DNA from: a virus
Lineage: Duplodnaviria > Heunggongvirae > Uroviricota > Caudoviricetes
Virus record (IMG/VR): IMGVR_UViG_3300046008_000242
Span: 185,363-249,362 of that record
DNA length: 64,000 nt
Strand: one strand, 5' to 3'
Shown: one piece after another, positions 1 through 64,000 of the stretch
Layout of the letters: the number at the start of each line of letters is the position of its first letter
How positions within the stretch are numbered: position 1 is the stretch's first letter
Program-made: the position numbers and the translations under genes
Notes under the pieces: generated by a model
Seen by the model: only the letters and a program-made list of their open reading frames with translations
Database searches by the model: none
Told to the model about the DNA's origin: nothing

Positions 1-1214
1 TAATGTCATTGTATCGATTCTTCAACTGTTTAACCATAATCTGATTCATACCCTCTAATTCTTCAGATGACATTAATGCCAAGAACAAATCCAATGTATG
101 GGTTAGACCAGTACTCTCACTGACATTGGTAATATCCATGTCTGTCGAGGTCATACCTTCACGATTCGTTTGCGTGCTTGTAATTATTGGGACTTGATAC
201 TCTACAGCCAATCCTCGCATTTCCTCCGCAATTGATTTAATATACGCGTATGAATTAACACTGTTGCCAAATTTTAATTTCTGAGAAGCACAGATGTTAA
301 GATAATCGATGATAATCATATCTGGTTTGAAATTCTTTTTGATTTTCAATTCTTCAAGTAATGCTCTAAAATGACCAACATGCGCGGAACTGGTTGGGTA
401 TTGTTTGACAATCAATTTGCCCGTAGTCTTATCCATTAGACGTTTCATTCTGGTTTCAAATAATGATTTATCGATTGTCTCAATTTCCGAGATACTAATG
501 TTCAACAAGTTAGCGTCAATACGTTCCGCAATCTTTTCTTCAGCCATCTCCATTGTAATGTATAATACATTCTTATTCTGCATTAGAGTAGAAGCGGCAA
601 TATGGCATTTAACAAGAGATTTACCAACACCGGTAGAAGCAATGAATGCCGATAACGTACCCTTGCCAAGACCATCTTTTGTAATTTTATTGAAGATGGA
701 TAAATCAAATGGTATCTTATCTTCAGTGTGATGGTAATAATTGAATCTCGATTCCCAATCATCAATGTATGAATGACCAATATTGGTATCAAAGGATACA
801 GCCAATGCGTCTGATAAAATGCTTGGTAATGCGTCTTTAGTTACATTCTGTACTTTGCCATCAATGACTTTAATAGAATGCATAATGGCATTGTATAATG
901 CTTTGTCTTGACAGTATTTCTCAGTTTCTTGCGTCAACCATTGGATGTTGATATTTTTATCTGAATATGACGCAACTAGATTTTCAATATCTTTTAATTC
1001 AGAATCAGATACATCTGTTCTATTTGATGATTCAATTTGTAGTATTTGTTTGGTGGGTAATGTATTATATTTGGCAAAATAATCATTAATTTGTTGTAAT
1101 ATAATCTGTTCTGGTCGTTCCTGAAAATAATCTAATTTCAGGAACGGTAACACCTTCCGACAATACTCATCAGAATGTAATAAATTTTCAATAATTACAT
1201 TTTCAATTCTATCC
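1..1214 (-). CDS. 41: DnaB-like replicative primase-helicase gp41, partial (about 404 aa; C-terminus runs off the window start)
   Basis: My own minus-strand translation from the ATG at 1212-1214 gives MMDRIENVIIENLLHSDEYCRKVLPFLKLDYFQERPEQ. It contains a Walker A (GKGTLSAFIASTGVGKSL) and NVLYITMEMAEEKIAERIDANLL, LIVKQYPT, VEYQVPIITSTQTNREG. These blocks are collinear with T4 gp41. This ORF is missing from the track because it is open-ended. Confidence 0.85.
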
Positions 1215-1215
1215 A

Positions 1216-1575
1216 TCATTTAATCTCCAATTGATTCACTGTGTCTTCTACTTCCTTAATTCCTTCTTTTATATCCATCAATGGCATATTGAATTTATGA
1301 TGTTCAGAAAAATCAATTCTTGATACACTAATCCAACCTTTATGGTCGGCTCCATATTCAATATTCCTTAATCGATGGGTATCATATCCTTGGACCAATT
1401 CTAATCCTAAACACTTATCGACTTTAATGAAACGATATAGTTCAGATTTACCGATTTCGACTAAACTGAACCACTTTCCTGCTTTACTCTTGAAATGATT
1501 GAACCTTACATCTTCTACGACCATTTTACTGTTAGGTGTGGGTAAGTCGCTCCCATTAAAATCATTTAAAATCAT
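1216..1575 (-). CDS. hypothetical protein, 119 aa, translationally coupled to gene 41
   Basis: ORF track; its stop overlaps the gene 41 start (ATGA). Confidence 0.5.
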   Translation of the reverse strand: MILNDFNGSDLPTPNSKMVVEDVRFNHFKSKAGKWFSLVEIGKSELYRFIKVDKCLGLELVQGYDTHRLRNIEYGADHKGWISVSRIDFSEHHKFNMPLMDIKEGIKEVEDTVNQLEIK

Positions 1576-1785
1576 TTAAACTCCGATCGATGTTAAATTG
1601 CTGATAAAAAGTTCAGCGTCTGAAAATCTCGTTAAATTGCATTCCAATGAATCTATTATAATGTATTTTTTTGTCGAACTCGGCGATTCATTATTCCATC
1701 TTCTTAACATGGAATTAAACTAAATAAAAATGACAACCGCGAAGTCCACACTTCCGTTGTCTCTAATCACATCTAAAGGAATTTT

Positions 1786-2766
1786 ATGACCAGCAATAAT
1801 ATCTATATCGATAAAATAATCGAATTATCTAACGACAGCCCACAAACAGCAGAGTACATTCTAATCGTATCTAATGCCAGAATCAGAGCATCCACTAAAA
1901 ACGACGCAATTTCAATTTTAGGTTATACGGAAGAACATCATATATTACCCAAATCATTTAAGATGGGCGGAGCGACGGATAAATTGAATTATGCCTATCT
2001 ATCGGCAAGAGAACATTATCGAGCCCATCAATTGTTATTAGAGATGGGATTAAAACGTAATTTACACGAGAAGATGATACACGCATTTTGGTTGTTATGC
2101 ATCGATGGTAAACACAAGTTCATATCCGAAGAAGAATACCGAGAATTGAAGATTTTAAGAAGCGATAATCATAATATGAAAGATCCAGAATGTATCCAAA
2201 AACGTCGAGATAATAATTTGGAGAACACTGGATTCACCCATCCTATGAAAAATCCAGAATGTAAAGAAAAAAGTAGAAATACTAATTTGGAGAAAACTGG
2301 ATACGACAATCCTATGCAAAATCCAGAATGTAAAGAAAAGAAGAAACGCACCTTGGAAATAAAATATAGTAGACCATTGGTTATACAAATTGAACAAGAT
2401 ATAGAAAAATATAATATTATTAATCCAAGAAAAATTATGGGAATTAAATGCACCGATTGGAGACAAGTCGATTATGAAAAACTAGAAGAATGTTCTGTCA
2501 ATTTCTATAAATTTTTAGATGAACGTAAAATCAAGATAAAAGAATACGAATGTAGGATAAACGAGATTAGTTCCGCGTTTAAATCAATAGATGATAAACA
2601 ATCCTTAATGGATTATATCATAGAAATCAAGGATTTTTATAACATACCAAATCACACTGGTGTAATGGAAGTATGTCACAACTGGAAGAGATTAAATGTA
2701 ATAAAATTACAAATTGCATTAGGAAAATTGTTGAAACATACTATTGATAAATTTTATATGAATTAG
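1786..2766 (+). CDS. Mob-like HNH homing endonuclease, free-standing, opposite strand to its neighbours
   Basis: EEHHILPKS and AREHYRAH motifs typical of T4 Mob/HNH_3 enzymes. Three tandem NPECKEK(S/K)RNTNLEKTG peptide repeats. ATG at 1786. Confidence 0.75.
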   Translation: MTSNNIYIDKIIELSNDSPQTAEYILIVSNARIRASTKNDAISILGYTEEHHILPKSFKMGGATDKLNYAYLSAREHYRAHQLLLEMGLKRNLHEKMIHAFWLLCIDGKHKFISEEEYRELKILRSDNHNMKDPECIQKRRDNNLENTGFTHPMKNPECKEKSRNTNLEKTGYDNPMQNPECKEKKKRTLEIKYSRPLVIQIEQDIEKYNIINPRKIMGIKCTDWRQVDYEKLEECSVNFYKFLDERKIKIKEYECRINEISSAFKSIDDKQSLMDYIIEIKDFYNIPNHTGVMEVCHNWKRLNVIKLQIALGKLLKHTIDKFYMN

Positions 2767-2833
2767 ACAGACTGATATTAAAGGACAATCGGGTCTTGAC
2801 AGACAGCAGAGAAACCCAAGATAGAACCTTCAT

Positions 2834-2867
2834 TAAAAATCCCACTCAGAAATCAATCTGGCGGGAT
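2834..2867 (-). terminator. intrinsic terminator (minus strand)
   Basis: Minus-strand hairpin AUCCCGCCAGA...UCUGAGUGGGAU followed by a UUUUUAAUG run. Same family as the terminators at 24.4, 24.8, 25.3 and 28.9 kb. Confidence 0.5.
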
Positions 2868-3043
2868 CTAAATGGAGTCGAGTATTTTTACATGTATATT
2901 GTTGCACTGACTACGCTAAATCCGTCGAACATCGAGCCATGATCTAATCCTAGACCATTTCTTGAGTAAATAAAGAAGAGGGTTCGACTAATAATTGTGG
3001 ATATCGTATTCAAAATTTTCAAATTTGTTAATTTGTAGATGTT

Positions 3044-3577
3044 TCATAGATATAATGCATGGAAGTCTAATTTTGGTTCAAAATTATTCAATCTCAAAGA
3101 TGTCACAATAACGACAATAAGATTTTCATGGGACACGGAACGACCAACAAATCTATCGTCGATGAAAATATCATAACAATCAAATCTTTTTGTATAAACC
3201 AGCAATTTCTTATGTTTACCAAATCCAAAGAATGAGTTCTTACTTGGTAAAGAGAACTCAAAAGAAAACCCATCTTTCTTATTGTATGAAAAATGGGTTG
3301 ATTTGGCTGATAATGTGTTTCTTAGATAAGGAATTACATATTCCTTTTTAGATTCAATTTCTTTGGTAATTCTTTGTATAAACAATTGTTCTAATTCATG
3401 TACATCCTTTACATTGAGTATTGATTTACCGTCTTTAAATGGTAAATCATATCCTTTAGATTCCAAAGGAATTACAGACCATTTGCTGAAATGATTGGAT
3501 AAAAGAAATACTTCTCCATCAAATGTAATGTCGAAGTATTCTAGTAATGTTTTATTGTTTAAAATATCTGTTGTCAT
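3044..3577 (-). CDS. hypothetical protein, 177 aa
   Basis: ORF track; minus-strand gene string. Confidence 0.5.
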   Translation of the reverse strand: MTTDILNNKTLLEYFDITFDGEVFLLSNHFSKWSVIPLESKGYDLPFKDGKSILNVKDVHELEQLFIQRITKEIESKKEYVIPYLRNTLSAKSTHFSYNKKDGFSFEFSLPSKNSFFGFGKHKKLLVYTKRFDCYDIFIDDRFVGRSVSHENLIVVIVTSLRLNNFEPKLDFHALYL

Positions 3578-3991
3578 TTATTCCCCATAAGATAAACTAT
3601 TCCACTCAATAATCACTTCATTGAGTTTTTGTCTGATTGTCAAGATATTATCAACGTCTACTTCAATTGTTGAAAATTCCATACAAAAATCAATAAATCC
3701 TTCTTTTACATCAACTTTTTCTAATGACGTTGAACCATTAAAATAGACAGTTGAATCATTATTAAATCCAATACAAACCCCATCAACATAGATTTTAATC
3801 ATACCAGAAGGAGTTACATGGATCCAAGGAGTTCCTTTATAAGAAAGAGTTTTACCGACATTCATTGATTGTGACATATTGAAAGATGACACTTTCAATG
3901 TTCCGTATCCGCCAAAGAAGAACTTTTTGAGAATACCTTTACGGAACATTGAAGTTTCTGAATCGATTAAAGATTGAATTGAGTTTGTCAT
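3578..3991 (-). CDS. hypothetical protein, 137 aa
   Basis: ORF track; abuts the upstream gene. Confidence 0.5.
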   Translation of the reverse strand: MTNSIQSLIDSETSMFRKGILKKFFFGGYGTLKVSSFNMSQSMNVGKTLSYKGTPWIHVTPSGMIKIYVDGVCIGFNNDSTVYFNGSTSLEKVDVKEGFIDFCMEFSTIEVDVDNILTIRQKLNEVIIEWNSLSYGE

Positions 3992-4063
3992 TTGTAGATC
4001 CTCGAAATAAGATAATAAAGTAATTAGATTCTATTATAGTGATTTTCGAGGAGTTCGAAAGAT

Positions 4064-4255
4064 TTATTTTAGTAATGATTCTAATGCAATAATAACTAAA
4101 GCACCTAATCCAGCGAACAATCCTAAAGTTGCTAAGATAATCCATGGAACCATCAATGGTAAGAAGACCCACCACCAAGATAATGTAATCAATTCCAAAA
4201 GTTTAAGAACCAATAATACCAAAAATGTTACCGCATATAAATTATTCATGTTCAA
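4064..4255 (-). CDS. small membrane protein, 63 aa
   Basis: Hydrophobic ORF with WWW and a GLFAGLGALVIIAL helix. An overlapping alternative ORF 3939..4178 also exists. Confidence 0.4.
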   Translation of the reverse strand: MNMNNLYAVTFLVLLVLKLLELITLSWWWVFLPLMVPWIILATLGLFAGLGALVIIALESLLK

Positions 4256-4539
4256 CTCAAGATTGCCAATACGTCATCTTCTCGCATAATCAATAACGTT
4301 TCACCGTCAATTTTTGCTTCGATACCAGAATTTCTACCAAACAAAACTTTATCACCAACTGAGATAGACATTGAACGTAAATCTCCATTTTCCAACGATT
4401 TACCAGATCCAACTTCTAATACAACACCTTGACAAGGTTTCTCTGTTCCAGCTGTAGTCAGGATAAGACCACCAGCAGATGTAGTTTCAACATCAACTCG
4501 TTTTACAACAATTTTATCATATAATGGTTTAATGCTCAT
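4252..4539 (-). CDS. groES: GroES/Cpn10 co-chaperonin
   Basis: 95 aa. MSIKPLYDKIVVKR...AGGLIL...GVVLEVGSG...GDLRSMSISVGDKVLFGR is near-collinear with bacterial GroES (mobile loop, roof hairpin) and much closer to cellular GroES than to T4 gp31. Confidence 0.8.
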   Translation of the reverse strand: MSIKPLYDKIVVKRVDVETTSAGGLILTTAGTEKPCQGVVLEVGSGKSLENGDLRSMSISVGDKVLFGRNSGIEAKIDGETLLIMREDDVLAILS

Positions 4540-4548
4540 TTTTAATTC

Positions 4549-5250
4549 CTATTTTGCGATTACTGTAAATTCATTTTCAGAAATTCGATAATGTGTAATA
4601 TATTCTTTATTTAAGCGTTGTTCAACAATTTCTTGGATTGACATACGACTTGGATAACTTCTGGTTATTAAATCGCCAGTTATATTATATACACCAAAAT
4701 CTTTTTTAAATGTATATTGACGTACATATTTTGGTTTGGATAAAAATTCAATGATTTCTGGGACAGTGTTACAATCTTGTTGTCTTGATAATCCATCAGA
4801 ACATTTATCTTTATGATTTGTAACAAAATACAATCCTTTAACACTTTCATTCACTCTGATATGAGCTGAGATTGAATTGTCATTCCATAATTCAATCCAT
4901 GTATCCAATAATTTACCAGAACGAATAACGTCATTTTTAATCTTAACTTGAAAATTTGATTGAATCTCTCTATTGTTATATACATCCAACAATAATTGGT
5001 TCTTATCGACAATCTTCTCAAGACCAGCATGAGTTGCAATCATTGTAACAAATTCATTCAAATCGTTTTTATTGACTTCGATATAATTGATATCATCTGT
5101 TCCGAAGATCTTAACTTGTTCTGACGGATTGTCATAATGGTCTGCAATCATATATACACATTCATAATCGTAATCTAAATGAGTTTGTGTAATTCCATCT
5201 TCTGTAGATTGTTTTAATTTCAACGCCATTTTATTCTCCAAATTGTTCAA
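4549..5250 (-). CDS. hypothetical protein, 233 aa
   Basis: ORF track. Confidence 0.5.
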   Translation of the reverse strand: MNNLENKMALKLKQSTEDGITQTHLDYDYECVYMIADHYDNPSEQVKIFGTDDINYIEVNKNDLNEFVTMIATHAGLEKIVDKNQLLLDVYNNREIQSNFQVKIKNDVIRSGKLLDTWIELWNDNSISAHIRVNESVKGLYFVTNHKDKCSDGLSRQQDCNTVPEIIEFLSKPKYVRQYTFKKDFGVYNITGDLITRSYPSRMSIQEIVEQRLNKEYITHYRISENEFTVIAK

Positions 5251-5283
5251 TTTCTAAATGTAACCATTTATATTCAAATGATT

Positions 5284-5931
5284 TTAACTCTTCAAGTAAA
5301 TCATGTTCGCCAATTTTTCTGTAAAATAATCATCATACGTCCCTTCTGAATAATAGTAAGAATCATTGACGTAATCTGCATCCAATTCTCCAAATAATTG
5401 TTTTACCACAAATTCAGAACATTCTTGTTCTGTAATCTCAGAATCACTAATCCAATATCTCAATGAAATCTTAGATGTATAACAAGCGTTCGAAATACGT
5501 TCCACCAATGGAGTAAATTCATCCGAACTTAATACAAGAACATTATCTCGTTCCTTGAATTCTTTAAGTTTGATGTAACCAGAAAATTCAATTGTATTAC
5601 TCATATCATTTATCTCTGATTGTATTGTTGTAGAAATTGTATAATGTACAGCAGAAATCTCAATCAACAATTCTGGGGCATTAGAGTAGAAATAAGATGA
5701 ATTGGTTGAACAGACTAACAATCTCATGTCGTCTAATGTGATACAAATTCTGTCTTCATGGTATCCAGGAAACCAGATAACAATCTCACCATTATCTGTT
5801 GTAAAGTTCACTTTGGCAGAAACTTCTTCACCAAGTTGTTCCATGATAGATTTGGCGATATGACCAGTTAATACATTTCTTCCGATTCTGTAAGCAGATA
5901 CCAATCCAACCAATTTATTTTCATTTGACAT
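5284..5931 (-). CDS. hypothetical protein, 215 aa
   Basis: ORF track. Confidence 0.5.
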   Translation of the reverse strand: MSNENKLVGLVSAYRIGRNVLTGHIAKSIMEQLGEEVSAKVNFTTDNGEIVIWFPGYHEDRICITLDDMRLLVCSTNSSYFYSNAPELLIEISAVHYTISTTIQSEINDMSNTIEFSGYIKLKEFKERDNVLVLSSDEFTPLVERISNACYTSKISLRYWISDSEITEQECSEFVVKQLFGELDADYVNDSYYYSEGTYDDYFTEKLANMIYLKS

Positions 5932-6014
5932 TTTTAAATCCTTCTTTTAATTTGATGTAAATTTAAACCTCAAGAGTATTATAATCGATTTCAGATAAGA
6001 TTAAAAGATTATTT

Positions 6015-6386
6015 TTACATTCCTTTGATTGAACCATTAACAGTCGAAACTTCACCTTGGACACTTCCACCAATCTTAACGGATCCATTGGTAGTTTTTA
6101 CATTACCCAAAACGATTCCATCTACTTGTACGTTACCATTGGTTGTCTCAACATTATCCACATTTCCTTGTACAATAATCTTATCGCAAATATCTACATT
6201 TAATGATTCGATATCACCATTGATTTGTATATTGATATTCTTATCATCAGACGATTCTTGAATTTTATCATCAATATACACTTTACCGTTGGCAACTCTA
6301 ACATTGGTTCCAGAACCATAATTCTTACCATTTACAATGATAGAACCACCAACATTATCTGAATTAGATTTATTCCAGAACGCCAT
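6015..6386 (-). CDS. bactofilin-like (polymer-forming, beta-helical repeat) protein
   Basis: Short V/N/G repeats (NGKVYIDD, IQINGDIES, VQGNVDNVETTNGNVQVDGIVLGNVKTTNGSVKIGGSVQGEVSTVNGSIKG) resemble the bactofilin DUF583 repeat. The track start at 6422 is a TTG; the first ATG is at 6386 (MAFWNK). Confidence 0.4.
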   Translation of the reverse strand: MAFWNKSNSDNVGGSIIVNGKNYGSGTNVRVANGKVYIDDKIQESSDDKNINIQINGDIESLNVDICDKIIVQGNVDNVETTNGNVQVDGIVLGNVKTTNGSVKIGGSVQGEVSTVNGSIKGM

Positions 6387-6387
6387 C

Positions 6388-7077
6388 TTATCTCTCCATC
6401 TTCTTAAAAATGTTATTAACAATCAAAGGAACTTGCTCTCCTGCCTTACCTTGGAAGAACTCAAATTCATTATATACATGTTCTGGTTTATTAGGGTCTA
6501 CCAGTAAAATCTTACAATCTTTAGACACAGCATCAACCAGACTGGCGGCAGGATAAACTGACAATGATGTTCCAACCACAACAAGATAATCAAATTGTTC
6601 TTGTTTAATCATATCATAAACAGAATGGAATTCAGTTACATCTTCATGGAAGAATACAATATGTGGTCTTAACTGATTACCTTGTTCGGATAATGTTCCG
6701 ACAAACATATCATCATTCCAATCATATACAAATCCTGTTACCATATCTCTTGCTTTCAGTAATTCGCCATGTAGATGGATTACTCTAGTTGAACCTGCTC
6801 TCTCATGTAAATTATCAACATTAGAAGTAATCACTGTTACATCATGATATTGTTCCAATTCCTTGATAGCATAATGAGCTGGATTTGGTTCAACAGTCTG
6901 AACTTCCTTACGTCGTTTGTTATAGAATTCATGAACCAATTCAGGAGTTTCTCTAAGAGCCTTTGGTGTACATACATCTTCAATCTTGTAGTTGTTCCAT
7001 AATCCATCTGAATCTCTAAAGGTACTCAATCCTGATTCGGCTGATACACCCGCTCCAGTTAAAAATAAAATATTCAT
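6388..7077 (-). CDS. Sir2-family (sirtuin-like) NAD-dependent enzyme lacking the Zn ribbon
   Basis: GAGVSAESGLSTFR (NAD-binding), TSNVDNLHERAG, IHLHGEL (catalytic His). The segment where CobB and Sir2 carry CxxC...CxxC has no cysteine. Confidence 0.75.
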   Translation of the reverse strand: MNILFLTGAGVSAESGLSTFRDSDGLWNNYKIEDVCTPKALRETPELVHEFYNKRRKEVQTVEPNPAHYAIKELEQYHDVTVITSNVDNLHERAGSTRVIHLHGELLKARDMVTGFVYDWNDDMFVGTLSEQGNQLRPHIVFFHEDVTEFHSVYDMIKQEQFDYLVVVGTSLSVYPAASLVDAVSKDCKILLVDPNKPEHVYNEFEFFQGKAGEQVPLIVNNIFKKMER

Positions 7078-7721
7078 ACAATTTCTCTAAATAATTGATA
7101 ATCTTTGATTCTTCTAAGAGCCAAAATGTTATATTGTTCCGCTTGTAATTCAATATCGATTACATTTCTAAATAAATCCAATGAACTTTGGTTTAAATTC
7201 TCAACAACCAATACATCAGTGTCAGCAAGATAAACTTTAGATCTATGGTCGGTTTCAATAATGTAAATCAAACTTTTAAGAATCTCGTTACCTTTCGCTA
7301 CGATAAACCTTTGGTAACATTCTGGTAATTTACCAAATAACATATTACTCCAATGTTTGTAATATCTCCATAATTCAGTAGAGAAATGTTCAGATTTCTT
7401 ATATCCGGATACAATATCTAACATTTCTTTGATTTCAGGATTAAAATCTGTATATTTCAACATAATTGTTATATATAAACCATTAAATGTAATCTCAGAA
7501 AAATTACCTTCATATACACCAGGTTGAACATATGTTTTAACCAACGGAAGATCTTTATATACAGGAACTCCAGCATCATGCGTCGGCAATTTAGTTTTAA
7601 GAACAATTTCTAATACATCATAAAAGAATCTGTTTGATTCCTGCAGTCCGTCTTCTAAATCATATTTGTTTTTAATTACCAAATCTAAAAATCTTGATTG
7701 AATTGTGTTCATGTTATACAT
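7074..7721 (-). CDS. hypothetical protein, 215 aa, translationally coupled upstream of Sir2
   Basis: ORF track; ATGA overlap with the Sir2 gene start. Confidence 0.5.
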   Translation of the reverse strand: MYNMNTIQSRFLDLVIKNKYDLEDGLQESNRFFYDVLEIVLKTKLPTHDAGVPVYKDLPLVKTYVQPGVYEGNFSEITFNGLYITIMLKYTDFNPEIKEMLDIVSGYKKSEHFSTELWRYYKHWSNMLFGKLPECYQRFIVAKGNEILKSLIYIIETDHRSKVYLADTDVLVVENLNQSSLDLFRNVIDIELQAEQYNILALRRIKDYQLFREIV

Positions 7722-7782
7722 TTCCTTTAAGTTAAAATCTAATTGAATTATATTGTTATTTTAATGTTTCGAAAGAAGAATA

Positions 7783-8151
7783 TCACCAACAAAATGATAA
7801 TAACATGGCATTGTTGACGTATTTGTGATTAAAATCTTCCCAAGACACACTAGAGTAACCATATTCATGCACCAATTTTTGTTGGATTGCGTACATAAAG
7901 ATAGAACGATTATTTGGTAAGAACACTTCTGGGTCGTTAATAATGTAATCTTCATACAATTCTTTATGGAATGTCTGTTGTTGGTACGAAGATAAAATAC
8001 CATCTGGTACAAATTCATCATAAACCAATACAGTGAATCTTTTACCACCATTGGATGCCTTCTTCTTAACCTTATTATCTAATTTCCTGAAGAACTTATC
8101 CAATTTATAATCTAATGTGGTATATTGTTGTAATTCTCTACTTGTAATCAT
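7783..8151 (-). CDS. hypothetical protein, 122 aa
   Basis: ORF track. Confidence 0.45.
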   Translation of the reverse strand: MITSRELQQYTTLDYKLDKFFRKLDNKVKKKASNGGKRFTVLVYDEFVPDGILSSYQQQTFHKELYEDYIINDPEVFLPNNRSIFMYAIQQKLVHEYGYSSVSWEDFNHKYVNNAMLLSFCW

Positions 8152-8461
8152 TTGTATCCTTATGAAATAATCTAATTAAATTTGCGAATATCAAACCCTG
8201 ATAGAAAGGATGTAATGTATTATAATCTATGTTATCAGTCCCTCCAAATACATCAAAGAAATCAACAGTTTTTATAATTCCATCTTCTATTTCAACTTCT
8301 GCGTATTTCCAACCGCCAAAACAATAATCAATTTGATGTTCTCCAGAAGGAATATCTATTAACATTTCACCATTATTATGTTCAGAATGATGGATGTCTG
8401 GAATGTCTTCATCAGAATCTTCATTTTCATACCAATACAACATTCTACTGTATCTCATCAA
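8138..8461 (-). CDS. hypothetical protein, 107 aa
   Basis: ORF track. Confidence 0.45.
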   Translation of the reverse strand: MMRYSRMLYWYENEDSDEDIPDIHHSEHNNGEMLIDIPSGEHQIDYCFGGWKYAEVEIEDGIIKTVDFFDVFGGTDNIDYNTLHPFYQGLIFANLIRLFHKDTNDYK

Positions 8462-8835
8462 TCAAATCTCTTATAGTTAAAAATAAAATCAGTCTGACTA
8501 TCATTCATTAATTGTACAATACGTTCTCCATCCACATGGAACGCATCGGATACATATATTTCTTTGGTATGGTCTGTAATCTGTTCCCAATAACCATGCC
8601 AATAATACAAGGCAATCATCAATGATTCAGGAACGGATGATTCAACATCTTCCTCATTAATCATATGACCAGTTTCTGGATCCCATAATCCAGAAGAACT
8701 ATAATCAGGAAATACATTAATACGTTTTGGTTTCTTCATTTTGTCCATAATTTCCATCATCTTGTAATAGGATTCTCTCTTGTCCTTCTGGAGGTTGATA
8801 ATCTCATCCGCAGTCAACATTCTTCTCTCAGTCAT
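8458..8835 (-). CDS. hypothetical protein, 125 aa
   Basis: ORF track. Confidence 0.45.
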   Translation of the reverse strand: MTERRMLTADEIINLQKDKRESYYKMMEIMDKMKKPKRINVFPDYSSSGLWDPETGHMINEEDVESSVPESLMIALYYWHGYWEQITDHTKEIYVSDAFHVDGERIVQLMNDSQTDFIFNYKRFD

Positions 8836-8887
8836 TATTTCTCCACAGGAATAAACAATTCATCTAATGATTTCAATGTAATATACA

Positions 8888-8952
8888 CCCTTGAAACTCC
8901 TCTAATTGATTAACATGGTTCTATTATAAATGTTTTACCAATCATCGAAAAG
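8888..8952 (-). promoter_or_regulatory. PeSL-like early promoter cassette (variant)
   Basis: Minus strand reads CTTTTCGATG-N-TATAAT AGAACC, about 50 bp upstream of the 8835 start. Same architecture as the main repeated cassette. Confidence 0.4.
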
Positions 8953-8964
8953 TTTTTCTTTATC

Positions 8965-9002
8965 CAATAAAAAACCTTGCTGATATTTCTACCAACAAGG
9001 TT
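8965..9002 (-). terminator. intrinsic terminator
   Basis: Minus-strand hairpin CCUUGUUGGUAGAAAUAUCAGCAAGG plus UUUUUUAUUGG, downstream of the gene ending at 9072. Confidence 0.5.
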
Positions 9003-9071
9003 CTCCATTACTTATTAAATGTATCCCAGATAGACGACAATATCACGTATCCAATCAACACCAATGTCATC

Positions 9072-9596
9072 TCAATCATACACATACTCTAATGTATCAG
9101 TCTTCAAACCGTTCTCGATAATATCACAAAGAACATCTCCAACATACATCTCAAACTCTTCATCGATTGTTCCTACTCCATCAGGAACATAATGTACATT
9201 ATACTTGAATCCCAACTCTCTATCGTCAGATTCAATAGGTGGTATATGTATATCCTCGTATGACACAATATATCCATTAAACTTACCCTTCAACTCAACT
9301 GCTGTAATCTTATCACCTAAGTCATTGATATAACTGATTACTTCATACTTGTTAGCCGTTGGCTGTAAATCTTTCATGATAATCGGAATTGCTGAGATTT
9401 CAATGGTGTTATCGTATTGGTCTTCGACGGTAATGTTATCGTATCCAATTTTGTTAAGATGATTGATTACTTGGTCGAATCGCTGGTCATCTGTTATATC
9501 GGGAAATGTTGACAACTCTCTGATATTTGACTCTTGGTCTTCGATTACAATTGAATCTTCTAAGTATCTTACAGTGAAATTAGTCATCCAAATCAT
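9072..9596 (-). CDS. hypothetical protein, 174 aa, directly downstream of uvsX (the gene 40 position in T4 order)
   Basis: ORF track; overlaps the uvsX stop. No recognisable motif. Confidence 0.5.
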   Translation of the reverse strand: MIWMTNFTVRYLEDSIVIEDQESNIRELSTFPDITDDQRFDQVINHLNKIGYDNITVEDQYDNTIEISAIPIIMKDLQPTANKYEVISYINDLGDKITAVELKGKFNGYIVSYEDIHIPPIESDDRELGFKYNVHYVPDGVGTIDEEFEMYVGDVLCDIIENGLKTDTLEYVYD

Positions 9597-11055
9597 CCAT
9601 GTCTAGGTTATCTAATTCGTCTGTAATTGAATCGTCCGTCAACATTGTTCCATTAGCAATTTTATATCTGTCTTCAACCCATTGTTTAAATTTGTCAGAT
9701 TGGAGAATAGGATTCCAAAATTCTTTTGTATTGGTTTCTTTCAAACGATAATTTTTATCTTCAATTTCTCCAGTTTTTGTGTCGATTCGTTGATACCAAC
9801 CATTTTTCGGTTTAATGCAAATTCCTGCTTCTAATGCCATATCCATCAAACCAGACCATTTGGAAATCCCATTATCATAATTTACACAAATTGGAATTTT
9901 AGATTTTTCTTTAACAAATCTTGATTTTTCGACATTGATGATGAAATTATATCCAATAACATCAGTTCCATCTTTTTCTTGTTGTCGACCAATAATAAAA
10001 ATTGTATTGGCAGAATAATAGATTCCAGTATTATGAGTAACTACCCCATTTTCTAAAATATAATGTTCAACATCTTTGACTGAAATGTCATACACTTTAC
10101 GAGTTCCAACAGAAATAATACTTTTAATTTTGGAATTGCGTTGATTGTCTATACAAACCAATGTTTTATCTGTCGATAAATTTGACGCTTCAACCCATCC
10201 AGAATCTGTCAAGAAAGGATGATTTTCTGAAACAACACATTTATATCCATCTTCAAATTCTATTTCAAAACATTCAGGTTCTCCAACTTCTAATGTATCT
10301 GGATTCCAAATATGAGTAACTGGTTTAGAACCATTTAATGTTTTAACTAATTCTCCAACTTCAATATCTTCAATTTTTTTAATTGAACCATCAAACATGA
10401 TAAGATTAGTCCCAGCTTCTAAACAACCTCCACTAACTACAGCTGAGGGGAACAGCGACATTGAATCGTAAGTGTGATTCACACAAATCATTGGAATATC
10501 ATATTTAGTTAGATATGGAGTAATCATACGGAAACATGATTTTAATTGTTTTGCTCTAGTTAGATCCGATACGGACTTCTCTGCCAGTGAATCTTCGCGC
10601 TCTTTCCGTGAAGACATGTTACCTATTGAATCTACAACGAAAATTACATTTGTCTTTCTATCTAATGCATTTAATTGAGCCATCACTTCAAATTTGAATT
10701 CTTCGATATCCATAATGGGTACATGTAATACTCTTTCAATATCTATTTCGAATGATTCGAAGTAGGACTTTGGTGATCCGTACTCCGTATCCATAAAAAT
10801 TAAAACAGCATCATCATGTTTATCTAAATATGCCTTTGCCATAACTAGACAAAGCGACGTTTTGAACGATTTCGATTTTCCGCAAGCTAAAATTAAACCG
10901 CTAGAAATACCACCATATAAAGAACCAGATAACGCAATGTTTAATGCAGGAACATCTGTAATACATACGTCGCCACCATTAACAATTTTAGATTCCGACA
11001 ACACCGCAGTTTCTTTAATTGTGCTTGTTTTTTTCAATCTTTCCATTAAACTCAT
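9580..11055 (-). CDS. uvsX: UvsX RecA-like recombinase interrupted in frame by a 132-aa mini-intein (extein about 359 aa)
   Basis: Extein is collinear with T4 UvsX (Walker A ACGKSKSF, VCVNHTYDS, SANTIFIIGRQQEKDG, NVEKSRFVKEKSK, KPKNGWY). The insertion CLEAGTNLIMFDG...GVVTHN sits between SGG and TGIYYS, exactly where T4 has GGG|TGPMYS. Confidence 0.9.
   Translation of the reverse strand: MSLMERLKKTSTIKETAVLSESKIVNGGDVCITDVPALNIALSGSLYGGISSGLILACGKSKSFKTSLCLVMAKAYLDKHDDAVLIFMDTEYGSPKSYFESFEIDIERVLHVPIMDIEEFKFEVMAQLNALDRKTNVIFVVDSIGNMSSRKEREDSLAEKSVSDLTRAKQLKSCFRMITPYLTKYDIPMICVNHTYDSMSLFPSAVVSGGCLEAGTNLIMFDGSIKKIEDIEVGELVKTLNGSKPVTHIWNPDTLEVGEPECFEIEFEDGYKCVVSENHPFLTDSGWVEASNLSTDKTLVCIDNQRNSKIKSIISVGTRKVYDISVKDVEHYILENGVVTHNTGIYYSANTIFIIGRQQEKDGTDVIGYNFIINVEKSRFVKEKSKIPICVNYDNGISKWSGLMDMALEAGICIKPKNGWYQRIDTKTGEIEDKNYRLKETNTKEFWNPILQSDKFKQWVEDRYKIANGTMLTDDSITDELDNLDMDDLDD
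10030..10425 (-). mobile_element. mini-intein (Hint domain only, no endonuclease domain) inside uvsX
   Basis: N-terminal Cys codon (TGT; plus strand aca at 10423-10425). C-terminal His-Asn (plus strand att/atg at 10030-10035) followed by a +1 Thr. 132 aa, too short for a LAGLIDADG or HNH insert. Confidence 0.8.
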
Positions 11056-11068
11056 ATGTGTTTCCTAT

Positions 11069-11425
11069 TCAATTCATAAAATTACATAATGACACTTGTT
11101 CATTATTTTCAGTCTTTTCAATATATTTGTTAAAAATATAATTGGTTAATTCTTGTACACTTTCTTTTAAATCTTCATCGCTCCAAACATATATAACTTC
11201 ATAACCATATGATTCTGCTAATTGAAGTTTCTCTAAATCTCTATTATATGATTCTTCATATAATTTACCATACGCAGATTTCCATTCAAAATCGAATTCT
11301 CTGGGATGAAATGCAATCCCATTATATTCAATAATTATTTTTAATTCATTGATTGTGAAATCATAAAATCTTATACCAGATTTTGGTTGATTAAATGTTA
11401 AAAACCATTCTCTAGAACCAGACAC
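11069..11425 (-). CDS. Vsr/DUF559-like PD-(D/E)xK nuclease domain protein, 118 aa
   Basis: IIEYNGIAFHPREFDF ... NRDLEKLQLAESYGYEVIYVWSDEDL matches the DUF559/Vsr-like endonuclease core pattern. Confidence 0.5.
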   Translation of the reverse strand: MSGSREWFLTFNQPKSGIRFYDFTINELKIIIEYNGIAFHPREFDFEWKSAYGKLYEESYNRDLEKLQLAESYGYEVIYVWSDEDLKESVQELTNYIFNKYIEKTENNEQVSLCNFMN

Positions 11426-11437
11426 ACCAAAGTAAAT

Positions 11438-12664
11438 TTATTTACGTTTCAATACACCCAATTTCCTTAGATTTTTATATAGTTTAAGAAAAAATATATT
11501 AGCTTCCTTACTAGAACGAGTAAACGATCGTTCATTTAATGCCATTTTTTCTAATCTTTGTCTGTAGATAATTGGACCTTCTAATTCTCCATATTTTCTT
11601 TTACAATTTTCAACAGTCCATCCTTTTTTAGAATTCATTTCAGAAATTTCTTCTTCTGATTTATTATATAATGATTTCATCCATAAATCAGTTCTGGCTT
11701 TCCAAACAGAATACCCTTCAGACTTTCCATATTTAGATACACAATAATCTAATGAAAAATTATTACGTTGTTTGAAATATTCGTCTAAAATTTTTAAAGA
11801 TTCTTCTTCTGAATGACCATTTTCCATCCAATATTCTTTACAACAAAAAATCTTATGTCGTCCTTTCTTTTCATTGTAAATTATTGTTCCTTCTTCAACA
11901 CCATGTCGTTCAATATAAAATTCTAAATTACCTTGTCCATTTCTTATCTCTAGAATTTTCTGATATTCTATCATTCCTATAATTACACCAAACTTAGAAA
12001 TATAATTATCAAGAGATAATGATTTAGATTTACCTAATGCAATTCGTTCTTCTTCTGGTTTATTAAAATGAGTTTCACTAATTTGTTTACCTCTTTTATA
12101 AACTATATGTTCTGCTTCCTCTTTGGAAACCCCATCCCGTTTCATAATTCCATTTATATTATTTGAACCATATTTCTCTTTGAAATCTATTTTCGCTAAT
12201 TCAATATCATCATAATCTTTCGAAAACTTTTCAAATGAACATGTTGCGCAATTTTTATTTAATTGTAATTTATCTTTATATTGTTTTGAATTTTCACCAT
12301 ATAAAAATAAAATCATTTCTGTCGTCGAAGCGGAACGTTTTGCTTTCTTAAATTTTTCTAACGATTCAATGTACAATTTATAACATTCATTTATGGAAAT
12401 GTTTTTAGATTCTTTTACATTAAAAATTATTTTCTTAATAACCGGATATGATAATGAATTGTATTTGGAAATTTTACCTTCAAATTCAAGCATTTCTGGT
12501 AAAGTTAATGAATTATCAACATTCATCATATTAAATCGTTTATTTTTATGAAATTCAACAATACCAGAACCAGTCGATTCTCTATTTTGTTTCACTTTAA
12601 GAATTGCTTCTTCTTTTGTATATCCAAGATCGATATACGTTTGTTCACTATACGTATTTGCCAT
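11438..12664 (-). CDS. repeat-containing protein, 408 aa, possibly the DNA-binding part of a split Vsr-like homing endonuclease
   Basis: At least six degenerate repeats of about 45 aa, of the type (Y/F)xxK(Y/F)G..EEG..(I/V)Y. It ends 12 nt before the Vsr-like ORF, which is in a different frame. Confidence 0.45.
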   Translation of the reverse strand: MANTYSEQTYIDLGYTKEEAILKVKQNRESTGSGIVEFHKNKRFNMMNVDNSLTLPEMLEFEGKISKYNSLSYPVIKKIIFNVKESKNISINECYKLYIESLEKFKKAKRSASTTEMILFLYGENSKQYKDKLQLNKNCATCSFEKFSKDYDDIELAKIDFKEKYGSNNINGIMKRDGVSKEEAEHIVYKRGKQISETHFNKPEEERIALGKSKSLSLDNYISKFGVIIGMIEYQKILEIRNGQGNLEFYIERHGVEEGTIIYNEKKGRHKIFCCKEYWMENGHSEEESLKILDEYFKQRNNFSLDYCVSKYGKSEGYSVWKARTDLWMKSLYNKSEEEISEMNSKKGWTVENCKRKYGELEGPIIYRQRLEKMALNERSFTRSSKEANIFFLKLYKNLRKLGVLKRK

Positions 12665-12747
12665 TTATTCTCCTTTTAAAATTGTTAAGAGTTTCTTCCT
12701 TAAATTATTATACTACTATTTTAATCGAAAGGCAAGAGATACCGCCA

Positions 12748-13086
12748 ATGCATATAACGCAGAAGTCAATAAACGAATTATACAATCATTACAAGGGTTC
12801 AGCTAAGTCAAGATCTATCCCATTCAGGTTGACAAAGGTAGATTTCCACGAATTGTCCTTTCCATTGACATGTCCTATTTTGGGAATACCATTAAGATTT
12901 AATACAGGAAAGAATATGACGGATGATTCATACTCATTGGATAGGATAGATTCATCAAAGGGATATACAAAGGAAAATGTGATTGTTGTGTCAAATAGAG
13001 CAAATATCCTGAAGAGAGATGCTACATTGGAGGAGTTACAAATGATGGCTAAATTTTATGCTGAATTGGATTCTAGTGGAGTGTAA
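12748..13086 (+). CDS. small HNH-family endonuclease, 112 aa
   Basis: SLDRIDSSKGYTKENVIVVSNRANILK matches the HNH_3 core. The real ATG is at 12748 after an AAGGCAAGAGA Shine-Dalgarno; the track ORF 12604.. is an upstream read-through. Plus strand. Confidence 0.65.
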   Translation: MHITQKSINELYNHYKGSAKSRSIPFRLTKVDFHELSFPLTCPILGIPLRFNTGKNMTDDSYSLDRIDSSKGYTKENVIVVSNRANILKRDATLEELQMMAKFYAELDSSGV

Positions 13087-13092
13087 TCTAAT

Positions 13093-13138
13093 ATGACATA
13101 GAGTTGATTGGGTGATATACCGAACGTTCCACTAGAGG
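13093..13138. repeat. 45-bp motif ATGACATAGAGTTGATTGGGTGATATAC-GAACGTTCC-ACTAGAG (contains the 10-bp palindrome GGAACGTTCC)
   Basis: About 90% identical to the copies at 24283, 24738, 25176 and 25634, and to the inverted copy at 28776. Lies immediately 3' of the small HNH gene. Confidence 0.7.
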
Positions 13139-13151
13139 ACAATTAGATGGA

Positions 13152-13391
13152 TTATTCATTATCAATAATTCGTTCTCTAAAGTTCATCTTCATATTATAA
13201 CGTCTATCTCTACATACAGAATATCTAACAGTTCCGATGTAAATTTTATGATACATGTTAGAAGTGTGTTCCCTAAACGAATACCATCTTGAATGGATGA
13301 ATTTGTCGGAGAAGTTATCGAACCATTTAACACTTCTTCGTCTATCTAATTGTTTATATTTCTGTTTCCATAGGATGTCAAAGTTTTCCAT
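13152..13391 (-). CDS. hypothetical basic protein, 79 aa
   Basis: ORF track. Confidence 0.4.
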   Translation of the reverse strand: MENFDILWKQKYKQLDRRRSVKWFDNFSDKFIHSRWYSFREHTSNMYHKIYIGTVRYSVCRDRRYNMKMNFRERIIDNE

Positions 13392-13393
13392 GA

Positions 13394-13747
13394 TTATTCC
13401 TCAAATAGTGAATTGGGATTATAAACATACAATTTCTTTTTAAGTTTCTGAGTGTATTTTACTGCATCTTTTGTTCCTGGAGAGATACCATCCCAGACGG
13501 CAATAACAATATCTGATGCTTCGATTATCAGTTTGTTTCTTATCATGCCAGCAGCTTGACCATATTTGTCCCATTCTGCATCAATTATAAGTTTTGGTAT
13601 GTTATTGTAATCAGCATATCTTTCAGCTAATGTATCGACACCATCGGCTCCACCAGAAACAATCATGGTTATATTATGTTGAGAAAGTATTGATTCAACA
13701 TATTGGTAATCGGTAAAGGATCTTGAACCTATGACTGCATATTTCAT
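13394..13747 (-). CDS. SLOG-superfamily protein (DUF2493/YspA-like)
   Basis: AVIGSRSF..., IVSGGADGVDTLAERYA, AEWDKYGQAAGMIRNKLII, AVWDGISPGTKDAV match the DUF2493 pattern. Confidence 0.6.
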   Translation of the reverse strand: MKYAVIGSRSFTDYQYVESILSQHNITMIVSGGADGVDTLAERYADYNNIPKLIIDAEWDKYGQAAGMIRNKLIIEASDIVIAVWDGISPGTKDAVKYTQKLKKKLYVYNPNSLFEE

Positions 13748-13974
13748 TTGGATGAGGTTCTTGTGAAAGGAATAGACGATTCTGGTTTGCGTCTTAATTC
13801 ATTCAGTGTATGAGTTCTATATTCATCTTGGTCGAATTCAACCATTTTGATTGGTTCGAACCATATAGATTTAATATGTTTGACAATTTCAACTGGATTA
13901 TCTGTGTTGATAATTTGTGGTAAGATGTTCTTGGCAATTTTAAATGAAATTGTTTCATTTTGTATATTATCCAA
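13744..13974 (-). CDS. hypothetical protein, 76 aa
   Basis: ORF track. Confidence 0.4.
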   Translation of the reverse strand: MDNIQNETISFKIAKNILPQIINTDNPVEIVKHIKSIWFEPIKMVEFDQDEYRTHTLNELRRKPESSIPFTRTSSK

Positions 13975-14284
13975 TAGATCGATAATCTTCTATGTTCATT
14001 GTGTGAATCCTATTGATGTAATCTTTAGCGAACAATAGATCTCCTTCAAATTCTTGTCGCGTTCGTCTAGAGAATTGTTCTCTAGCTTGTATAATCGAAG
14101 GATCTAATTCCATATCACTTGAGCAACACATTCTCTTTCCTTCTTATTCTTATCAAGATAAATTGCTGTTCTAACTATTCCAGAATGACCAACTCCATCA
14201 TCAAATGGTTCTTCTTTGTATCTAATCAATTGATGTGGAGGTTTGGTGTATATAGGATAAAATGGTTTGATGTTCATTTACTCT

Positions 14285-14322
14285 CCAATAAAAATCTGCC
14301 ATGTTATTCATGACAGATATAT
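14285..14322 (-). terminator. intrinsic terminator
   Basis: Minus-strand hairpin UCUGUCAUGAAUAACAUGGCAGA plus UUUUUAUUGG. Confidence 0.55.
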
Positions 14323-14337
14323 CTTACTACAATTCAA

Positions 14338-15015
14338 TCAATAACGAAATTCTTTTGTATTATTAGATTCAACTAACATTGATTCTAATTCAGTAATCAC
14401 TCCATCAAATTTTAAGATGGGATACATAGACAATTCATCAGATTCGAACATGGAATTACATTTGGTTCTTAATTGTATCTCTTTGGTTTGTAATTCATCT
14501 TTAGATATATTTGAATAACAACCAATATCCTCTAATACTGGTAGCTTACCTTCCAATAGACATTCGGCTACGTATAAACATCTTGAGATATGAAATGATT
14601 TGTTATTCTTCTTGTCTTTGCTTGTTCCAAGGAGTTTCAAATCAAACTTGGCTCTGCCGATGAATCCTTTGATGATTTTATAAGATCTACAAGATAGAAG
14701 TTTATCTGGGAATTCTTTAACATCCGAAAACAATACAATCTCTCCAAAAATGTTTGATTCGCCAGATAATAAGTTTTTATTGAACGTATTCTTAGTTGCA
14801 ATCATCCATTGCTTATTATTTTCAATGTCATCGAATTGGAAACAATGGATGTTTGGGTAATAATTAGACGATTCAAAAATATCGTCAATGATTAACAGAA
14901 TATCCGTATCCGAGTTTGATGTATCTGTCTTATACATTTTAGAACCAAAAATGTATTCTGAGGTGGTATATTGTCTCAATCTTTGAAATTGTTCTTTGGT
15001 AATTTTTAAATTCAT
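14338..15015 (-). CDS. minimal nucleotidyltransferase-fold protein (Pol-beta superfamily)
   Basis: YIFGSKMYKTDTSNSDTDILLII fits the GS-x9-13-D-x-D nucleotidyltransferase signature. The track start at 15027 is a TTG; the first ATG is at 15015. Confidence 0.5.
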   Translation of the reverse strand: MNLKITKEQFQRLRQYTTSEYIFGSKMYKTDTSNSDTDILLIIDDIFESSNYYPNIHCFQFDDIENNKQWMIATKNTFNKNLLSGESNIFGEIVLFSDVKEFPDKLLSCRSYKIIKGFIGRAKFDLKLLGTSKDKKNNKSFHISRCLYVAECLLEGKLPVLEDIGCYSNISKDELQTKEIQLRTKCNSMFESDELSMYPILKFDGVITELESMLVESNNTKEFRY

Positions 15016-15023
15016 TTTTATCT

Positions 15024-15060
15024 CCAAATAAAAAGTCTGCCATGAATTAACATGACAGAC
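15024..15060 (-). terminator. intrinsic terminator
   Basis: Perfect minus-strand hairpin GUCUGUCAUGUUAAUUCAUGGCAGAC plus UUUUUAUUUGG. It is a paralogue of the 14285 terminator. Confidence 0.6.
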
Positions 15061-15065
15061 TTATT

Positions 15066-15626
15066 CTAATACAGGTTATACCATTTCTCGAATTGTTCTT
15101 TAGAAATCAAACCAAATTTAATCAGATTGTAAATTTTATCTTCAAAACATTCTCTTAGATTGACATTGAATTCCACTTGATTGTATTTGTACATGATGTC
15201 AATATCTTTAGCTTGGAATGTTTCAACCAATGCCTCAATAAGTTTCAATTCAGCGTCTGGATCGTTCGAATAACAAAAATCTAATTTGGAGTCTTTATAT
15301 ACAAACCATTGGTCGTTATGATTTTGTCTAATAAACATCTGACATTCTACTTCAAATTCATCCTTCAATATATGAATCTCTGTGTCATCCTTAATTGTAA
15401 ATTTCATACCATCATCAGTTACGACTGCATAATATCTATCATCCAGGGTTGTGTAGAACCAAAGATAATCCGTCGAACAATCATCTAATCTAAATACATA
15501 ACCAGATTGCGGATATAATGTACCTTCATCAGGACATTCTCTATATAATTCTTTATTTTGAAGTAGTTCTTTTATTTTCATTGTCGAATTTATAATAAAG
15601 GATTGAAGTGAAACCAATAACAGCAA
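15066..15626 (-). CDS. hypothetical protein, 186 aa
   Basis: ORF track. Confidence 0.5.
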   Translation of the reverse strand: MLLLVSLQSFIINSTMKIKELLQNKELYRECPDEGTLYPQSGYVFRLDDCSTDYLWFYTTLDDRYYAVVTDDGMKFTIKDDTEIHILKDEFEVECQMFIRQNHNDQWFVYKDSKLDFCYSNDPDAELKLIEALVETFQAKDIDIMYKYNQVEFNVNLRECFEDKIYNLIKFGLISKEQFEKWYNLY

Positions 15627-15779
15627 TTAAAATTAAGAACAAAGGTTTGTACAATAGGCTCAATACTAGTAATGTTAAGATAACACCAATTGAAAATGTT
15701 AACATATCATTCCTTATCTTTTGTGGTAAGATATCCAAGGAGTAATATAAGACCAACTGTTAATGTAAAATAAATCATG

Positions 15780-16181
15780 TTATAAGAAAGAATCAACATT
15801 ATAGTTTAATCCTAGATCCGAAACAAATTGTTTGAATGTCTGGTTTGATAAGAATACAATCGGTAATGACGAGATTGACGAATTCTTACGATTGTTTCTA
15901 TTGGTATAGAATTTGTATTGTTTATTGTTATCAAAATCGATAGATAACACTAAAGTGTTTTTACAATTAGTCGACGGGTAAATGTTGATGATTGGCATCT
16001 TAGATAAATCAAATGAGAAGAATTGTCCAAATTCTGAACAAACATCAACTCGTTCAATTTTACAACAATTTAATACACCTTCATAAGGTTGACAATTTGA
16101 TTCATCATCATTGTTTGAATTTCCGTTGTTACCAAGACCATTGTTATCTCTGGAAACCAATAATTGAGTTTGTTCTGTCAT
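15780..16181 (-). CDS. hypothetical protein, 133 aa, with an Asn/Gly-rich N-terminus
   Basis: ORF track. Confidence 0.45.
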   Translation of the reverse strand: MTEQTQLLVSRDNNGLGNNGNSNNDDESNCQPYEGVLNCCKIERVDVCSEFGQFFSFDLSKMPIINIYPSTNCKNTLVLSIDFDNNKQYKFYTNRNNRKNSSISSLPIVFLSNQTFKQFVSDLGLNYNVDSFL

Positions 16182-16572
16182 GTTATTCTCCGATAGATGA
16201 GAAGGAATTTCTCATATGTTATTTATGAAATTCAGAAAGAATTTATTTTACGTCTTTATATTTCTTCTTGTATTCTTCTGTACAATTTCTGATGAATAAT
16301 TGTTTTGTTGCTTGATTGAAATTATCGAATCTACTACCATACTCATCGATATGCATCTTGATATATTCTTCTAATGTCATTTTCACTCACTGTCAAAATA
16401 ATTAAAAATTCCAGATAATAAAACAAAAATGACACCTGTTAAGATAATCCCTAATGTTTTAATACTCCATAATAAAATTCCAATAATAATTAAGATAAAA
16501 CCCATTACACTTAATAATTCCATGTCGCTCTCCAATCAATGCGTTTCAACATAATAACCTTGTTCGATTACC

Positions 16573-17151
16573 TTATCCATTAGATTTAACTCCTTTGAAT
16601 TGAGAAACTCTTACGCAATTATCATATTCACTTTCATCCGAATCCACTTGATTTACATCCCCTTCATAATCGGTTGTAATAAACAAATTGCCTTTCATTC
16701 GTTTGTATTTTCTAATTTTGAAATCGTCTAGATCGTCACCTTCATAGTTGTCCCAACATACAACCCATTCCCCGAATTCCAATGGTCTTTCATAAGATAC
16801 ATTATTATATCCCTCTTGTAGGATATCCAATACATTTAAAACATTATTAGAAATACCAAATAATGTATCTAATTTATCAATTAGAATCTTATCGACTTTA
16901 TCGTATTCTGTATACAATAAATTCATGTACGTTTCAGTTATTTTAATGGCATATTCTCTTTTGCGTCTAACAAATTGTTCTTGTGTTTCTTTTAATTCAA
17001 CCTTCTCTACAAGGTCACTGAATGCTTTCGCTTCTTGTCTGGTTTCGAATTCTTTACATTCACCCAGTTTATATGCCAACCATTTAACGCCACCAAATTC
17101 TGGAGCTGATCCTACAATTTGTTGGACCTTAGTAAATACACTATTGTACAT
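16573..17151 (-). CDS. hypothetical protein, 192 aa
   Basis: ORF track. Confidence 0.5.
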   Translation of the reverse strand: MYNSVFTKVQQIVGSAPEFGGVKWLAYKLGECKEFETRQEAKAFSDLVEKVELKETQEQFVRRKREYAIKITETYMNLLYTEYDKVDKILIDKLDTLFGISNNVLNVLDILQEGYNNVSYERPLEFGEWVVCWDNYEGDDLDDFKIRKYKRMKGNLFITTDYEGDVNQVDSDESEYDNCVRVSQFKGVKSNG

Positions 17152-18085
17152 TATATGTTCCTTCTTTGAAGTTTCTAATGAGATTTAATTGTAACGCATT
17201 TTTGAATTTAACGATATAATCTCCATTGTATGATTCTTTGATTAGATGATAATTATCGTAACACCATTCTCTGAACCAACCAGATGTTATACTTGTACAG
17301 ACTTTCATTAGAGCAATATCAAATGTATTCTTTGGATCTGTTTTAAAATCATTTGGAATCAATCCGCGTTCTAACGATAAGACGTAACATTCCTCTAATG
17401 CACAATTCAATTTCTGTTGGTCAGATAGATTCATCCATTTTGTTAATGAACACTTAACTTCCTGATTATCCGAGAGAATATCTTTGTAAGCAGGATATTC
17501 TCCAATTTTAACAGCTGAGTGAATGTCGTCGTGTTCGTATACGTAAAACGATTCATCCTTAAAGAACTCATCCTTCTTGACATTTAATGCAGGATGACCA
17601 TAATTATACGTTTCTTTCTCTCTTATGTCATAAAAATCCCAATCTTCAATTTCGGCTCCAGCTTCTTTCATTAACTGGATATCCTTCATTGTCTTATGGA
17701 AATGAGGAGAATTCTTGAGGAAACGATGACTCATCTTTAGTTCATATAGATTGTTAAGAGTTGCCACAGTATAAATGAATTGGTCACCAAAATGTAAATC
17801 TTCATATGTAGTGTATCTATCAAGAATCATTTCCGCCGTTGAATCTTTCCAAGCAATTTCAATCTCAACAATCTGAATCTTATCGCCAGCTTTATACTTG
17901 ACAATTTGTTTCTTACCCTTTGAACTTGGATAACAAGCTAGAACAGTATGATTTTGTTTAATCATCTTAATCCAGTTTGAATATGTTGACCAATTCATGA
18001 CGAAATCTAAATCTTTTGGTTCTTTACCAATATCCATATGGTGAGATAATCCATAACTTCCTATCATAACAATTCGTTGAGTCAT
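17141..18085 (-). CDS. putative nucleotidyltransferase-fold protein, 314 aa
   Basis: N-terminal IGSYGLSHHMDIGKEPKDLDFVM resembles GS...D.D. The remainder has no recognisable motif. Confidence 0.4.
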   Translation of the reverse strand: MTQRIVMIGSYGLSHHMDIGKEPKDLDFVMNWSTYSNWIKMIKQNHTVLACYPSSKGKKQIVKYKAGDKIQIVEIEIAWKDSTAEMILDRYTTYEDLHFGDQFIYTVATLNNLYELKMSHRFLKNSPHFHKTMKDIQLMKEAGAEIEDWDFYDIREKETYNYGHPALNVKKDEFFKDESFYVYEHDDIHSAVKIGEYPAYKDILSDNQEVKCSLTKWMNLSDQQKLNCALEECYVLSLERGLIPNDFKTDPKNTFDIALMKVCTSITSGWFREWCYDNYHLIKESYNGDYIVKFKNALQLNLIRNFKEGTYNVQ

Positions 18086-18257
18086 CGTCTAATCCTCAGT
18101 TAATTAACAACCTTGTGAACTTGGCATCCAACCTTCATTAGATTCATCCCAGCCATCTGATGAACTCCAACCAGTACCGTAAAAAGTCCCCATAATTCTA
18201 TATAAACCACCCATACATTTTATAAATAAAATTTTAATCATTCAAAATGAGATACAT

Positions 18258-18824
18258 ATGACTACGTTTTATACAGTGTACCAAATAACAAACATAATCA
18301 ATAATAAAATATATATTGGAGTCCATAAAACTAAAAATTTAAATGATAATTATATGGGATCTGGAGGTCCACATTTACAAAATGCATATAAAAAATACGG
18401 TAAATCTAATTTTAAAAAAGAATATTTGTTCATTTTTGAAACCAAAAAAGAAATGTATGATAAAGAAATTGAAATTGTAAATCAAGAGTTTATAGATAGA
18501 GCCGATACATATAATCAAAAATTGGGTGGAGTTGGCGGTTGGGATGGAGTAAAAAGAAAAGGATATTCCACAATGGATTTTAAAAAATTATCAAAACAAG
18601 GTAATGATGCTCAGAAATTATTAAGAGAATCTTCCGAAGAAGCGTATAATAAATTTATTGCACATCAAACCAAGCGATCAAAAAGATCCGCTGAAGTTAG
18701 AAAAAATACAAAGGTTATGTATAATTGGGAGTTACAATTATCTAAATATGTTCATATAGATTTAATTCAAGAGTATATATCTAATGGTTGGAATTTTGGA
18801 TATCTTCGCGGTAAAACCAAATAA
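18258..18824 (+). CDS. GIY-YIG homing endonuclease (Seg-like), free-standing
   Basis: YTVYQITNIINNKIYIGVH ... YMGSG ... KYGKSNF ... E is a GIY-YIG core. Plus strand among minus-strand genes. Confidence 0.75.
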   Translation: MTTFYTVYQITNIINNKIYIGVHKTKNLNDNYMGSGGPHLQNAYKKYGKSNFKKEYLFIFETKKEMYDKEIEIVNQEFIDRADTYNQKLGGVGGWDGVKRKGYSTMDFKKLSKQGNDAQKLLRESSEEAYNKFIAHQTKRSKRSAEVRKNTKVMYNWELQLSKYVHIDLIQEYISNGWNFGYLRGKTK

Positions 18825-19031
18825 TTACGTTTCATCAGACGAATCCCAATCTGACGACGAAATCCAATCGTCGTCAGATTCTTGAGTTTTCTCTTTAATC
18901 CAGAAACTAAATTCCAAGCCGTATTTGTTGGCAATTTCTTCTGCAGAATTAATAGCAGAATACGCTTGTTGAACTAATTTTTCAATTTCTTCATTCGCTT
19001 CTTTAATTTGTTCTTCTGTAAATTCACTCAT
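18825..19031 (-). CDS. small acidic protein, 68 aa
   Basis: ORF track; D/E/S-rich C-terminus. Confidence 0.4.
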   Translation of the reverse strand: MSEFTEEQIKEANEEIEKLVQQAYSAINSAEEIANKYGLEFSFWIKEKTQESDDDWISSSDWDSSDET

Positions 19032-19074
19032 CTTTGTTTCCTTTTAATTACACAAATGTTAATATTGTATCCGA

Positions 19075-19287
19075 TTAAAGATACATTTCATTGATTACTT
19101 CCAATTCAGTTCTGGTCATCATATAGATTACATAATGTCTGTCGTGTAACCAATCAGATAATGTTTTTAATCTATTCTTCTCTAATGTGCCACCATAGTA
19201 GATGGTATCAGTTGTTCCGCTTTCTTCATCAATCAGTTTAGTGGAGCCAACAAACAATTCTAATTTAAACTTTTTAATTTTCACCAA
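19075..19287 (-). CDS. hypothetical protein, 70 aa
   Basis: ORF track. Confidence 0.4.
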   Translation of the reverse strand: MVKIKKFKLELFVGSTKLIDEESGTTDTIYYGGTLEKNRLKTLSDWLHDRHYVIYMMTRTELEVINEMYL

Positions 19288-19549
19288 ATGTATCCTGTAA
19301 AAGTTTTATCAAGTTATATTCCACGATTAGGAATCTTTCATCTTTTTCAATAGATTCATTATCTGTTATACAAATTACACATTGTCCATATTCAAAAATT
19401 CTATCGCAGATAAGATATACATCTTTACTTTCCTTGACAATATCTTCTTTAGATAGACCAGTGTGTTTTATAAGATAATTTCTGAATCTAGTGAAGTTAT
19501 CATAAAAAGGTATAACCTTCTTATCTTCAATCTTTATATTTAATCTCAC
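19274..19549 (-). CDS. hypothetical protein, 91 aa
   Basis: ORF track. Confidence 0.45.
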   Translation of the reverse strand: MRLNIKIEDKKVIPFYDNFTRFRNYLIKHTGLSKEDIVKESKDVYLICDRIFEYGQCVICITDNESIEKDERFLIVEYNLIKLLQDTFGEN

Positions 19550-19995
19550 TTCATCTGTCCTGTATTCCTAAAATGTTGAGTTAATTCTAATGCCAATTCG
19601 TGTTGTTTAGAAAGACTTTTATATGGAACAACGAATCTCCAATACGGTCTTGATTTGTTTTTATTTTCAATCAAGATAATCTTGGCATAATCTGTTAATA
19701 CCAAATTATTTTGTTCAGCGTACCCTAAGATTTGTTCATGCGATGGTTTAAAATTTAATTTACCACATAAAAATGATTCAGTAAGAATAACATTTTGTTC
19801 TTTAATCTGACGTTCCTTGTTGACATCATCTAACACGTCTTGGATGTAATCGATTCGATTTTGTAGGAATTCATCAAATTCAGATGTTGTTTCCATATCA
19901 TTCTCGATTTTATATTGGATAACATGTTTGATTGTCGATAATGTACCAACAAGTAATTGTTCATTGGTTTGTGTAATTAGTTGTCTTATGGTCAT
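19546..19995 (-). CDS. hypothetical protein, 149 aa
   Basis: ORF track. Confidence 0.5.
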   Translation of the reverse strand: MTIRQLITQTNEQLLVGTLSTIKHVIQYKIENDMETTSEFDEFLQNRIDYIQDVLDDVNKERQIKEQNVILTESFLCGKLNFKPSHEQILGYAEQNNLVLTDYAKIILIENKNKSRPYWRFVVPYKSLSKQHELALELTQHFRNTGQMK

Positions 19996-20004
19996 CTGGT
20001 TCTC

Positions 20005-20301
20005 TTATTGTTCTACGAATACGAAAGTGCAGTTACTTTGGTTAATCATACAAGTTTTCAATTTATTCTTTAACTCCAGTGGATTCATCTGGTCTATGTA
20101 TTTGAATGTCATTTCAATCTCATGAGTCTGTTCCATTTTGTACTGATGATATGTCTCAAAAAATCCAACAGAACACATAATGAATAGACAACCAGATACA
20201 TTGATAAACAATTTATCTTTTTTATGTTTGTATAATTGGACAGTTCCATATAAAAGAACTAACATCAAGATTGAATTTGCTAGAGCAATATAAGACCACA
20301 C
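20005..20301 (-). CDS. membrane protein, 98 aa
   Basis: Two hydrophobic helices. Confidence 0.45.
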   Translation of the reverse strand: MWSYIALANSILMLVLLYGTVQLYKHKKDKLFINVSGCLFIMCSVGFFETYHQYKMEQTHEIEMTFKYIDQMNPLELKNKLKTCMINQSNCTFVFVEQ

Positions 20302-20523
20302 GGTGATAACCTCTTTAAAATGATTGAATTAAAATTTACTCTTGTATCTTAAACAATAGATTAGAAATGTTCACTTGAACCACTTCATTTGTGTCGAATC
20401 TATGTATTAGGATATCTGGAGTTGCATGATTGGTGAAATACGGGTCAGAAATAATCTGACATTTAATGGAACATGATTTTAAAAACATTATGTTACCAAT
20501 TAAATTACTTTTAATTGTGGAAA

Positions 20524-20796
20524 TCATTGTTTTGCCCAATAATCATAACTCATATCAGAGAGGATAGAATTAATCAAATCTATCGATTCATTAGATAAAT
20601 CTTTCCAATGAAAATTAGCAACAATCTCGCCATCTTCATCGCTCCAATATAAACGTTTAAATCCGTTTTTCATTACAATGTTTACGATTTCTCCATTAAA
20701 TTTAATATCTTCATAAATACCATCTGGTAATGGCGGAACATATGTGTCTTCGTCATGCCCTCTAAAGAACCAATCGTCATAATCACTCGATGTCAT
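20524..20796 (-). CDS. hypothetical protein, 90 aa
   Basis: ORF track. The neighbouring ORF 20336..20539 (67 aa) is weaker. Confidence 0.45.
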   Translation of the reverse strand: MTSSDYDDWFFRGHDEDTYVPPLPDGIYEDIKFNGEIVNIVMKNGFKRLYWSDEDGEIVANFHWKDLSNESIDLINSILSDMSYDYWAKQ

Positions 20797-20805
20797 TTTA
20801 TTACC

Positions 20806-21081
20806 TCACATTTTAACAATTATTTCTAACGAACCAAGCGTTAGAACAGGTTTACATACATTATACAATCCAACAAATTCTTGGATGAAGATAGTTTCAA
20901 ATCTTCCGATTGTTTGTGTTTTAGAATCAAATTTAAACTTGACGCCAACGCAACCATTTTCGTTTGTTGTAATGATAAAACGTTTTGGTAACAATTCACC
21001 ATTTAACGAGATTGAATAAACGGTTTTTGTTTGACCAGATTTAGTTATTTTTCTAATTATTGTGGCATTATATATTGTCAT
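20806..21081 (-). CDS. hypothetical protein, 91 aa
   Basis: ORF track; first gene downstream of a PeSL promoter. Confidence 0.5.
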   Translation of the reverse strand: MTIYNATIIRKITKSGQTKTVYSISLNGELLPKRFIITTNENGCVGVKFKFDSKTQTIGRFETIFIQEFVGLYNVCKPVLTLGSLEIIVKM

Positions 21082-21111
21082 GGCGATAACCTATTAGATA
21101 ATTGTTTTAAT

Positions 21112-21172
21112 TTCATTGGATTCCTCCAACTTGAAATCTATTATAAAGGTTATCTTTAACATCGAAAGAATT
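21112..21172 (-). promoter_or_regulatory. PeSL-like early promoter cassette
   Basis: Minus strand reads ATTCTTTCGATGTTAAAGATAACCTT-TATAAT-AGATTTCAAGTTGGAGGAATCCAATGAA. It combines a TTTCGA -35-like element, a 16-17 nt spacer, TATAAT, and a leader hairpin UUGGA-GGAA-UCCAA. It overlaps the 3' end of the lipase ORF. Confidence 0.6.
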
Positions 21173-21802
21173 TTCTAAACATTTTATATAATAATTAATG
21201 TTATGTGAATCTGGGATAAACTTCCCAGTCAATCTATCCTTGATTCTATCAAATGTGTTGTATCCTTTTGTTATTTGACCTTTGGAATTGATATAGATTA
21301 ACTGACCATGATGGAAATAAGGATATAACGGAGTCATGGGTGCGTAATCATAAGCAGCAGAAAATCTATAATGTTCAACCTTTGTATTATTGACAAATCT
21401 GTTTGACCCTATTCTGGGTGAACCGAATGTGTATATAATAACATCTTCTCTTTGTATTAGATGAGAAAATACAACAGCGATTGCTCCACCTAAAGAATGA
21501 CCGGTCAACCACAATTTCTTGTTATCATCTAATCTATGTTTGATTAGACCAAATAAGATTTCCGAATACGCCAAGAATCCAGATTGGACACCATCCCTAA
21601 ATTTGAACGATACGTCCACAATCCAATCTTCAGGTTCATCTGTACCCCTGAAAATAATTATTTGTTCCGTTTTAGATTCCAGTAAGAATGCTTGTGCACC
21701 ATTATCTGAAAATAATTCAACAGAATATCCTTCTACATGTAATCTATCATTATATGATTGTTTGGATAAATTAGCAAAGAATAATGCATCATATAAATTC
21801 AT
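21113..21802 (-). CDS. class-3 lipase-like alpha/beta hydrolase
   Basis: GHSLGGAIA nucleophile elbow, plus upstream FRGTDEPEDW and the following YTFGSPRIG characteristic of the lipase_3 family. The track start at 21826 is a TTG; the first ATG is at 21802. Confidence 0.65.
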   Translation of the reverse strand: MNLYDALFFANLSKQSYNDRLHVEGYSVELFSDNGAQAFLLESKTEQIIIFRGTDEPEDWIVDVSFKFRDGVQSGFLAYSEILFGLIKHRLDDNKKLWLTGHSLGGAIAVVFSHLIQREDVIIYTFGSPRIGSNRFVNNTKVEHYRFSAAYDYAPMTPLYPYFHHGQLIYINSKGQITKGYNTFDRIKDRLTGKFIPDSHNINYYIKCLENSFDVKDNLYNRFQVGGIQ

Positions 21803-22053
21803 TTTTTCTTGCTCCAAATAATACAATCCGCACGCTCCATTAAAAAATAGATTACATTAAGTGGAGCGACAACCGGAGAAAATATAACAAAGACAACAGC
21901 ATAACATAGGTCACCCAATGTCATTTCTTCGTTTTCAATAATTTCTTTCCAAGAGTCATATACCACCACAATTAAACAACAAGTTAAATATACAATAATC
22001 ATTTCACCACCAATACCAATAATAAACTTTGTTTCCTTGATTGATATGGTCAA
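21799..22053 (-). CDS. membrane protein, 84 aa
   Basis: ORF track; hydrophobic. Confidence 0.4.
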   Translation of the reverse strand: MTISIKETKFIIGIGGEMIIVYLTCCLIVVVYDSWKEIIENEEMTLGDLCYAVVFVIFSPVVAPLNVIYFLMERADCIIWSKKK

Positions 22054-22258
22054 TCAATTTATCCGCTAAACTTGAAATCATTCCTTCTCCTAGAGTATCT
22101 AATTCAAATTGTTCGATATCCTCTATTGTTAATTCAGACCAAGTCTGTTCATCAAATTTATCCTTGAAATAATGGTATGTTTTCTTACAAGAACCACCGT
22201 ATCCAGCAATCTTTTCACCGTCTTTATTTTTAATCTCAATATCTGTATCTAAACTCAT
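22004..22258 (-). CDS. hypothetical protein, 84 aa
   Basis: ORF track. Confidence 0.4.
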   Translation of the reverse strand: MSLDTDIEIKNKDGEKIAGYGGSCKKTYHYFKDKFDEQTWSELTIEDIEQFELDTLGEGMISSLADKLIDHINQGNKVYYWYWW

Positions 22259-22452
22259 AAATCATTCCAACCTTTCTTATTAAAATAATCCCAAACATAT
22301 AACCAGATTAGACAGAACAATGGAAATGCGTATCTAATATCATATATTTGTATAACATCTTGTATTTTAAGGTGTTGAAAATATATGAATGGAAATGCAC
22401 CCAATGTAATAGGACTAAACAATACAATCAAATACCAACATGTCTTTTTCAT
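22255..22452 (-). CDS. small membrane protein, 65 aa
   Basis: ORF track; hydrophobic. Confidence 0.4.
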   Translation of the reverse strand: MKKTCWYLIVLFSPITLGAFPFIYFQHLKIQDVIQIYDIRYAFPLFCLIWLYVWDYFNKKGWNDL

Positions 22453-22878
22453 TTAATATCTCGATGATGAATAAATCTCACCGCGTTTGTTTGAAATTGT
22501 ATATACAGATCCTTGACCATCATATCTTCTGAAATCATAACCTCGGTAACTATACCAATATGATTCAAACTTATTCCAATCTAGTTCAGATTCATGAGAT
22601 TGTCCATATAATTCAGATGTTTCAAATATTATTTCTAACCAACCATTTCTACCAATGTTGAATTTGTTTATAATTTTATTGATAAACTCATCAAATCTTA
22701 CGTCATCCATATCATTAATGATAACAGATAATCTTTCAATACGATCTTCTTTATGTTTCAACATCTTACAATGTCTTTCTAATTTAGCATCAAATTCGTC
22801 TGTTTTCAGGTAATCAAGGAACCGCTGAATATGCGGTGGGAATTTAACCAATTTGTTATCAATCATAATTAGCACCAA
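22453..22878 (-). CDS. hypothetical protein, 141 aa
   Basis: ORF track. Confidence 0.5.
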   Translation of the reverse strand: MVLIMIDNKLVKFPPHIQRFLDYLKTDEFDAKLERHCKMLKHKEDRIERLSVIINDMDDVRFDEFINKIINKFNIGRNGWLEIIFETSELYGQSHESELDWNKFESYWYSYRGYDFRRYDGQGSVYTISNKRGEIYSSSRY

Positions 22879-23123
22879 CGGTTTTTCAAAATATCAGCAG
22901 TTTTTTGATTCATATATAAACCATCTGATGTTTGGTAAATTTCACCATCAGGGATACAGTTCACCCAATTAAATCCAAAGACGGTTTCTAACCAATCATC
23001 TATTTTATTTCGAAATGTATCAGACACCATAACATTCTGCGATAATGATTCCTTTCTTACCTTTACATTAGGTGCTACCACAATTTTAGTTCCATTTAAC
23101 CAACCAATATTATTAAGATTCAT
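22869..23123 (-). CDS. hypothetical protein, 84 aa
   Basis: ORF track. Confidence 0.45.
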   Translation of the reverse strand: MNLNNIGWLNGTKIVVAPNVKVRKESLSQNVMVSDTFRNKIDDWLETVFGFNWVNCIPDGEIYQTSDGLYMNQKTADILKNRWC

Positions 23124-23437
23124 GATTGTTCACCCAGTGTCTTAATATTAATTAAACCAATTATACAAATTGGATACGAATCTTTTCCTCTGTAGAATTG
23201 GAGATTCATAATAGATTGGTTAGGAAATGTTCCAGATTGTATAACATAATCGAATGGTACAATCATATTTTCATGATATAATGTACATTCATTAACGTAC
23301 CAGATAATTTCATACTTCTTTCCATCGATGACAAATTTCCTAGATCTATCGAAGGTGTCGTCACCCATTTCAGAACAAAGTAAAGATATACTTGGGTGAT
23401 TTAATACAGTGTCTAATTGTTCAATACTGATGTTCAT
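23120..23437 (-). CDS. hypothetical protein, 105 aa
   Basis: ORF track. Confidence 0.45.
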   Translation of the reverse strand: MNISIEQLDTVLNHPSISLLCSEMGDDTFDRSRKFVIDGKKYEIIWYVNECTLYHENMIVPFDYVIQSGTFPNQSIMNLQFYRGKDSYPICIIGLINIKTLGEQS

Positions 23438-23697
23438 AAATGTCCGTCGATAAATGATAAGATTTCTTCAGCAGAAGACAATTTAACAGAATCTTGAATG
23501 TCGATATATAATCCGTTCTTCTGGATGTTGGAGATGTAACAACTTTCTGTTACATCATTGACATACACATCAACACTCAATGATTTGTTGGATAAGTTGA
23601 TTCCTCTTGTTGTACTCAATTTAAACGGAGAAACCAAGAATCTTTCTCTTAACAACTCATCGAATTGTAATTTATTGTGGAATGTTTCTTTTGACAT
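23434..23697 (-). CDS. hypothetical protein, 87 aa
   Basis: ORF track. Confidence 0.45.
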   Translation of the reverse strand: MSKETFHNKLQFDELLRERFLVSPFKLSTTRGINLSNKSLSVDVYVNDVTESCYISNIQKNGLYIDIQDSVKLSSAEEILSFIDGHL

Positions 23698-23701
23698 GAC
23701 T

Positions 23702-23893
23702 TTACCCTTTACAAACCATTGAATAACCTAAGATGGAACCTTCATTCATCTTACGCAATAAGATTTCATATTCTTGTTTTGTTCTGAGACATTCAGAATA
23801 TGTTGGAAAATCAAATTTGATTTCTTTTGTGATTGTTTGATTTGGGAATGCGGAGATACCCAAGGACAAGATGGAAATGATTAAAGTAGTCAT
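23702..23893 (-). CDS. small secreted protein, 63 aa
   Basis: N-terminal signal-peptide-like MTTLIISILSLGISAF. Confidence 0.45.
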   Translation of the reverse strand: MTTLIISILSLGISAFPNQTITKEIKFDFPTYSECLRTKQEYEILLRKMNEGSILGYSMVCKG

Positions 23894-23921
23894 ATGTTAA
23901 CCTCTAATGTGAATTGAAAGA

Positions 23922-23980
23922 ATCATTGGTGAACCAACTTGAAATCTATTATAACGGTTTTAATTGGAGTCGAAAGAATT
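23922..23980 (-). promoter_or_regulatory. PeSL-like early promoter cassette (variant)
   Basis: Plus strand reads cattggtgaaccaacttgaaatctattataacgg...gtcgaaagaatt. The stem here is TTGGT/ACCAA. Confidence 0.5.
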
Positions 23981-24098
23981 ATTATGGGATATGATTAAAA
24001 TATATGGATGTATCTATGTTGAAATAAAGTCGAGGAATACACTAGAACATAATATAGTAATATTAAATGACCTAACGAACATAACTCAAAGGATCGAC

Positions 24099-24134
24099 AT
24101 AGTCTATCATACTACTCTTTCTACCATTTCGAAA
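24099..24134 (-). promoter_or_regulatory. sigma70-like promoter of repeat unit 1
   Basis: Minus strand TTTCGA-N17-TATGAT. There is no terminator before PeSL 23922, so it probably reads into gene 23702..23893. Confidence 0.4.
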
Positions 24135-24394
24135 GGAGTATCGGATGTTGATGTTTACACATTCTATGTCTAAGATTACTCTTTCGATGATTAATGTATC
24201 GAAATAATCTTCATATATTCTTTCGATATGTTGAATTAACAGCAGACGTCCATATTTGGATTATATGGAACGTAAATTACACATGACATAGAGTTGATTG
24301 GGTGATATACAGAACGTTCCACTAGAGTGGATTAACGTCCAAATAATGGATGATTTGATGTATATTATTGGTAGAGAAAATGTAAATTATACGC

Positions 24395-24574
24395 AATAAA
24401 AATCCCGAAGGAACTTTTGGTTCTCAACGGGATCTAAATGTGGCTCGAAGATTTTATATGGGAATATTGTTGTAAATGAATGTCTATAATATGAATAATA
24501 AACGTCTAAGTTATGATATAGTGATATTAAAACCATATAAACATAATTAATATACCTAACTCAAAGTGTCGACA
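24395..24574 (-). ncRNA. candidate ORF-less small RNA, about 180 nt (repeat unit 2)
   Basis: Minus-strand promoter TTGACT-N17-TATAGT (plus-strand coordinates 24581-24609). About 175 nt downstream lies an intrinsic terminator (hairpin AUCCCG...CGGGAU plus UUUUUAUUGCG, 24395-24433). The longest ORF is under 20 aa. Confidence 0.45.
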
Positions 24575-24825
24575 TAGTCTACTATAACGAGGTTTCATCG
24601 AAAAGTCAAGAGAAATCTTTAATTGATTATATCAAGCTCGATGCGTATTTGTATCCTTTCGATGATTAAGACTCTTTCGATATGTCATTATTACAAGAAA
24701 CGTCTATATTTGTTGTATATTGTTCGTTTATTTTATATGACGTAGAGTTGATTGGATGATATACAGAACGTTCCACTAGAGTCCATTAACGAGCAAATAA
24801 TGGATGTTATAAGAAACCTTTACGC

Positions 24826-25000
24826 AATAAAAATCCTGTTTAGATATTATTCTAAACAGGATGAAATGGGGTTCGAATGATTTTATATGTCGATAATGAA
24901 TATAATAAACATCTAAATGCATATAATAAAGTCGAGGAAGACACTTGATAATATTAAACCATCTAAATGTAAACAACGGATATAACTCAAAACGTCGACA
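24826..25000 (-). ncRNA. candidate ORF-less small RNA, about 175 nt (repeat unit 3)
   Basis: Promoter TTTCGA-N17-TATACT (25007-25035). Terminator hairpin AUCCUGUUUAGA...UCUAAACAGGAU plus UUUUUAUUGCG (24826-24862). Confidence 0.45.
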
Positions 25001-25263
25001 TAGTCTAGTATAATGGAGTTTTATCGATTTCGAAAGGAGTTTAAGACTCTGGTAGATATTGAATCGATGTTTATTTGCATCCTTCGATGATTAAGATTAC
25101 CATTAAAGACTCTTTCGATATGTTGATTATACATTGTCGTTCCATATTTGTCTATTATTGCTCGTTTATTTTACATGTCATAGAGTTGATTGGGTTGTAT
25201 ATGAAACAATGCATTAAGATGGATTATTGGACAAATAATGGATGTTATAAGAAACCTTTACGC

Positions 25264-25451
25264 AATAAAAATCCCACTCAGAAACTAATCTGGTGGGATG
25301 ATTAAATGGATTCGAAGGTTTTTATATGGGAATAATGTTGTAAATGATAGTCTTAATATGATTAGTTAATGTATAATAAACGTCTAAGTTACATTAAAAC
25401 ATAATATAGTAATATTAAATGACCTAAAGAACATAACTCAAAGGATCGACA
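25264..25451 (-). ncRNA. candidate ORF-less small RNA, about 188 nt (repeat unit 4)
   Basis: Promoter TTTCGA-N17-TATGAT (25458-25486). Terminator hairpin AUCCCACC...GGUGGGAU plus UUUUUAUUGCG (25264-25299). Confidence 0.45.
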
Positions 25452-25840
25452 TAGTCTATCATAATGGAGTATTAGAGATTTCGAAAGGAGTATCTTTCCG
25501 TGTATATTACATACTCGATGTCTAAGATAACTCTTTCGATGATTAAGATATCTCTAACATCGAAACATTCTTTCGATATGTCATTATTACACAGGAACAC
25601 TTATATTTGTTGATTAAACAATGTTAATTATACATGATGTAGAGTTGATTGCTCCGTATATTAAAGATTCCATTAGAGTGGATTATTGGACAAATAACAG
25701 ATGGTTTGGTGTTTATTCTATATAAAATAACAATACACAATAAAAATCCAGGTTTGAGTTTCTGACTCTTTCGATGTCGAGATTATCAGTTTGGATATAT
25801 CGTACAAATAAATATCTTTATACAACAAAAAGGAACCTAC

Positions 25841-28684
25841 ATGAAAACATTCTCTGAATTACGCAAACAAATAAACGAAAACAGTCTATATACATCTCAA
25901 CAGGAGAAAGATGACTTCCTGAAAGATAAGAAGAACATCGTCAATGCATTCCTTTATTCGTTTATCGGTAATCTATCATTATACAACAAAGACCCAGCAA
26001 AAGCTAAACATTATTTTGTTGGCGATAAGAAATTACAGATCCAAAACATCACTGATGATAACAATGATGCATCGTTAATCCTAAAGATTATGCATGATGA
26101 AGGTGGTTTCAAGAATTCAAACACAGCCAACAATCTAACCAAACTGTTGGCAAAATTGAAAGTTTCTGATGTAACATTAGATGATACTCTAATGAGAAGT
26201 TGGTTGGCAGATATCTCTCCTTCTTTCCATTCGGTTATTCCAACAGAATTGAAAAAGACTGTTGATGATTACACTCATGGTATCACCAGTTTCGATAGAT
26301 TAAGTTACAAATTGTACAAACATAAAACTGCGTATGGCGATGGAGAGTACCTAGCATTGGCTAAGAAGGTTGGTCGAATTGATAGACATACACATAAACC
26401 AAAAGTTGTTAGTCAAACTCAACCTGCTCCTACTGTAACTCCAGTTACACCAACAATCTCTAATCCTCAGATTGTGGTTCCGGTGGTTAATACAACAACT
26501 GTAACGTCTATTACTCCACCAGATGTTGTAGATGAACCTGTGGTGTTAGAACCACAACCAGAAGTTAAACAATTCAATCAAGAATTGTATGATAGAGTTT
26601 TAAAAAAAACCAAATATCTTTCGACATCTTATCTTGTTCAATTAGATGAATCTGATGTTAAAGAATTGGTGGAAGATTCTGAAGTGTTGATGAAATTAAT
26701 GGAAGATTATCCTAGATTCTTTGGCGATTCTTTAAATCCCTATCAATTTGAAATGGCTAGAGATTATATAATGAAAAATTATACAGAAGAATCAATTATT
26801 AAATTGGGTAAAAATAAAGAAAACTCAATTTGGATTAAATATGATATAAAACAATCTATCAAAATTCTGAATAAAAGAAACATAGACGCCACTAAAGTTT
26901 ATGATGCAATGATTATTGCTCCATATATTTGCGACAAAGATATTGGTATATCTGGGCAACAGATTCTTGATTTTTATGAAAAAAATAAAATTCTAATTTC
27001 ACCAGATAACGGTAATAAGATTGCGCGAGATTTCCCTGAGATATTAGTTGATGCTGTTAAGTTGACAATCAAGGACATGGGTGTCGGATATGTATCTACA
27101 ATGGCTGTTAAATTGAATGAACAACAGATTGATGATGCATTTCCTATTGATAACAAATTATTGGCTCCATTAAATGTTATCTTAACGGGTAGATTGTATA
27201 AAGATTCTTCTGAATTACTAAAGAAATACAATAACAATGAAGTATTGATTATTCAAGCATTAACGGACACTAGCACCCCACATTTTACACCTTACATAAA
27301 TTCATTGAATAAATTGTTCTTCGAGGATATGGATAAATGGTATCCATGGGAACGAAAATATAATTACATGAAACAATTATTAACTAAACCAAATGCCATT
27401 GATTATTTCAACGATAAATTCAAATATGCATTTACTGATGATGGAGTTTTTGATTATTTCTCAGATAAAGAAAGATTAGATGGTATCTCATCATCTTTAT
27501 TCGATTTAATGGTGACCAATTATAAAACAAAATCTGATATTGTTGATTCTTTATTCAATGACCTTGGCGACAAGATTAAATCTAAAGTGAAAAAGAACTT
27601 CGATTCAACATTTAAAGTTATGCACGATTTGAAAAATAGTGCGTTACCAATTAAAGAAGATCTAGACGCAAAGGGTATTAAGAAGATTTTAGAATTCAAC
27701 GGGATTGACCTTAGTGTTATTTCTGGTAATAAAATGAAATTCTCCAAGAATAAATCGTTGAGTCAATCTATTAATGAATATATGAAAGATGGCACCAACA
27801 TCATCGAACCATTAAAAATTGTTGAATTAAAAACAACAGAAGCAGAAAATAAGAAGGTGACTGAGAAGATTGTAAATGAAACTCATTCTGGTGGCAGACA
27901 CGGAGATATCTATCCGTTAATCTTACGTCAATTTGAAGTTCATCTACCTGACGTTCAATTCCAAGAGTTTAAAGAATTGATGATTAAGAATAACACACAT
28001 TCTGAAATTATACCCGCATTCCATGGAACTGGTTCTATAGCAGCCAATATGATTCTTAGATATGGATTTAAAGTTATTCCTGAAAATGATAATTCAGGAA
28101 TTGGTGTTGCTGGTAGAATGTTAGGTGATGGTATCTACTTTGGAACCAATATTGATAAAGTGTTACAATATGTAGGTAATGCTGGAATGACTAGACGATT
28201 GGGAACGACTGGATATGTATTTGAAATGGAAAATGAATTGGGTGTGCAGGGTGAAGATTACACTTCTGCTGGTTTAGGTGGAGATAGAATTGTTTCTCCT
28301 GAATGGTGCGTCTATAATGCCAATAAACAATTAAAAATTATTAAGGCTTACGAAGTGAAATTAGTTGATAGAGCAGAACTAGATAAGACGTTGAATGAAG
28401 CAACCAATAATAGAATGATGTCATTTAAAGAATTCAATAATGCCAAGAAGAACAATTATACATCATACAATTTCTATGACAGAAATGTTATAACACCAGA
28501 TGGTAAAATCATCAAATCATCAGATGTAAATGATAAGACGTTTAAGAAAGGAATTAGAGTTGAGATTCGCGGGAAGATTACATCGATTATCATACCAACT
28601 CGACAATTAGAATTCAATGATATATTATCTTGTTATGATTTACAAGATAATGCATTAAACAAGTATCTTAAATTGGTGAATTAA
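25841..28684 (+). CDS. 947-aa multidomain protein with a C-terminal PARP-like (H-Y-E) ADP-ribosyltransferase domain
   Basis: Plus-strand ORF with ATG at 25841 and an AAAGGAA Shine-Dalgarno. The C-terminus reads AFHGTGSIAANMILRYGF...GRMLGDGIYFGTNIDK...SPEWCVYNANKQLKIIKAYEVKL. This aligns with the PARP1 catalytic signature LWHGSR...GKGIYFAD...YNEYIVYD..LKYLLKL, with H, the Y of GIYF and E all conserved. A Pro/Thr-rich linker PAPTVTPVTPTISNPQIVVPVV sits near residue 200. Confidence 0.75.
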   Translation: MKTFSELRKQINENSLYTSQQEKDDFLKDKKNIVNAFLYSFIGNLSLYNKDPAKAKHYFVGDKKLQIQNITDDNNDASLILKIMHDEGGFKNSNTANNLTKLLAKLKVSDVTLDDTLMRSWLADISPSFHSVIPTELKKTVDDYTHGITSFDRLSYKLYKHKTAYGDGEYLALAKKVGRIDRHTHKPKVVSQTQPAPTVTPVTPTISNPQIVVPVVNTTTVTSITPPDVVDEPVVLEPQPEVKQFNQELYDRVLKKTKYLSTSYLVQLDESDVKELVEDSEVLMKLMEDYPRFFGDSLNPYQFEMARDYIMKNYTEESIIKLGKNKENSIWIKYDIKQSIKILNKRNIDATKVYDAMIIAPYICDKDIGISGQQILDFYEKNKILISPDNGNKIARDFPEILVDAVKLTIKDMGVGYVSTMAVKLNEQQIDDAFPIDNKLLAPLNVILTGRLYKDSSELLKKYNNNEVLIIQALTDTSTPHFTPYINSLNKLFFEDMDKWYPWERKYNYMKQLLTKPNAIDYFNDKFKYAFTDDGVFDYFSDKERLDGISSSLFDLMVTNYKTKSDIVDSLFNDLGDKIKSKVKKNFDSTFKVMHDLKNSALPIKEDLDAKGIKKILEFNGIDLSVISGNKMKFSKNKSLSQSINEYMKDGTNIIEPLKIVELKTTEAENKKVTEKIVNETHSGGRHGDIYPLILRQFEVHLPDVQFQEFKELMIKNNTHSEIIPAFHGTGSIAANMILRYGFKVIPENDNSGIGVAGRMLGDGIYFGTNIDKVLQYVGNAGMTRRLGTTGYVFEMENELGVQGEDYTSAGLGGDRIVSPEWCVYNANKQLKIIKAYEVKLVDRAELDKTLNEATNNRMMSFKEFNNAKKNNYTSYNFYDRNVITPDGKIIKSSDVNDKTFKKGIRVEIRGKITSIIIPTRQLEFNDILSCYDLQDNALNKYLKLVN

Positions 28685-28775
28685 GATAGAATGATCCCAG
28701 AATGTAATGTTCTGGGATTTTTATTGGATAAGAGTTACATTAAACCATCCATTATTTGTCTAATAATCAATCTTA

Positions 28776-28832
28776 ATGGAACGTTCTGATATTAACCCAA
28801 TCAACTCTATGTCATACAAAAGAACGTTCCAT
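28776..28832. repeat. inverted copy of the 45-bp GGAACGTTCC motif, with an extra GGAACGTTC half
   Basis: Its reverse complement tgtatgacatagagttgattgggttaatatcagaacgttccattaag matches the direct copies at 24283 and 13093. Confidence 0.7.
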
Positions 28833-28847
28833 ATAACCAAATCTTAT

Positions 28848-28886
28848 CCAATAAAAATCCCGAAGGAACTTTACGTTCTCAACGGG
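28848..28886 (-). terminator. intrinsic terminator
   Basis: Minus-strand hairpin AUCCCGUUGAGAACGUAAAGUUCCUUCGGGAU plus UUUUUAUUGG. It is a near-copy of the 24395 terminator. Confidence 0.6.
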
Positions 28887-28894
28887 ATCTTATT

Positions 28895-29362
28895 TCATTC
28901 TTTAATTGGTTCTACTTTAAAATTAACAAATGTCAATTTAGTGCCTTGTAATTTACAAGATAACTCTTCGATCTTCTGTATCTCATCATCACTTGGCGTA
29001 TACATAATTGATACATGTGGTATGTATTCGGAATACGAATGTTTATATCCGATATTGACCAATGCATTAAACTGGGATACTAGATCTGGTGATTCTAATG
29101 TCAACGCAACAGCACCCCATTTAGAACCTTTCTCTCCAAGTAATTTACAGCCAGATACAACTCCAACAAATTTATCATGTAATGGTTCCACTTTAAATGC
29201 TGGATTAGATACATCATACATTAACGTTACATGTAAATCATCGATGACGCTTATTCCACTTTCATGAAAAAACTCTTTCAATTGTTTTGAATCATCATCC
29301 GATAATCTAACAGCCACGTATCCACCTTTGTGTTGTTTCCATTCTTCAAATGTTAGCATCAT
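28895..29362 (-). CDS. 2H phosphoesterase, Acb1-like (candidate anti-CBASS/anti-Pycsar cyclic-nucleotide phosphodiesterase)
   Basis: 155 aa with two H-x-T/S-x motifs: DLHVTLMY (His at residue 44) and IPHVSIMY (His at residue 116). Size and spacing match the 2H fold of T4 Acb1 (gene 57B). Confidence 0.6.
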   Translation of the reverse strand: MMLTFEEWKQHKGGYVAVRLSDDDSKQLKEFFHESGISVIDDLHVTLMYDVSNPAFKVEPLHDKFVGVVSGCKLLGEKGSKWGAVALTLESPDLVSQFNALVNIGYKHSYSEYIPHVSIMYTPSDDEIQKIEELSCKLQGTKLTFVNFKVEPIKE

Positions 29363-29425
29363 TAGATGACCTCAGTTGAATTTGCAATGTCACCTCATCC
29401 TTCTCTATTCATGTATTTCCCCTCT

Positions 29426-30805
29426 TCAAATATGTACAATAAGATTATGACTTGCGCGTGAACAAGCGACGTAAAAACTTCTCAATGCTTCCTCTTTGTT
29501 ATTATTTAAAAAGATATCCTTTCCATGTATAAACACATTTTCGTAGCTTGAACCTTGGGATTTGTGGGAAGTTACGCAATACACTGGTCTAATATCAGAA
29601 AAATGTTTGGATACAAGATAGAACAATTCCCAATTTATTCCAAACATATTAGTTCTGGCGCATCCTGACATGAAATCCGTCAACATTTTCAATTCTGCTT
29701 TATCATAAGGAATAACAAATGATTGTCTGGATTTATCTGGTGTCCTAATTTCAACAAGATATCTTCTGACTATGTATCTACCAAATAAATGGTCCTTATT
29801 GATTTGACTCTGCGTTGGTTCAAATATAAATGGTAGGATTTCCTTAATAGATAAGACTGTTGCTTCTGTTTCAGTTGGACAGATTACCTTATCCCATCCA
29901 TCATATTTGAATTGGTTCTTATCAAAATCAACAAATGTCCCAACAGCATGTAATGGTTTAGAAAACGCAATACATTCTCCAACAGCAAATGGTTCTTTTA
30001 GATCTGGATATCTAATCTTCTGGATAGTCGAGTTAAAGAAATCCACTGTAACATTACGCCAAGCAACTACTCGACATAAATCAGGATCTGAATCATATCG
30101 TTTATCTGTAAATGCATGGCTGATTACAGATAACATTTCATCCAATTCCATGGTATGAATTCCAATATCGCCTGTCTCATTAGTCTTATTGATAACTGGT
30201 GGAGCCTTGAAAACATTATTATCCAGGTTATGTCTAATTGATGTACATAAGTCTAAGATAGGATTACCATGTTTCTGTCTGATGACTTCCGTTAGATATA
30301 CATTATTATCTAATTTGAATGTTGGTGATTCAGTTTCATTAACAGGATTCAACTGATTGTTATCCCCCATGAAGATAACCTGAGCACTAGATGAGAACAA
30401 GACGGCCTTATTGATGTAATCAAATAATTCTGAATCAACCATTGACATTTCATCGCAGATAACCAGATCGTATTTGTCGAATGTTGAATTACCACTGAAA
30501 GATAGTTTCTCATTACCATTTTTATCAATTTTCATTGTTAAACCAAGTAATGAATGGATAGTCCTACATTCAACAGACAATCCATGTTTCAATGACATGT
30601 TCTTAAGAACTTTGGTCGCCTTGTTGGTAGGAGAAGTGAAACAGACATTTAATGTATCTGGTAGATAATCCAATAGATGATTGATAAGGGTTGTTTTACC
30701 GCAACCAGCCGGAGCAATCAGACAGATGTATTCTTGGTTCTTCTTGACCACAAAATCAATCAGTCTATGCAAAATTACATTTTGGTCTTTAGTTAATTTA
30801 ATCAT
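29426..30805 (-). CDS. dda: Dda-like SF1B DNA helicase
   Basis: APAGCGKTT (Walker A), FTSPTNKATKVL, VICDEMSMV, FMGDNNQLNPV, VTSHKSQGSSY. The track start at 30829 is a TTG; the first ATG is at 30805. Confidence 0.85.
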   Translation of the reverse strand: MIKLTKDQNVILHRLIDFVVKKNQEYICLIAPAGCGKTTLINHLLDYLPDTLNVCFTSPTNKATKVLKNMSLKHGLSVECRTIHSLLGLTMKIDKNGNEKLSFSGNSTFDKYDLVICDEMSMVDSELFDYINKAVLFSSSAQVIFMGDNNQLNPVNETESPTFKLDNNVYLTEVIRQKHGNPILDLCTSIRHNLDNNVFKAPPVINKTNETGDIGIHTMELDEMLSVISHAFTDKRYDSDPDLCRVVAWRNVTVDFFNSTIQKIRYPDLKEPFAVGECIAFSKPLHAVGTFVDFDKNQFKYDGWDKVICPTETEATVLSIKEILPFIFEPTQSQINKDHLFGRYIVRRYLVEIRTPDKSRQSFVIPYDKAELKMLTDFMSGCARTNMFGINWELFYLVSKHFSDIRPVYCVTSHKSQGSSYENVFIHGKDIFLNNNKEEALRSFYVACSRASHNLIVHI

Positions 30806-31019
30806 TTGCACTTTGTTCTTTCCAATCAAGCCTTAAATCATTTTGTTTAAGATATCCCACTATAGAATCATGGATTACATTTCTGAAACATTGATGTAAT
30901 TTGAATCCAGGAATCTTAATTCCAATGTTCTTTGAGATCCATACAGAAACTTCTTTTTCTGTATAATTGACCAATTCGCGTATCTGGTGGTCTTTTAATC
31001 CATTCATATCAACCAACAC
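30798..31019 (-). CDS. hypothetical protein, 73 aa
   Basis: ORF track. Confidence 0.4.
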   Translation of the reverse strand: MLVDMNGLKDHQIRELVNYTEKEVSVWISKNIGIKIPGFKLHQCFRNVIHDSIVGYLKQNDLRLDWKEQSAND

Positions 31020-31398
31020 CTTTATGTTCTAACCATCTATTCCTAAATTCCCATAACACAGTAGCCTGACAATTATTCCCTTCTTTCCCGAATATATCAG
31101 ATAACCCAGAATACTTTGTCAATTCATCTAACAACAGAGGATTTTCCTGTAGATATTCCAACCATAACTGTTTATACAATGTTGTACATTCTTTCATGTT
31201 GATAATCGAATGGAGTTTCTGATATTGTTTACATGATTTGGGATCTAACCCAGTAACTCCATCATCAAACACTTTAGATGATTGATAGATGTTCTCAATA
31301 GTATCGTTCCTTCTTTTAATGTAAGCAAAGAAAGTCGAAAATCGTTTATCTCCTTTCGATGAACATTCAAGGAAAGGTTCTTCCCCGCGTCTAACCAT
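31009..31398 (-). CDS. hypothetical protein, 129 aa
   Basis: ORF track. Confidence 0.5.
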   Translation of the reverse strand: MVRRGEEPFLECSSKGDKRFSTFFAYIKRRNDTIENIYQSSKVFDDGVTGLDPKSCKQYQKLHSIINMKECTTLYKQLWLEYLQENPLLLDELTKYSGLSDIFGKEGNNCQATVLWEFRNRWLEHKGVG

Positions 31399-31822
31399 CT
31401 AACTGTATCACCAATTCAATTGAACCTGGATATGAGATAACAGTAACTCCGTCGATCTCGTGTGTTTCTTTCTCATCTAATAGGTCTAAATTACAATCAT
31501 CCACAATATAACCAAACGATGTTAGTCGTTTGAAAAATGTATATGCTACATGATGTGGTGGATACATTTTGGTCAATTCATATGGTATCTCAAGCGTAAT
31601 GGCATCATTCATGGAAGCGTCTTCGATACAATCTTCGTATATACCATAAACATCTTCCACTCCAATATAGAAAATTGGGTTAAATTGTTTAATATCATGA
31701 TGAAGTATATGATTCTTTAAGATAACATCCATCTTAATATCCCAAGCAACCAATGTTCTTTCTAATGGATCCGTCTTTCTCATAAGACCAGATAATGTTT
31801 TTAATGCTTTAATGTTAATCAT
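31391..31822 (-). CDS. hypothetical protein, 143 aa
   Basis: ORF track. Confidence 0.5.
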   Translation of the reverse strand: MINIKALKTLSGLMRKTDPLERTLVAWDIKMDVILKNHILHHDIKQFNPIFYIGVEDVYGIYEDCIEDASMNDAITLEIPYELTKMYPPHHVAYTFFKRLTSFGYIVDDCNLDLLDEKETHEIDGVTVISYPGSIELVIQLDG

Positions 31823-31880
31823 AAAATATCCTATCTAAAAGAAAACCGATATGAACTTAATCATATCGGTTTGAAAAATG

Positions 31881-32453
31881 TTATACGTTGATACCAAATT
31901 GATTTGCCAATGTTTTTAATCCACCAGCATATCCTTGACCAACAGCTTTGAACTTCCATTCATTATTGTATCTATAAACCTCACCAAAAATCATTGCCGT
32001 CTCTGATGACATATCTTCAGTCAAATCAAATCGTAATACTTCAATTCCAGTGTCTTTATTGACTAATCGAATATACGCATTTTTAACTTGACCGAAATTC
32101 TGACGGCGTTGTTCCGCATCATGAATCGTCACAGTAATACTAATCTTATCGACAGACGAATCAACTAATGTTAATTTAATTGTAATCTGTTCATCATCAC
32201 CTTCACCAGACCCAGTCAAATTATCGCCAAGATGTTCAACCGAATTATCAACAGATTTCAATTGATTGTAGAAGATGAAATCAGAATCACTTCTAACTTT
32301 ATCATTTTTCAAAAGAAATGCCGAAGCATCTAAATCAAACGGACTACCATCAGTGGTTCTAGCATCCCAACCTAATCCAACAATAATGTTTGTTAAAGAT
32401 GGATCTGTTTTAGTTAATGAAAGATTGTTGCCTTTTTGTAATGTTAATGCCAT
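31881..32453 (-). CDS. TerD-domain stress-response protein
   Basis: [27 protein letters not shown] ... [15 protein letters not shown] ... [14 protein letters not shown] matches the TerD/TerE/TerZ pattern. Confidence 0.8.
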
Positions 32454-32464
32454 GATATGAATTC

Positions 32465-33148
32465 CTATAGATAAGTTTTTTGAATTGTTGAAATGATTCC
32501 GTCTAATGTTCTATCGTTAGTGGGTTCTCCGATGGCATTAAACTTCCATGAATCTTTGTGTCTATACAATTTACCAAGAACCATAGACACTTTATTGTTG
32601 AACGTTGAATCTTTTGCGATATTGTATCCAGCTAATACATCATCCACTCTAGTTGGAGTTCCTTCATAAATTCTAATTGAAGCAAATGGAATACTATCAA
32701 ATTGTTGACCTCTATATGAATTCAAAACAATAAAGATTTGGTCAACAGATGATTTCACTCTGGTTAGATCTAATGTGATGATTTCATTATCTAAACCATC
32801 ATCTCCGTTTGAATCTCCAACTAGGTCGTCGCCAGAATGTTTAATTCCAGTTCCATTTAATTTACCATAATAGATTGTCTCATCTTTAGAATTACCTTGG
32901 AATGTAATACAACTAACATCCAAATCAACAGCTGTTCTTCCAATCATACCCCAATTGACACCAACGCAGACGTTTGTTAATGATTTCCCATTCTTTTCTA
33001 ATGAAATACGTTGACCTTTAACCAGAGTGAGTTTAGGTTGTTTCTGTTGTTGAACTTGTTCGATTGAATTCTGTACAATTTGTCTAGTTGTATTAACAGA
33101 CCCTTCGATGTTATCGACCACTGTTCTGATTGCGTCAAAAATGCTCAT
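32465..33148 (-). CDS. TerD-domain protein (second, divergent paralogue)
   Basis: [24 protein letters not shown] ... [19 protein letters not shown] ... WKFNAIGE. Confidence 0.7.
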
Positions 33149-33223
33149 AATATATTTGTTTCCTTTGTTGACTTATTGTTAAACAAGTCAACATTATAAT
33201 GGATTTATTTAAAAAGTAAAGGA

Positions 33224-34693
33224 TTAAAGATTATCTGATACAATCTTACGAATTTCAGCTAATGATGTTTCCTTAACCAACTTGCCGTCTTTGAATACAA
33301 CTTCTAAACATCCATGTTTTTCATGCTTTGGTTCAACATTATCATTCAATGTATATTGACCATTTTCATGAGATACCATCAATAGACCTTTAGCTGATTT
33401 CTTAGTCCCATCATCCGTTTTTGGATCTTTGAAGATAACTCTTGATTTACCGTTAATTATTGCATAAGTGGATTTAAGTGCAAAACCATGAGTATCTCTT
33501 GTCACATATCCCAACGAATACGAACCAATTCCAAATACTATATTATTAGAAGCAAATCCTTTTTGTTCTAATCTGACGAAAATAGATTGTTGTCGATCTA
33601 ATGTGATAGAATCGCCATAGATAGTGCCAATTTTTGGATTTAATACTTTATAACCTTTAGAGTTAATTGTTCCACCAAAAGTATCCCATAAACATTCAAT
33701 TAAACCTTTGTCTTCTGGCAAACATCCACCTATGATAGGATATATTCCACAAATAATATCAACTGGGTCGCCTGAATCAGGTCTTATAACCAATTTACCT
33801 TCTCGGGATTCAATTCTATCCTTTAATGTAGGAAGATATTCAGTAACAACTTTCCAAAAATCATAACTATCCGCCACATATGAAACGATACCAGTTGGAT
33901 AAACTTCTGTTATAATTCGGGTCAACGTTTCTAATTCATCTTCGTGTCCTCCTGAACAAACTACACTATGTTCGCTTGCTGGTACAGAATATGCTATGTC
34001 CGTTGTTGCTCCATAATATTCTTTAGCAAGTAAGATAGCTGGTATCGTATCTGTTCCTTTTGAACCAGTTGCAATAAAAGCAAACCCAGAAATTGCAGCA
34101 GCTTCTTTACATTGCATACCTCTCATACTAAAATCATGTTGTTGGAAAGGAACAAATGAATTATCATCACATGTCTTTTCTGAAAACTCTAAACTTTTAT
34201 TATAAAATGCTCGTGATGTGGTTGCGGTTGAACAAGGTAACCAAAGTTCTGCGGATAATACAGTTTCAATCATATTAGTCACCCAGAAGAATTCAGGTAA
34301 CGTATTTTTAATTGTTAAAACAGGTACACCATATGGAACAAACGAACCTTCTGGTAACGCTTTAATTTCAATTGGAAGATACCCTAAGTCATATAACGAT
34401 TCAATATGACTGACATTAGTTTCTCCTAATGAATCATCAACAATTTCTTTATATGACTGGATAACGAAATCTTTGGGTTGTTTAAAGAATGTTTCGCCCC
34501 ATTCGCGGATTAAATGTTTAATAATAAAGTATTGTAATCCAATAAAGTAAATACCTTTAGATCCAGGAATGTTTGATAATCTACCCGAACGAGGTGTAAA
34601 GTTAGAATAAATTAATTCCGTCCCTTTTGGATATTGATTAACATGTGACACTTTATAAAAATCTTTTTGTAATGGTGCAAAATTTGTAGACAT
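33224..34693 (-). CDS. nicotinamide phosphoribosyltransferase family protein (NAMPT/NadV-like; alternatively a Namat-type NAD-reconstitution enzyme)
   Basis: 489 aa. N-terminal DFYKVSHVNQYPKGT (the NAMPT DSYK.THY.QYP motif), GTDTIPA, SVPASEHS, and the overall NAMPT length. The track start at 34705 is a TTG; the first ATG is at 34693. Confidence 0.8.
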   Translation of the reverse strand: MSTNFAPLQKDFYKVSHVNQYPKGTELIYSNFTPRSGRLSNIPGSKGIYFIGLQYFIIKHLIREWGETFFKQPKDFVIQSYKEIVDDSLGETNVSHIESLYDLGYLPIEIKALPEGSFVPYGVPVLTIKNTLPEFFWVTNMIETVLSAELWLPCSTATTSRAFYNKSLEFSEKTCDDNSFVPFQQHDFSMRGMQCKEAAAISGFAFIATGSKGTDTIPAILLAKEYYGATTDIAYSVPASEHSVVCSGGHEDELETLTRIITEVYPTGIVSYVADSYDFWKVVTEYLPTLKDRIESREGKLVIRPDSGDPVDIICGIYPIIGGCLPEDKGLIECLWDTFGGTINSKGYKVLNPKIGTIYGDSITLDRQQSIFVRLEQKGFASNNIVFGIGSYSLGYVTRDTHGFALKSTYAIINGKSRVIFKDPKTDDGTKKSAKGLLMVSHENGQYTLNDNVEPKHEKHGCLEVVFKDGKLVKETSLAEIRKIVSDNL

Positions 34694-34714
34694 AATATCT
34701 CTCAATAATTTATT

Positions 34715-35980
34715 TTAAAAATCATATAGTGGAAGTTTACCAACTAACCAATTAGTATCAACTGTTTCATTTTTGTTTAAAATTTTTTCTTCTTTTGTTG
34801 TTGGATTATACACCCAATGCTCTTTTCTTGTAATTACTATTTCATGAGGTTTGATTTCCGCAAAAATAATGTTATACACCCCAATCTCATGAATTGATCT
34901 TACTGTAGTTTTACCTTTATATTTTTTTGAATATAAACCAGTTTTAAATTCTTCAATTGTTATATAAACACGGTTTCCGTTCATATCAATTGCGGAAACC
35001 ATACCAATTGATGTTCCATTATAATTTCCAGAATCGAATTCTTCTTTAGAAATTTGTCTAGTTGTTCCATTTTCATCTTTTATTATAACTTTACCTTTAT
35101 TTACATGTTCATACTCATGTATATTTTCTTTATTTATTCGTAAATTATTTCCATTTTCGTCTTTTACAATTACAAAGCCTTTATTTACTCCATCATAGTT
35201 GCCAGAATCGAATTCTTCTTTAGAAATTTGTCTAGTTGTTCCATTTTCATCTTTTATTACAACTTTACCTTTACTAATACCAACAAAAATATTACTATAA
35301 AATTCGTCAGATTTGATCCTAATAATTTTACCATTTTCATCTAATGCTACGACAAATCCAGAACTAGGAGTAATATAATTTCCAGAATCGAATTCTTCTT
35401 TAGAAATTCTTTTTGTACATTCGGTATCATTTAAAATAACTACAAAGCCTTTATTTACTCCATCATAGTTGCCAGAATCGAATTCTTCTTTAGAAATTTG
35501 TCTAGTTGTTCCATTTTCATCTTTTATTACAACTTTACCTTTATTATTACCAACATAATTTCCAGAATAAAATTCTTTAGTTGTGATCCTAATAATTTTA
35601 CCATTTTCATCTAATGCAGAAACAAATCCTCTATTATAATAAAAATTTTCATATTTAGTTTTATATTTTTTATTATCGTCGCCGACCATCATTGTTAATG
35701 AAAATGACATCGAAAAATTTTTAGGGTATATTTTAGTTAATAAAATATGGGCAATAATATGTTGTTCGAATGTTAAAACAACGCCATTCCAAGGAAACTC
35801 TTTTATATTTTTATATTCTGGAAATAAATCTTTTGCTTTTGGACAAATATGATGAACTTCACAATAAATACTCTTTCCTATAAATTTATTTTTTATCCTA
35901 CATTTTTCTATGAAATTTTTATAATGATTGATATAAAATTCATTGCATGGTTTTGTTTTTAAAATTTCTAAATAATCCAT
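34715..35980 (-). CDS. Mob-like HNH homing endonuclease inserted between the NAMPT fragment and the full NAMPT gene
   Basis: EVHHICPKAKDLFPEY plus repeated GNY...KGxVVI modules. It is a paralogue of the HNH at 57006..58253. Confidence 0.75.
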   Translation of the reverse strand: MDYLEILKTKPCNEFYINHYKNFIEKCRIKNKFIGKSIYCEVHHICPKAKDLFPEYKNIKEFPWNGVVLTFEQHIIAHILLTKIYPKNFSMSFSLTMMVGDDNKKYKTKYENFYYNRGFVSALDENGKIIRITTKEFYSGNYVGNNKGKVVIKDENGTTRQISKEEFDSGNYDGVNKGFVVILNDTECTKRISKEEFDSGNYITPSSGFVVALDENGKIIRIKSDEFYSNIFVGISKGKVVIKDENGTTRQISKEEFDSGNYDGVNKGFVIVKDENGNNLRINKENIHEYEHVNKGKVIIKDENGTTRQISKEEFDSGNYNGTSIGMVSAIDMNGNRVYITIEEFKTGLYSKKYKGKTTVRSIHEIGVYNIIFAEIKPHEIVITRKEHWVYNPTTKEEKILNKNETVDTNWLVGKLPLYDF

Positions 35981-36500
35981 AACATAATAACCTTTTTAAA
36001 TTTAAGTTATAATTATTTATAAATTTTCTTGTCGCCGATGTGATAGGCAACCACATTTCACAACTCAATACAGTTTCAATGTAATTAGTCAACCAGAAGA
36101 ACTCTGGTTTGTTATTGATAACAGTTAATAATGACACTTTAAATGGAACAAATGAACCTTCTGGTAATGCTTTGATTGTGATAGGAAGATATCCCAAATC
36201 ATGTAATGCTTCGATATGAGATACATCCATATCTGTATTCAACATTTTATCCACAAATCGTTTGTATTTTTTAACGACTTGTTCTTTTGGTTTATTGAAG
36301 AAGGTTCTATTCCATTCATCGATAAGATATTCTTTGATGAAATATTGTAATCCTACAAAATAAACACCTTTACAATCTTTGATTCCAGAATGTTTACCAG
36401 AACGAGCAGTGAAGTTTGAATACACCACTTCCGTTCCTGTAGGATATTGAAAAATGTGTCCCAATTTATATGCGTCTGTTGATAATAATGCGTCGCTCAT
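35940..36500 (-). pseudogene. truncated NAMPT paralogue, N-terminal about 165 aa only
   Basis: MSDALLSTDAYKLGHIFQYPTGT...PEFFWLTNYIETVLSCEMWLPITSATRKF is collinear with residues 8-175 of the full NAMPT, at an estimated 60% identity. Reading then continues into unrelated sequence until a stop. Confidence 0.6.
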
Positions 36501-36726
36501 GTTGTTCTCCTAGTTAAAATAATTTGTTTTCTTTTACATTCATCTTGGTATGCTCGTATTATGCGTAATCAATAACATTTTTAGAATTTTTGTATTCTTA
36601 ATTGTATTAAGACCAAACATGGGAGTCAAATCAAGTTTATCACCGTTGCTTGTAACTTCCAAATCCTCAATCTTATTATTATCGATATTTCTGAAAAAGT
36701 CAAGAGCAGATTTAAAATCATTTAAT

Positions 36727-37134
36727 TCAACTTCCATTAGATTTAACCTTATGGATTAACATCTTACATAAATCATAAGTGAACGATAAACCAGCTCTGT
36801 CGTCTAATAATAAATTGAAGAACGGTTTCCTTGTTCTGTATAAAGGAGATTCATTAACATAATCAGGAACAATACCAACTGATTTACAATATGTAACAGC
36901 TTCTGTTAATTCGATTCCTTCTCTACATGTAAACAAGATTAGCTTACAATTAATGGATACCAATTCATGTAACAATTTAATCATCTCAGGATACGTATCT
37001 CCATTACCCTGATAATCAAAAATGGTATTGTCAAAATCAAATCCGATAAACAATGATTGATGTTTGTTGTATTCTTCTAATAATCGATTGAATGTATTTT
37101 GTTCATTTAAGAATCTATCTGATGTCGGTTCCAT
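36727..37134 (-). CDS. HAD-superfamily hydrolase-like protein, 135 aa
   Basis: FDFDNTIF (DxDxT motif I), then a Thr-containing TCREG block at motif II position. Confidence 0.5.
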   Translation of the reverse strand: MEPTSDRFLNEQNTFNRLLEEYNKHQSLFIGFDFDNTIFDYQGNGDTYPEMIKLLHELVSINCKLILFTCREGIELTEAVTYCKSVGIVPDYVNESPLYRTRKPFFNLLLDDRAGLSFTYDLCKMLIHKVKSNGS

Positions 37135-37135
37135 T

Positions 37136-37990
37136 TTATTCCCCTAATACGTCTAATACAATAACTCTTTCATCTGTTGATTCCTCGATGAATGAATTCG
37201 TAGTGTAAATTTTATCGATACAATCTTCAAACAATATGTCAACACCTTTGCTAAAAATGCCATGTGTAACATATAATGAAATCTTACCAACATTACGTTG
37301 TTTCAACACTTTGGCAATCTCTTGGAAGGTTCGTCCACCGTCACAGATGTCATCTACAATCAATACATCTTTGCCATTAAAATCGTCGCGATACACTTCT
37401 GTTCTAATGATATGACCATTAGAATCGCGTTCCTTATTTGATTGGACAACAGTTAATCCATATTCAGATGCCAATTTATAGATCTTCTTGCTTGCTCCAA
37501 AATCAGGAGATACCAATACGACATCTTTGAGTAAATCAATATCCATTGTTTCTTCAAACGATTTAATGATGGTATTTTGTTCAAAATTATTAAAATTGTC
37601 GAATAATGCTTTGGCTGTATCTGAATGTACATCTAATGTTGATACAGAATTGTATTCTTGTGAATTGATTAATTCGGCAAACACTTTCAACGATAATGAT
37701 TCTCCATCATCTGAGATCTTGTCTTGTCTTGAATATGGTAGATAAGGTAAGACCAAATCAATTGGTAACTTAGAACCATACGTTGATTTTAATGAATTGG
37801 TAACCATCAACAATTCCATAATATCATCTGATGATTTGATTCTGGTTTTGATTAATGCGGTGGAAATCGTATGTTTTGGTAAATCTTTTAACTGGACATG
37901 AACTTCACCACCAGAAAATTTAAAGAAGTTTGTATCAGTGATGATGATTGAATCTTCTTTGTTAAAAATTGTAACACTTACTATACTCAT
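37136..37990 (-). CDS. ribose-phosphate pyrophosphokinase family protein (PRPP synthetase, or Adps-like ADP-ribose pyrophosphokinase)
   Basis: FSGGEVHVQL, LPYLPYSRQDK, VLVSPDFGASKK, and the PRPP-binding loop DVLIVDDICDGGRTF. Confidence 0.8.
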   Translation of the reverse strand: MSIVSVTIFNKEDSIIITDTNFFKFSGGEVHVQLKDLPKHTISTALIKTRIKSSDDIMELLMVTNSLKSTYGSKLPIDLVLPYLPYSRQDKISDDGESLSLKVFAELINSQEYNSVSTLDVHSDTAKALFDNFNNFEQNTIIKSFEETMDIDLLKDVVLVSPDFGASKKIYKLASEYGLTVVQSNKERDSNGHIIRTEVYRDDFNGKDVLIVDDICDGGRTFQEIAKVLKQRNVGKISLYVTHGIFSKGVDILFEDCIDKIYTTNSFIEESTDERVIVLDVLGE

Positions 37991-38005
37991 TTGGGTTTCT
38001 CCAGT

Positions 38006-38308
38006 TTAAAATTTTGTTAATGCAGATTTCATATTGTACGTAAATTCACATTCTGTGTCATTTTCAATAGATATTGAAAGCATTCTTGTTTTTGGTAAAT
38101 AAAAAGGAACAACTTGTGCATTTTTAAAAACAATCAAAATGTTTGTCCAATTACAACATTCTTCCGAAGATTCAATTTTCAAGGTAAATGATTTATTGAT
38201 TGTAGCTGCTTTTTCGAGCAATTCTTTAATTGGATGTGCTTGATGATTGTTGTCTTGTTTGATAATCAATTCAAGAATTTTGTTTTTGTTTAATTTTGAT
38301 ACGCTCAT
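38006..38308 (-). CDS. hypothetical protein, 100 aa
   Basis: ORF track; an AAGGTGG Shine-Dalgarno follows the PeSL promoter. Confidence 0.5.
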   Translation of the reverse strand: MSVSKLNKNKILELIIKQDNNHQAHPIKELLEKAATINKSFTLKIESSEECCNWTNILIVFKNAQVVPFYLPKTRMLSISIENDTECEFTYNMKSALTKF

Positions 38309-38341
38309 TTTATACCACCTTTATAAATTGTTTGATTTAAG

Positions 38342-38400
38342 TTCATTGGATTCTTCCAACTTGAAATCTATTATAAAGGTTATCTCAGACATCGAAAGAT
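38342..38400 (-). promoter_or_regulatory. PeSL-like early promoter cassette
   Basis: Near-identical to the 21112 copy (ttcattggattcttccaacttgaaatctattataaaggttatc...catcgaaag). It lies 35-95 bp upstream of the start at 38308. Confidence 0.6.
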
Positions 38401-38629
38401 TTTTCTTATTAAATTTTAAACAAAAAGAAACCCCAATTCCTAAGAACTGAGGTTTCTTTAATTATTTTAATTTAAACTTGATGAGTGATTCCACAAATTT
38501 AACATATTCATCATCTGTTAATTCTCCAACTCCTTTGTCCAAAAGATAAGTTGAACAGAAATAGAATAAATTGTTATCTTCATCATAGAATTCTAATTCG
38601 TCTTTCATATTATTTATACAATTCTCTGT

Positions 38630-38845
38630 TCATCGACATCCTCTTGGTATAGAATCAATTTCCATCAACGATTGGTCTTCGGAAACTCTGTCGCAACGAA
38701 ATACCAATGTATCATTTGGGCTACGAATCATATTGAGACAAACTTGGAACAATTCAACTCTTTTACATTGGTTTGTATCCTTTGTTGTCTCAGAACATCC
38801 TAATGTATATAGACATAATAACAATACAAATAATTTCATTGGCAT
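38630..38845 (-). CDS. small lipoprotein, 71 aa
   Basis: Signal peptide and lipobox LGC, with four conserved Cys. Paralogue of the next gene. Confidence 0.5.
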   Translation of the reverse strand: MPMKLFVLLLCLYTLGCSETTKDTNQCKRVELFQVCLNMIRSPNDTLVFRCDRVSEDQSLMEIDSIPRGCR

Positions 38846-39099
38846 TCCTTCGGAATCTGTTCTAATGATGCCCTGGATTTAGAATAACTTACTTCCTTGC
38901 AAGAATCAACTATGTTATAATTAAATGATGACATATCCGATACGCACATTTTAAACAATTCTGATTGTTTACATCTATCGTGGTAAATATCTGGATTACA
39001 TCCCACCATAAGACCAACCAATAACAACAAGATAACTTTAATCATTTTCAAACTTCTCATGTACGTAATGTAATAACATATAAGACTGCGAACATACAT
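38836..39099 (-). CDS. small lipoprotein, paralogue
   Basis: Probably starts at the internal MIKVILLLLVGLMVGC (lipobox MVGC). Shares the C..ELF..C...IP.EC pattern with the gene at 38630. Confidence 0.45.
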   Translation of the reverse strand: MYVRSLICYYITYMRSLKMIKVILLLLVGLMVGCNPDIYHDRCKQSELFKMCVSDMSSFNYNIVDSCKEVSYSKSRASLEQIPKECQ

Positions 39100-39212
39100 C
39101 TGCTCCGTCCACCAGATAAATGGTTTTATCTTCTATTCCATACACTGCTATCTCAGTTCCTTCTAATTCAATTACAACTGTATCTGTCCTTCTAACAATG
39201 TCTAACGATACA

Positions 39213-39605
39213 TCAATTTTCATTTGTCCCTCCTGTTAAATTTGGAATGAAATAACATAAATGTTTCATATCGAAATGATATGGTTGTTTAACTTGATTA
39301 GGCAATATATCTCCAATCATACAAGGGTTAAATTCCATAAATGGAGATTCTTGTATCATATTAAGGAATGCTTCTCCAAATACCGTGTTCAAGGGTGCAA
39401 CATCAATGTATAATTCATAATTGATAACTTTTGCTCTTGTTACTCTACCAACAACCTTATCTAATGGTAGGGAACAAGAATGTTCCGAATCATCAAATAC
39501 AATATACAAGTCAGAATCAACGGAACGGATTTGTTGATACATCTGATGTATAATATCATATGGTAAAATATATACATTCGAACTAACTTTAAACATGATA
39601 ATCAA
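39213..39605 (-). CDS. hypothetical protein, 130 aa; paralogue of the gene at 39589..39972
   Basis: Both proteins contain M(I/M)GDIL..(Q/S)..(K/G)(Q/R)PY...K.....I.PNLTG. Confidence 0.5.
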   Translation of the reverse strand: MIIMFKVSSNVYILPYDIIHQMYQQIRSVDSDLYIVFDDSEHSCSLPLDKVVGRVTRAKVINYELYIDVAPLNTVFGEAFLNMIQESPFMEFNPCMIGDILPNQVKQPYHFDMKHLCYFIPNLTGGTNEN

Positions 39606-39972
39606 TTCCTGTTAGATTAGGACTGATACAAACAAAAACTTTATAATTGATTTGATATGGTCTACCAGATGATTGATTTAGGATATCTCCCATCATCACA
39701 ACATTGAAATCTAATATATATTTGTCCATTAATGATTCTAGATGTTTACCAGCATCATTGGTATTAAATGTGAAATCAAAATATAAACCATCTTCTTTGT
39801 TTTCAATTTGTGTGATTCTACCACAAGCTGTATTACCATAAATGAAAGCGTCATCAGAATCACCGAAGATAACCAATGCCGTTTCTGATTGGATATGTCG
39901 TTGGATGTCCTTTGTCATCCTGATTTTAATATCATCCGTTAAGATGAAATCTTTTGATGTAATTTTATACAT
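39589..39972 (-). CDS. hypothetical protein, 127 aa; paralogue of the gene at 39213..39605
   Basis: See the paralogue entry at 39213. Confidence 0.5.
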   Translation of the reverse strand: MYKITSKDFILTDDIKIRMTKDIQRHIQSETALVIFGDSDDAFIYGNTACGRITQIENKEDGLYFDFTFNTNDAGKHLESLMDKYILDFNVVMMGDILNQSSGRPYQINYKVFVCISPNLTGIDYHV

Positions 39973-40201
39973 GATTGTTTCCTTCTAGATGATTACAAAG
40001 TTCTTCTGGTGTCTGGAAAGTATCCCATTCTTCAGTTTCATTGTTATATACAGCCCAATACGATTCACCAACCCATGGAGAAACTGACATAATGTTATTT
40101 TCAAAATATGTAGTTCCAGAAGCAATATCATAATGTATAATATCATCTTCGTTAGGATTCTTTAAGATTTCAAGTAATGTTCTATTCATGGTCGTCTTCA
40201 A
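39965..40201 (-). CDS. hypothetical protein, 78 aa
   Basis: ORF track. Confidence 0.4.
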   Translation of the reverse strand: MKTTMNRTLLEILKNPNEDDIIHYDIASGTTYFENNIMSVSPWVGESYWAVYNNETEEWDTFQTPEELCNHLEGNNHV

Positions 40202-40721
40202 TTATTTTTAAAATTTCATCAACTGTCGAATTAGAAACAGTTATGGTGTGTACTATTTTAAGAACGTATAATTCCTTTAATACATTAGAACGTATATTTG
40301 AATCAATATACATAGCTTCTTGTACTGTCTGATTTCTACCATATTCTTGGAACTCATGATGTTCTAAATTGCGCTCCAAGAAGATTTCAATGTTATCAAA
40401 CAAATCATGCCCATCAACAATTAATTGTTTTAGAATTGGCAAATCATAATCATCCGAAATATAATTGAGTTGCATCAACAACGGAGAATCTGTAATTACG
40501 TAATCGACTTGACCTTTCAATCTTCGGAGTTTTGCTAATTGTTTGGCGAATACGTATTCCTGATTCTTAAGAATGGTATGACGTTTATCGTAAGTCAAGT
40601 CTTTTGCGTATTCTGTTACAAGTTCAACCTTATATCCTCTTGATTTCATCTGATAAAATAATCCAGCTGCAGTAGTTGATTTACCTGTACCAGGTCCACC
40701 GTATAAATTAATTACTTTCAT
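40182..40721 (-). CDS. P-loop NTPase or small kinase (AAA_28/NadR-kinase-like)
   Basis: N-terminal Walker A LYGGPGTGKSTTAAGL and a DSP Walker B-like motif. Compact size of 179 aa. Confidence 0.5.
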   Translation of the reverse strand: MKVINLYGGPGTGKSTTAAGLFYQMKSRGYKVELVTEYAKDLTYDKRHTILKNQEYVFAKQLAKLRRLKGQVDYVITDSPLLMQLNYISDDYDLPILKQLIVDGHDLFDNIEIFLERNLEHHEFQEYGRNQTVQEAMYIDSNIRSNVLKELYVLKIVHTITVSNSTVDEILKIIEDDHE

Positions 40722-41118
40722 GTATAATTCCCAGTTCTGATGATTTTGATGTATGGTATTCTATAATTTGGGTAATACACTTATCTGCGTTCCCAAGTGT
40801 AAGAATATGATTTAAATGATTAGTTGAATTTACAGATATTGGTTGATTATTCCATAATATGTATCCAACAACGTAATGTTTGTATTCTTCTGGATATTCG
40901 AATTTAGACCATAATAAATCAAATTCTTTATCTAGGCGTTCCAAATGACCTTGTGAAATGATTTCAATTATAAATGCAGAAATTCTATCTTTATTTTGTA
41001 TGTCATTAAAAATAGATTCCACATCAAATTCAAATCTAATGGTTGATAATTCTAAAATTATTGGTTCTCTTTTAGGAATTTGCATTTTTATCCTCTTTGG
41101 ATAACAAAAATAATTCAA
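40708..41118 (-). CDS. hypothetical protein, 136 aa
   Basis: ORF track. Confidence 0.45.
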   Translation of the reverse strand: MNYFCYPKRIKMQIPKREPIILELSTIRFEFDVESIFNDIQNKDRISAFIIEIISQGHLERLDKEFDLLWSKFEYPEEYKHYVVGYILWNNQPISVNSTNHLNHILTLGNADKCITQIIEYHTSKSSELGIIHESN

Positions 41119-41160
41119 ACAAATTTAATAGTAATTCAAATAATCCCGCGACAAATTCCA

Positions 41161-41565
41161 TTATCTTTTCCTAGTGTAAATTGATTTGGAAGGATTAGGG
41201 TGTTTGTACTCGATATGAGATTCTGCATTAAAAAAATCACATTCATCATCTTTTTTAATTAACCATTCTCCATGATGGTGATAATAAACATTTTCGGATT
41301 GGTATGAATTCCAATTCCCATTATCGTCCATTCTCAAATTGTCGTATTTAATCTTAGACCAATCTGGGATCCATTCTTCCTGATATACAGAAGAATCAAC
41401 AATAATATCAGTTATGTTCACCTCAGATAATTTACCATGTTTATCCATTACAATAACCACAAATTGTCCGAAACGATTCATGACGTCAGATATAATAATT
41501 ACATCATCACCTAAATGATTTGCTTTGCTACCTTTCAATTCCATATCAACCCCCATTATGTTCAA
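41161..41565 (-). CDS. hypothetical protein, 134 aa
   Basis: ORF track. Confidence 0.45.
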   Translation of the reverse strand: MNIMGVDMELKGSKANHLGDDVIIISDVMNRFGQFVVIVMDKHGKLSEVNITDIIVDSSVYQEEWIPDWSKIKYDNLRMDDNGNWNSYQSENVYYHHHGEWLIKKDDECDFFNAESHIEYKHPNPSKSIYTRKR

Positions 41566-41947
41566 TTTTGTTTTTAATATCGCTAATTTTCAAATCAGGG
41601 TGATACCAGATTGTCCTAAATGTAAAGTTGGTATCATCAAATCTAGATTGTCTAATTGGAGGAATTTCATCATAACTCAAGTCGCACTCTAATGTAATGG
41701 TCTTGTTATAGAATTCCAGTAAAGTGTTGAAATACGTCTGTTTAAACAAGATTCGTTTATTACCAACCATATCTTCAGCACACCAGACCACTCCACCAAA
41801 CGGAATACCATCTAACACATTTCTGATGATTTGTTTGTCTTGGATTAGATCCGTATTAACAGTAATCTTACCAGAATTCATTCTTTCGAATATTTCAGTT
41901 AATCTGAATGTATCATCACTTGTCTTAAAATTTTCTAACATTCCCAA
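41546..41947 (-). CDS. hypothetical protein, 133 aa
   Basis: ORF track. Confidence 0.45.
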   Translation of the reverse strand: MGMLENFKTSDDTFRLTEIFERMNSGKITVNTDLIQDKQIIRNVLDGIPFGGVVWCAEDMVGNKRILFKQTYFNTLLEFYNKTITLECDLSYDEIPPIRQSRFDDTNFTFRTIWYHPDLKISDIKNKIEHNGG

Positions 41948-42219
41948 TCCTCTGTATAAAAGAAATCATGTTTTTCTTGTTCTGGGTTAAAAGTATCAAT
42001 CTCATCTATATAGACACCAGACGACCAAATATCTTCGCCATATTCTTGTTCGAACGCTTCGATAATTAATCTGTCATTCCAACCAACAAGTCTAATGGAT
42101 ATCCCAGATTTAAGTGTTGCTGTGAATAATGAATTTGTGAATGACGGATTGCCGATTTCTTGGAATTGTGTTCCAAATTTGTTAAGTATTTTATTGATTG
42201 AACTAACAACTGTAGTCAT
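41935..42219 (-). CDS. hypothetical protein, 94 aa
   Basis: ORF track. Confidence 0.45.
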   Translation of the reverse strand: MTTVVSSINKILNKFGTQFQEIGNPSFTNSLFTATLKSGISIRLVGWNDRLIIEAFEQEYGEDIWSSGVYIDEIDTFNPEQEKHDFFYTEDWEC

Positions 42220-42247
42220 TGTAACCTCCTTAATTTTATGTTATATG

Positions 42248-42673
42248 TTAATCTTTAGAGATAACCATTTGGTCTGTTCTATCTTCCCATTTAATACATT
42301 GTTCATACGATATTGTTTCTGTTTCATTCCATGACGTACCGCCATATATGAACACTAATGGTTTGCCATCTTCGCGCATTCCTGCAAAATAACGTTTCTT
42401 CCATATAGAACGACGTTCCTCTTTGACCAAAACCTTATCATCAATCTTAAAATCTGCGTAAGATGTGACTTCGTTTAAATCATAAACTGATTCTTCTCGT
42501 TCATTATAGATACGTCCGAATATGCTCCAGCACTTAATTACAGATTGTCCTTCTACAATCCCAACGACTGGCAAAAGTAACCGACGTTCCATAGCAATAA
42601 TTTCAACCTTACGACCGTCGCGAGTTTTGTATTTTTTGTTAATATCAATGACCATTTTAGTTTCCTTTGGCAA
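42248..42673 (-). CDS. hypothetical protein, 141 aa
   Basis: ORF track. Confidence 0.45.
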   Translation of the reverse strand: MPKETKMVIDINKKYKTRDGRKVEIIAMERRLLLPVVGIVEGQSVIKCWSIFGRIYNEREESVYDLNEVTSYADFKIDDKVLVKEERRSIWKKRYFAGMREDGKPLVFIYGGTSWNETETISYEQCIKWEDRTDQMVISKD

Positions 42674-42899
42674 ATTGTTGTGATAAAATGTAGATCACTT
42701 CATCAATCGAGTATCCGTCAAATCCTGTGAATCTGATGACAAAATTTGGAGTGTCAATTAAACAATCTTCTGACATATCAGGATTGATTTCAAAATCAAT
42801 GTTAAATGCATGACATAGAGCCATAACTCTGGATATAGATGATGGTGAATTATCTTTACAACGAAATGATTGTTTTAATGAACCAGTTGTGTTATACAT
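42657..42899 (-). CDS. hypothetical protein, 80 aa
   Basis: ORF track. Confidence 0.4.
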   Translation of the reverse strand: MYNTTGSLKQSFRCKDNSPSSISRVMALCHAFNIDFEINPDMSEDCLIDTPNFVIRFTGFDGYSIDEVIYILSQQFAKGN

Positions 42900-42911
42900 A
42901 CGAACCTCCGA

Positions 42912-43211
42912 TTAAACTAATTCGGTGTAAATTTCAATTACACACATTTCCAAATTGAAACTAATTTGGACGAAAACTTCATCATTACAATGCTTAACGA
43001 CTTTCCAACAACTCAAAATCAAATCATCAGATTCTTCCTCTTCATCCATCTGGAATTTCAATTTTGAAGCGATTTTGCTAATTCGATTTAGCATATTGGT
43101 TTCAGGAAATACTACTTTTAATTCTTCGCCAAGATCCGATACAACAATGATACCAGATTTAACCAATTCTGGTAATAATTTTGATTTTACTTCAGTAACT
43201 ATTGATGCCAT
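42912..43211 (-). CDS. hypothetical acidic protein, 99 aa
   Basis: ORF track; first gene downstream of a PeSL promoter. Confidence 0.45.
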   Translation of the reverse strand: MASIVTEVKSKLLPELVKSGIIVVSDLGEELKVVFPETNMLNRISKIASKLKFQMDEEEESDDLILSCWKVVKHCNDEVFVQISFNLEMCVIEIYTELV

Positions 43212-43235
43212 GATAATAACCTCTTAAATGAATGA

Positions 43236-43290
43236 AAACTTCTAACTTGAAATCTATTATAAAGGCTATTTCTAACATCGAAAGAAAAAT
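43236..43290 (-). promoter_or_regulatory. PeSL-like early promoter cassette
   Basis: Plus strand reads cttctaacttgaaatctattataaaggctatttctaacatcgaaagaaaaatc. Confidence 0.55.
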
Positions 43291-43337
43291 CTAAAGAAAA
43301 ACCCAATAGAGAGTCTATTCTCTATTGGGTTCGGGTG

Positions 43338-43760
43338 TTACGGTTTCGTTCCTTCCATGAACAAACCAACGTTTTTCTTTTGTTTATTGATAAACGATGT
43401 TAATCCTAAAATTTTAGCTTCATAATCTAAACATGTATCATATAATGCAGAATTATACATCCCAACACAATAATCAACATATTCCATAAATTTTTCAGCT
43501 GGTAAATCCTTGTTTTTAATTAGATTGTAAAAATCTAATGGTCTGTTGTAATATTCTGTTACATCAACTGGGTCGATAGCAATAATTTGATAAAAATCAT
43601 ATTCTTCGTTTCTGGATAATGAAATCAATTCAAGATTCATATTTCCGAAATGTTCTTTCCAATCATCTAATGACGGTGAATCATTATTCAATTTAGAAAA
43701 TATATTGTTTTCCAATGTAATACTATATCCATCTGTTGTTTTATGGGCTTGATATTTCAC
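43338..43760 (-). CDS. hypothetical protein, 140 aa
   Basis: ORF track. Confidence 0.45.
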   Translation of the reverse strand: MKYQAHKTTDGYSITLENNIFSKLNNDSPSLDDWKEHFGNMNLELISLSRNEEYDFYQIIAIDPVDVTEYYNRPLDFYNLIKNKDLPAEKFMEYVDYCVGMYNSALYDTCLDYEAKILGLTSFINKQKKNVGLFMEGTKP

Positions 43761-44176
43761 ATCATTCTCTCAGCATATTGTTGAATTCTAGTATTATATG
43801 AATTTACCATTTCGGAACAGTATCCAAGATAATCTGATGTGATGATGCCAAATCCACCACGTTCATTAATCAAATCAACCACGGCTTTAAAACTTCTCAA
43901 CTGGAATTCATCAAATCCATCAGGAACAATGCATACAATTGTTTGTTTCTGAATATGAACCGAATCAACCATTTCGGCAATAGAGAACACTCCAGTCATT
44001 TCCTTTGTAATAACATAAAGATGGATGTTACATAATTCTTTCTGTTGTTTCTCAATTTCTTGACATTCTGGAGTCCAATCTTTTACCACAGGATTGAAAT
44101 AATCAATGGTCAATAAAGGAATAAGTTCTTCTCTCCATGTAGTGTTATTACATGTACCGCCTAAAAACACTTTCAT
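43757..44176 (-). CDS. nucleoside 2-deoxyribosyltransferase-like (NDT-fold) protein
   Basis: MKVFLGGTCNNTTWREELIPLL...NP fits the N-terminal (I/V)(Y/F)LAG..........NP signature of the NDT-like family. Confidence 0.45.
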   Translation of the reverse strand: MKVFLGGTCNNTTWREELIPLLTIDYFNPVVKDWTPECQEIEKQQKELCNIHLYVITKEMTGVFSIAEMVDSVHIQKQTIVCIVPDGFDEFQLRSFKAVVDLINERGGFGIITSDYLGYCSEMVNSYNTRIQQYAERMM

Positions 44177-44287
44177 GATTGTAATTCCTTAATTTGGTTT
44201 AACATCTTTGTTTCAATTTCTTCTTCCGTTAATGGATTACACATTAATCTATAAAGATCTTGTTTAATATATTCGACCAATAAATCT

Positions 44288-44746
44288 TTATTCATATTCA
44301 AACCCATCAGATACAATTTCAGCCAACATTGATTCAATACTATCATGAACCTTAACTTCTGGTCTAATTAAACTTAATTGAGTGATAACATCGTTACGGC
44401 GTTGATAATCAGGGTGACATGTAACAAAAATCTGTTTATTAGATGCAGCCTGAACTCCTAATTCATATAATGTAATAGGACAAAGTGTTTCTGGAGCAAA
44501 ATAGAACAAGACTGAATCTGCAATATGTAGATGTTCGTATTCCCATGTAATCTGTTCTTTTGTCATATTAGGATTAGACACATCAAAATTAGAACGTCTT
44601 GGATTCAATAGATCCACATCATAATCGTCTAATAATGAAATCATTTCAGATTGCCAATCAGAACAATTTGTAATTCCACCTGCAAGGAAGATTGATGGAG
44701 TTTGTTCTTGTTTAACATAAACTTCTGGACATTGTATTTCTTTCAT
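44288..44746 (-). CDS. NDT-fold protein, second paralogue
   Basis: SIFLAGGITNCSDWQSEMISLLDD...LNP ... YEL mirrors the adjacent gene. Confidence 0.45.
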   Translation of the reverse strand: MKEIQCPEVYVKQEQTPSIFLAGGITNCSDWQSEMISLLDDYDVDLLNPRRSNFDVSNPNMTKEQITWEYEHLHIADSVLFYFAPETLCPITLYELGVQAASNKQIFVTCHPDYQRRNDVITQLSLIRPEVKVHDSIESMLAEIVSDGFEYE

Positions 44747-44750
44747 TGTA

Positions 44751-45278
44751 TTACCATGTTATTGAAAAATAATTGCGCATTGATGTCATACTATTATAAC
44801 CAAATGTACTGACTGTATATGGAGGAGAATCGAATTTAGAATGCAACCATTTGAAAAGGTCTTCGCCATATCCTCCTGAATTATGTTCTATTAAAAGTTC
44901 ATTACCCGTGATAACATTGGAACTAACATAAAATGAACCATCAGTGAAAATAGATTTACCGTTATCCACATAATGTGATAACCACATACAATTTTGTCTT
45001 TTGGAAATGTTTAATTGTAATCTTTTGTTGACGTAATTGATGAGTTGTCTTTTATGTTCTTCCATCAATTCGTCCGATACAATCAATTTTGTTATTTGTA
45101 CTAATTCATCTGGATGTAAAATTCTATCGTTATTTTCTGATTTGGATTTGTTTGGAATTTTATTCAAATCATTTTTACTCAATGTAAATGAACATTGATT
45201 GGGTTCTGAATTACCAATAAAGAAATTAATAAAATTAGATTTTGTCATAATATACTCCACGTAAATCAAACATAACAA
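44751..45278 (-). CDS. hypothetical protein, 175 aa
   Basis: ORF track. Confidence 0.45.
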   Translation of the reverse strand: MLCLIYVEYIMTKSNFINFFIGNSEPNQCSFTLSKNDLNKIPNKSKSENNDRILHPDELVQITKLIVSDELMEEHKRQLINYVNKRLQLNISKRQNCMWLSHYVDNGKSIFTDGSFYVSSNVITGNELLIEHNSGGYGEDLFKWLHSKFDSPPYTVSTFGYNSMTSMRNYFSITW

Positions 45279-45769
45279 AATCCTAAAATTTTAGTCACCA
45301 TGACATTCTGATTATTTGTTAATCTTCTTTCATTCATTAAATGATTCATGATTTCAATTGTATCATTTTTACATTTATCTGTTGGTCTATCTGATACGTT
45401 GGATAATCTATCAGCCAATTTAATCGTCAATCCATAAGATGTCATACCGACCATCTTCTGTTTCAGATATTCCTTCTTACCCATCTTCTTGATTTGTATA
45501 TTACATGATGTTAATTCGCCAACTAATTGACAAACCATATCTCCAAATTGTATTCTGATTTCATCTAATGTGACATTACAATCTTCTACAACGTCATGTA
45601 GATACGCGGCACAGACCAATTCTTCAATATTTTTAGATGTTTTATATCTTCTTACTTTCTTTGCCACATCAATAGGATGAACAATATATGGTAAATTAGA
45701 GCCTTTTCTAAATTGACCAAAATGTTTTTCTTTGGCAAATCTCAATGCCTTAATTGTTTTACTACACAT
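45266..45769 (-). CDS. HD-domain small alarmone hydrolase (SpoT/Mesh1-like (p)ppGpp hydrolase domain)
   Basis: RFAKEKHFGQFRKGSNLPYIVHPIDVA ... AAYLHDVVEDCNVTLDEIRIQFGDMVCQLVGELT is collinear with the RelA/SpoT HD hydrolase motifs. The track start at 45784 is a TTG; the first ATG is at 45769. Confidence 0.65.
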   Translation of the reverse strand: MCSKTIKALRFAKEKHFGQFRKGSNLPYIVHPIDVAKKVRRYKTSKNIEELVCAAYLHDVVEDCNVTLDEIRIQFGDMVCQLVGELTSCNIQIKKMGKKEYLKQKMVGMTSYGLTIKLADRLSNVSDRPTDKCKNDTIEIMNHLMNERRLTNNQNVMVTKILGFCYV

Positions 45770-46047
45770 GTAAAATCCTTTCAAATAATGTTTAATTTAT
45801 CAACAAACAATTTGCGCAATTCAATTGAGTCGCGCCAACCAATGATGATGTAATATCGTCAATCTCAGATATCCTAGATTGAAATTCATTAGGATCGATA
45901 GATGCACACCAATTAACGTAACATGATAATCTTCTTCTAAATGAATTAAATTCGCATATCATGTTATCAATTTCTGATTCATGATTGGTCATACATTTCT
46001 CCTATAAAAAATAATTATATTACATTAATATATAAAGATAAAGGAAT

Positions 46048-46440
46048 TTAATCACAAGAACATCCACCAGAATCACATGATGGACTAGAACTGTCTGAAC
46101 ATGAATCGCAAGAACTGTAAGATGAATAATCGTTAGAACGATGAGAATCAATCGCTTGTATTCCAGCAAACAATAATGAATCGTCAGATGATTCAGATGT
46201 TCTTTTTAATTTATCAACAGACGATTTAATTGATGGTCTAACACTTTGATTAGGTTCCACAATTTTCGGTTCATCCTTCTTTGGATTCATTGAACGTTCA
46301 AGGGTGTTATATTGATTTTGTAGTAGTTGGTGTTTGTTATATAAACGATTATGTTTTTCTCTCAACTTCTTGTATTCTAATAATGCATCAATAATAAAAC
46401 ATACCACTGAAAATCCAACGCATAAAAATAAAATGTTCAT
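46048..46440 (-). CDS. membrane-anchored protein with a Cys/Ser/Asp-rich tail, 130 aa
   Basis: N-terminal transmembrane helix, a coiled-coil-like middle, and a C-terminal SYSSCDSCSDSSSPSCDSGGCSCD. Confidence 0.45.
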   Translation of the reverse strand: MNILFLCVGFSVVCFIIDALLEYKKLREKHNRLYNKHQLLQNQYNTLERSMNPKKDEPKIVEPNQSVRPSIKSSVDKLKRTSESSDDSLLFAGIQAIDSHRSNDYSSYSSCDSCSDSSSPSCDSGGCSCD

Positions 46441-46447
46441 ATAATTC

Positions 46448-46648
46448 CTAAATGTATTTTTCTAATTTTGATAACAATGAGATTACATCTTTTAAAATAT
46501 AATCACCATTGTAATTCTTTTTGTAGAGATTGATAATTTTAACATCAATCTCATCAGATGCCGCTTCTTTTAGATATCTGATGCAATTACTTACATTATT
46601 ATGAATTTCATCAGCTTCAATAAGTTCCGCAAATTTATCGTATTTCAT
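46448..46648 (-). CDS. hypothetical protein, 66 aa
   Basis: ORF track. Confidence 0.4.
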   Translation of the reverse strand: MKYDKFAELIEADEIHNNVSNCIRYLKEAASDEIDVKIINLYKKNYNGDYILKDVISLLSKLEKYI

Positions 46649-46844
46649 TTGTTATACTCTTTAATAATTCTTCTGCTTGTCTAGTCAATTCAGCATTTTC
46701 CTCTAATACTCGATTATAATCATCAAGGAATCTTATATAATCGAATACCTGATATGCAACCAATATCAACAATGTGATTGTAAAGAATGTATGTATCATA
46801 ATTTTCTCATAAAGAAAAACCTTGATTGTATTTTCGACAATCAA
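46635..46844 (-). CDS. small membrane protein, 69 aa
   Basis: ORF track; transmembrane helix. Confidence 0.4.
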   Translation of the reverse strand: MIVENTIKVFLYEKIMIHTFFTITLLILVAYQVFDYIRFLDDYNRVLEENAELTRQAEELLKSITNEIR

Positions 46845-46855
46845 GGTTATTAAAA

Positions 46856-47086
46856 TTACGCCATTAATTTTGGTGTATTACGTTCTAATGCGGAATCAAT
46901 TGAATCCAATTTAGATTGTAATCGTTCTTTCTGTTTAATGATGTATTCATCGTCATATGAATCAACAGGCATATAAATTTCACAACCTGATTTGGTCACT
47001 CCTCTGACAAATACATGTTTCCGATTATTTGGGACTGTATCTAATACGTCATTGAAAGATTCGTCGTTAATCATCTTATTTCTCAC
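46856..47086 (-). CDS. hypothetical protein, 76 aa
   Basis: ORF track. Confidence 0.4.
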   Translation of the reverse strand: MRNKMINDESFNDVLDTVPNNRKHVFVRGVTKSGCEIYMPVDSYDDEYIIKQKERLQSKLDSIDSALERNTPKLMA

Positions 47087-47960
47087 TATTCAAAAATGGA
47101 ATTGGAGCTCCAGCATAGATGGCAGTTGGTAATTTACCATCCCATTGTTCTGCCTTCTTCATGTCAACTTCAATTTGTTTTAATTGTAATACGTCTTTAT
47201 TCTGACGTAATGCATCGTTCTGGATCTGTAAAGATTTAGCAAGAGCTTCCGCTTGTTTCAACGTAGCATATGCTTCACCATCGGCTTTTAATTTTAATGC
47301 ATCAGCTTCTGCTTGCGCAATAACAACTTTACCTTGTTGTTCTGCTTCTGTTGTTAATACAGAATTTTCTGCTGATAATTTTAATTGTACCTGTGTGTTC
47401 TTAGCCATTACTGCATCCATGTATTTGTCATCAAATTTGAAATCTCTCATATCAATTGAGATGACATTAGCTCCATATACATTTAACTTCTTACGAAGTG
47501 TTTCCATTACATCATTTGACACTTCAGAACGTTTTGTAATCAATTCTTGAGCAGTAAATTTAGCGGTTACTGATTTGAAACATTCATTTGTTGCCGTTTT
47601 AACATAATTTGAAAGATCTCCGTCTTTAGAATACTTTTCAAACACTTCAATTACTCTTTCTTGCGGGATAGAGTATCTGATGGTAAGATTTGTGCCAACA
47701 GGTTGTTGGTCTTGCGTAGAACCGACCGAACCATCAACATCTGCTTGTTCTGCTCTAATATTGAAAATGCTAAGTTTCTGCCAAGGAGCAACAAAAGTAA
47801 ATCCCTCAGATTCAATACCTTTAATTGAACCACCAACCGTGATAACCCCACGAGTTCCTGTTGGTACAGACTGGATAGGCCAGAACGATGCGGATACAAT
47901 AGTTCCAAGTAAGATACCAGCTAATAATTTTGAATGTTTTAAGATAAATGGTGTTTCCAT
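47076..47960 (-). CDS. SPFH/band-7 (prohibitin/HflK-like) membrane protein
   Basis: N-terminal transmembrane helix. Core: VPTGTRGVITVGGSIKG ... GFTFVAPWQKLSIFNIR. C-terminal coiled-coil: AEQQGKVVIAQAEADALKLKADGEA. Confidence 0.75.
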   Translation of the reverse strand: METPFILKHSKLLAGILLGTIVSASFWPIQSVPTGTRGVITVGGSIKGIESEGFTFVAPWQKLSIFNIRAEQADVDGSVGSTQDQQPVGTNLTIRYSIPQERVIEVFEKYSKDGDLSNYVKTATNECFKSVTAKFTAQELITKRSEVSNDVMETLRKKLNVYGANVISIDMRDFKFDDKYMDAVMAKNTQVQLKLSAENSVLTTEAEQQGKVVIAQAEADALKLKADGEAYATLKQAEALAKSLQIQNDALRQNKDVLQLKQIEVDMKKAEQWDGKLPTAIYAGAPIPFLNSEK

Positions 47961-47969
47961 GATATATTC

Positions 47970-48161
47970 CTATTGGATTGGCAAACAATATGTTTTAACG
48001 TTAACATCTGGGTTGATTGGTTTCTTCTTCATATCATCTACTATGATACTAGAATTAAGATTACAAACCGCTTGATTTGGCATCTCTTGTTTAAAATTAG
48101 TGATTTCATGTAATCCATTACCAAACACATAAACGATTACAACTAGAACATACGTCATCAT
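47970..48161 (-). CDS. small membrane protein, 63 aa
   Basis: ORF track. Confidence 0.35.
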   Translation of the reverse strand: MMTYVLVVIVYVFGNGLHEITNFKQEMPNQAVCNLNSSIIVDDMKKKPINPDVNVKTYCLPIQ

Positions 48162-48484
48162 TTTAACACTCCAATATAATAATCTAATACAAAAATTGAT
48201 AAACCAACAAACAAGTAACTATTCAAGAAGATCCATAAATCGTTTGGTCTTTGTTTAAAGATGACAATTAAATTATACAACCAAGTGGACACAAGATAAA
48301 ATACCACAAATACGTTCATCAAACTCATCTTATCCTCTTAAAGACAGTAACCAATTAACAGCTTCATTCCAATTTTCAACTGGATCTTCAGAGTAACCAT
48401 TCAACCAATTAAAATATGCTCGCTTTTCAACGTATTCTCTAATTCCAGGATAATCCAACAAATTGTAAGAAATTAAACCATTTT

Positions 48485-48682
48485 TCATGAATCTCTCCGT
48501 TTTAAATATTCTTTCAATTGTTCCATGTTCATGTTTCTGATACGGAAGTATTCATCAATCCCGTCAATGATAGAATGTTTATTATTAAATGATAATTTCA
48601 AATCATAATAAAACATAATGACATTCAATCTAATCTTTTCAATTACATACCATAACGCAAATTTTAAATCAATCATACCCAC
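48485..48682 (-). CDS. hypothetical protein, 65 aa
   Basis: ORF track; a partial PeSL-like motif lies upstream at 48700-48765. Confidence 0.35.
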   Translation of the reverse strand: MGMIDLKFALWYVIEKIRLNVIMFYYDLKLSFNNKHSIIDGIDEYFRIRNMNMEQLKEYLKRRDS

Positions 48683-48740
48683 CTCATATTTGTTAAGAGT
48701 AGATCCCTTAACTTCAGAATCTATTATACCACTTTATAAT

Positions 48741-49028
48741 CTAAAAGAAAGAGAAATCTAATACACCAGTTGGTTTATCTTCATCCTTTCTAATCTTACC
48801 TCTTGTTTTATCCCATCCTTCGATACACATAGATCTAACATCCGATTCATGTTTCTTATGATGTCTAGATTTAAGATAGAACAATCGAATATCTTCGTAT
48901 CGATTATGGAATTTACAAAATACTTGTTTGGCAATTCTCTTACCAGTGGTGATGTCAATGGTATACAATTCATCTTTTGGGATTACAGAACGATGGACTC
49001 TTGGCGTATGTTGATTTCTCTTATTCAT
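48741..49028 (-). CDS. hypothetical basic protein, 95 aa
   Basis: ORF track. Confidence 0.4.
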   Translation of the reverse strand: MNKRNQHTPRVHRSVIPKDELYTIDITTGKRIAKQVFCKFHNRYEDIRLFYLKSRHHKKHESDVRSMCIEGWDKTRGKIRKDEDKPTGVLDFSFF

Positions 49029-49183
49029 AAATCACCGTTGGAATTCTAATGATAATTCATCATATCGTTCTTTCCAACACCAATTTGCATTCCAATCGTG
49101 TAATCTATTTGCATATTGTTTTGGTAAGAACATCATCAATGGGTGTACAAATACATTATGTGTAAAAACTTTAAGATATTGTT

Positions 49184-49429
49184 TCATTTTATTCTTCTCA
49201 TGTAATAATTACGGACTGTGAATGAATTTCTAACCCAGTCATTACCATATCCTTTTTGTATGCATTTTACATCTTTATTTTTCATTTCAAAATACCAAGC
49301 TCCATTCTCAACGTATCCTGTTATCAATGTACCATCAGTTTCCTGTTTAATATCTACACCTGATAGATGTAGATCCCAATGGTCAGTTTCGATATCTTGG
49401 TAATTGTACCATAGATGATAACTTGTCAT
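49184..49429 (-). CDS. hypothetical protein, 81 aa
   Basis: ORF track. Confidence 0.4.
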   Translation of the reverse strand: MTSYHLWYNYQDIETDHWDLHLSGVDIKQETDGTLITGYVENGAWYFEMKNKDVKCIQKGYGNDWVRNSFTVRNYYMRRIK

Positions 49430-49591
49430 AGATGATGTAATGCAAAATCAAGAGTCCACCATAATGGAACCATACTAAACACCCTTTTTGTAAAAGAACT
49501 TTCTGATGTTAATGGTGAAACAACGCACATTAAAACGACTACTAGATAAACCCATCCATACGTTGTGTAATCTGTTATAATTTTTTCCATA

Positions 49592-49963
49592 TTAACCTCT
49601 AATGATGTTATTCAATGCCCAATATTCTGGATTAATCAATAATGTTAAAAACTCATCAACATTATCAAATCCAAGAATTAAACCGATAGATGAACCAAAC
49701 CATAATAAAATCAACTTGATGATGGTAATATTATTGCCATCATCAAAAGATCTTTTAAATTTATTAGATAAATGGATGGTTACCAAAATTAGTCCAATAA
49801 TTAAACCATATTGGATAACCATTGAGTATAATTCAACTTCAGATTGTTTAATTAAAACTTCATATAATTTATCCGACGCAACATTCAATTTTAACGCCAA
49901 TGTGTCGATTCTGTTTAAAATTTCATTTTCCATTTTTGTTCCTTTAAAATGGAGCCATATCAA
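49592..49963 (-). CDS. membrane protein, 123 aa
   Basis: Two or three hydrophobic helices. Confidence 0.4.
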   Translation of the reverse strand: MIWLHFKGTKMENEILNRIDTLALKLNVASDKLYEVLIKQSEVELYSMVIQYGLIIGLILVTIHLSNKFKRSFDDGNNITIIKLILLWFGSSIGLILGFDNVDEFLTLLINPEYWALNNIIRG

Positions 49964-49986
49964 AATGACTCCATGTACATTATTTG

Positions 49987-51279
49987 TTATTGTTCAGATT
50001 CAATATCGGAAGTCCCTGCATCCAACAATTTGGTTTCATATTCCATGAACGCAAATGATTTCAATTTGAGTGGAATACAATCATATAGTTTCTCCTGACG
50101 AATAACAACACCTTCAGCAGGTTTGCCTTTATTGTATTGACATTTTTTCTCTAAATTGTAATCAGTCATCAATCGTTTCAATACAGATTCATTCCAATCT
50201 CTGTCAACAGGAATGTCCGGATACAAATCTTTGGCGAATCCGTAATAGAATTCTTTAACATGGTTCAATCCAAATTTTGTACAGAAATCTTTAATCTGAC
50301 TCCATGTATATTCTGTGACCAAACCATCGACATTAGTATTGGTAATTCGATACACAACAAATTCGCATGTATTATTCTGACATCCATAGGTGTATCCAGG
50401 TTGAATTTCTTTACCAGATCCTGGAATGTATCCGACAATCTCACCATACAATGAAACACCTTTAGGAATCAAATCTTTAATTTCATTGTTTACATGACCC
50501 CATACATCAGTTCCATAGAATCCGCCATTCACTTGTACGTTAATGTATTGGTTCTTAACAACCTTGCGCGAACTATATACATTACCATATTCTGCCGATT
50601 CAACAGGGACTCCAAGTTTCAATAATAATTTTTCATACCATTTCAACACTTTGTTTGTAACAACATTAGAGAATACAGCAGAAGTTCCGTGCCATTTATC
50701 TGTAATGTAAATTAAATCGTTTGGTTTGATGTAATCGAAATACTTCTTGGCTTGGATAGAATCAACATGTAGATGGAATTGGTTCTCAATCAATCTAGTG
50801 AATTTTGGAGTTGAACCTTGACGACCTTGTTTGTTTGATTTGGATTCAACTTCTCTTACAATGTATTTACGACAGATACGTTCATTACCCATGTAATCAA
50901 ATTCTGTTCCAATATCAAGAGTTTTCAATTCGGAGTAATCAGAATGTAATTCTTCAAGTTGGATAAAGAATCCTTCCGATTTATTACCTCTTAATTTAAC
51001 AGCACGGATACGTCCATTTTGTTCAAAGAACCCAGCTTTGTCCTGATTCAAGTTCTTTGTCTTATCTCTATACAAACTATGTTTATGTAAGAATTGGTCA
51101 CCTAATTGACATTCTAATGGAAAGAATAATCCTTTGGTTCCAACCGTTAAATTCTTACCAACAATAACAGAGTTACCATAGATAATAGCTGCTTGGAGAT
51201 TATCCGCGTTTTCAATCGGAACCAATTTGTTAATTTCAACGATAGACGCACAATAGTTAGGATTCACTGGAGCTTTCAT
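49987..51279 (-). CDS. ATP-dependent RNA ligase (Rnl2/Rnl5-like nucleotidyltransferase) with an N-terminal extension of about 190 aa
   Basis: ITDKWHGTSAVFS corresponds to T4 Rnl2 motif I EKIHGTNFS (KxHGT). Later blocks YGEIVGYIPGSGKEIQPG, EGVVIRQEK and KLKSF match motifs III-V. The N-terminal region resembles no ligase C-domain. Confidence 0.55.
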   Translation of the reverse strand: MKAPVNPNYCASIVEINKLVPIENADNLQAAIIYGNSVIVGKNLTVGTKGLFFPLECQLGDQFLHKHSLYRDKTKNLNQDKAGFFEQNGRIRAVKLRGNKSEGFFIQLEELHSDYSELKTLDIGTEFDYMGNERICRKYIVREVESKSNKQGRQGSTPKFTRLIENQFHLHVDSIQAKKYFDYIKPNDLIYITDKWHGTSAVFSNVVTNKVLKWYEKLLLKLGVPVESAEYGNVYSSRKVVKNQYINVQVNGGFYGTDVWGHVNNEIKDLIPKGVSLYGEIVGYIPGSGKEIQPGYTYGCQNNTCEFVVYRITNTNVDGLVTEYTWSQIKDFCTKFGLNHVKEFYYGFAKDLYPDIPVDRDWNESVLKRLMTDYNLEKKCQYNKGKPAEGVVIRQEKLYDCIPLKLKSFAFMEYETKLLDAGTSDIESEQ

Positions 51280-51352
51280 AATATAGATTCCCTTTAATTA
51301 AACAATTTCATACATATGTGATTGGATAAAAATTTCATATTCTTCAATCATT

Positions 51353-51670
51353 TTATACTCCTAGATGTTTACCAATTACATAACCAACCCATTTAGGGCT
51401 TAATGTTTCTTCAGCGATATAATGACCAATCTTCTCGACAATGATGTTGAAAGTGGCATCTTTATGGATAACCAGACGAACAGGAGAATCATTCAATCTA
51501 TTCACGGCAATCTGCTTGCCTACTTTCTTACGATATACATCTTTGTCATTTGATAACGCATATCCAAATTTAATTACATTAAATCCTTCTTCTTTTTCAA
51601 CAATACTTGCCACGGTTACTACATTGGTGTACGCTTTAGACACATCACCATAATAATGAAATTTCAACAT
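51353..51670 (-). CDS. hypothetical protein, 105 aa
   Basis: ORF track. Confidence 0.45.
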   Translation of the reverse strand: MLKFHYYGDVSKAYTNVVTVASIVEKEEGFNVIKFGYALSNDKDVYRKKVGKQIAVNRLNDSPVRLVIHKDATFNIIVEKIGHYIAEETLSPKWVGYVIGKHLGV

Positions 51671-51682
51671 GATATATTTTCC

Positions 51683-51928
51683 TTATTTCTTACGATAAAT
51701 TTTTGGTTGTTTAACTTTCTCTGGGATAGATTCAAGCCGTTGGATGTCATCTTTTGCTTGTTTCAATTCTAATCGAAGTTTGCAATCTTGTGACTTCAAT
51801 GTGTCCAATTCTTCATTCAATCTAGAGATTTCCTCTAGATCTTTATTATGTAATTTGCTTCCAAGTTTGAATAAAACAAACATACTAATGGAAAACGATA
51901 TAAAAATATACAACGATAGATAATTCAT
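51683..51928 (-). CDS. membrane plus coiled-coil protein, 81 aa
   Basis: ORF track. Confidence 0.4.
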   Translation of the reverse strand: MNYLSLYIFISFSISMFVLFKLGSKLHNKDLEEISRLNEELDTLKSQDCKLRLELKQAKDDIQRLESIPEKVKQPKIYRKK

Positions 51929-52216
51929 TTATTTTTCCTCATGTTTAATGTATTTTGTTAAAAATGTGTAAAGAAAGATACTACCAATAGTACCTAACAC
52001 CCCACCAGATACAAACGCGATGTTTTCTATTGTATTAGAATCATGCACTTCTTTATACAAGTATATTTGGCAAATACCGACTAATGTGCTGGTAACAAGT
52101 GATGGTATCACTTGTTTTAATCGTACATACTGACTCTGGAGTCCTAACAATAATATTACCGTAAAAGATGAACAGAATAACATTATAGCGTTCTCATACT
52201 GATAAATCAATCCCAT
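51929..52216 (-). CDS. membrane protein, 95 aa
   Basis: ORF track. Confidence 0.4.
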   Translation of the reverse strand: MGLIYQYENAIMLFCSSFTVILLLGLQSQYVRLKQVIPSLVTSTLVGICQIYLYKEVHDSNTIENIAFVSGGVLGTIGSIFLYTFLTKYIKHEEK

Positions 52217-52394
52217 ATTTCCTCTTAAATGTTGAATATGTAACAGAAACTTCTCTAATCATGGAAAACGTTTCACCGCAACCATTACATTCGACACAAT
52301 CATCTTCATCAGGAAATTCCCATGAATCGCGATAAACATAACCACAATATGGACATGTTACGTCAGAGACGAATTCTGTATCTAATGATTCCAT
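52194..52394 (-). CDS. zinc-ribbon protein, 66 aa
   Basis: CPYCGY ... CVECNGCG (2x CxxC). Confidence 0.45.
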   Translation of the reverse strand: MESLDTEFVSDVTCPYCGYVYRDSWEFPDEDDCVECNGCGETFSMIREVSVTYSTFKRKYGIDLSV

Positions 52395-52395
52395 A

Positions 52396-52899
52396 TTATA
52401 ATCCTACCAAAGAAAATGTTGATTCCCATAATGATTTCTTATTATGATACACTTTAGGATATTTCTTACTTAGATATATCTTTGCCTTGACGTATAATCT
52501 AAGGAAAAATGTATTAGAGATATCCACTCCACCTTTTATTGTATTACATGTTTTACACATAATCTGGTAATTATCGATTGAATCTTTGCCACCAATATGT
52601 CTTGGTTTAATATGGTCGATAGTGAATTCTTTACCATTTTCAGCAAACGGTCTAGCAACAGTTCCATCAACCAAAACATGCTTGGCTTTGGTTTTACAAC
52701 ATACACATCTAAAAGGTACCTTCTTCGCGTCAACCAATTTCACCATTGCTGCAGTCGAAGGATTACGTCTTCCGGAAAGATAAACTCTATTTGTTTTCAC
52801 GTCAACATAATATGCCAGAACCTTATCGTCTTGAACAGTTGGGTTACGTTTAATATTAGAAACAAATTCTGAAATAGGAACTACGATTTTTGATGACAT
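52396..52899 (-). CDS. HNH nuclease (HNHc family)
   Basis: FRCVCCKTKA ... TIDHIKPRHIGGKDSIDNYQIMCKTCNTIKG: C..C plus DH..P...GG....N...C..CN. Confidence 0.65.
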   Translation of the reverse strand: MSSKIVVPISEFVSNIKRNPTVQDDKVLAYYVDVKTNRVYLSGRRNPSTAAMVKLVDAKKVPFRCVCCKTKAKHVLVDGTVARPFAENGKEFTIDHIKPRHIGGKDSIDNYQIMCKTCNTIKGGVDISNTFFLRLYVKAKIYLSKKYPKVYHNKKSLWESTFSLVGL

Positions 52900-52952
52900 A
52901 TTAGTTGACCTCTATAAAATAAAAATTCTATTATAATAGATTGTATTAGAAA

Positions 52953-53552
52953 TTAAAAGGAATATCTTAATGAATTTGGAACATCATACATTCCAGTGGT
53001 CTCATTATACTTCAAGGTATATTTGGTCTTATTTTCTTTAACGATTAGATCCGCGTATCCAGATTTATCCATCTTACCAATATCGATTGTTCGTTTAATT
53101 GTTGCATCTTCGCCAGATAATTCCACACCAATACCTTGAGCAATTAATCGAATATCTTGACCTTCAATAATATACAAATCACGATTGACGTAATTACCCA
53201 TGTTAACATTGATACCAAACGCTCTTCTGTTTTCATTCAATTTGTAATTCGCCGTATCGATACTGGTTTCAAATGTATCCTTAGAAAGATACTTTGGACT
53301 ATGTACCATACTTTCGATTGTTCCAGATTGATTTACCAATAGAATATCTACATCAATATCAGAATCTGGATTTAGATCTGACGGAATCAAGAACAATGTA
53401 AGATGATTGTAATTTGGTACAGATTTACATTGGATTAAATTTGTATGTCCAGTTGGTTGTAAGTAATTATCCAATAATGGACTTTTACAATCTGATAACA
53501 CAGAACCAGATAAAGTGAGTAACGAAACTGCGAGTAAAGTTCTTTTAAACAT
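52953..53552 (-). CDS. secreted protein or lipoprotein, 199 aa
   Basis: N-terminal MFKRTLLAVSLLTLSGSVLSDC (signal peptide with a possible lipobox Cys). Confidence 0.5.
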   Translation of the reverse strand: MFKRTLLAVSLLTLSGSVLSDCKSPLLDNYLQPTGHTNLIQCKSVPNYNHLTLFLIPSDLNPDSDIDVDILLVNQSGTIESMVHSPKYLSKDTFETSIDTANYKLNENRRAFGINVNMGNYVNRDLYIIEGQDIRLIAQGIGVELSGEDATIKRTIDIGKMDKSGYADLIVKENKTKYTLKYNETTGMYDVPNSLRYSF

Positions 53553-53599
53553 TTTAAATCTCCTATAAGATTGAGGATCTATTAGTTAGACCCTCATAT

Positions 53600-53705
53600 A
53601 AAATTAAGCCAACATTTCTTTTGTCAATGTAACAACAAAAATTACCATAGGTACAAATACCCAACAGCAGAACAACATCCAAGATAATCTTTCTAACTTT
53701 TTCAT
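53600..53705 (-). CDS. small hydrophobic peptide, about 33 aa; not in the ORF track
   Basis: My translation gives MKKLERLSWMLFCCWVFVPMVIFVVTLTKEML, with a GAAGG Shine-Dalgarno 6 nt upstream. It lies between the PeSL at 53730 and the gene at 53552. Confidence 0.3.
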
Positions 53706-53729
53706 ATAACCTTCTTTGTTTTAGTTAAG

Positions 53730-53790
53730 AGTGAATCCCTCAACTTCAGAATCTATTATAAAGGTTATTGTAATCATCGAAAGAATTATT
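53730..53790 (-). promoter_or_regulatory. PeSL-like early promoter cassette (variant stem)
   Basis: Plus strand reads gaatccctcaacttcagaatctattataaaggttattgtaatcatcgaaagaatt. Confidence 0.5.
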
Positions 53791-54414
53791 TTAGATTGAT
53801 TTAAGATAATTGATTCTTTCGAGATTATTTTTGATTGGTTCTTCATTAATCAGTTCCAACACTTCTTTCTCCTTCTTGTATTCATCAGTTCTTGATTTAA
53901 AGATGTTGTCGTATGATGTAATTGATTTCTTAAATTTAATCTTTGTCAATTCCAAATCATATTTTGCCATTGTACAACTATATGAATCCATTTTCATATT
54001 GATGTTATTCAATGTCTGTTGTTGTTTCAACATTGAATTGACGTAATCGAATTTCTGGATGACATTCTTCAACACTTCGATAATTTCAGTCACAGATTTG
54101 TATTCATAATTTTTCACTTCGTAATCAAAACAATGCGAATCAAAATTCTGTTGAGTAATCACACCTTGTTCTAATTCAGATAACCATATATCTAACATGG
54201 AAGAATCAATCTGATGTAATTTTTGAAGTTTGGATTGATATTCATTCAGGTCGTGTTTGGCTTGTACATATTTGTTTGCGTTTTCAAGAATCAATTTATC
54301 CAATTCTTCATTGTTTAATTGTTCTAACACTTCAGGATGTTTTTCCAGAAGATCTAACGTAACATTATTGATTTTACGTTTAGCAAATTTACCAAAAATT
54401 TTAAATATATCCAT
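53791..54414 (-). CDS. coiled-coil protein, 207 aa
   Basis: ORF track; heptad-rich. Confidence 0.45.
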   Translation of the reverse strand: MDIFKIFGKFAKRKINNVTLDLLEKHPEVLEQLNNEELDKLILENANKYVQAKHDLNEYQSKLQKLHQIDSSMLDIWLSELEQGVITQQNFDSHCFDYEVKNYEYKSVTEIIEVLKNVIQKFDYVNSMLKQQQTLNNINMKMDSYSCTMAKYDLELTKIKFKKSITSYDNIFKSRTDEYKKEKEVLELINEEPIKNNLERINYLKSI

Positions 54415-54925
54415 TGTTTAATTCTCTAAGTTTATCGTTAAAATGAACGTCAATCGCAGGAAATATCATAGTTACTCCAGCTAAAAATGTAATTGGCGCA
54501 AATAATAATACAACCCAAAATAAAACTACACTAAAATATGGGTCATCCGAACTGTATCCTGATACTCCGTATGATACAGACAATCCCAAAATAAAGAAAT
54601 ACCAGATTATCTTCCAAACCAATTTTCTAATTTTAAATCTAGTTTTTAGTTTCATTATTGGTTTGTCCAGTTTATCGAACAAATCCTCTCGCATCTTCTT
54701 GTATAACAAATCATTTGTTGCTTGATTTGTCCCATCATTTATCAGATGAAATTCTGTAACCAATTCTTTACGTTCATCATATGAATAATAAGAACATCGT
54801 TTATTATATTCTTCTATTGTTTTTGATGTTAATGGATGTTCTATTCCTCCTTCATAATGAATAGACCACCATTTACCATTTAATCTCGTTAAATTTATTA
54901 TATCTTCAAACATGTGATACTCCAA
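54401..54925 (-). CDS. membrane protein, 174 aa
   Basis: Two C-terminal transmembrane helices; a partial PeSL-like motif lies upstream at 54928-54968. Confidence 0.45.
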   Translation of the reverse strand: MEYHMFEDIINLTRLNGKWWSIHYEGGIEHPLTSKTIEEYNKRCSYYSYDERKELVTEFHLINDGTNQATNDLLYKKMREDLFDKLDKPIMKLKTRFKIRKLVWKIIWYFFILGLSVSYGVSGYSSDDPYFSVVLFWVVLLFAPITFLAGVTMIFPAIDVHFNDKLRELNNGYI

Positions 54926-55055
54926 AACATCTATTATACCGATTTATTATCTTAAAGAAAGACATTTAATTTGTTGAATATGGAATGGTTATAATGTATC
55001 CTGTAGAGTTACGCGTCAAAATCATTAAAACTCCACTACACAACAAATATCCATG

Positions 55056-55829
55056 TTAAACGATGGATTCAAGATTAACGTTAGACTGTATTCTTTCTAA
55101 TGATTTAACAAACATATCTGGATCCAACTCACATCCTAGATAATTTCTATTGGTATTCATACAAGCGATAGCAGTCGAACCAGACCCCATAAATCCATCA
55201 AATACGACATCGTCTTCATTAGTGTATGTTTTTACAAGATATTCTAATAAAGGAACGGGTTTCTGAGTGGGATGAAATTGTGTCTTGGGTGATTCATTGT
55301 TGAATTTCAATATATTGGTAGGATAGTTTGAACCATCTTGTTCATATTCAGTGCCAACCTCATGACCGCCAGAATATGCAGATGTAGTCTTAACATAATT
55401 GATACGTTTCTTACTGAATTCCTTTACTCCTTGTGGATTATATAACATTGGAATTTCTGAATTGCGTCGAATCCCACCCTTGGAGAAAACTGATATATTC
55501 TCGGTCTCGCGTAATGGCATACCTTTTGCGTGTACAAATCCATTCTTACGCGATTTGTGCCATAGGAAATTATATTTGAAATCAGTTAGATTAGAACAAA
55601 TCAATCTACTGGTAAATGGATCTGTTCCAAATAATACAATAGATCCATTTGGTTTTAAAACTCTAAACCATTCAGACCAGAGTTCATCTATCTTTGACAT
55701 TAGATCCCATTCCCATTTACATGCCGTTGTATTATATGGCGGATCTTGTAGTATCAGTTGTATGGAATCATCTGGTAATGATTTTAGATATTCTATACAG
55801 TCTACATTGTAAATTTTATTCAATTCCAT
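55056..55829 (-). CDS. beta-class DNA methyltransferase (N6-adenine or N4-cytosine)
   Basis: Motif IV ILQDPPYN precedes motif I VVFDGFMGSGSTAIA, which is the beta-class order. The track start at 55862 is a GTG; the first ATG is at 55829. Confidence 0.75.
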   Translation of the reverse strand: MELNKIYNVDCIEYLKSLPDDSIQLILQDPPYNTTACKWEWDLMSKIDELWSEWFRVLKPNGSIVLFGTDPFTSRLICSNLTDFKYNFLWHKSRKNGFVHAKGMPLRETENISVFSKGGIRRNSEIPMLYNPQGVKEFSKKRINYVKTTSAYSGGHEVGTEYEQDGSNYPTNILKFNNESPKTQFHPTQKPVPLLEYLVKTYTNEDDVVFDGFMGSGSTAIACMNTNRNYLGCELDPDMFVKSLERIQSNVNLESIV

Positions 55830-55888
55830 AGTATTCCTAAACGAAAAAAAGTCTGACGACACTAAATGCCATCAGACTGTATTATATA

Positions 55889-56989
55889 TTATCCGAAGAA
55901 CTCATCCAAATTTGATTTTGCTTCAGTGTTCCATCCCAAAGGTTCAACCATATTTTTCATCTTAGATAAGAACGCCTTCTCAAACTGTAATTCATAATCA
56001 ACATATTTGTCAAGCTCAAATTCTTTTGGTATCGTATCAACAAACGCGATTACATTTTCTTTCAACGGATTTGGTGTCTTAAGATATGTGAATTTAATCT
56101 TATCGCCATTCTTAATCAATTGATGCGTTTTTTCCAATCCATGTTTTTTAATCATCTGATTGTACATAATTGAACCTCTAACATGGATAGGGGTTCCTGA
56201 TGCGTATCCAGATGTGGTCACAAATTTATCGATATCGGATACGCCAGATGGATTAGCAATTTCTGATATAGTCATATTCATGAATTGTTTTTTAATTCCT
56301 TCGACATACGTATGAATATCTGATTCTTCCTTGTAGAACAATATAGGTAATGAATCCTTTAGTAATGTTCTAATCAATTTTGGAGTAGATGATTTAACAA
56401 GATCTAATCCCATGACCTTTAATTTCGGTTTCTCGTATCTAACACCTTCTGAATCCCATACGTCCATGGCATAACGTTTCTTCTGTACGACAATAGAAGC
56501 AGCCGCAATGTTTTCGCGATCCATGACCATACGATTTTCATAAGCATGCATATATTCGGTCAAATTCTCAAACGATTTTTTAATAACAGGACTGATTATC
56601 TTTTCAGAAAAATTATCTAAAAAATCAACAATTTCCAATTCAGTCTTATCGGCGTAACCAGATATTTCAACAATTCTGTTTAAATTCAAGTAGTTAGAGT
56701 CAGTATCTACCATTATTACAAAGTCTATATTTTCAGTTTTACAACATTTGTTCAAAAATGCATTTAAATCTCTAGCAACCCATTGGATAGCAAGCCTTCC
56801 ACCTGTTGTAATACTTTCGGCTAATCTAACATCGAAGTATCTAAAGTATGGAGCCCCAGCTGCTCCAAATAAACTATTACTAGCTATTTTTAGAGCCATT
56901 TGAGCAACATGTAACATAGAAATCTCTTTTTCTAATGTTTTTTTGTATACCAATAACTCAGAATCACTCATTTGTTTAAATTCGTTCAT
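55889..56989 (-). CDS. 43: DNA polymerase gp43, C-terminal segment (43B): motifs B and C plus the thumb
   Basis: KIASNSLFGAAG is motif B K...NS.YG. IMVDTDSNYL is motif C DTDS. It has its own ATG and, together with 43A, gives 883 aa, compared with about 898 aa for T4 gp43. Confidence 0.85.
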   Translation of the reverse strand: MNEFKQMSDSELLVYKKTLEKEISMLHVAQMALKIASNSLFGAAGAPYFRYFDVRLAESITTGGRLAIQWVARDLNAFLNKCCKTENIDFVIMVDTDSNYLNLNRIVEISGYADKTELEIVDFLDNFSEKIISPVIKKSFENLTEYMHAYENRMVMDRENIAAASIVVQKKRYAMDVWDSEGVRYEKPKLKVMGLDLVKSSTPKLIRTLLKDSLPILFYKEESDIHTYVEGIKKQFMNMTISEIANPSGVSDIDKFVTTSGYASGTPIHVRGSIMYNQMIKKHGLEKTHQLIKNGDKIKFTYLKTPNPLKENVIAFVDTIPKEFELDKYVDYELQFEKAFLSKMKNMVEPLGWNTEAKSNLDEFFG

Positions 56990-57005
56990 ATATTTTCCTA
57001 TTAAG

Positions 57006-58253
57006 TTATGATAACCAAACGTCTGATTCTGGATTGATTGTTAAAGATCCTTTTGTATAATCTTTACTACTATGAAATTTGAACGGAAATATAGAAATAC
57101 AAACATTTTCCCATTCTGCGCCAACATTATGTTTTTTTCTAGAAACCTTTGTAAAAATTCTATTACCATTCTTATATAGTTTCTTCAAATTTATTGCAGC
57201 TAGAATAACATTTTCTTCCACTTGTAACATATTACAAATATGTATATGATTCTGAGTGAAGTATTTGATTCCATTATATAAAATTTCATACACTGGAGTT
57301 GGAAATAATGCTTCCCAAGATGAACTAGGATATTGTTGAATATCCTTCATGTATTTCAATTTGGTAATTAAATTATAATGATGTTTGATAAATGTAAAAG
57401 GATTACCTCGTTGTCCGAAGTCTGCTCGTTTACATATCCACCCTTCACCATCTGGTTTAATTTTATGCTTAGTTGATTCTTTTGTTATTTCATTATACCA
57501 AAATCTAGCTTCTGTTTGAAATTCAGACATTTGATGTCGCAAATATTCAGGATAATCATTAGTGTATCCTTCTGGCGGTATTTCATCTGATTTTAGAAAT
57601 AACGGTTTCAGAGTTGGATGATACCAATGAACTCTATCCGATAATGCGACTGACGTCTTATTTCTAGATTCTTCATCTCGCAAAATTCCAAGAGGAATAT
57701 ATCTATCATAATCAACATCATCTGTTGACACTCTTACATTTATTTGATTTACTGTATCATAAACACCACATTTCCCAGAATGCATTTTAGAAGAACGATC
57801 TGACAATTTTTGCTTCACATCCGGAGTATATCTAGTTGGATCGTCAAAATATGCTCGTAATTTTACACTATTATTTTTAGAAGTTTGTTCAGAAAAATCA
57901 TTAGATAAATTTTCATACAATTTTGTTGATATTTTTCTTCCAGTTTGTTTATTGTGGAAATTTGTTAACATATTTGCCGAGTATATTACAGAAACTGACT
58001 GTCTAAACATTTTCCATATCATTAAATGAGCAATTTTATGTTCTTTTAATGTCAATACCGATTTATTCCAAGGATTCATTTTGAAATCAATATATTCAGG
58101 AAACAAATCCTCTGCTCTTGGGCATATATGATGTTCAGTTAGTTTTTCTCCTGGGGTTCTAATTATAGATTTTCTTGATTCTATAAATTTAACATATCGT
58201 TTTACAAAATGTAAATTGTGGGGTTTGGTTATTAAAATTTGATAAATGTCCAT
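57006..58253 (-). CDS. Mob-like HNH homing endonuclease inserted between 43A and 43B
   Basis: TEHHICPRAEDLFPEY is shared with the HNH genes at 34715 and 1786. Only 4 nt separate it from the 43A stop and 16 nt from the 43B start. Confidence 0.75.
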   Translation of the reverse strand: MDIYQILITKPHNLHFVKRYVKFIESRKSIIRTPGEKLTEHHICPRAEDLFPEYIDFKMNPWNKSVLTLKEHKIAHLMIWKMFRQSVSVIYSANMLTNFHNKQTGRKISTKLYENLSNDFSEQTSKNNSVKLRAYFDDPTRYTPDVKQKLSDRSSKMHSGKCGVYDTVNQINVRVSTDDVDYDRYIPLGILRDEESRNKTSVALSDRVHWYHPTLKPLFLKSDEIPPEGYTNDYPEYLRHQMSEFQTEARFWYNEITKESTKHKIKPDGEGWICKRADFGQRGNPFTFIKHHYNLITKLKYMKDIQQYPSSSWEALFPTPVYEILYNGIKYFTQNHIHICNMLQVEENVILAAINLKKLYKNGNRIFTKVSRKKHNVGAEWENVCISIFPFKFHSSKDYTKGSLTINPESDVWLS

Positions 58254-58257
58254 TTTA

Positions 58258-59811
58258 TTACAATAATCCGCGCATTTCTAATTCCTTTTTGACTAATTCG
58301 AGTTCTTGTTGTTTAGATAACATTTGTTTCTTCTTAGATGAACGTTCAGAATACATGTTCCGCATTAATGTTGAGAAGAAACAAACAATATCTTTACGAT
58401 AACACCAACCATTAGGAGTAATTGATAATCCATTATCGGGTAATGGTTTTTTATCTAAGCAGTATTCAACATCAATATCAAGATGAGTGGATGTTAATGT
58501 TTCTGGACCAATGTTATAATGTTGAATTAAATGCGGATACAATGAATTTAAATCGAACGATACAACCCATTTATGTTTGCCAATCTGCGGCGATTTAACA
58601 AATGCTCCATCAAACTGTTCGGATTTTGCTGTATATGTTTGAAACGGAGTAACCGTATTTAATTCTTCTTTCAAGTAATTATGAATGATTGCATCCCATA
58701 AATGAATAGGAGAAAACACATCTTCATAATTGATTCTGGCATAGTAAGCAAGCGACACTTGTAAAGAAATCATATTGAGTTTCTCTTCAAGTTGGATAAT
58801 CAGTTCCGCGTCGATGATGTTATAATCTGTAAATTTGTTCCAACATTTTTGTTTCAGTTCCGCATTTAGATCTATCCATTCTTGAGAGATATCTGGATGG
58901 AGATTACGTTCATAAGCAAGTTGTTGTAATTCATTACCATCCTTATCTGGTTTGGGTTCACCGTGTACAAAATTATAGAATGTTGTAAATTCATCATGAT
59001 TTAATTTGGCATGACCAAGAACCTTCTCTGCTATGGCATCAAGTTTATATGATTCTTCAGAACCATATGAATACTTCTTGTATAATGCTAGATAATCTAA
59101 TTGGGATACACCAAAGATATTGACAGTGCATCTATCGGGTTGTTTGTTATCGACTTTAACTTTTACAACATTCCAAGGGGATAATTGATTGGCTGTCTTC
59201 TCACCTAGGACAGCAACCATTCTATGATAGAGGTATGGAATATCGAAGAAGTCTGTGTTCCAACCCGTAATAATGTCAGGAATGGATTCTTTCCAGAAGT
59301 TAAGGAATTCCTTGAATAGATGTTCTTCATTATCGCATTGATGATAGATGACATCTTGGTCTGATGTATATGTTTTACAACCCCAAGTATGTTTCTGTTT
59401 GGATTGCATATCAACAATTGTAATCAGTACAATTTCCTCTACAGGATTGAACCAGTTGGGAAATCCCGCAGATACATCTGTTTCTATGTCAATCGCATAG
59501 ATTTTAACTTTTTCAAAATCATAATCCGTTACAATAGATTGAGGATACTTCTCAGAAAGGAATTGGTCACACCATGATGTATATCCATATAATTTTACAC
59601 CAGATATTCCTTTATATTGTTCAATAAAGTCTTTACAATCTTTGATTGTTCCAGGATTGATTTCATGCACTGGAACATCATCTAATGTCTTCCACTTGGT
59701 CGGTTGATTTTTACCAGTCATGAATAATGTTGGTTGAAATTCAATGATTTCTTTACCTTCCGGTGTTCTTAAATAGATATTATTGCCGTACGCATAAGCA
59801 TTTGTGTACAT
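58258..59811 (-). CDS. 43: DNA polymerase gp43, N-terminal segment (43A): 3'-5' exonuclease domain plus motif A
   Basis: YAIDIETD is Exo I. VVSFDLNSLYPHLIQ is motif A D..SLYPS. It ends before motif B. Confidence 0.85.
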   Translation of the reverse strand: MYTNAYAYGNNIYLRTPEGKEIIEFQPTLFMTGKNQPTKWKTLDDVPVHEINPGTIKDCKDFIEQYKGISGVKLYGYTSWCDQFLSEKYPQSIVTDYDFEKVKIYAIDIETDVSAGFPNWFNPVEEIVLITIVDMQSKQKHTWGCKTYTSDQDVIYHQCDNEEHLFKEFLNFWKESIPDIITGWNTDFFDIPYLYHRMVAVLGEKTANQLSPWNVVKVKVDNKQPDRCTVNIFGVSQLDYLALYKKYSYGSEESYKLDAIAEKVLGHAKLNHDEFTTFYNFVHGEPKPDKDGNELQQLAYERNLHPDISQEWIDLNAELKQKCWNKFTDYNIIDAELIIQLEEKLNMISLQVSLAYYARINYEDVFSPIHLWDAIIHNYLKEELNTVTPFQTYTAKSEQFDGAFVKSPQIGKHKWVVSFDLNSLYPHLIQHYNIGPETLTSTHLDIDVEYCLDKKPLPDNGLSITPNGWCYRKDIVCFFSTLMRNMYSERSSKKKQMLSKQQELELVKKELEMRGLL

Positions 59812-59912
59812 ATTATTCCTTTCAAAAATAAGAATTGAATCCAGAGACCATCCGTAATGTCATCTTTTCCTTGTTATGGCAATTCTTTGACCATATACAT
59901 TTATTGTGTGCA

Positions 59913-59945
59913 TAAAAAAGCGAGACGTCTTTACAAACGTCTCGC
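59913..59945 (-). terminator. strong intrinsic terminator upstream of gene 43
   Basis: Minus-strand hairpin GCGAGACGUUUGUAAAGACGUCUCGC plus UUUUUUAUG. Confidence 0.65.
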
Positions 59946-59963
59946 TTATTATTTGTTGATGTA

Positions 59964-60221
59964 TTATTTCTTGTTGAATGTCATCCAAGATTTACCCATC
60001 TTCCAATCGTAATCTTCTTCTAAATTATATTGTCCCATAAATTTTGAATCCATGACTTTAATCATTTCATCTCTATAATTGTTTAATACAACATTAAATA
60101 CAGTTCCTTTTACTTCAAAATCTATTAAACTTTTTTCAGCCATCTTTTTAAATTTATCAGCATCAGATTCAACTGGTTTGGTTGTTGTAGATTTCGATTT
60201 GTAATTTCTATACGTATTCAT
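59964..60221 (-). CDS. hypothetical protein, 85 aa
   Basis: ORF track; downstream of a PeSL. Confidence 0.45.
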   Translation of the reverse strand: MNTYRNYKSKSTTTKPVESDADKFKKMAEKSLIDFEVKGTVFNVVLNNYRDEMIKVMDSKFMGQYNLEEDYDWKMGKSWMTFNKK

Positions 60222-60244
60222 ATAATAACCCCTATAAAATTTAT

Positions 60245-60296
60245 TGAATTTTCCAACTGAAATCTATTATAAAGGATTATAGGAATATCGAAAGAG
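60245..60296 (-). promoter_or_regulatory. PeSL-like early promoter cassette
   Basis: Plus strand reads ttttccaactgaaatctattataaaggattataggaatatcgaaagag. Confidence 0.5.
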
Positions 60297-60301
60297 AAAA
60301 T

Positions 60302-60772
60302 CTATTCCCAGAGGAAAGCTCGATAATTAATCAATTGACATAACATTTCCGTGTCCGTATCAAATATATGTTTTTCCAATAAATCAATACGTTTTGAGAA
60401 TTCATCATTGTAATTTACATATTGACAATATAAATCAGAAATTTCATTTTCAATGTTTGGTCTGTCTATATTCCACCAGACATAACATTCTTTGATGAAT
60501 TTTATTACAGTTCTATGTTCTTCGGAGTAATCCCAATCAGTTGAACCATGGAATATCACTTCCTCATAGAAATCGCTTGCCAATTGGAAACATGAATGTA
60601 ATAATAACGTATCAGTGTCATGATATTGTATATTCAGAGTAGATGGTTTAACAGACCAATATTTGAAGTAAATTGGATGTAATCTATATAACAACCAATA
60701 TTTCAATTCTCTGAGTTCATATTTGATATTATAAGATACATCACCAATCCATTGGATAATCGACTCTATCAT
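60302..60772 (-). CDS. hypothetical protein, 156 aa
   Basis: ORF track. Confidence 0.45.
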   Translation of the reverse strand: MIESIIQWIGDVSYNIKYELRELKYWLLYRLHPIYFKYWSVKPSTLNIQYHDTDTLLLHSCFQLASDFYEEVIFHGSTDWDYSEEHRTVIKFIKECYVWWNIDRPNIENEISDLYCQYVNYNDEFSKRIDLLEKHIFDTDTEMLCQLINYRAFLWE

Positions 60773-60901
60773 ACAAATACAAAAGGAATTGGTGCCAACA
60801 CCAATAGATGTTTCACCCTAAGATGTAATTCCCATTTCAATTTATCTTTGAAATCGTATATGTTTAAATTGAATAATGATTTATTCATAATTTCTTTCAT
60901 G

Positions 60902-61477
60902 TTACACTCCTGCCAATATCTGCACCATATCGTAACAAACGTCGTGGACGGGACAGTGTTTAATCACTTTGTTAATATCAAAATCAGGACATTTTGATTT
61001 ATCAATTGAACAATATCCACGTTCAGTCTTATAGAAACAATCCAATAATGTTCGAACGTCTCTGTAATTATAATATGGTACAAGTTTTTCAACGCCAATA
61101 GATTTACATAGACTATCAATACACATTTGGTCTAGTGAACCTCTTGTGAAAATAGTCATTGTCTTATAATTTGGGATTTTAGATAACCATTGTTTAATCA
61201 ATAAGATACCGTTCTTGGCTGATACATCTTCAGGAGAAGGAATCAACGAACGTTTTCTGGCGAAATCGCATTGCGAATCCCACCAATTTAATGTATCCTT
61301 ATCGGTAATCCTATTATATTGTTGGATTTGTTCTCTTACGTCAAACTTAACAAAGATACTATTGTCTAACAATTGTTGATATGTTAATGGTTGATTTGAA
61401 TTGTAGAAAGTCAATGCAGCCGATAGGATAACAGAATTGGATTCTGTTCCCAATGTTTCGATATCTAATACCAACAT
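60902..61477 (-). CDS. dexA: DnaQ-like 3'-5' exonuclease (DexA-like)
   Basis: N-terminal LVLDIETLG (Exo I DxE); the remainder is compatible with the DEDD fold. Confidence 0.55.
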   Translation of the reverse strand: MLVLDIETLGTESNSVILSAALTFYNSNQPLTYQQLLDNSIFVKFDVREQIQQYNRITDKDTLNWWDSQCDFARKRSLIPSPEDVSAKNGILLIKQWLSKIPNYKTMTIFTRGSLDQMCIDSLCKSIGVEKLVPYYNYRDVRTLLDCFYKTERGYCSIDKSKCPDFDINKVIKHCPVHDVCYDMVQILAGV

Positions 61478-61753
61478 TTAGATTGAATCCTCTGTCTTGA
61501 TGTAAAATGAGAACACTAGGTCTAATGCAGTCAATAGATTATAATTGGTTCTGTTGGTATCATATTTCAATGATACGTCACCTACTCCAATCTTATGGAA
61601 TTGTAATGGAGAGTTTTGAATTTGAATCGTAAATGGTAGATTATCTGATAATCGTTTACCAATAACTAAGATACCATCATTAACTAAATCTTCTTGTGAT
61701 TCATAAGAGTAACGAACTTTCAATTCTTCTAATTTTAACATTTCTTCATTCAT
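61478..61753 (-). CDS. hypothetical protein, 91 aa
   Basis: ORF track. Confidence 0.4.
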   Translation of the reverse strand: MNEEMLKLEELKVRYSYESQEDLVNDGILVIGKRLSDNLPFTIQIQNSPLQFHKIGVGDVSLKYDTNRTNYNLLTALDLVFSFYIKTEDSI

Positions 61754-61754
61754 T

Positions 61755-62219
61755 TTATTTCTTTCCTAAAGTTTTACCAGCATTTAAAAGTTCTAGACAT
61801 AATGTTTCATGAGTGATGTCATACTCATTGACTTGTAATTTACTTGGAGTAATTAAAATATCATATGATTTACTAGACCATTTTAAATTGGCTCTGATTG
61901 CCATTCCTGATTCAAATTTATCAGAGTATTCTTTTGTCTGGAAATGATAATATGACGTCAATTCTTCATTATTGATAATACCATCAACCATATTTTCAAC
62001 ATCATTATTTGCTTTGATTGTTTCAGGATTAACGGAAACTGCATACCAACGCATATCCACTTTGACTACAACGTCTCCAATCAATGCATCTACAATTTTA
62101 CCATATCCATCGATGAATCTAATCTTATCTTCAAATTTGACTTGATTCATACCAGATAACACTGTTCTTGCTTTATCAATGTTCCATTTTGAAATTCTAA
62201 TTGTATCAATACTACTCAT
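61755..62219 (-). CDS. hypothetical protein, 154 aa
   Basis: ORF track. Confidence 0.45.
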   Translation of the reverse strand: MSSIDTIRISKWNIDKARTVLSGMNQVKFEDKIRFIDGYGKIVDALIGDVVVKVDMRWYAVSVNPETIKANNDVENMVDGIINNEELTSYYHFQTKEYSDKFESGMAIRANLKWSSKSYDILITPSKLQVNEYDITHETLCLELLNAGKTLGKK

Positions 62220-62469
62220 AATTGTTCCTTGTTATTTGTTTGCCGCATTGGCATCTTAAATGTTCTTTACCATAAATGAAACCAATACTGGAATATTTAT
62301 GTACATGTGTTTCTACGTCAGCATTGTTCGCCTTAAAACAATCATCATGCCAACAAAATTGATTACCATTACAATTTGTCACAATACTTAATCTAACTCT
62401 ATGATTCAATCCAGAAGGACACATTGGATTATGGATGTAATCGTATATCTTCTTTAGATAATTTACCAT
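62212..62469 (-). CDS. Cys-rich putative zinc-binding protein, 85 aa
   Basis: CPSG...C.GNQFCWHDDC...CQC. Confidence 0.4.
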   Translation of the reverse strand: MVNYLKKIYDYIHNPMCPSGLNHRVRLSIVTNCNGNQFCWHDDCFKANNADVETHVHKYSSIGFIYGKEHLRCQCGKQITRNNYE

Positions 62470-62482
62470 AATTATTAGAACC

Positions 62483-62836
62483 TCAATTAAATTGTATTGA
62501 TAAAGAGGATTCAGATTGAACCCGACAATGTTCTCGTATAATGCGACGAATGCTATATTTTCTCATGCATTTAGAAGATACCAAGAATTCCCACCTATGG
62601 ATTACTTGTTGAAATTCATAACCTACTTTATTCGTATCATACAATATCACTATGAAAGTATAATCTCTCTCTGGTTTAAAATATACCACTATAGACAAAC
62701 GATTACAACTTTCAGAACTAGAAACGGGCATTTCACAATATACATGATTTCCTTTACTGTGGACCCGTTTATTGGATCTTTGACTTAGATGAAACACTTT
62801 ACTAGCTATACGTCTTTCATTATTGAAATTCACCAT
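62483..62836 (-). CDS. hypothetical basic protein, 117 aa; coding status uncertain
   Basis: Both strands are open across this stretch, and the sequence looks locally GC-richer than its surroundings. Confidence 0.25.
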   Translation of the reverse strand: MVNFNNERRIASKVFHLSQRSNKRVHSKGNHVYCEMPVSSSESCNRLSIVVYFKPERDYTFIVILYDTNKVGYEFQQVIHRWEFLVSSKCMRKYSIRRIIREHCRVQSESSLSIQFN

Positions 62837-63261
62837 TTGAATTTACTCATAATGTCTTGGAACAATGTTTTATGTTGTATCTCATTAACAATTTCGTCGT
62901 TTGATTCTTCTGTCGTCTCAATAGGTTCTTCTTGTAATATATCATGAATGATATAATTCAATTCATTCACTACATCTTCTTTTGTATACAGTTCCAATAA
63001 TTTGGTTTCCTCTTCATCCTCGAAGACTTTTATCTCAAATGAAGGATAATATCCTTCTTTATCAAATACATATCCAAACGAAATCAGTATTGATGACGAT
63101 TCAATAATATATTGAAGATGTTGTATTAAATTACCAGCATGTAATATGTGGTCATTTATAATAATCCAATTTGATGTGTTATACTCTTTGCAAATTACAT
63201 TGTCTATTATATAGTTAAATTGGTCTTCAATAGAAGGTAATTCGGATTTTTGTTTTGTCAT
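62830..63261 (-). CDS. hypothetical acidic protein, 143 aa
   Basis: ORF track. Confidence 0.45.
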   Translation of the reverse strand: MTKQKSELPSIEDQFNYIIDNVICKEYNTSNWIIINDHILHAGNLIQHLQYIIESSSILISFGYVFDKEGYYPSFEIKVFEDEEETKLLELYTKEDVVNELNYIIHDILQEEPIETTEESNDEIVNEIQHKTLFQDIMSKFKW

Positions 63262-63502
63262 ATATTCCCTTATGCTTAATTTACATTTCTATTATACTGT
63301 ATATTAATATCTTAGAAATAATTATTTTATTTTTGTTAAATCAACCACATATAAAAATTATCAATTTTTAAGAATTTCTTCCACATATACCCTTGGAAAT
63401 TTTTAAAAGTCTATATGTTATTGATTTAATGAGAATTAAAATTTTAGAGTAAATAATTTTTATTCAATAAAATCAATAACATATAAAAATATGGTATTGA
63501 AT

Positions 63503-63542
63503 AAAGAAAAACCTCTCAAACTTTTTAAAGTAAGAGAGGTTT
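63503..63542 (-). terminator. intrinsic terminator
   Basis: Minus-strand hairpin AAACCUCUC...GAGAGGUUU plus UUUCUUUAUU. Confidence 0.55.
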
Positions 63543-63645
63543 GTGTGGTCGGGATACAGCCATGGTCGTTTCGGACTAACCAATTCAGATACTTTTGGAT
63601 AATGTTCCGAACCATACCAAAAGAGCTCCGACGTAATTAAATTTG

Positions 63646-63969
63646 TTATACAATAATTTTTTGAGGTTGAATCAATTCAATTAAAGGTTCATCAAATGTT
63701 CTATTGTATTCATCTTCAAGTTGTTTAACAGGATTACCTCTAAACGATAATGAAGATTTCATGATTTCAATAGTGCCTTCTTCAACATAAGGTAAAGCAG
63801 GAGATAATGACACACCTTGCTGTTCCCCAGTATTTGTTACCATAATAAACACAGGATTGGAAACAAAATAACTTTGGTCTGTTTCATTGTCGACCTTGGC
63901 TAAAAATTCATCACCATTAACCGTTTTGAACGCTTTTACTGTTTTTACTGTCATAATATATATTCTCAA
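63646..63969 (-). CDS. hypothetical protein, 107 aa
   Basis: ORF track; it follows a 340-bp AT-rich intergenic region. Confidence 0.45.
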   Translation of the reverse strand: MRIYIMTVKTVKAFKTVNGDEFLAKVDNETDQSYFVSNPVFIMVTNTGEQQGVSLSPALPYVEEGTIEIMKSSLSFRGNPVKQLEDEYNRTFDEPLIELIQPQKIIV

Positions 63970-64000
63970 TTATTATTCTGATAGGAATTGTTTGGGTTCT

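What the first reader, a model, noticed from the sequence alone, without database searches (positions are those of the whole stretch)
10030..10425. Mini-intein in the UvsX recombinase
The uvsX reading frame contains a 132-aa in-frame insertion that begins with Cys and ends with His-Asn followed by Thr. It falls exactly at the GGG|TG position of T4 UvsX, within the conserved ATPase core. This is a canonical class-1 intein signature, and the insert is Hint-only, having lost any endonuclease. RecA-family inteins are known in bacteria and archaea, but a UvsX intein is uncommon.
Basis: seen in the sequence. Interest (0 to 1): 0.7.

Follow-up and report, generated by a model that had tools for sequence, protein, structure and literature searches.

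The report
Self-splicing mini-intein in phage UvsX recombinase
The recombination gene uvsX of this uncultured T4-like phage is interrupted by a real, compact self-splicing protein element (a mini-intein); this kind of element is well known, and this copy belongs to a large family, apparently undescribed in the papers searched, whose other members are mostly split in two by homing-endonuclease genes.

Summary
Window 10030-10425 (minus strand) encodes a 132-aa in-frame insert (Cys1 ... His-Asn, then Thr) in a 491-aa uvsX ORF (9580-11055). Removing it gives a 359-aa protein that aligns without a gap across the junction to T4 UvsX, at T4 G211|T212.

The insert passes the curated intein thresholds. 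It has Cys1, a Ser-x-x-His block B, block F Asp and block G His-Asn, each conserved in 42-43 of 43 relatives. Its model is a confident HINT fold, closest to the gp41-1 intein. It has no endonuclease domain. It is therefore a class-1 mini-intein, predicted to release 40.5-kDa UvsX and a 14.7-kDa intein. Splicing itself is untested.

It is not rare. At least 51 protein clusters from metagenomes carry a contiguous intein at this site. About 25 GenBank Straboviridae records and about 26 IMG/VR loci carry the same intein naturally split, usually with a GIY-YIG, HNH or EDxHD-like homing endonuclease gene between the halves.

Directly upstream of uvsX lies an EDxHD-like endonuclease gene broken by an in-frame stop.

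I found no paper describing a UvsX intein. Verdict: a new member of a known kind, of moderate interest.

The parts
9580..11055 (-). uvsX precursor ORF: 491 aa plus stop, predicted 55.3 kDa
   Evidence: ORF list. Pfam T4_UVSX_C, RecA and Intein_splicing. The exact protein is P0001, on a 249-kb JGI contig. Mass.
10426..11055 (-). N-extein, aa 1-210, ending ...AVVSGG. Its Walker A motif GKSKSFKT (aa 59-66, window 10858-10881) is intact and uninterrupted.
   Evidence: Translation; alignment to T4 UvsX 3IO5.
10030..10425 (-). Class-1 mini-intein: 132 aa, 14.7 kDa, HINT domain only
   Evidence: AF2 pLDDT 96.7. Foldseek best hit is the gp41-1 intein 6QAZ (E 8.9e-10, TM 0.83/0.86, rmsd 1.9 A).
10423..10425 (-). 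Cys1 codon (TGT), the block A nucleophile
   Evidence: Sequence. Cys in 43 of 43 homologues.
10219..10230 (-). Block B, S66-E-N-H69, the TxxH equivalent
   Evidence: Ser 40 and Thr 3 of 43; His 43 of 43.
10129..10149 (-). Short linker, intein residues 93-99 (DNQRNSK). Relatives are split here (IntN 93-96 aa, IntC 35 aa) and carry homing endonuclease genes at this point. The window copy is continuous, with no stop or start codon.
   Evidence: Alignment with the split inteins of Proteus phage PM2, Vibrio phage VmeM-32 and L011.
10030..10107 (-). Blocks F and G, GTRKVYDISVKDVEHYILENGVVTHN. They contain D113 (10087-10089), H121, and H131-N132 (10030-10035).
   Evidence: D113 43/43, H121 32/43, H131 42/43, N132 43/43. 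TIGR01443 C-terminal model.
10027..10029 (-). Thr +1 codon (ACT), the C-extein nucleophile
   Evidence: Sequence. The +1 residue is Thr or Ser in 43 of 43.
9580..10029 (-). C-extein, aa 343-491 plus stop, beginning TGIYYSANTIFIIG; includes the T4_UVSX_C domain
11069..12664 (-). Neighbouring gene directly upstream of uvsX: an EDxHD/Vsr-like homing-endonuclease-like gene. A single in-frame TAA (11438-11440) breaks it into a 408-aa ORF and a 118-aa ORF. It is a possible former helper for mobility and is not part of the intein.
   Evidence: Same frame, one stop. Intact homologues of 512-541 aa read through this position. PHROG homing-endonuclease hits and a weak DUF559 hit. The top three fold matches are I-Bth0305I and Vsr, all weak. 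The stop is present in an independent assembly.

Best explanation
The 396-nt insert is a functional class-1 mini-intein in the UvsX recombinase of an uncultured T4-like phage.

Predicted splicing pathway. This is inferred from the established class-1 mechanism; the residues are shown here, the chemistry is not.
1. The 55.3-kDa precursor folds its HINT domain.
2. Cys1 attacks the Gly210-Cys211 peptide bond (N-S acyl shift), helped by block B Ser66/His69.
3. The Thr+1 hydroxyl takes over the N-extein by trans-esterification, with block F Asp113 involved.
4. Asn132 cyclises, helped by His131 and His121, and releases the 14.7-kDa intein.
5. An O-N shift leaves a native Gly-Thr bond. This gives a 40.5-kDa UvsX that is colinear with T4 UvsX.

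Position. The intein sits at T4 G211|T212, which aligns with E. coli RecA TTGG|NALKF, directly after the L2 DNA-binding loop. The unspliced precursor should therefore be inactive.

Mobility. The intein has no endonuclease of its own. It belongs to one family that occupies this same site in many T4-like phages. Members are either contiguous, as here, or naturally split with a free-standing homing endonuclease gene between the halves. I infer that it spreads by homologous recombination between co-infecting phages, helped in some lineages by endonucleases supplied in trans.
For: - Domain models exceed their curated cut-offs.
- The exteins are gap-free and colinear with T4 UvsX.
- Twenty-nine contiguous homologues and six intein-free alleles align with the insert at one site, (S/G)GG|C...HN|(T/S)G.
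- Catalytic residues are invariant or nearly so across 43 sequences that average about 50% identity in the intein: C1, S/T66, H69, D113 and N132 in 43/43, and H131 in 42/43. This indicates selection for splicing.
- The AF2 model has pLDDT 96.7 and pTM 0.88. It is all-beta, and the listed 50 best PDB fold matches are HINT-domain proteins, mostly inteins, led by gp41-1 at TM 0.83-0.86.
- No endonuclease domain is present.
- The protein is identical in an independent assembly.
- Horizontal movement is suggested by discordant similarity. The window's exteins are closest to an intein-free allele (P0007, 74% overall). Its intein is 73% identical to that of P0002, whose exteins are only 57% identical. 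Across 378 pairs, intein and extein identities correlate weakly (r = 0.31).
Against: - No experiment shows splicing. Everything rests on sequence and a predicted structure.
- Block B has Ser in place of the textbook Thr. This is a conservative variant, also seen in the gp41-1 intein in the alignment.
- Block F His121 is conserved in only 32 of 43 sequences.
- The mobility mechanism is inferred. The discordance could also arise from precise intein loss in the P0007 lineage.
- Base composition shows no sign of recent arrival: GC is 30% in the intein and 31% in the window.
Confidence: 0.9

Rival explanations
1. The intein is a conditional switch as well as a parasite. Splicing, and therefore UvsX activity, would be gated by a cue during infection such as redox state, ssDNA or temperature. 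This would resemble what has been reported for the Pyrococcus horikoshii RadA intein.
For: The host protein is a RecA-family recombinase. For such proteins, extein-dependent control of splicing has been reported for RadA (PMC4513877, read). A second Cys, C52 in the PEC motif, is conserved in 38 of 43 family members and could in principle form a redox trap with Cys1. The site adjoins the L2 DNA-binding loop (PMC3239194).
Against: Nothing in the sequence demonstrates regulation. Intein-free alleles are common among close relatives, so the intein is dispensable. The family pattern of split forms, decaying endonuclease genes and discordant phylogeny is typical of a selfish element. I could not measure the C1-C52 distance in the model.
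Confidence: 0.12
2. The intein is a dead remnant. It no longer splices, and uvsX in this phage is effectively a pseudogene or yields a recombinase with a tolerated insertion.
For: The neighbouring endonuclease gene is decayed by an in-frame stop, which shows that mobile-element decay occurs at this locus. From established knowledge, uvsX is not strictly essential in T4.
Against: Every catalytic position is intact in the window copy and conserved across the family. The ORF is open for 491 codons. The exteins keep the invariant UvsX residues. A 132-aa domain at the end of the L2 loop in the RecA core would be expected to block filament function.
Confidence: 0.05
3. The insert is a non-intein Hint domain, either a bacterial intein-like (BIL) or pretoxin PT-HINT module. 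It would only cleave, or serve another role, without ligating its flanks.
For: Weak sub-threshold matches to PT-HINT (26.6 against 27.7 bits), Vint and Hom_end_hint. BIL structures appear among the fold matches at ranks 19-36.
Against: The intein-specific N- and C-terminal models pass their cut-offs. The insert interrupts a conserved enzyme core at a single-residue junction, with a +1 Thr/Ser nucleophile and terminal His-Asn in 43 of 43 sequences. Intein-free alleles are exactly colinear. The best fold matches are true inteins.
Confidence: 0.02

Closest known systems
Naturally split UvsX inteins in cultured Straboviridae. Examples are Proteus phages PM2 and vB_PmiM_Pm5461, Yersinia phage vB_YenM_TG1, Escherichia phage HY03, Shewanella phage Thanatos-1 and Vibrio phage vB_VmeM-32. 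They are annotated only as two 'RecA-like recombination protein' CDS flanking a 'homing endonuclease'.
   Same: Same host protein and the same insertion site ((S/T/G)GG|C ... HN|TG). Identity to the window intein is 48-58%. The blocks are shared: CxxxGT, WNPxTL, PEC, SxxH, VYD(I/L)S and EHYxLENGVV(T/S)HN.
   Different: They are fractured genes. IntN (93-96 aa) and IntC (35 aa) lie on separate CDS with a GIY-YIG endonuclease gene between them, truncated in VmeM-32, so they must trans-splice. The window copy is one continuous ORF that would splice in cis. The ranked tblastn table of 50,697 phage records lists no close contiguous relative.
gp41-1 split intein from 'fractured genes' of cyanophage-like metagenomic DNA (Dassa et al. 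2009, PMC2677866; PDB 6QAZ/6RIZ)
   Same: It is the best match both by sequence (E 7e-7) and by fold (TM 0.83-0.87, rmsd 1.8-1.9 A, 26-27% identity). It has a similar minimal size (about 128 aa) and a Ser-x-x-His block B. Its host is also a T4-like phage DNA-metabolism gene.
   Different: Its host is the gp41 helicase, not UvsX. It is naturally split, whereas the window intein is contiguous.
RecA and RadA inteins: M. tuberculosis RecA (site a, residues 252-691), M. leprae RecA (site b, 206-570) and P. horikoshii RadA mini-intein (site c, P-loop) (Topilina et al. 2015, PMC4513877)
   Same: All are class-1 inteins in RecA-fold recombinases, placed in functionally critical regions. The Mtu RecA splicing domain is a good fold match (TM 0.78-0.81).
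   Different: The insertion point differs. The UvsX site aligns to RecA TTGG|NALKF. By HMMER coordinates this is roughly 8-9 residues downstream of M. leprae site b in the L2 loop, and it is unrelated to sites a and c. Sequence identity is only about 20%. The mycobacterial inteins are several hundred residues long (440 and 365 aa by the spans), against 132 aa here.
I-Bth0305I and the EDxHD (Vsr-like) homing endonuclease family (Taylor et al. 2011, PMC3239194). This is the closest relative of the broken gene upstream of uvsX, not of the intein.
   Same: The layout is an N-terminal repeat region followed by a C-terminal Vsr-like nuclease. Invariant E, D, H and D residues fit the EDxHD pattern. 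The top fold hits are 3R3P and Vsr. I-Bth0305I itself targets the L2-coding region of a phage recA gene. A homologous nuclease domain sits inside a split UvsX intein in L018 (hhalign probability 92.9%).
   Different: The fold and Pfam scores are weak (TM 0.35-0.41; DUF559 at 18.6 against a 20.6-bit cut-off). The window copy has an in-frame stop, and its target site is unknown.
T4 segA, a free-standing GIY-YIG homing endonuclease
   Same: Its gene lies immediately upstream of uvsX, in the same position as the window's endonuclease-like gene. It is reported to cleave within uvsX (PMC2988022).
   Different: It belongs to a different nuclease family, and T4 uvsX carries no intein.

Membership tests
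Intein (class 1) | In-frame insertion in a conserved host protein; removing it restores a colinear host sequence | tested here: met
   The spliced 359-aa sequence aligns gap-free across the junction to T4 UvsX 3IO5 (E 1.9e-100). Six intein-free alleles are colinear in alignment A1.
Intein (class 1) | Block A: Cys or Ser as first residue | tested here: met
   Cys1 (TGT at 10423-10425), present in 43 of 43 sequences. TIGR01445 scores 28.5 against a 24.5-bit cut-off.
Intein (class 1) | Block B: T-x-x-H | tested here: met
   S66-E-N-H69. His is present in 43/43. The first position is Ser in 40 and Thr in 3 of 43, a conservative variant that gp41-1 shares (SEEH in the alignment).
Intein (class 1) | Block F acidic and His residues, and block G penultimate His plus terminal Asn | tested here: met
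   D113 43/43, H121 32/43, H131 42/43, N132 43/43. TIGR01443 scores 27.1 against a 15.6-bit cut-off.
Intein (class 1) | C-extein +1 nucleophile (Cys, Ser or Thr) | tested here: met
   Thr343 (ACT at 10027-10029). The +1 residue is Thr or Ser in 43 of 43.
Intein (class 1) | HINT fold | tested here: met
   AF2 pLDDT 96.7. The Foldseek PDB search gives 60 matches at E <= 0.001; the 50 listed are HINT-domain proteins, mostly inteins.
Intein (class 1) | Autocatalytic protein splicing: excision plus extein ligation | not testable with these tools
   Needs expression and mass analysis. Predicted species are 55.3 -> 40.5 + 14.7 kDa.
Mini-intein | No nested homing endonuclease or linker domain between blocks B and F | tested here: met
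   The intein is 132 aa. Neither Pfam nor NCBIfam reports an endonuclease domain. The model is a single all-beta domain. About 10 residues lie where relatives are split.
Class 3 intein (WCT triplet) | No N-terminal nucleophile is used; there is a block F Cys with block B Trp and block G Thr | tested here: not met
   Cys1 is invariant. The block F position holds Asp113, not Cys.
Split intein / fractured gene (Dassa et al. 2009) | IntN and IntC encoded by separate ORFs, often with a free-standing endonuclease gene between them | tested here: not met
   The window intein is one uninterrupted ORF. Homologues in PM2, VmeM-32, L011 and about 26 IMG/VR loci do meet this criterion.
Known RecA/RadA intein insertion sites a-e (PMC4513877) | Same insertion point in the RecA-fold alignment | tested here: inconclusive
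   The UvsX site aligns to RecA TTGG|NALKF. It is clearly not site a or the P-loop site c. From HMMER coordinates for M. smegmatis RecA and the table in PMC4513877, it lies about 8-9 residues downstream of site b. I did not make a direct alignment with M. leprae RecA, and I did not locate sites d and e.
EDxHD / Vsr-like homing endonuclease (neighbouring gene 11069-12664) | C-terminal Vsr-like nuclease with conserved E, D, H and D residues; N-terminal DNA-binding region; an intact ORF | tested here: inconclusive
   Invariant E6, D22, E33, H40 and K66, and near-invariant D63. The top fold hits are 3R3P, 1VSR and 1CW0, but weak (E 0.03-0.05, TM 0.35-0.41). DUF559 is below its cut-off. The ORF is broken by TAA.

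The most novel reading that the evidence does not exclude
The G211|T212 UvsX intein family may record a complete and repeatedly travelled 'fractured gene' cycle within a single lineage. The stages seen are:
- contiguous mini-inteins (window, L014, more than 50 metagenomic clusters);
- split inteins with about 20 nt and no endonuclease gene between the halves (L011);
- split inteins with endonuclease remnants (gaps of 118-516 nt);
- split inteins carrying full GIY-YIG, HNH or EDxHD-like endonuclease genes.

On a rough tree, cis and split forms are interspersed, with about 11 inferred changes of state. If real, mini-inteins are repeatedly broken by invading endonuclease genes, or split inteins can re-fuse.

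The window locus would then be a snapshot of collaborative homing in decline: a contiguous intein next to a decaying EDxHD-like endonuclease gene at the segA-like position upstream of uvsX.
Probability: 0.3. Interest if true: 0.6.

Novelty: new member of a known kind. Interest (0 to 1): 0.35.

Why it matters
For annotation, the 491-aa product should be read as a precursor of a normal 359-aa UvsX, not as an aberrant recombinase. The 'two recombination proteins plus a homing endonuclease' annotated in many cultured T4-like phages are best read as one uvsX gene held together by a trans-splicing intein.

For intein biology, one insertion site shows closely related cis-splicing and naturally split forms, with at least three endonuclease families as occupants. 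This is a compact natural system for asking how split inteins arise and decay.

For protein engineering, gp41-1, the closest solved relative, is cited among the ultra-fast splicing split inteins (PMC13014065). A family with matched cis and split members is therefore a reasonable source of new ligation tools.

None of this changes what is known about how inteins work.

Tried and rejected
1. Is a homing endonuclease gene always next to intein-bearing uvsX? No.
- L005 has DNA polymerase directly upstream and no endonuclease gene.
- L007 has only a 153-aa ORF with no family hit.
- Intact homologues of the window's endonuclease-like gene sit upstream of intein-free uvsX in L010 and L012.
A strict intein-endonuclease pairing is therefore rejected.

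2. Is the window's upstream gene related to the endonucleases in Proteus phage PM2? No significant BLASTP similarity.

3. I recalled that the atypically split VidaL intein might come from UvsX. I could not verify this. The P-loop split intein of L011 has no PDB sequence match at E <= 0.01, and the paper I tried is not held. The idea is dropped.

4. Does base composition point to recent acquisition? No. GC is 30.1% in the intein, 35.2% and 30.7% in the exteins, and 31.2% in the window.

5. Are there more inteins of this family in the window? An HMM built from the family finds only the uvsX copy. The split DNA polymerase has no intein domain.

6. Literature. Searches for UvsX with intein, for split intein with T4-like, for uvsX with interrupted or split, and for intein with 'RecA-like recombination protein' found no description of a UvsX intein. 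The library lacks most subscription journals, so absence is not proof.

7. The PDB sequence search with the 118-aa ORF gave only noise. Its nuclease assignment rests on PHROG hits, the motif alignment and weak fold hits.

8. I did not attempt dN/dS, because the closest relative with DNA available is only 56% identical overall (58% in the intein), so synonymous sites would probably be saturated.
Full report
**1. The observation**

The minus-strand ORF at 9580..11055 encodes 491 aa. It matches Pfam T4_UVSX_C (68 bits), RecA (29 bits) and the intein splicing domain. Window 10030-10425 on the minus strand translates to 132 codons without a stop:

CLEAGTNLIMFDGSIKKIEDIEVGELVKTLNGSKPVTHIWNPDTLEVGEPECFEIEFEDGYKCVVSENHPFLTDSGWVEASNLSTDKTLVCIDNQRNSKIKSIISVGTRKVYDISVKDVEHYILENGVVTHN.

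It is preceded by ...AVVSGG and followed by TGIYYSANTIFIIG.

With the insert deleted, the 359-aa protein aligns to the T4 UvsX crystal chain 3IO5 at E = 1.9e-100, with no gap at the junction. In the T4 genome record the site is G211|T212. An independent Logan assembly encodes the identical protein, so the insert is not an assembly artefact.

**2. What it is**

The isolated insert exceeds the curated thresholds of three intein models:
- Pfam Intein_splicing: 41.0 against 35.8 bits.
- TIGR01445, intein N-terminus: 28.5 against 24.5 bits.
- TIGR01443, intein C-terminus: 27.1 against 15.6 bits.

No endonuclease domain is reported. The best solved relatives by sequence are mini- or split inteins: gp41-1, Npu DnaE and Spl DnaX.

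A search of 5.8 billion proteins returned the exact protein (P0001, on a 249-kb JGI contig). Among the best 120 clusters, 51 are UvsX proteins carrying the intein domain, nearly all 472-552 aa. Intein-free UvsX proteins of 351-367 aa were also returned.

In an alignment of 29 intein-bearing and 6 intein-free proteins, every insert sits at the same point, (S/G)GG|C...HN|(T/S)G. Conservation across 43 sequences is as follows:

| Position | Role | Conservation |
|---|---|---|
| Cys1 | block A nucleophile | 43/43 |
| Ser/Thr66 | block B | 43/43 (Ser 40, Thr 3) |
| His69 | block B | 43/43 |
| Asp113 | block F | 43/43 |
| His121 | block F | 32/43 |
| His131 | block G | 42/43 |
| Asn132 | block G | 43/43 |
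| +1 residue | Thr or Ser | 43/43 |

Mean pairwise intein identity is only about 50%.

An AlphaFold2 model built with this alignment has pLDDT 96.7 and pTM 0.88 and is an all-beta single domain. The Foldseek PDB search gives 60 matches at E <= 0.001. The 50 listed are HINT-domain proteins, mostly inteins, led by gp41-1 (TM 0.83-0.87, rmsd 1.8-1.9 A).

Cys1 together with Asp, not Cys, in block F places it in class 1, not class 3. Block B reads S-E-N-H, a conservative variant that gp41-1 shares.

**3. How it most likely works**

The residues are shown here; the chemistry is inferred from the established class-1 pathway.
1. Cys1 performs the N-S acyl shift at Gly210-Cys211.
2. Thr343 (+1) attacks the thioester.
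3. Asn132 cyclises with help from His131.
4. An O-N shift leaves a Gly-Thr peptide bond.

Predicted masses are 55.3 kDa for the precursor, 40.5 kDa for mature UvsX and 14.7 kDa for the intein.

The site aligns to E. coli RecA TTGG|NALKF, at the C-terminal edge of the L2 DNA-binding loop. Taylor et al. (PMC3239194) note that the L2 region is a target for a recA group I intron endonuclease and for the M. leprae RecA intein. From HMMER coordinates and the table in PMC4513877, the UvsX site lies about 8-9 residues downstream of RecA site b. It is unrelated to sites a and c. I did not make a direct alignment with M. leprae RecA.

**4. Family context**

tblastn of the intein against 50,697 phage records found about 25 listed records of cultured Straboviridae with 48-58% identity to intein residues 1-83 or more. 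They include Proteus PM2 and Pm5461, Yersinia TG1, Escherichia HY03, Shewanella Thanatos-1 and Vibrio VmeM-32. In all of them uvsX is annotated as two 'recombination protein' CDS with a 'homing endonuclease' between.

Translating the PM2 and VmeM-32 loci shows a canonical split intein at the same site:
- IntN is 96 aa, beginning (T/S)GG|C.
- IntC is 35 aa: MKIK...LENGVV(T/S)HN|TG.
- The break maps to N97/S98 of the window intein.

The ranked table of that search lists no close contiguous relative among cultured phages.

An IMG/VR scan gave 30 loci. One is contiguous (L014). About 26 are split at the same site, with IntN-IntC gaps of 118 to 1197 nt. The gaps hold several kinds of sequence:
- GIY-YIG genes (PM2, L015, L016, L037).
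- Truncated GIY-YIG copies (VmeM-32, L039).
- HNH genes (L017, L020, L029-L036, L040).
- An EDxHD-like gene (L018; hhalign probability 92.9%).
- Short remnants (L022, L023).

In L011 the halves are only about 20 nt apart, with no endonuclease gene between them.

A neighbour-joining tree of 61 unique inteins intersperses cis and split forms. It needs 11 Fitch changes, against a mean of 17 for shuffled labels. The tree has 129 columns and no support values, so this is only suggestive.

The window intein's nearest relatives are P0002 (cis, 73%) and L015 (split, 66% over residues 1-92). The window's exteins, however, are closest along their whole length to the intein-free allele P0007. This points to horizontal movement or precise loss.

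**5. Surroundings**

Directly upstream of uvsX, a 408-aa ORF (11438-12664) and a 118-aa ORF (11069-11425) lie in one frame, separated by a single TAA. Intact homologues of 512-541 aa read through this position.

The C-terminal part has the following support for a nuclease assignment:
- It hits phage homing-endonuclease PHROGs.
- It has invariant E, D, H and D residues that fit the EDxHD pattern (PMC3239194).
- Its best three fold matches are I-Bth0305I and Vsr, all weak.

Intact homologues lie immediately upstream of uvsX in L010 and L012, where uvsX is intein-free. In L011 the homologue lies between the halves of a different, atypically split intein (IntN 14 aa) at the Walker-A site K|T. T4 segA occupies the same position relative to uvsX and is reported to cut uvsX (PMC2988022).

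The upstream gene is therefore best read as a decayed endonuclease gene that targets uvsX. Its link to the G211|T212 intein is circumstantial.

**6. Comparison with what is known, and novelty**

Inteins in RecA and RadA, mini-inteins, and split inteins in fractured phage genes are all established (PMC4513877, PMC2677866). Four literature searches found no description of an intein in UvsX. Dassa et al. mention UvsX only as a neighbouring gene. The library is incomplete, so this is not proof.

The element is a new member of a known kind. It is not rare in sequence data: 29 representatives at E <= 1e-30 in a library clustered at 50% identity.

**7. Verdict**

The finding is real and was correctly interpreted. 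A specialist would not be surprised by an intein in a phage recombinase. The wider family, with matched cis and split forms and several endonuclease occupants at one site, gives moderate added value.

Interest 0.35. Confidence that this is a splicing-competent class-1 mini-intein: 0.9.

Noticed in passing
window 11069-12664 (minus strand): An EDxHD/Vsr-like homing-endonuclease-like gene lies immediately upstream of uvsX. A single in-frame TAA (11438-11440) breaks it into 408-aa and 118-aa ORFs. Intact homologues of 512-541 aa exist and also sit directly upstream of uvsX, at the same position as segA in T4.
   Followed up: yes
window 55889-59811 (minus strand): The family-B DNA polymerase gene is split. 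An N-terminal ORF (58258-59811, 517 aa) and a C-terminal ORF (55889-56989, 366 aa) are separated by a 415-aa homing-endonuclease-like gene (57006-58253, phrog_655). Neither half has a detectable intein domain, so the two halves would have to work without protein splicing.
   Followed up: partly
window 34715-35980 (minus strand) and 1786-2766 (plus strand): Two further ORFs match the homing endonuclease family phrog_655. The window therefore carries at least four endonuclease-like genes.
   Followed up: no
L011 (ENA ERZ27247850 k141_843858) 3679-6795: uvsX is fractured twice here. At the Walker-A site K|T there is an atypically split intein: a 14-aa IntN (CLGSEAKLIVYEHV) and an IntC of about 125 aa, with a 519-aa EDxHD-like gene between them. 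At the G211|T212 site there is a second split intein, with about 20 nt and no endonuclease gene between the halves. P0019 starts inside the same kind of P-loop intein. UvsX therefore has at least two intein insertion sites.
   Followed up: partly
L006 (JGI 3300033498 Ga0316610_1000001) 1-3968: On the 305-kb contig that carries a contiguous UvsX intein (P0009), the DNA polymerase gene is itself fractured. The N-terminal part has an intein hit. It is followed by a 351-aa gene with a weak restriction-endonuclease-like Pfam hit (REase_MTES_1575, 19.7 bits, below cut-off). The C-terminal part begins with an intein C-terminal splicing motif.
   Followed up: partly
L039 compared with L037 (IMG/VR loci), gap between IntN and IntC: L039 keeps only a 48-aa N-terminal remnant of the 289-aa GIY-YIG gene found intact in the closely related L037. 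This shows endonuclease decay in place inside a split intein. L022 and L023 keep only a C-terminal '(K/M)RWH...' remnant.
   Followed up: partly
window 33224-34705 and 6388-7077 (minus strand): The window encodes a nicotinamide phosphoribosyltransferase (phrog_448, E 2.6e-190) and a Sir2-like protein (phrog_2162). These are NAD-related genes on a 249-kb T4-like contig with 31% GC.
   Followed up: no
L003/L004 and L008 (sample SRR35488481; JGI 3300059473): The closest intein-free uvsX allele (P0007) and the window's intein-bearing allele (P0001) were both assembled from run SRR35488481. P0007 and the closest intein-bearing relative (P0002) also occur together in JGI sample 3300059473. Potential donor and recipient phages therefore coexist.
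   Followed up: partly

Follow-up and report, generated by a model that had tools for sequence, protein, structure and literature searches.

What is the block of about 60 bp in which the lipase gene of an uncultured phage ends? An earlier note, made from the letters of the DNA alone, had described it as a unit of early promoter and stem-loop that recurs through the window (the whole 64,000-nucleotide stretch of DNA analysed here) and had likened it to the PeSL elements proposed to drive the shuffling of gene modules in T4-type phages. The features found at this locus are given here.

21137..21169, minus strand: predicted promoter core TCTTTCGA-N16-TATAAT-AGA, within the 3' end of the lipase reading frame
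21115..21130, minus strand: type A leader hairpin GTTGGA-ggaa-TCCAAT, an exact match (MFE -5.7 kcal/mol, shuffle p = 0.012), containing the lipase stop codon TGA
21082..21114, minus strand: remainder of the type A 5' leader, reaching the ATG of a 91-aa gene of unknown function (20806..21081)
21113..21802, minus strand: lipase/esterase gene (Lipase_3), with its last 18 codons from the cassette

The reading that we regard as probable is that the block is the consensus promoter used by a T4-like phage for genes expressed before the late stage, and that in two subfamilies of leader it is followed by a hairpin that would stabilise the 5' end of the message. In these terms the copies would form a phage promoter family of ordinary type, unusual in its -35 box.

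The window has a G+C content of 31%, carries nearly all of its genes on the minus strand, and encodes UvsX, a Dda-like helicase, an RNA ligase, NAMPT and a family-B DNA polymerase that is split by an HNH-type ORF. It is part of a distant, uncultured T4-like phage because the best match of the polymerase among GenBank phages, to T4-like cyanophages, is only about 41% identical and no DNA-level match to the window was found among GenBank phages by megablast. A protein search placed the lipase on a contig of 249 kb, and a Logan contig is identical to the window. Searches of JGI metagenome contigs for relatives gave chance matches only, a GTDB-based set with one genome per bacterial or archaeal species gave a single chance match, and lipase homologues led to an unrelated phage; no host was obtained from these searches or from that of GenBank phages. 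Exact-pattern scans of IMG/VR found one related phage, IMGVR_UViG_3300046005_000547 (235 kb, hereafter R5), with 100% identical contigs in samples 3300046004 and 3300046011. The window and R5 are collinear, their nucleotide identity being about 70-80%, and the 116 kb of R5 that were examined contain about 20 distinct further copies of the promoter.

The motif TTTCGA-N16-TATAAT occurs nine times in the window, on the minus strand only, compared with a mean of 0.29 in shuffled sequence, and none of 100 shuffles reached nine; a chance origin of the block is excluded by these controls. With each copy named by the first T of its TATAAT on the minus strand, the exact copies lie at 60271, 53760, 43261, 38375, 23953, 21145, 8928, 7752 and 4038. 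Seven of the nine are sites from which the earlier note had deduced a repeated block of about 60 bp, which is real; the copies at 7752 and 4038 were absent from its list. The two partial copies that it reported are also present, at 48728 and 54938, and have a degenerate -35 box, TCTTTCTT. A weight-matrix scan of the window revealed no copy on the plus strand. The spacer, which had been given as 16-17 nt, is 16 nt in every copy, and a length of 17 was not borne out. Every copy precedes a minus-strand gene start, as claimed, with 19-87 nt between the end of the -10 box and the start codon. The copies outside the lipase locus, and the terminators that adjoin three of them, are located as follows (leader types A and B are described below).

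60222..60295, minus strand: cassette before an 85-aa gene and the DNA polymerase gene, with a degraded type A leader and a weak hairpin at 60243..60257
54914..54962, minus strand: partial copy TCTTTCTT-N16-TATAAT-AGA with a 19-nt leader
53706..53784, minus strand: type B cassette, with hairpin GTTGAGGG-attca-CTCTTAAC at 53724..53744 (MFE -9.1), followed by a 33-aa hydrophobic ORF
48677..48752, minus strand: partial copy with the degenerate -35 box and an intact type B hairpin at 48692..48712
43212..43285, minus strand: cassette without hairpin, where similarity to R5 starts exactly at TTCTTTCGA
43296..43329, minus strand: intrinsic terminator directly 5' of the 43261 promoter
38309..38399, minus strand: type A cassette, with core at 38367..38399, hairpin at 38345..38360 and a leader reaching the ATG at 38308
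38421..38459, minus strand: intrinsic terminator directly 5' of the 38375 promoter, 100% identical in R5
23894..23977, minus strand: cassette with the variant hairpin GTTGGT-tc-ACCAAT at 23925..23938
8836..8952, minus strand: cassette with a CTTTTCGA box and an 87-nt leader, without hairpin
8966..9006, minus strand: intrinsic terminator 5' of the 8928 promoter
7713..7776, minus strand: promoter copy TCTTTCGA-N16-TATAAT without hairpin, new to the list
3992..4062, minus strand: promoter copy without hairpin, with a same-position R5 copy in locus L031

Conservation extends well outside the two boxes. It continues past the -10 box: four copies have TATAATAGATTTCAAGTT without a mismatch, and loosening the pattern gives seven matches where 0.10 are expected. 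Alignment of 33 distinct copies from the window and R5 gave a 45-nt consensus, taARAwAat - TCTTTCGA - tg - N6 - AaAa.C.T - TATAAT - AGA.tt.aa.tt; the box, the AGA, the -10 and the C three bases 5' of it each recur in 29-33 of the 33, and each of the eight box positions is kept in 30-33. The 12 nt 5' of the box are 54% A, giving an AT-rich upstream region, and downstream the leader of every copy ends in a Shine-Dalgarno sequence of GAGG or GGTGG type and an ATG. A run of small minus-strand genes, mostly without known relatives, begins at each copy, and the first genes 3' of the cassettes have no match in PHROG or Pfam and belong to no known family. Those near the cassettes that can be named (Acb1, NADAR, NAMPT, PRPP synthetase, Dda and a DexA-like nuclease) have typical T4-type early functions. 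In most copies 5-10 nt separate the stop codon of the preceding gene from the box, which leaves no room for an upstream stem-loop; an adjacent upstream intrinsic terminator is found in 3 of the 11 window copies (43261, 38375 and 8928), all of which have longer intergenic gaps.

With its box at -35, its spacer of 16 nt, its perfect TATAAT and the A-rich stretch that precedes them, and with its place before runs of small genes, the block looks like a promoter-type signal, in agreement with the earlier note. Expression before the late stage would fit the depletion in the window of the T4 late motif TATAAATA (3 occurrences compared with 13.9 expected). The 64 kb show no canonical early promoters as a class of their own, sigma-70-like matches numbering 113 compared with 130 in shuffles. 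The early promoters of T4 itself are read by host sigma-70 and combine a non-consensus -35 close to GTTTAC with TATAAT and A-rich upstream tracts. The present family resembles them in its perfect -10, in a -35 that starts with TTT at standard spacing, in its A-rich upstream stretch, in an information content well above that of host promoters, and in its many copies on one strand before small early genes. It differs in having TTTCGA with an invariant CG, conservation that reaches the C at -15 and the AGA after the -10, and a spacer of 16 nt rather than 17. A literature search found no paper on a TTTCGA/TATAAT phage promoter. Two other identities were tried and rejected: a transposon or MITE, as terminal inverted repeats and target duplications are both lacking and the orientation and the distance to the start codon are fixed, and a known RNA family, as Rfam gave no match in the whole window at the gathering score and none in 23800-25900 at E <= 1.

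Comparison with R5 indicates which parts of the block are maintained. Most cassettes occupy the same position in both phages, and six window copies were paired with an R5 counterpart. Across the six pairs the box and the -10 are about 100% identical and the 18 nt after the -10 are 89% identical, compared with 54% for the spacer. For copy 38375, identity between the phages is 100% in the upstream terminator and over the 44 nt that follow TATAAT, compared with about 75-80% in the flanking coding sequence. This pattern of identity points to selection acting on the signals, and not on an encoded protein or on the block as a whole.

The overlap with the lipase gene illustrates the same point. As the earlier note stated, the copy at 21145 encodes the last 18 lipase codons, from TCT TTC GAT to the stop, which is the TGA inside CCAATGA. 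The lipase reading frame runs through this copy in both phages, and the resulting tail, SFDVKDNLYNRFQVGGIQ (SFDV...YNRFQVGGIQ), lies beyond the end of all homologues outside the two phages. At the DNA level the box, the -10 and the first bases predicted to be transcribed are kept between the window and R5, and the spacer has diverged. The residues encoded by the boxes are likewise kept while those encoded by the spacer differ (VKDNL in one phage, VNKNH in the other), and the constraint therefore appears to be on the DNA signal.

On what reads the box, a non-coding array elsewhere in the window also offers evidence.

24000..25800, minus strand: tandem array, with four units of about 450 bp and in every unit a promoter of the same kind

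The unit promoters read TTTCGA-N17-TATACT/TATGAT or TTGACT-N17-TATAGT. In three of the four units about 180 nt of non-coding sequence are followed by a terminator, and the fourth (with its -10 ending at 24106) has none. In one unit, and in both phages, TTGACT stands 17 nt 5' of the -10, where the sister units have TTTCGA; because TTGACT replaces TTTCGA at the same array position, the box may be suggested to occupy the -35 slot of a sigma-70-type promoter. TTTCGA matches TTGACA at only three of six positions and is without the G at the third, and because of this, recognition by an unmodified host sigma factor is not assured.

It is possible, if some way short of probable, that the copies are activator-dependent promoters of the 'middle' type, with TCTTTCGATG bound by a phage-encoded functional counterpart of MotA/AsiA and not read as a -35 by the host sigma factor. 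The box is 8-10 nt long and almost invariant, far beyond a usual -35, departs from TTGACA at key positions, and, at about -36 to -27, overlaps with the MotA-box range. The short form CTTTCGAT is also enriched in the window (16 occurrences, 2.7 expected), and in the non-coding array eight plus-strand copies of it are not paired with a usable -10, their equivalents being kept in every R5 repeat; these plus-strand boxes look more like a protein-binding site. The MotA box of T4 is TGCTTtA, situated 11-13 bp 5' of the -10. The present family is like T4 middle promoters in combining a near-invariant box, centred near -31, with a -10 of sigma-70 type, and in having that box also away from promoters, as the site of a factor would be. 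It differs in sequence and spacing, as the box here is TCTTTCGA at 16 bp 5' of the -10, and further points against an activator are the TTGACT found in the same slot of one array unit and the lack, already described, of a separate canonical early class in the 64 kb. In addition, no Pfam match to MotA, AsiA, a sigma factor or a helix-turn-helix protein was found among the scanned proteins of the window, which is 64 kb of a 249-kb genome. A fuller version, in which TCTTTCGATG is the site of an unknown phage transcription factor without recognisable MotA or AsiA, the same factor acts on the array boxes, and the copies are kept alike by short-patch gene conversion, seems to us rather doubtful. A factor of this sort would also place the array under its control, be it as a replication origin, as a regulatory hub or as a group of small RNA genes.

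The claim that the block moves, and moves genes with it, was examined by mapping window genes of at least 45 aa onto R5 by tblastn and scoring each junction between neighbours as conserved or broken. Had the copies driven modular shuffling, as was suggested, breaks would be expected at them; 9 of 14 promoter junctions are broken compared with 59 of 91 others (odds ratio 0.98, one-sided p = 0.64), in a comparison of low power that is saturated, with 65% of junctions broken, and that uses a single distant relative. Gene-cassette boundaries had been predicted at the copies in relatives, and the flanks compared with R5 gave no enrichment of breaks at promoter junctions; among the ten strongest copies 4 of 8 scorable junctions are broken. 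Mobility of the block is thus unsupported.

Several individual loci do have the appearance expected of a PeSL-type mobile cassette, in which recombination between copies inserts, deletes and swaps gene modules and the copies mark the junctions. At the lipase locus the gene right after the 21145 copy has been replaced: similarity between the window and R5 stops at the start codon of the 91-aa gene (20806..21081), and the downstream gene differs between the phages. Similarity at 43261 starts exactly at the box. Two blocks confined to one phage bring their own promoter (P5983 with a 215-aa gene, and P46019 with three genes), a block of two TerD genes that are elsewhere in R5 also begins with its own promoter (P33198), two cassettes found only in R5 each head an extra gene, and three copies have the adjacent upstream terminator. 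The last 8 nt of the spacer are more alike within a genome (0.80) than between genomes at the same position (0.67), which would suit exchange between copies, but the signal is weak, as 4 of 64 label swaps reach this value. Against mobility, blocks with their own promoter are near what chance would give, at roughly 5 of about 35 events by a rough tally compared with 13% of junctions that have a promoter. Junction breaks are also as frequent elsewhere as at promoters, most cassettes have not changed position between the phages, and the stem-loop that recurs stands downstream of the promoter, where a PeSL has it upstream. A mobile cassette is for these reasons an unlikely account, and the block is a regulatory signal and not demonstrably a mobile element.

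The PeSL has been defined as an AT-rich region with a terminator stem-loop just 5' of a sigma-70-like early promoter, followed by a Shine-Dalgarno sequence and start codon; such elements occupy hyperplastic regions, close to indels, and mini-circles arise from them by recombination (PMC4122927, PMC2839356). They have been described from the T4-type phages RB49/phi1, T4/PST and KVP40/nt-1 (Arbiol 2010, PMC2839356; Comeau 2014, PMC4122927). Measured against the published description, the block agrees in being a repeated, conserved intergenic unit of about 60-110 bp in a T4-like phage, in running from an A/T-rich stretch through a -35 and -10 to a Shine-Dalgarno sequence and ATG, and in lying between small genes without known function, where the early region is highly variable and the setting hyperplastic; three of the window copies are composites of terminator and promoter. 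Where it departs from the same description is in the position of the stem-loop and the association with indels. The PeSL stem-loop is an upstream terminator, whereas the recurrent hairpin of the window lies in the leader, downstream of the -10 and without a U-tract; an upstream terminator accompanies only 3 of 11 copies, and most copies here are without any stem-loop. The -35 box is TTTCGA, compared with TTGACA, TTTACW and TTGYVH for the published PeSL boxes, and there is no enrichment at indel junctions. The architecture is accordingly not that of a PeSL, and the element is better described as an apparent T4-type early promoter, sometimes with a built-in leader, and not as a PeSL in the strict sense.

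Morons are self-contained insertions of promoter, gene and terminator in phage genomes. Several of the one-phage blocks resemble them in starting with their own promoter of the TTTCGA/TATAAT family; the difference is that most cassettes head conserved gene runs and not single inserted genes.

The hairpin itself is less general than had been supposed. The form TTGGA-N4-TCCAA, attributed to all copies, is exact in two (21145 and 38375). Copy 23953 has the stem TTGGT-tc-ACCAA and copy 60271 a weak TTGGA-aaa-TTCAA; the stem of copies 53760 and 48728, GTTRAGGG-N5-CTCTTAAC, is a different one of 8 bp and is stronger. Folding of the leaders showed no hairpin in the remaining 5 of the 11 window copies (43261, 8928, 7752, 4038 and 54938). 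Over the window and R5 together only 9-10 of 34 distinct promoters have a hairpin close to where the leader starts, which is at odds with a fixed unit of promoter plus stem-loop, and because 24 of 34 are without one the hairpin would be dispensable for promoter function. Seven of the 34 leaders reach a shuffle p < 0.05, where 1.7 are expected, and only type A and type B leaders carry a hairpin. The hairpin is therefore a property of two leader subfamilies and not of the cassette as such.

Type A comprises 21145, 38375, the degraded 60271 and four R5 copies, which have about 60 nt in common, between the leader start and the Shine-Dalgarno sequence; the leader of 60271 has a 16-nt deletion relative to R5. 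The hairpin of 23953 is a variant, A', that has the same start register, and the same-position copy in R5 keeps the promoter without the hairpin. Type B comprises 53760, 48728 and one R5 copy, and the leaders of the remaining copies are unrelated. RNAalifold applied to six type A copies predicted a stem of 6 bp only, which is invariant and without covariation, and a wider structure in this leader was rejected on that result; the loop varies (GGAA, AGAA, ACAA). The stems of A, A' and B begin in the same register (GUU...), and their inner pairs differ in compensating ways, from G-C to A-U at two pairs and among A-U, U-A and G-C at a third. With the type A stem invariant, it can be observed that the structural evidence comes from comparing subfamilies that are possibly non-homologous in this stretch. 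All five mismatches between the arms are G-U on the sense strand, a count biased by folding rules that allow G-U when hairpins are picked; on that biased reading they would favour an RNA structure over a DNA palindrome.

Several functions for the hairpin were considered and discarded. The hairpins are followed by GAAC or AAAA and none by a U-tract, which rules out an intrinsic terminator or attenuator. A leader peptide starting at the ATG inside TCCAATG is contradicted by a frame and length (3-13 codons) that vary between copies and by an indel in R5 that shifts the frame, and a RegB-type cleavage site by the occurrence of GGAG in the loop of 21145 only, the other loops being AGAA or ACAA. It is quite improbable that the hairpin is a regulatory site, either as an RNA on which an antiterminator is loaded, in the manner of lambda boxB, or as a palindromic operator in the DNA, bound by a repressor in the shut-off of early genes: a short, invariant type A stem with a variable, A-rich loop of 4-5 nt right after the promoter would suit such a role, as would the intrinsic terminators inside downstream gene runs, such as that which precedes the DNA polymerase gene in the run of P60271, but only a minority of promoters carry the hairpin, that of P60271, the copy most in need of read-through, is the weakest, the G-U mismatches on the sense strand alone oppose an operator, and no candidate binding protein was identified.

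Most plausibly the leader hairpin would be a 5' stabiliser. Stem-loops at the 5' end are known to stabilise bacterial mRNAs, as in the ompA 5' UTR. The present hairpins are similar in being short, placed a few nt from the predicted 5' end and without a terminator tail; the differences are that the stems are short and weak (-3 to -9 kcal/mol) and that the 5' end to which they are referred is a predicted one.

Taken as a promoter with an optional stabilising leader, the block may be pictured as follows. An A-rich stretch resembling an UP element would be followed by the box TCTTTCGA(tg) at -35, a 16-nt spacer with AaAa.C.T in its 3' part, TATAAT and AGA. Transcription would probably start about 7-8 nt after the -10 and enter a leader of 20-90 nt that ends in a Shine-Dalgarno sequence and ATG. 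A type A transcript would begin AAGUUGGA-nnaa-UCCAAU and a type B transcript GAAGUURAGGG-N5-CUCUUAAC, with common descent likely among the members of each type. Both leaders would set a hairpin of 6-8 bp about 3 nt from the predicted 5' end, where it could protect the message from 5'-end-dependent decay and would not act as a terminator. The copies would have stayed fixed in position between the two phages, with selection on the boxes and the first transcribed bases.

Gene shuffling driven by such cassettes would be the most interesting outcome if true, and is unsupported by the sole comparison possible, that of the window with R5. The analysis provides a promoter consensus that can be put to use in this uncultured T4-like phage of 249 kb and in the only relative known. 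This consensus helps to define transcription units among genes of unknown function and genes of counter-defence (Acb1, NADAR and the NAD+ salvage enzymes). The only unusual points are that the TCTTTCGA box is invariant and that the non-coding array uses it again, and these might lead to a new way of targeting RNA polymerase.

The promoter family of the window (TTTCGA box, 16-nt spacer, TATAAT) is also represented in a non-coding region:
24000-25800 (1.8 kb): tandem array of four repeats, each ~450 bp; counterpart in locus L009 at ~5250-7000.

The longest ORF within these 1.8 kb is at most 70 aa, and every repeat carries on its minus strand its own promoter of this family, in the versions TTTCGA-N17-TATACT/TATGAT or TTGACT-N17-TATAGT. 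All repeats have the minus-strand 5' end AGACTATGTCGAC in common, which in three of the four units is followed by ~180 nt of AU-rich sequence and then by an intrinsic terminator, the stem of which shows covariation from one unit to another. No terminator is present in the fourth unit, whose -10 ends at 24106. Inverted CTTTCGAT boxes and the palindrome GGAACGTTC are found in the spaces separating the units. An Rfam search of the array returned no match. The array may serve as a regulatory hub or as an origin of replication, or it may encode a cluster of small RNAs. A further partial copy of the repeat (CTAGTGGAACGTTC..TATATCACCCAATCAACTCTATGTCAT; family D2 of the repeat search) lies at 13062-13176, within the 487-nt gap upstream of promoter 12712. 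Elsewhere, a 69-nt tandem repeat (80% identical) occurs at 2170-2307 within the plus-strand ORF 1786-2766 (DUF7487).

Termination signals and an interrupted gene were found among the minus-strand gene runs:
59812-59963, 55830-55888, 49934-49986, 31823-31880, 15016-15065, 14278-14337: intrinsic terminators within runs.
55889-59811: DNA polymerase gene, interrupted.
53606-53705, minus strand: hydrophobic 33-aa ORF (MKKLERLSWMLFCCWVFVPMVIFVVTLTKEMLA), immediately 3' of the 53760 cassette (promoter plus leader).

All six terminators are far from promoters. One separates the first gene of the 60271 promoter from the DNA polymerase gene, which would therefore depend on read-through or another promoter. 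The polymerase is encoded in parts of 517 aa and 366 aa, with a homing endonuclease-like 415-aa ORF between them (57006-58253); in the related phage R5 (IMGVR_UViG_3300046005_000547) it is a single 863-aa gene. R5 also retains the 33-aa ORF, which was overlooked by ORF calling with a length filter.

Two further loci are arranged differently in R5:
33224-34705: full NAMPT gene.
31881-33198: pair of TerD-domain genes, headed by a promoter of its own.

The 5' part of NAMPT is present twice, the duplicate (36030-36503) being separated from the full gene by a 421-aa ORF (34715-35980) with internal 234-nt repeats. This ORF may be a mobile insertion, because it has one domain in common with the HNH-type ORF of the polymerase gene; it is missing from R5, where NAMPT is uninterrupted. 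The TerD promoter, TTTACT-N16-TATAAT at 33198, has a perfect 8-bp palindrome (GTTGACTT-N10-AAGTCAAC) downstream, and R5 places the pair ~5 kb off, directly after the homologue of gene 38006-38308.

Further individual genes are as follows:
28895-29362, 31009-31398, 6388-7077, 37136-37990: counter-defence or NAD-related early genes.
25841-28684, plus strand: 947-aa gene (phrog_18612), the sole large plus-strand gene.

The former set comprises Acb1 (anti-CBASS), a NADAR antitoxin-like protein, a SIR2-family protein and a PRPP synthetase near NAMPT. The phrog_18612 protein weakly matches the PARP / ADP-ribosyltransferase catalytic domain, under the curated cut-off; it is possibly an RNA polymerase-modifying enzyme of the Alt type.

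Follow-up and report, generated by a model that had tools for sequence, protein, structure and literature searches.

A tandem array of putative transcription-control cassettes in the genome of an uncultured T4-like phage

Results

The minus-strand region at 23.99-25.80 kb of the 64-kb window, by which we mean the whole stretch of viral DNA that was analysed, carries four head-to-tail direct repeats of about 450 bp each. We put at roughly 55% the probability that this array of about 1.8 kb consists of four stacked copies of a clade-specific transcription-control cassette, i.e., an enlarged and iterated variant of the promoter-early stem-loop (PeSL) cassettes of T4-like phages, rather than of dedicated RNA genes. 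Since a relative harbors at least 23 copies of the cassette, usually located before real genes, the array looks like a stack of gene-less regulatory modules and not like a structured small-RNA family. The window phage is a distant T4-like phage without a cultured relative, belonging to an uncultured, 249-kb clade; the DNA polymerases closest to its own, those of an uncultured marine virus and of cyanophages, are 41-42% identical to it, and neither the array (megablast and blastn) nor 25 kb of the window (megablast) had a match in a phage collection.

Organization of the array

The start-to-start distances of the units are 454, 438 and 459 nt for one repeat family (D1) and 475, 426 and 451 nt for another (D3), and the mean column identity among the four units is 73%, which bears out the tandem repeat described in the first-pass annotation of this sequence. 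The 13-mer TCGACATAGTCTA has four exact copies in the window, all of them inside the array. Tandem Repeats Finder did not report the array, because the copies are too diverged. A CRISPR array consists of identical short repeats of 25-40 nt with unique spacers of similar length between them; the units at issue are about 450 bp long and homologous over their entire length, so the earlier statement that this is not a CRISPR array stands.

Each cassette has the order terminator, conserved block of about 110 nt, three or four boxes, promoter and A+T-rich leader; block and boxes put some 270 nt between the tail of the terminator and the -35 element. Conservation measured by column is higher in the terminator tail, the block and the promoter/start region than in the transcribed body, which is roughly on a par with the box region. 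The top edge of the array (25738-25800, minus strand) contains a terminator-type tail, GGATTTTTATTG (25738-25749), without a proper stem, its fold being irregular and reaching only -10.7 kcal/mol, together with one ATCGAAAG box (25768-25775); the first cassette of the relatives' arrays is likewise without a terminator tail. Abutting this edge, and divergent from the array, a PARP/Alt-like gene of 947 aa begins at 25841 on the plus strand. A cluster of anti-defence and NAD-metabolism genes lies beside the array, and transcription switches direction at the array, as it also does at locus L155 of the family.

Promoters and start region

All four units carry the promoter hexamers that had been described for them, and the general form of this promoter (P1) is TTTCGA or TTGACT, N17, TATrmT on the minus strand. 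In unit 4 (P1 at 25446-25486), TTTCGA (25481-25486) and TATGAT (25458-25463) are followed by AGACTATGTCGA (25446-25457); in unit 3 (24995-25035), TTTCGA is paired with TATACT (hexamers 25035-25007); unit 2 (24569-24609) has the minor variant TTGACT (24604-24609) with TATAGT (24581-24586), a variant also present in five cassettes of the relative; and the gene-proximal unit 1 (24094-24134) again has TTTCGA and TATGAT (24134-24106), with no terminator downstream. The conserved +1 region claimed earlier is confirmed, as AGACTATGTCGA, which contains one extra TCGA, is invariant after every P1 in the window; transcription is predicted to start at the A/T of AGACTATG.

A standard promoter of this phage (P2; about 23938-23975, minus strand), composed of TTTCGA, N16 and TATAATAGATTTCAAG, closes the unit-1 leader and would feed a 63-aa ORF (23702-23893, minus strand), the first gene served by the array, which has the Shine-Dalgarno sequence AGAGG and is matched by a 64-aa ORF at the syntenic position in a relative. 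The class TTTCGA-N16-TATAATAGA has 12 matches in the window against 0.97 expected, all on the minus (gene) strand. Thus the cassette promoter belongs, judging by its elements, to the phage's own promoter class, and is presumably active. In the empty units the second promoter has decayed, and its -35 remnant leads straight into the terminator.

Middle promoters of the T4 MotA-dependent type have a TGCTT Mot box at -30 and depend on phage-encoded MotA and AsiA. The box of the cassettes is TCTTTCGAT, not TGCTT, and tblastn with T4 MotA and AsiA found no match either in the window or among the relatives' loci, 213 kb that cover those genomes in part. We also rejected a Bacteroidetes-type promoter (a TAnnTTTG reading of TAGATTTC), whose spacing is wrong and which P1 does not fit.

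Phased boxes and the conserved block

The consistent upstream feature of the units is a set of direct ATCGAA(A/G)G boxes, three or four in each, about 21 bp apart. The clusters, all on the minus strand, span 25515-25577 in unit 4 (ATCGAAAG at 25570-25577 and 25533-25540, an inverted TTTCGAT at 25559-25565, and CATCGAG at about 25515), 25060-25119 in unit 3 (ATCGAAAG at 25112-25119, ATCGAAGG at 25081-25088, and CATCGAT at about 25063), 24635-24681 in unit 2 (ATCGAAAG at 24674-24681 and 24656-24663, and CATCGAG at about 24638), and 24160-24227 in unit 1 (ATCGAAAG at 24220-24227 and 24181-24188, and an inverted TTTCGAT at 24198-24204). Against 2.8 expected occurrences of ATCGAAAG, the window has 16, half of them (8/16) inside the array. 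In the aligned cassettes the boxes sit at about -123, -101, -81, -61 and -26, the TCGA cores being spaced by 22, 20, 20 and 35 nt in nearly all cassettes. The clustered palindromes that the first-pass annotation took for operators are less general: GGAACGTTCC has no exact occurrence, AGAACGTTCC is found in two units and TTTCGAT-N9-ATCGAAA in one only, while the direct boxes are common to all units. Since the ATCGAA box is the reverse complement of the standard-promoter -35 element TCTTTCGAT, the boxes upstream of P1 are presumably bound by whatever recognizes that element, and we regard them as candidate operator sites. The inverted boxes were also considered as -35 elements of promoters firing in the opposite direction, and this was rejected as there is no -10 element at the right distance.

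The conserved block occupies 25640-25703 in unit 4 (with CATCTGTTATTTG, TCCACTCTAATGGA and CAATCAACTCTA in this order), 25181-25244 in unit 3, 24289-24352 in unit 1, and 24743-24806 in unit 2, where it takes a variant form (B), TTTGCTCGTTAATGGACTCTAGTGGAACGTTC; all are on the minus strand. A module of terminator plus block, lacking boxes and P1, stands alone at 28690-28850 on the plus strand just past the 947-aa gene, so the block is a separable element. A partial stand-alone block lies between convergent genes at 13085-13150 on the minus strand, and block-only modules occur at gene junctions, one of them adjoining a gene that is located elsewhere in the window phage. A 7-bp hairpin in the block (UCCAUUA/UArUGGA) was discarded as an RNA element, being too weak, with one-sided G.U-compatible changes only and no double compensations.

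Terminators and predicted transcripts

The first-pass annotation had assigned to each unit a promoter-to-terminator cassette for an ORF-less transcript of about 180 nt. This holds for three of the four units, in which a strong terminator follows the predicted start after 175-190 nt and UUUUUAUUG follows each hairpin. The predicted minus-strand transcripts are about 190 nt for unit 4 (25263-25452; hairpin at 25271-25299 and then a U-tract, -17.1 kcal/mol), 177 nt for unit 3 (24825-25001; hairpin at 24833-24862, -15.8 kcal/mol) and 182 nt for unit 2 (24394-24575; hairpin at 24400-24435, -15.4 kcal/mol). The claim fails for unit 1, whose promoter (start at about 24100) has no terminator and leads via P2 into the 63-aa ORF. 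Compared with about 31% overall, the leaders show a modest dip in GC content, which falls to 20% (units 2 and 4) or about 27% (unit 3).

Searches against Rfam found no family in or near the array, either with E ≤ 10 on positions 23000-27000 or at the gathering score on the entire window. When 15 empty transcripts were folded jointly by RNAalifold, the terminator hairpin, with compensatory changes at three of its seven pairs, was their sole consensus structure; the proposed covariance analysis thus brought out nothing that is shared beyond the terminator. Each of the three window RNAs has a minimum-energy fold of its own, and their z-scores relative to shuffled sequences are -4.2 for unit 3 and about -1.7 for units 4 and 2, terminator included. 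Empty transcripts range in length between 133 and 197 nt and contain many indels, though some linear motifs are kept in their bodies, e.g., TAGACGTTTATTAT in those of the window and TATATTACTTCAAGAyTCTTTAT in those of the relative.

Reading frames

The statement that the units hold no ORF above 20 aa is literally untrue, as same-strand ORFs of 22, 23, 25, 30, 49 and 66 aa overlap them; these six have no Shine-Dalgarno sequence, two cross terminators, and no ORF overlapping the units shows in-frame conservation. The nucleotides of the leader motif TATATTACT are conserved, and ATG-initiated ORFs read them in three different frames. Coding by the block or the leader on either strand was rejected on account of stops, missing starts and inconsistent frames. 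Accordingly, we consider it very improbable that the units encode tiny proteins, either a leaderless peptide from ATGTCGA (MSTFQL... in relatives) or a block micro-ORF (M-E-[RS]-x-x-[YI]-x-[PS]-I-N-S-...). It is true that an ATG lies at the predicted transcription start of every copy, that hydrophobic ORFs with between 11 and more than 55 codons begin at this ATG in the relative, and that the start (ATG/GTG) and the I-N-S motif of the block micro-ORF are kept in most copies examined. However, the start-site frame ends after four codons in each of the window units and in the relative's gene-proximal ones, ORF lengths are erratic, the block micro-ORF has no Shine-Dalgarno sequence, variable stops that give 5-50 codons and a 16-nt deletion in one copy, and the reverse-strand frames carry stops or no start.

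Copies in a related phage

Our cassette comparison covers two phage species. In the related phage, whose neighbouring gene shares about 71% amino acid identity with that of the window, a four-unit array lies at the syntenic site (L010) beside the orthologous 933-aa gene. At least 23 distinct P1 cassette copies, in arrays of 2-5 units, are found at nine or more loci of one 234.7-kb relative; the cassette motif (terminator plus P1) is conserved across 22 or more cassettes, and the upstream 300 nt or so can be aligned in all of them. Units of the window share 67% identity among themselves and those of the relative 69%, compared with 61% for units of different phages, and the TTGACT variant has a different rank in the two arrays; one-to-one orthology of the units is not supported.

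Array-terminal cassettes of the relative lie directly before genes, namely, a DNA ligase gene (L007), small ORFs (L002 and L006) and, in L001, a 166-aa ORF with a weakly nucleotidyltransferase-like ORF after it. A Shine-Dalgarno sequence and a start codon at the end of the cassette, reached via the second promoter, are seen in the array-last cassettes, and are absent from three of the four window units and about half of the relative's copies. The first-pass annotation had allowed that the units would be gene-loss remnants should their homologs in relatives encode small proteins; this was found in part, as one relative cassette (L004) holds a 213-aa HNH homing endonuclease (Pfam E = 4.7e-11; PHROG 99, E = 9e-32) between promoter and terminator. 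The JGI gene caller placed no gene in the 1.84-kb array of locus L143. The L002 array lies between co-directional genes, and that of L147 adjoins sequence without any match in the window at E ≤ 1e-20.

A search for related loci with the 947-aa protein alone gave no match, and one with a two-sequence alignment returned only two already known contigs; a protein database contains only four relatives of this protein. A metagenome scan with an 18-nt pattern with 15 specified bases, TAGACTATGTCGANNNTT, yielded 120 single chance matches, and none of the 15 loci listed for inspection had another landmark. Matches to the block pattern in other viral contigs (L148-L162, except the family loci L151 and L155) were likewise taken as chance, as they had no other landmark.

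Discussion

The closest known counterparts of the cassettes are the PeSLs of T4-like phages (RB49/phi1, T4/PST and KVP40/nt-1), which include degraded copies (PMC2839356, PMC4122927) and in which, as figured, the promoter comes right after the stem-loop and the element closes with a Shine-Dalgarno sequence and a start codon (PMC4122927). Both systems combine a terminator stem-loop with a sigma70-type promoter, here in the internal units as a hairpin of -15 to -17 kcal/mol, a U-tract and P1. Both have a consensus peculiar to the clade and many copies in each genome, which lie between genes in variable regions; the at least 23 copies, the HNH cargo, the block at the junction of a relocated gene and the L147 array correspond to this in our case. 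Both are tied to insertion or replacement of small ORFs, include degraded copies, and vary in stem sequence with pairing kept. On the other hand, our unit measures about 450 bp counting its leader, and the 270 nt of conserved sequence between stem-loop and promoter deprive it of the compactness of a PeSL; gene-proximal cassettes carry a second promoter, stacks are 2-5 deep without an intervening gene, and there is no sequence similarity to the published PeSL consensus sequences. The earlier view that such an array is not a standard T4 feature has to be narrowed: terminator/promoter cassettes are known in T4-like phages, while units of this size, phased boxes and tandem stacking without genes go unmentioned in the available parts of PMC2839356 and PMC4122927.

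In the cassette model that we favor, the intrinsic terminator heading a cassette would stop incoming transcription, and would be followed by the non-coding block of about 110 nt, by three or four phased boxes, and then by P1 and the A+T-rich leader. In the gene-proximal copy the leader would continue into P2 and the leftward operon, whereas in the three distal copies it would enter the terminator of the next cassette, giving rise to "empty" units with short terminated RNAs as by-products. Dispersed homologous cassettes may thus act as linkers that insulate and then re-start transcription, and their homology may let recombination insert, delete or stack modules, from which the empty units would have originated. 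The presence of four units at the syntenic site in both phages, and of arrays at many loci with copies about 30% diverged, suggests that the empty units are maintained and are not junk; therefore, a pure by-product view of their RNAs is not proven. It also counts against the cassette model that conservation in the leader body does not drop far below that of the box region.

This bears on the reading of the units as genuine small-RNA genes, whose RNA of about 180 nt would act in trans as a regulator or decoy, e.g., by base-pairing via a loosely conserved linear motif, with the copies boosting dosage. The units resemble phage and bacterial trans-acting sRNA genes in that an ORF-less stretch of 130-200 nt lies between a promoter of its own and a Rho-independent terminator, and the anatomy given in the first-pass annotation (promoter, start, ORF-less stretch and terminator) stands. 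Three complete units without a credible ORF, the recurrence of empty units in arrays at many loci in both species, the persistence of some linear body motifs, and the one window RNA that folds far beyond its shuffled controls are all consistent with this reading. The inference of RNA genes is nevertheless weak, because the same promoter and leader drive protein genes, the consensus of the 15 transcripts is limited to the terminator, individual folds disagree and lengths vary; furthermore, there is no Rfam family, two of the three z-scores are about -1.7 even with the terminator, and the conserved leader motif is the upstream and -35 part of P2 in the gene-proximal copies. We therefore rate it as unlikely, albeit the least unlikely of the alternatives. 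Alternatively, the empty units might be neutral debris, not yet lost, their cargo having been removed by recombination between flanking cassettes or the units having arisen by unequal crossing-over; the cargo-bearing L004 endonuclease cassette, the decayed second promoters and the differences between the arrays of the two phages, including the L147 array beside sequence unmatched in the window, speak for this. But four units persist at the syntenic site in spite of about 25% nucleotide divergence of the neighbouring genes, and tail, block, boxes, promoter and start region are conserved in empty units that are 30-40% diverged overall, which is unexpected for unselected DNA in a compact phage genome; neutrality is thus a somewhat poorer candidate than RNA genes.

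Replication offers a different interpretation of the same elements. T4 oriF and oriG consist of a promoter and an A+T-rich unwinding element, oriE of an early promoter and evenly spaced 12-nt iterons, and T4 origins tend to lie at transcriptional divergence (PMC3016281). The cassettes resemble them in the promoter followed by an A+T-rich stretch that might serve for unwinding, with GC down to 20%, in the direct repeats evenly phased at about 21 bp nearby, as in oriE, and in the transcription-direction switch at the window array and at L155; the P1 transcript could form an R-loop in the leader, the boxes could serve as iterons for an initiator or accessory protein, and several arrays would supply the multiple origins typical of T4-like phages. 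In contrast to the T4 origins (PMC3016281), the cassettes are far more numerous, at least 23 per genome being many for origins, and are closed by strong terminators 175-190 nt downstream that would release the RNA; several arrays, e.g., L002, lie between co-directional genes, the GC dip is modest, and the repeats, being the same as the -35 element found in ordinary promoters, speak for transcription and not for replication. T4-type origins or primer promoters are thus doubtful, to about the same degree as neutral debris. No greater weight can be given to a broader version in which the arrays are functional DNA elements, i.e., multi-copy transcription-primed origins or regulator-loading arrays, where a putative protein recognizing the TCGA box, by which the -35 element of this clade's promoters is defined as well, would bind the phased iterons and couple early P1 transcription to an R-loop in the leader, the empty units being what functions and the downstream genes being incidental.

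If the cassette reading is right, this uncultured clade shows the reach of the "mobile regulatory cassette" idea, with a module of about 450 bp composed of a terminator, a conserved linker, phased sites identical to the -35 element and a promoter, present in about 25 copies per genome and in gene-less stacks. It would also provide a defined regulon and a DNA motif (ACATCGAAAG / TCTTTCGAT) for seeking a new phage or host transcription factor, and, as one copy carries a homing endonuclease, a natural system for asking whether such cassettes drive modular gene shuffling. Dispersed direct-repeat arrays between gene modules, sometimes enclosing genes, are also found in the Campylobacter group II T4-related phages CP21, CP220 and CPt10 (PMC4546147), where the number of units varies, assemblies break and the repeats are suspected recombination substrates; those units, however, are 72-86 bp long, with as many as 18 in one arm, and have not been described as cassettes of promoter and terminator, and the window phage is unrelated to these phages at the sequence level. 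Assemblies break at the array described here as well, and arrays of this kind, besides breaking short-read assemblies, would be mis-annotated as sRNA genes or ORFs.

Organization of the repeat array

We found four tandem copies of a unit of about 450 bp on the minus strand at 23.99-25.80 kb of the window. The repeat finder places them 454/438/459 nt and 475/426/451 nt apart, and their mean column identity in a MAFFT alignment is 73%; the 13-mer TCGACATAGTCTA occurs exactly four times, always in the array. Each unit carries a promoter consisting of TTTCGA (TTGACT in one unit), N17 and TATGAT, TATACT or TATAGT, followed by the invariant AGACTATGTCGA. The repeat finder, the alignment and the motif search agree with the outline in the first-pass annotation, namely, tandem units with a sigma70-type promoter and a conserved start region. 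The intrinsic terminator assigned there to every unit is present as a strong hairpin in three units (dG -17.1, -15.8 and -15.4 kcal/mol, with UUUUUAUUG after each hairpin), giving predicted RNAs of about 175-190 nt, but not downstream of the gene-proximal (fourth) promoter, in whose leader a standard phage promoter (23945-23975) is followed by the start (Shine-Dalgarno sequence plus ATG) of a 63-aa ORF. A terminator tail also stands at the upper edge of the array, without its stem. The units are not strictly ORF-less as had been claimed, since same-strand ORFs of 22-66 aa overlap them, but none of these ORFs has a ribosome-binding site or is conserved, and two cross terminators. Clustered palindromes upstream of each promoter did not prove general; what recurs consistently upstream is a set of three or four direct ATCGAA(A/G)G boxes. 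The window has 16 occurrences of ATCGAAAG versus 2.8 expected, half of them (8/16) in the array.

Promoters and boxes

Upstream of many minus-strand genes lies a stereotyped promoter, (T)CTTTCGAT-N-TATAATAGATTTCAAGTTGG; TTTCGA-N16-TATAATAGA has 12 matches (8 exact) versus 0.97 expected, all on the gene strand. Reverse-complemented, the boxes upstream of the unit promoter P1 (ACATCGAAAGA) give the -35 nonamer of the standard promoter, and boxes outside the array are mostly -35 elements of that promoter. Judged by its sequence, P1 belongs to the phage's own promoter class, differing from the standard form in its N17 spacing and its start region. We rejected the T4 Mot box as the identity of the box, because the sequences differ, and found no MotA or AsiA homologue in the sequence available from the window and the relatives.

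The standard promoter, TCTTTCGAT-N-TATAATAGATTTCAAGTTGG, is highly stereotyped over 4030-63318 (minus strand; e.g., 21137-21167, 38367-38397, 43253-43283, 53752-53782 and 60263-60293). By eye, the conserved stretch transcribed first contains a short hairpin in several copies (TTGGA-nGAA-TCCAA or TTGG-TTCA-CCAA), and at least two copies (21.1 kb and 38.4 kb) have a tiny ORF of 12-13 codons before the real gene.

Phage and genomic setting

The window, part of a JGI metagenome contig of 249,362 bp, belongs to a distant T4-like phage. Its GC content is ~31%, and nearly all of its genes lie on the minus strand. It encodes an apparently intein-containing UvsX, a helicase of the Dda type, a family-B DNA polymerase in split form, NAMPT, an RNA ligase and a 947-aa PARP-like protein. 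A nucleotide search of the phage collection gave no match to the window, and the best identity of the DNA polymerase is 41-42%. The UvsX/RecA-like gene (9580-11055, minus strand) is apparently intein-interrupted (Pfam T4_UVSX_C, RecA, Intein_splicing, PT-HINT and Hom_end_hint). The polymerase (55889-59811, minus strand) is encoded by a 517-aa N-terminal ORF (58258-59811) and a 366-aa C-terminal ORF (55889-56989), between which lies a 415-aa ORF (57006-58253) with no Pfam match.

The cluster adjoining the array (25841-34705) has an anti-defence and NAD-metabolism flavour, containing the 947-aa PARP/Alt-like protein (plus strand), Acb1 (28895-29362, minus strand), a Dda/PIF1-type helicase, a NADAR-DarT1-family ORF (31009-31398, minus strand) and NAMPT (33224-34705, minus strand). 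The T4 late-promoter motif is TATAAATA; AATAAATA, matching it at 7/8 positions, lies at 25807-25814 (plus strand), ~27 nt 5' of the start codon of the 947-aa gene, and AATAAATAAATAAATA occupies the equivalent position in the relative, which suggests an array flanked by a late gene on one side and an early operon on the other.

Conservation and dispersal of the cassette

Scanning viral contigs for the start-region motif, we identified four IMG/VR contigs of one related phage group, with genes about 70-80% identical to those of the window and 71% amino acid identity in the 947-aa protein. The syntenic site in one of them (locus L010) again harbors four tandem units plus the standard promoter, flanked by the 933-aa orthologue of the 947-aa gene and by a 64-aa ORF at the position syntenic with the 63-aa ORF; in 1.84 kb of syntenic array from a third contig, the gene caller called no gene. 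Further arrays in that genome have five units (L002, and L155 plus L007 if, as we infer, these two loci adjoin), four units (L006) or two units (L001, L004 and L147), and the fetched parts of one 234.7-kb contig hold at least 23 distinct copies. Genes directly follow the last cassette of each array, among them a DNA ligase gene, small ORFs and a 166-aa ORF with a weakly nucleotidyltransferase-like ORF behind it, and each of these last cassettes has a second promoter (P2) about 90-130 nt beyond P1.

Aligning 25 copies, we defined the cassette as a terminator with a variable stem and the invariant tail GGGATTTTTATTG; a ~110-nt block (CATCCATTATTTG..TAATCCAyCyTArTGGAA..CAATCAACTCTA); TCGA boxes at about -123, -101, -81, -61 and -26 from the start motif (spacing 22/20/20/35 nt); P1, with two -35 variants; the invariant start region TAGACTATGTCGA; and an A+T-rich leader, which in empty units (those without a gene) ends in a decayed -35 box abutting the next terminator. 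The block also stands alone in the window at 28690-28850 (plus strand), past the 947-aa gene, and partially at 13085-13150 (minus strand); another stand-alone block, in the relative, lies at a junction next to a gene located ~25 kb away in the window phage.

Compared over 311 columns, the cassettes of the window share 67% identity, those of the relative 69%, and cassettes of different phages 61%; the copies are therefore old and diverged rather than recent local duplications; the relative's gene-proximal cassettes cluster at 77-86%. The conserved signals are kept in empty units despite this divergence. The TTGACT variant occupies different ranks in the two syntenic arrays, so unit-by-unit orthology is unsupported.

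RNA, coding and regulatory readings of the units

The first-pass annotation took the units as genes for noncoding RNAs. Searches against Rfam had no hits to the array or its vicinity, whether at E <= 10 or with the gathering score as cutoff. Minimum-energy folds differ among the three window RNAs (z = -1.7, -4.2 and -1.8, terminator included), and RNAalifold on 15 empty transcripts from both phages (133-197 nt, with many indels) returned a consensus for the terminator hairpin only (7 pairs, 3/7 with compensatory changes). Column conservation is 0.78-0.84 in the tail and block, 0.74-0.84 in the promoter and start region, 0.63-0.71 in the leader body and 0.56-0.71 in the box region, where the low score is due to indels. 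In the block, the changes seen in a 7-bp hairpin are ten single, G.U-compatible ones and no double compensation, which is too weak a basis for claiming an RNA element. Nor did coding readings hold: the block's forward micro-ORF lacks a Shine-Dalgarno sequence, runs for 5-50 codons before a stop and loses its frame in one copy, and reverse-strand frames contain stops or lack starts. The ATG of ATGTCGA opens only a four-codon frame in the relative's gene-proximal units and in every window unit; in other units it opens ORFs of 11 to >55 codons, which read the conserved motif TATATTACT in three different frames.

The array is real and conserved in the sole related phage group found. With no consensus fold beyond the terminator, and with the same cassettes preceding genes, regulatory DNA accounts for it better than a new RNA-gene family would; the general kind of element is known, and its size and stacking are unusual. 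The units survive as sRNA genes only in the weak form of unstructured RNAs. A T4-type replication origin is an unlikely, putative alternative: the promoter with an A+T-rich leader and a modest GC dip, the evenly spaced repeats and the location at a switch of transcription direction together resemble T4 oriE, oriF and oriG (PMC3016281). The best-supported reading is that the stack is an enlarged, iterated variant of the promoter-early stem-loop (PeSL) elements known from T4-like phages (PMC2839356, PMC4122927); repeat regions of Campylobacter group II phages are a looser analogue (PMC4546147). As such, the array would be a stack of clade-specific terminator/box-cluster/promoter cassettes that may act as insulated, regulated restart points for transcription and as recombination linkers, the short RNAs of empty units probably being by-products.

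Cargo, adjoining sequence and assembly breaks at cassettes

Inside one cassette of the relative, between P1 and terminator, lies a 213-aa HNH homing endonuclease (L004, 617-1258, plus strand); it is free-standing with a cassette on either side, and the second flanking P1 (1593, plus strand) points at the 3' end of a convergent 532-aa ORF. Past a cassette terminator in L147 of the relative (4300-5250, minus strand), a ~0.9-kb ORF-poor stretch, apparently GC-richer than its surroundings, resembles a structured RNA or a decayed mobile element; Rfam gave no match to it (best E = 0.089), and the window lacks a counterpart. Short-read assemblies made independently for the window phage and the relative (Logan; L142 and L144) stop at the array edge, 150-195 nt 5' of the 947/933-aa gene; the repeats evidently break such assemblies.

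Follow-up and report, generated by a model that had tools for sequence, protein, structure and literature searches.

The locus examined here raises a simple question: does a small gene next to a helicase gene in an uncultured phage encode an enzyme that destroys the cyclic nucleotide signals of bacterial immunity, as a preliminary description of the DNA had proposed, or does it encode an RNA-processing enzyme of the same superfamily? LigT, 2'-5' RNA ligase, and 2',3'-cyclic nucleotide phosphodiesterases (PF13563, PF02834) have the 2H fold and two HxT/S motifs in common with the protein. The window, that is, the whole stretch of 64,000 nucleotides that was analyzed, comes from a T4-like jumbo phage of 249 kb with a GC content of approximately 32%. 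Among its genes are those for UvsX, Dda, an Rnl1-like ligase, and a split gp43-type polymerase that shares no more than approximately 42% identity with the DNA polymerases of marine T4-like myoviruses; a nucleotide search with 3 kb around the gene returned no match among 50,697 phage records.

The gp43-like DNA polymerase is carried in two ORFs (517 and 366 amino acids; 55889–59811, minus strand) split by an HNH homing endonuclease gene (57006–58253), and the UvsX-like recombinase (491 amino acids; 9580–11055, minus strand) matches its PHROG family at residues 1–211 and 309–484, with an unmatched insertion of approximately 100 residues between them.

The gene and its family

The acb1-like gene occupies positions 28895–29362 on the minus strand, an ORF that opens with ATG, includes its stop codon, and encodes 155 amino acids. 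Direct reading of the DNA agrees with the preliminary description in placing two H-x-T/S-x motifs in this ORF, with histidines at residues 44 and 116: the first motif, H44-V-T46-L (HVTL, residues 44–47), is encoded at 29222–29233 and the second, H116-V-S118-I (HVSI, residues 116–119), at 29006–29017, both on the minus strand. A Shine-Dalgarno sequence, GAGGT, can be read at 29369–29373, 6 nt 5' of the ATG on the same strand. The first ATG is immediately followed by another in the same frame, and as this is where the closest orthologue begins, a length of 154 amino acids is possible. Directly 3' of the stop codon, at 28850–28894 on the minus strand, lies an intrinsic-terminator-like hairpin followed by UUUUUAUU (-17.6 kcal/mol, z = -3.3 in RNA folding against 200 shuffles); it escaped a simple pattern scan because its stem is interrupted, and was recovered by folding. 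Another metagenome supplies an orthologue with 71% identity, and comparison with it gives a dN/dS of 0.27. Taken together, the ORF signals, the gene's own terminator, and this ratio establish that the gene is real, is expressed as a unit, and is under purifying selection.

An antisense ORF of 163 amino acids that overlaps the gene on the plus strand (28776–29267) was considered and rejected as a gene, since the orthologous locus does not preserve its reading frame. Just past the 947-amino-acid gene that faces the acb1-like gene, positions 28693–28719 contain a 12-bp GC-containing hairpin and, after it, TTTTATTGG; the opposite strand has a weaker counterpart. This hairpin and that at 28850–28894 make the stretch between the two genes a zone of convergent terminators.

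Profile comparisons place the protein in the Acb1 family. The Pfam Acb1 model (PF23474) matches residues 13–139 with 55.2 bits, well above its gathering score of 27 (E = 8.6e-15) and nearly equal to the 56.4 bits obtained, as a calibration, with PDE-9 of Burkholderia phage BCSR5. PHROG 755 is also matched (E = 5.5e-28); this family is labeled "RNA ligase," yet it also contains T4 Acb1 (228 bits) and PDE-9 (73.8 bits), both of which, like the protein studied here, match PF23474 and PHROG 755 alike. BLASTP against T4 Acb1 (the gene 57B product) reports 23% identity (E = 4e-5) and pairs H44 and H116 with the T4 residues H44 and H113, respectively. A word-indexed protein search gave 4 matches, and it was through an exhaustive HMMER search, with 1,890 representatives at E ≤ 1e-3, that the family became visible. 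Every one of the 76 relatives that were aligned matches Pfam Acb1, and a profile built from them recovered from the PDB the Acb1 of Erwinia phage FBB1 (7t26, E = 2e-17) and PDE-9 (9q2g, E = 1e-13), with all LigT, CPDase, Usb1, and CNPase chains left unmatched. NCBIfam has no model that matches either this protein or T4 Acb1.

The proposal that the gene encodes an Acb1-like 2H phosphoesterase, and hence a candidate anti-CBASS protein, is therefore upheld by PF23474, PHROG 755, and the PDB profile search, as it is by the structural neighbors described below. The protein is 23%, 25%, and 23% identical to T4 Acb1, PDE-9, and PDE-8, respectively, the three assayed members of structural group 3 of the viral 2H phosphodiesterases, the group to which the Acb1 family corresponds; these enzymes are themselves 26–29% identical to one another; its branch is thus about as far from the assayed enzymes as these are from each other. 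It belongs to the published Acb1 family as a genuine but divergent member.

Public records widely label genes of this family "RNA ligase," T4 57B itself in RefSeq NC_000866 among them; other labels, given at times, are "prohead protease" and "putative structural protein." Such systematic mis-annotation obscures the family.

Catalytic residues, fold, and lids

The catalytic tetrad of Acb1, HxT/HxT, consists of H44, T46, H113, and T115 (Hobbs et al. 2022, PMC9117128). Its ligand is stacked by the aromatic residues Y12, W74, F107, and W147, E141 touches adenine N6, and residues 145–152 form a C-terminal lid (PMC9117128). In the protein studied here, H44 and T46 align to their T4 namesakes, and H116 and S118 to H113 and T115. 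Conservation of these positions in aligned relatives is close to complete (H44, T46, and H116 each in 113 of 114, Ser or Thr at 118 in all 114), and Ser at the fourth tetrad position is the family majority (90/114). Together with the Pfam and PHROG matches, this conservation places the motifs far outside what chance would produce.

Three of the five ligand contacts are retained. T4 Y12 corresponds to Y15 (Tyr in 101 of 114 relatives) and F107 to Y110 (Tyr or Phe in 107 of 114); by alignment, E141-P142 corresponds to E151-P152, in the terminal segment E151-P-I-K-E encoded at 28898–28912 on the minus strand. The two missing contacts are the equivalents of W74 and W147. W74 is replaced by G76, as it is by Gly in 109 of 114 relatives, and a tryptophan, W82, stands six residues farther on (Trp in 58/114). 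At the position of T4 E138, where 93 of the 114 relatives have Glu, the protein has F148.

An AlphaFold2 model based on the 76-sequence alignment (pLDDT 96, pTM 0.87) has a compact 2H phosphoesterase fold that is nearest to the two solved phage Acb1-group enzymes. Among structural neighbors, listed here with their two similarity figures, the BCSR5 phosphodiesterase PDE-9 (9q2y/9q2g; 16.0, 0.79) and FBB1 Acb1 (7t27/7t26; 14.5, 0.68/0.76) rank first and are followed by a Penguinpox cGAMP phosphodiesterase (11.1, with no second figure noted), so that each of the top three is a viral enzyme that degrades cyclic-dinucleotide immune signals. A plant Appr>p CPDase (10.1), Usb1 (9.9), a bacterial CPDase (9.8), and LigT (9.7) come next, each with a second figure of at most 0.6. 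The model also has an extra helix of approximately 14 residues (125–138) that T4 Acb1 lacks.

The preliminary description had likened the protein closely to T4 Acb1 in its size and the spacing of its catalytic histidines. This likeness stands; it does not extend to overall identity (23%), to the lid and its W147, to the position of W74, or to the extra helix.

The lids deserve separate consideration. The T4-type C-terminal lid (LDWADDLK, with W147) is absent, the protein ending four residues past E151, and in 102 of the 114 relatives the terminus likewise falls zero to four residues past the Glu-Pro motif, tails like the KLDWADDLK of T4 being rare in the set. Because PDE-9 also lacks this lid, yet is active, the C-terminal lid marks the T4/FBB1 branch and not the whole family. 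Crystallography has shown that residues 1–15 of PDE-9 form an N-terminal lid (Doherty et al. 2025, bioRxiv 10.1101/2025.08.21.671373); lids in this group are modular, and lid-less PDE-9 still degrades 3'3'-cGAMP (Doherty et al. 2025). Residues 1–12 of the protein studied here (MMLTFEEWKQHK, beginning MMLTFEEW; 29327–29362, minus strand) align to residues 6–16 of PDE-9, and the model predicts a short helix at residues 5–10, a block with a pLDDT of approximately 80. From this alignment we regard the N-terminal segment, with F5 and W8, as a candidate lid. Of the 54 relatives with an N-terminal extension, approximately 20 have a similar start, of the form M-x-x-F/Y-x-x-F/Y/W, as does T4 (MMEFKDF); the other 60 of the 114 have no such extension at all.

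The T4-type lid, often taken as a hallmark of Acb1, is thus the exception among the relatives of this protein, about half of which are lidless at both ends, with an N-terminal aromatic segment in others. This variety bears on the parts played by lids and cores in the choice of substrate and on the possible evasion of decoy sensors such as Panoptes.

Genomic neighborhood and fusion partners

A Dda-like helicase gene (PHROG 325, E = 6e-96) precedes the acb1-like gene on its strand, at a distance of 63 nt, and the acb1-like gene converges on a plus-strand gene for a 947-amino-acid protein (25841–28684; PHROG 18612, function unknown, E = 3e-121). Its placement beside dda and this large gene, unlike that of T4 57B, is as first described. 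The name "PARP-like" given to the large neighbor fits less well: its C-terminal part is weakly PARP-like, with 22.2 bits on Pfam PARP against a cut-off of 26.7 and a tankyrase match at E of approximately 0.04. The 947-amino-acid protein carries the motifs FHGTG and GIYFG, which are reminiscent of H-Y-E ADP-ribosyltransferases.

Upstream on the same strand as the acb1-like gene are a NADAR-family gene, two TerD genes, and genes for NAMPT and PRPP synthetase (Prs). The NADAR-family protein (129 amino acids; 31009–31398, minus strand) scores 39.8 bits on PF22397, the family of DarT1-associated NADAR antitoxins (cut-off 27), and also matches PHROG 9995 (function unknown); it may be an eraser of DNA ADP-ribosylation carried by the phage, and so an anti-DarTG candidate. 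The gene is kept in the syntenic relative, the source of the 71%-identical orthologue, where the order NAMPT, NADAR, dda, acb1-like gene, convergent gene is also kept, the counterpart of the 947-amino-acid protein having 933 residues. Between NAMPT and NADAR the window has tandem TerD-domain genes (190 and 227 amino acids; 31881–33148, minus strand; Pfam TerD, E = 1e-83 and 8e-34); these are absent from the relative's locus and are therefore a variable insert.

The NAMPT region itself (33224–36500, minus strand) comprises a full-length gene (493 amino acids) preceded by an HNH homing endonuclease gene (34715–35980) and a 186-amino-acid N-terminal NAMPT fragment (35940–36500) that is 60% identical to the intact protein. 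The arrangement looks like the scar of a replacement driven by the homing endonuclease or of a partial duplication. In another sample, a locus encoding an identical Acb1-like protein has a 489-amino-acid NAMPT preceded by a different short gene.

In other lineages the surroundings change. The homologue in Escherichia jumbo phage EJP2 lies approximately 2 kb from NAMPT/NMNAT genes and adjoins a SIR2-family gene, and no conserved operon partner was found in six other phage contexts. Acb1-like homologues of other lineages occupy unrelated neighborhoods, with no RNA-repair partner beside them. Such varied settings fit a self-sufficient accessory enzyme that tends to lodge in counter-defense islands, as T4 acb1 does beside ipI. 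In the window, the acb1-like gene flags a local cluster of probable counter-defense genes, comprising NADAR, TerD, NAMPT/Prs, and the weakly PARP-like 947-amino-acid protein.

Independent support for a counter-defense role comes from fusions. Among multi-domain proteins that match the family profile (P0056, P0130, P0063, P0059, P0094, P0119, P0068), the Acb1 domain is joined to DarA_N/DarA_C (anti-restriction), Tad5 (a Thoeris inhibitor), Phage_portal_3, or a Mu-F-like head protein; no fusion to Pnk or to an RNA ligase was found among them. The portal of cyanophage Pam3 (PDB 8hds) likewise has a C-terminal Acb1-like domain at residues 482–599 by match to the family profile. These domain arrangements suggest that some phages may deliver an Acb1-type enzyme inside the virion, and that the DarA, Tad5, portal, and head fusions are multi-functional anti-defense proteins. 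A literature search for reports of Acb1-portal or Acb1-Tad5 fusions found nothing specific.

Probable function and relation to known systems

We consider it likely that the protein is a metal-independent cyclic di- and trinucleotide phosphodiesterase used against CBASS. After infection it would act as a stand-alone enzyme, binding the 3'-5'-linked cyclic di- and trinucleotides made by host CD-NTases (3'3'-cGAMP, cUA, cAAA, cAAG). By homology with T4 and FBB1 Acb1, H44-x-T46 and H116-x-S118 would provide metal-independent acid-base catalysis, in which a ribose 2'-OH attacks the adjacent phosphodiester 3' of adenosine and the ring opens via a 2',3'-cyclic phosphate intermediate. Y15 and Y110 are predicted to stack on the bases and E151 to read adenine N6; a lid, if there is one, would be N-terminal like that of PDE-9, and supplied by the amphipathic segment with F5 and W8. 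CBASS effectors would then never be activated, and abortive infection would be avoided.

All 9 further T4 Acb1 homologues that were assayed were active, none of them from the clade of this protein (PMC9117128), and all three assayed group-3 enzymes were active, each cleaving 3'3'-cGAMP, again with none from its clade (Doherty et al. 2025). Some structural groups of viral 2H phosphodiesterases were inactive on a panel of 18 messengers (Doherty et al. 2025), so that the fold alone is no guarantee of cyclic-nucleotide cleavage. The missing W74 and W147-lid contacts, together with Phe instead of Glu at residue 148, are points against the anti-CBASS reading.

The same three departures from T4 are what lend some weight to the reading that survives best after this one, namely that fold and chemistry are the same and that the main messenger is another (the cA3, cA4, or cA6 of type III CRISPR, or 2'-5'-linked oligoadenylates), or that the range is narrowed so as to spare 2'3'-c-di-AMP, leaving Panoptes untripped. 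Substrate range varies both between and within structural groups, and the messengers of type III CRISPR are among the substrates of group 3, PDE-9, the closest solved structure to the model, largely sparing 2'3'-c-di-AMP (Doherty et al. 2025). However, sequence does not reveal specificity, which the preprint assigns to the enzyme core, and PDE-9 is only 25% identical. Moreover, the Glu equivalent to E141, absent in PDE-9, is kept in the present protein, and 3'3'-cGAMP is still cleaved by every assayed group-3 enzyme. We judge a main messenger of another kind, or a range so narrowed, to be unlikely.

RNA-end healing, the reading that underlies the common database label "RNA ligase," would make the protein a LigT or 2',3'-cyclic phosphodiesterase, or a 2'-5' RNA ligase, acting with a phage RNA ligase in the repair of tRNAs cut by host anticodon nucleases. 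It draws on membership in the 2H superfamily, on the annotation of many homologues, on the Rnl1-like RNA ligase encoded at 49987–51279 in the window, and on the generic 2'-5' RNA ligase superfamily model 2_5_RNA_ligase2 of Pfam, which 21 of the 76 relatives match at E ≤ 1e-3. The protein itself scores 17.7 bits on that model, below the cut-off of 27, and this Pfam result, the PDB profile search, and the structural ranking are all against a LigT/CPDase identity (PF13563, PF02834); in none of the three do these families give the better match. We therefore regard RNA-end healing as very improbable.

That the protein is a phosphodiesterase for an ADP-ribose-derived cyclic phosphate such as Appr>p, serving the neighboring weakly PARP-like 947-amino-acid protein, NADAR, NAMPT, and Prs, is hardly credible, given that Acb1-group enzymes match the protein clearly better in both structure and profile, that NAD genes are absent from the contexts of other homologues, and that the clustering is equally explained by anti-defense islands of the kind in which T4 acb1 lies beside ipI.

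The preliminary description had also allowed for an anti-Pycsar role, and this part of the proposal is abandoned. Acb1 is specific to CBASS signals, and the cCMP and cUMP of Pycsar are degraded by Apyc1, a metallo-beta-lactamase-fold enzyme unrelated to Acb1, each enzyme being specific to its own system (Hobbs et al. 2022, PMC9117128). Apyc1 identity was rejected for the present protein, which has a 2H fold instead of an MBL fold, no Pfam MBL match, and no Zn-binding HxHxDH motif in its sequence.

A more specific scheme can be entertained, if tentatively and with considerable doubt. A fourth branch of the Acb1 group would unite the protein with EJP2 gp129 and with many proteins from jumbo phages and metagenomes, and would be recognizable by TLMYD-SNP, GYKHSY, Gly at the W74 position, and the lack of a C-terminal lid. 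The lid of the present protein would be its N-terminal F5/W8 helix, and the substrate range of the branch might be tuned unlike that of T4, sparing the Panoptes decoy 2'3'-c-di-AMP or favoring other cyclic oligoadenylates, all inside a counter-defense island centered on NAD+ and ADP-ribose.

With this analysis, a "hypothetical protein" of an uncultured T4-like jumbo phage gains a confident functional annotation. The family, the fold, and the variant with an N-terminal lid have already been published, so current understanding is unchanged.

Among known systems, the closest cultured relative is EJP2 gp129 (WEM33190; 37% identity, E = 7.5e-25), whose further homologues are found in Rak2-like, Erwinia, Vibrio, and Aeromonas jumbo phages. 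It is an entry in the curated list of 2H phosphodiesterases in Supplementary Table 1, outside the purified set (Doherty et al. 2025). The two proteins have in common the motifs TLMYD-SNP and GYKHS(Y/F)PE, the lack of a C-terminal lid, and a NAMPT gene nearby; EJP2 gp129 lacks both the N-terminal extension and the EKGSKW hairpin insertion of the present protein. T4 Acb1 (gene 57B, NP_049750) and FBB1 Acb1 (PDB 7T26/7T27) stand farther off: T4 Acb1 has the lid at 145–152, W74, and E138, whereas the present protein has no lid, Gly, and Phe, respectively, and, unlike T4, the helix at 125–138; its gene lies among dda, NADAR, and NAMPT genes, that of T4 near 57A and ipI.

PDE-9 (QRE00328; PDB 9Q2G/9Q2Y) is, like the present protein, without a C-terminal lid; both have the extra helix, and both are extended at the N terminus, the present protein by approximately five residues fewer. 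They differ in that PDE-9 has Trp where the present protein has G76, and lacks the Glu-Pro (T4 E141-P142) that the latter keeps, and the genomic contexts of the two genes differ. The putative lid arrangement of the protein resembles the PDE-9 variant already described, with modest room for a distinct substrate range; of the two enzymes, PDE-9 and T4 Acb1, the former is the closer in architecture.
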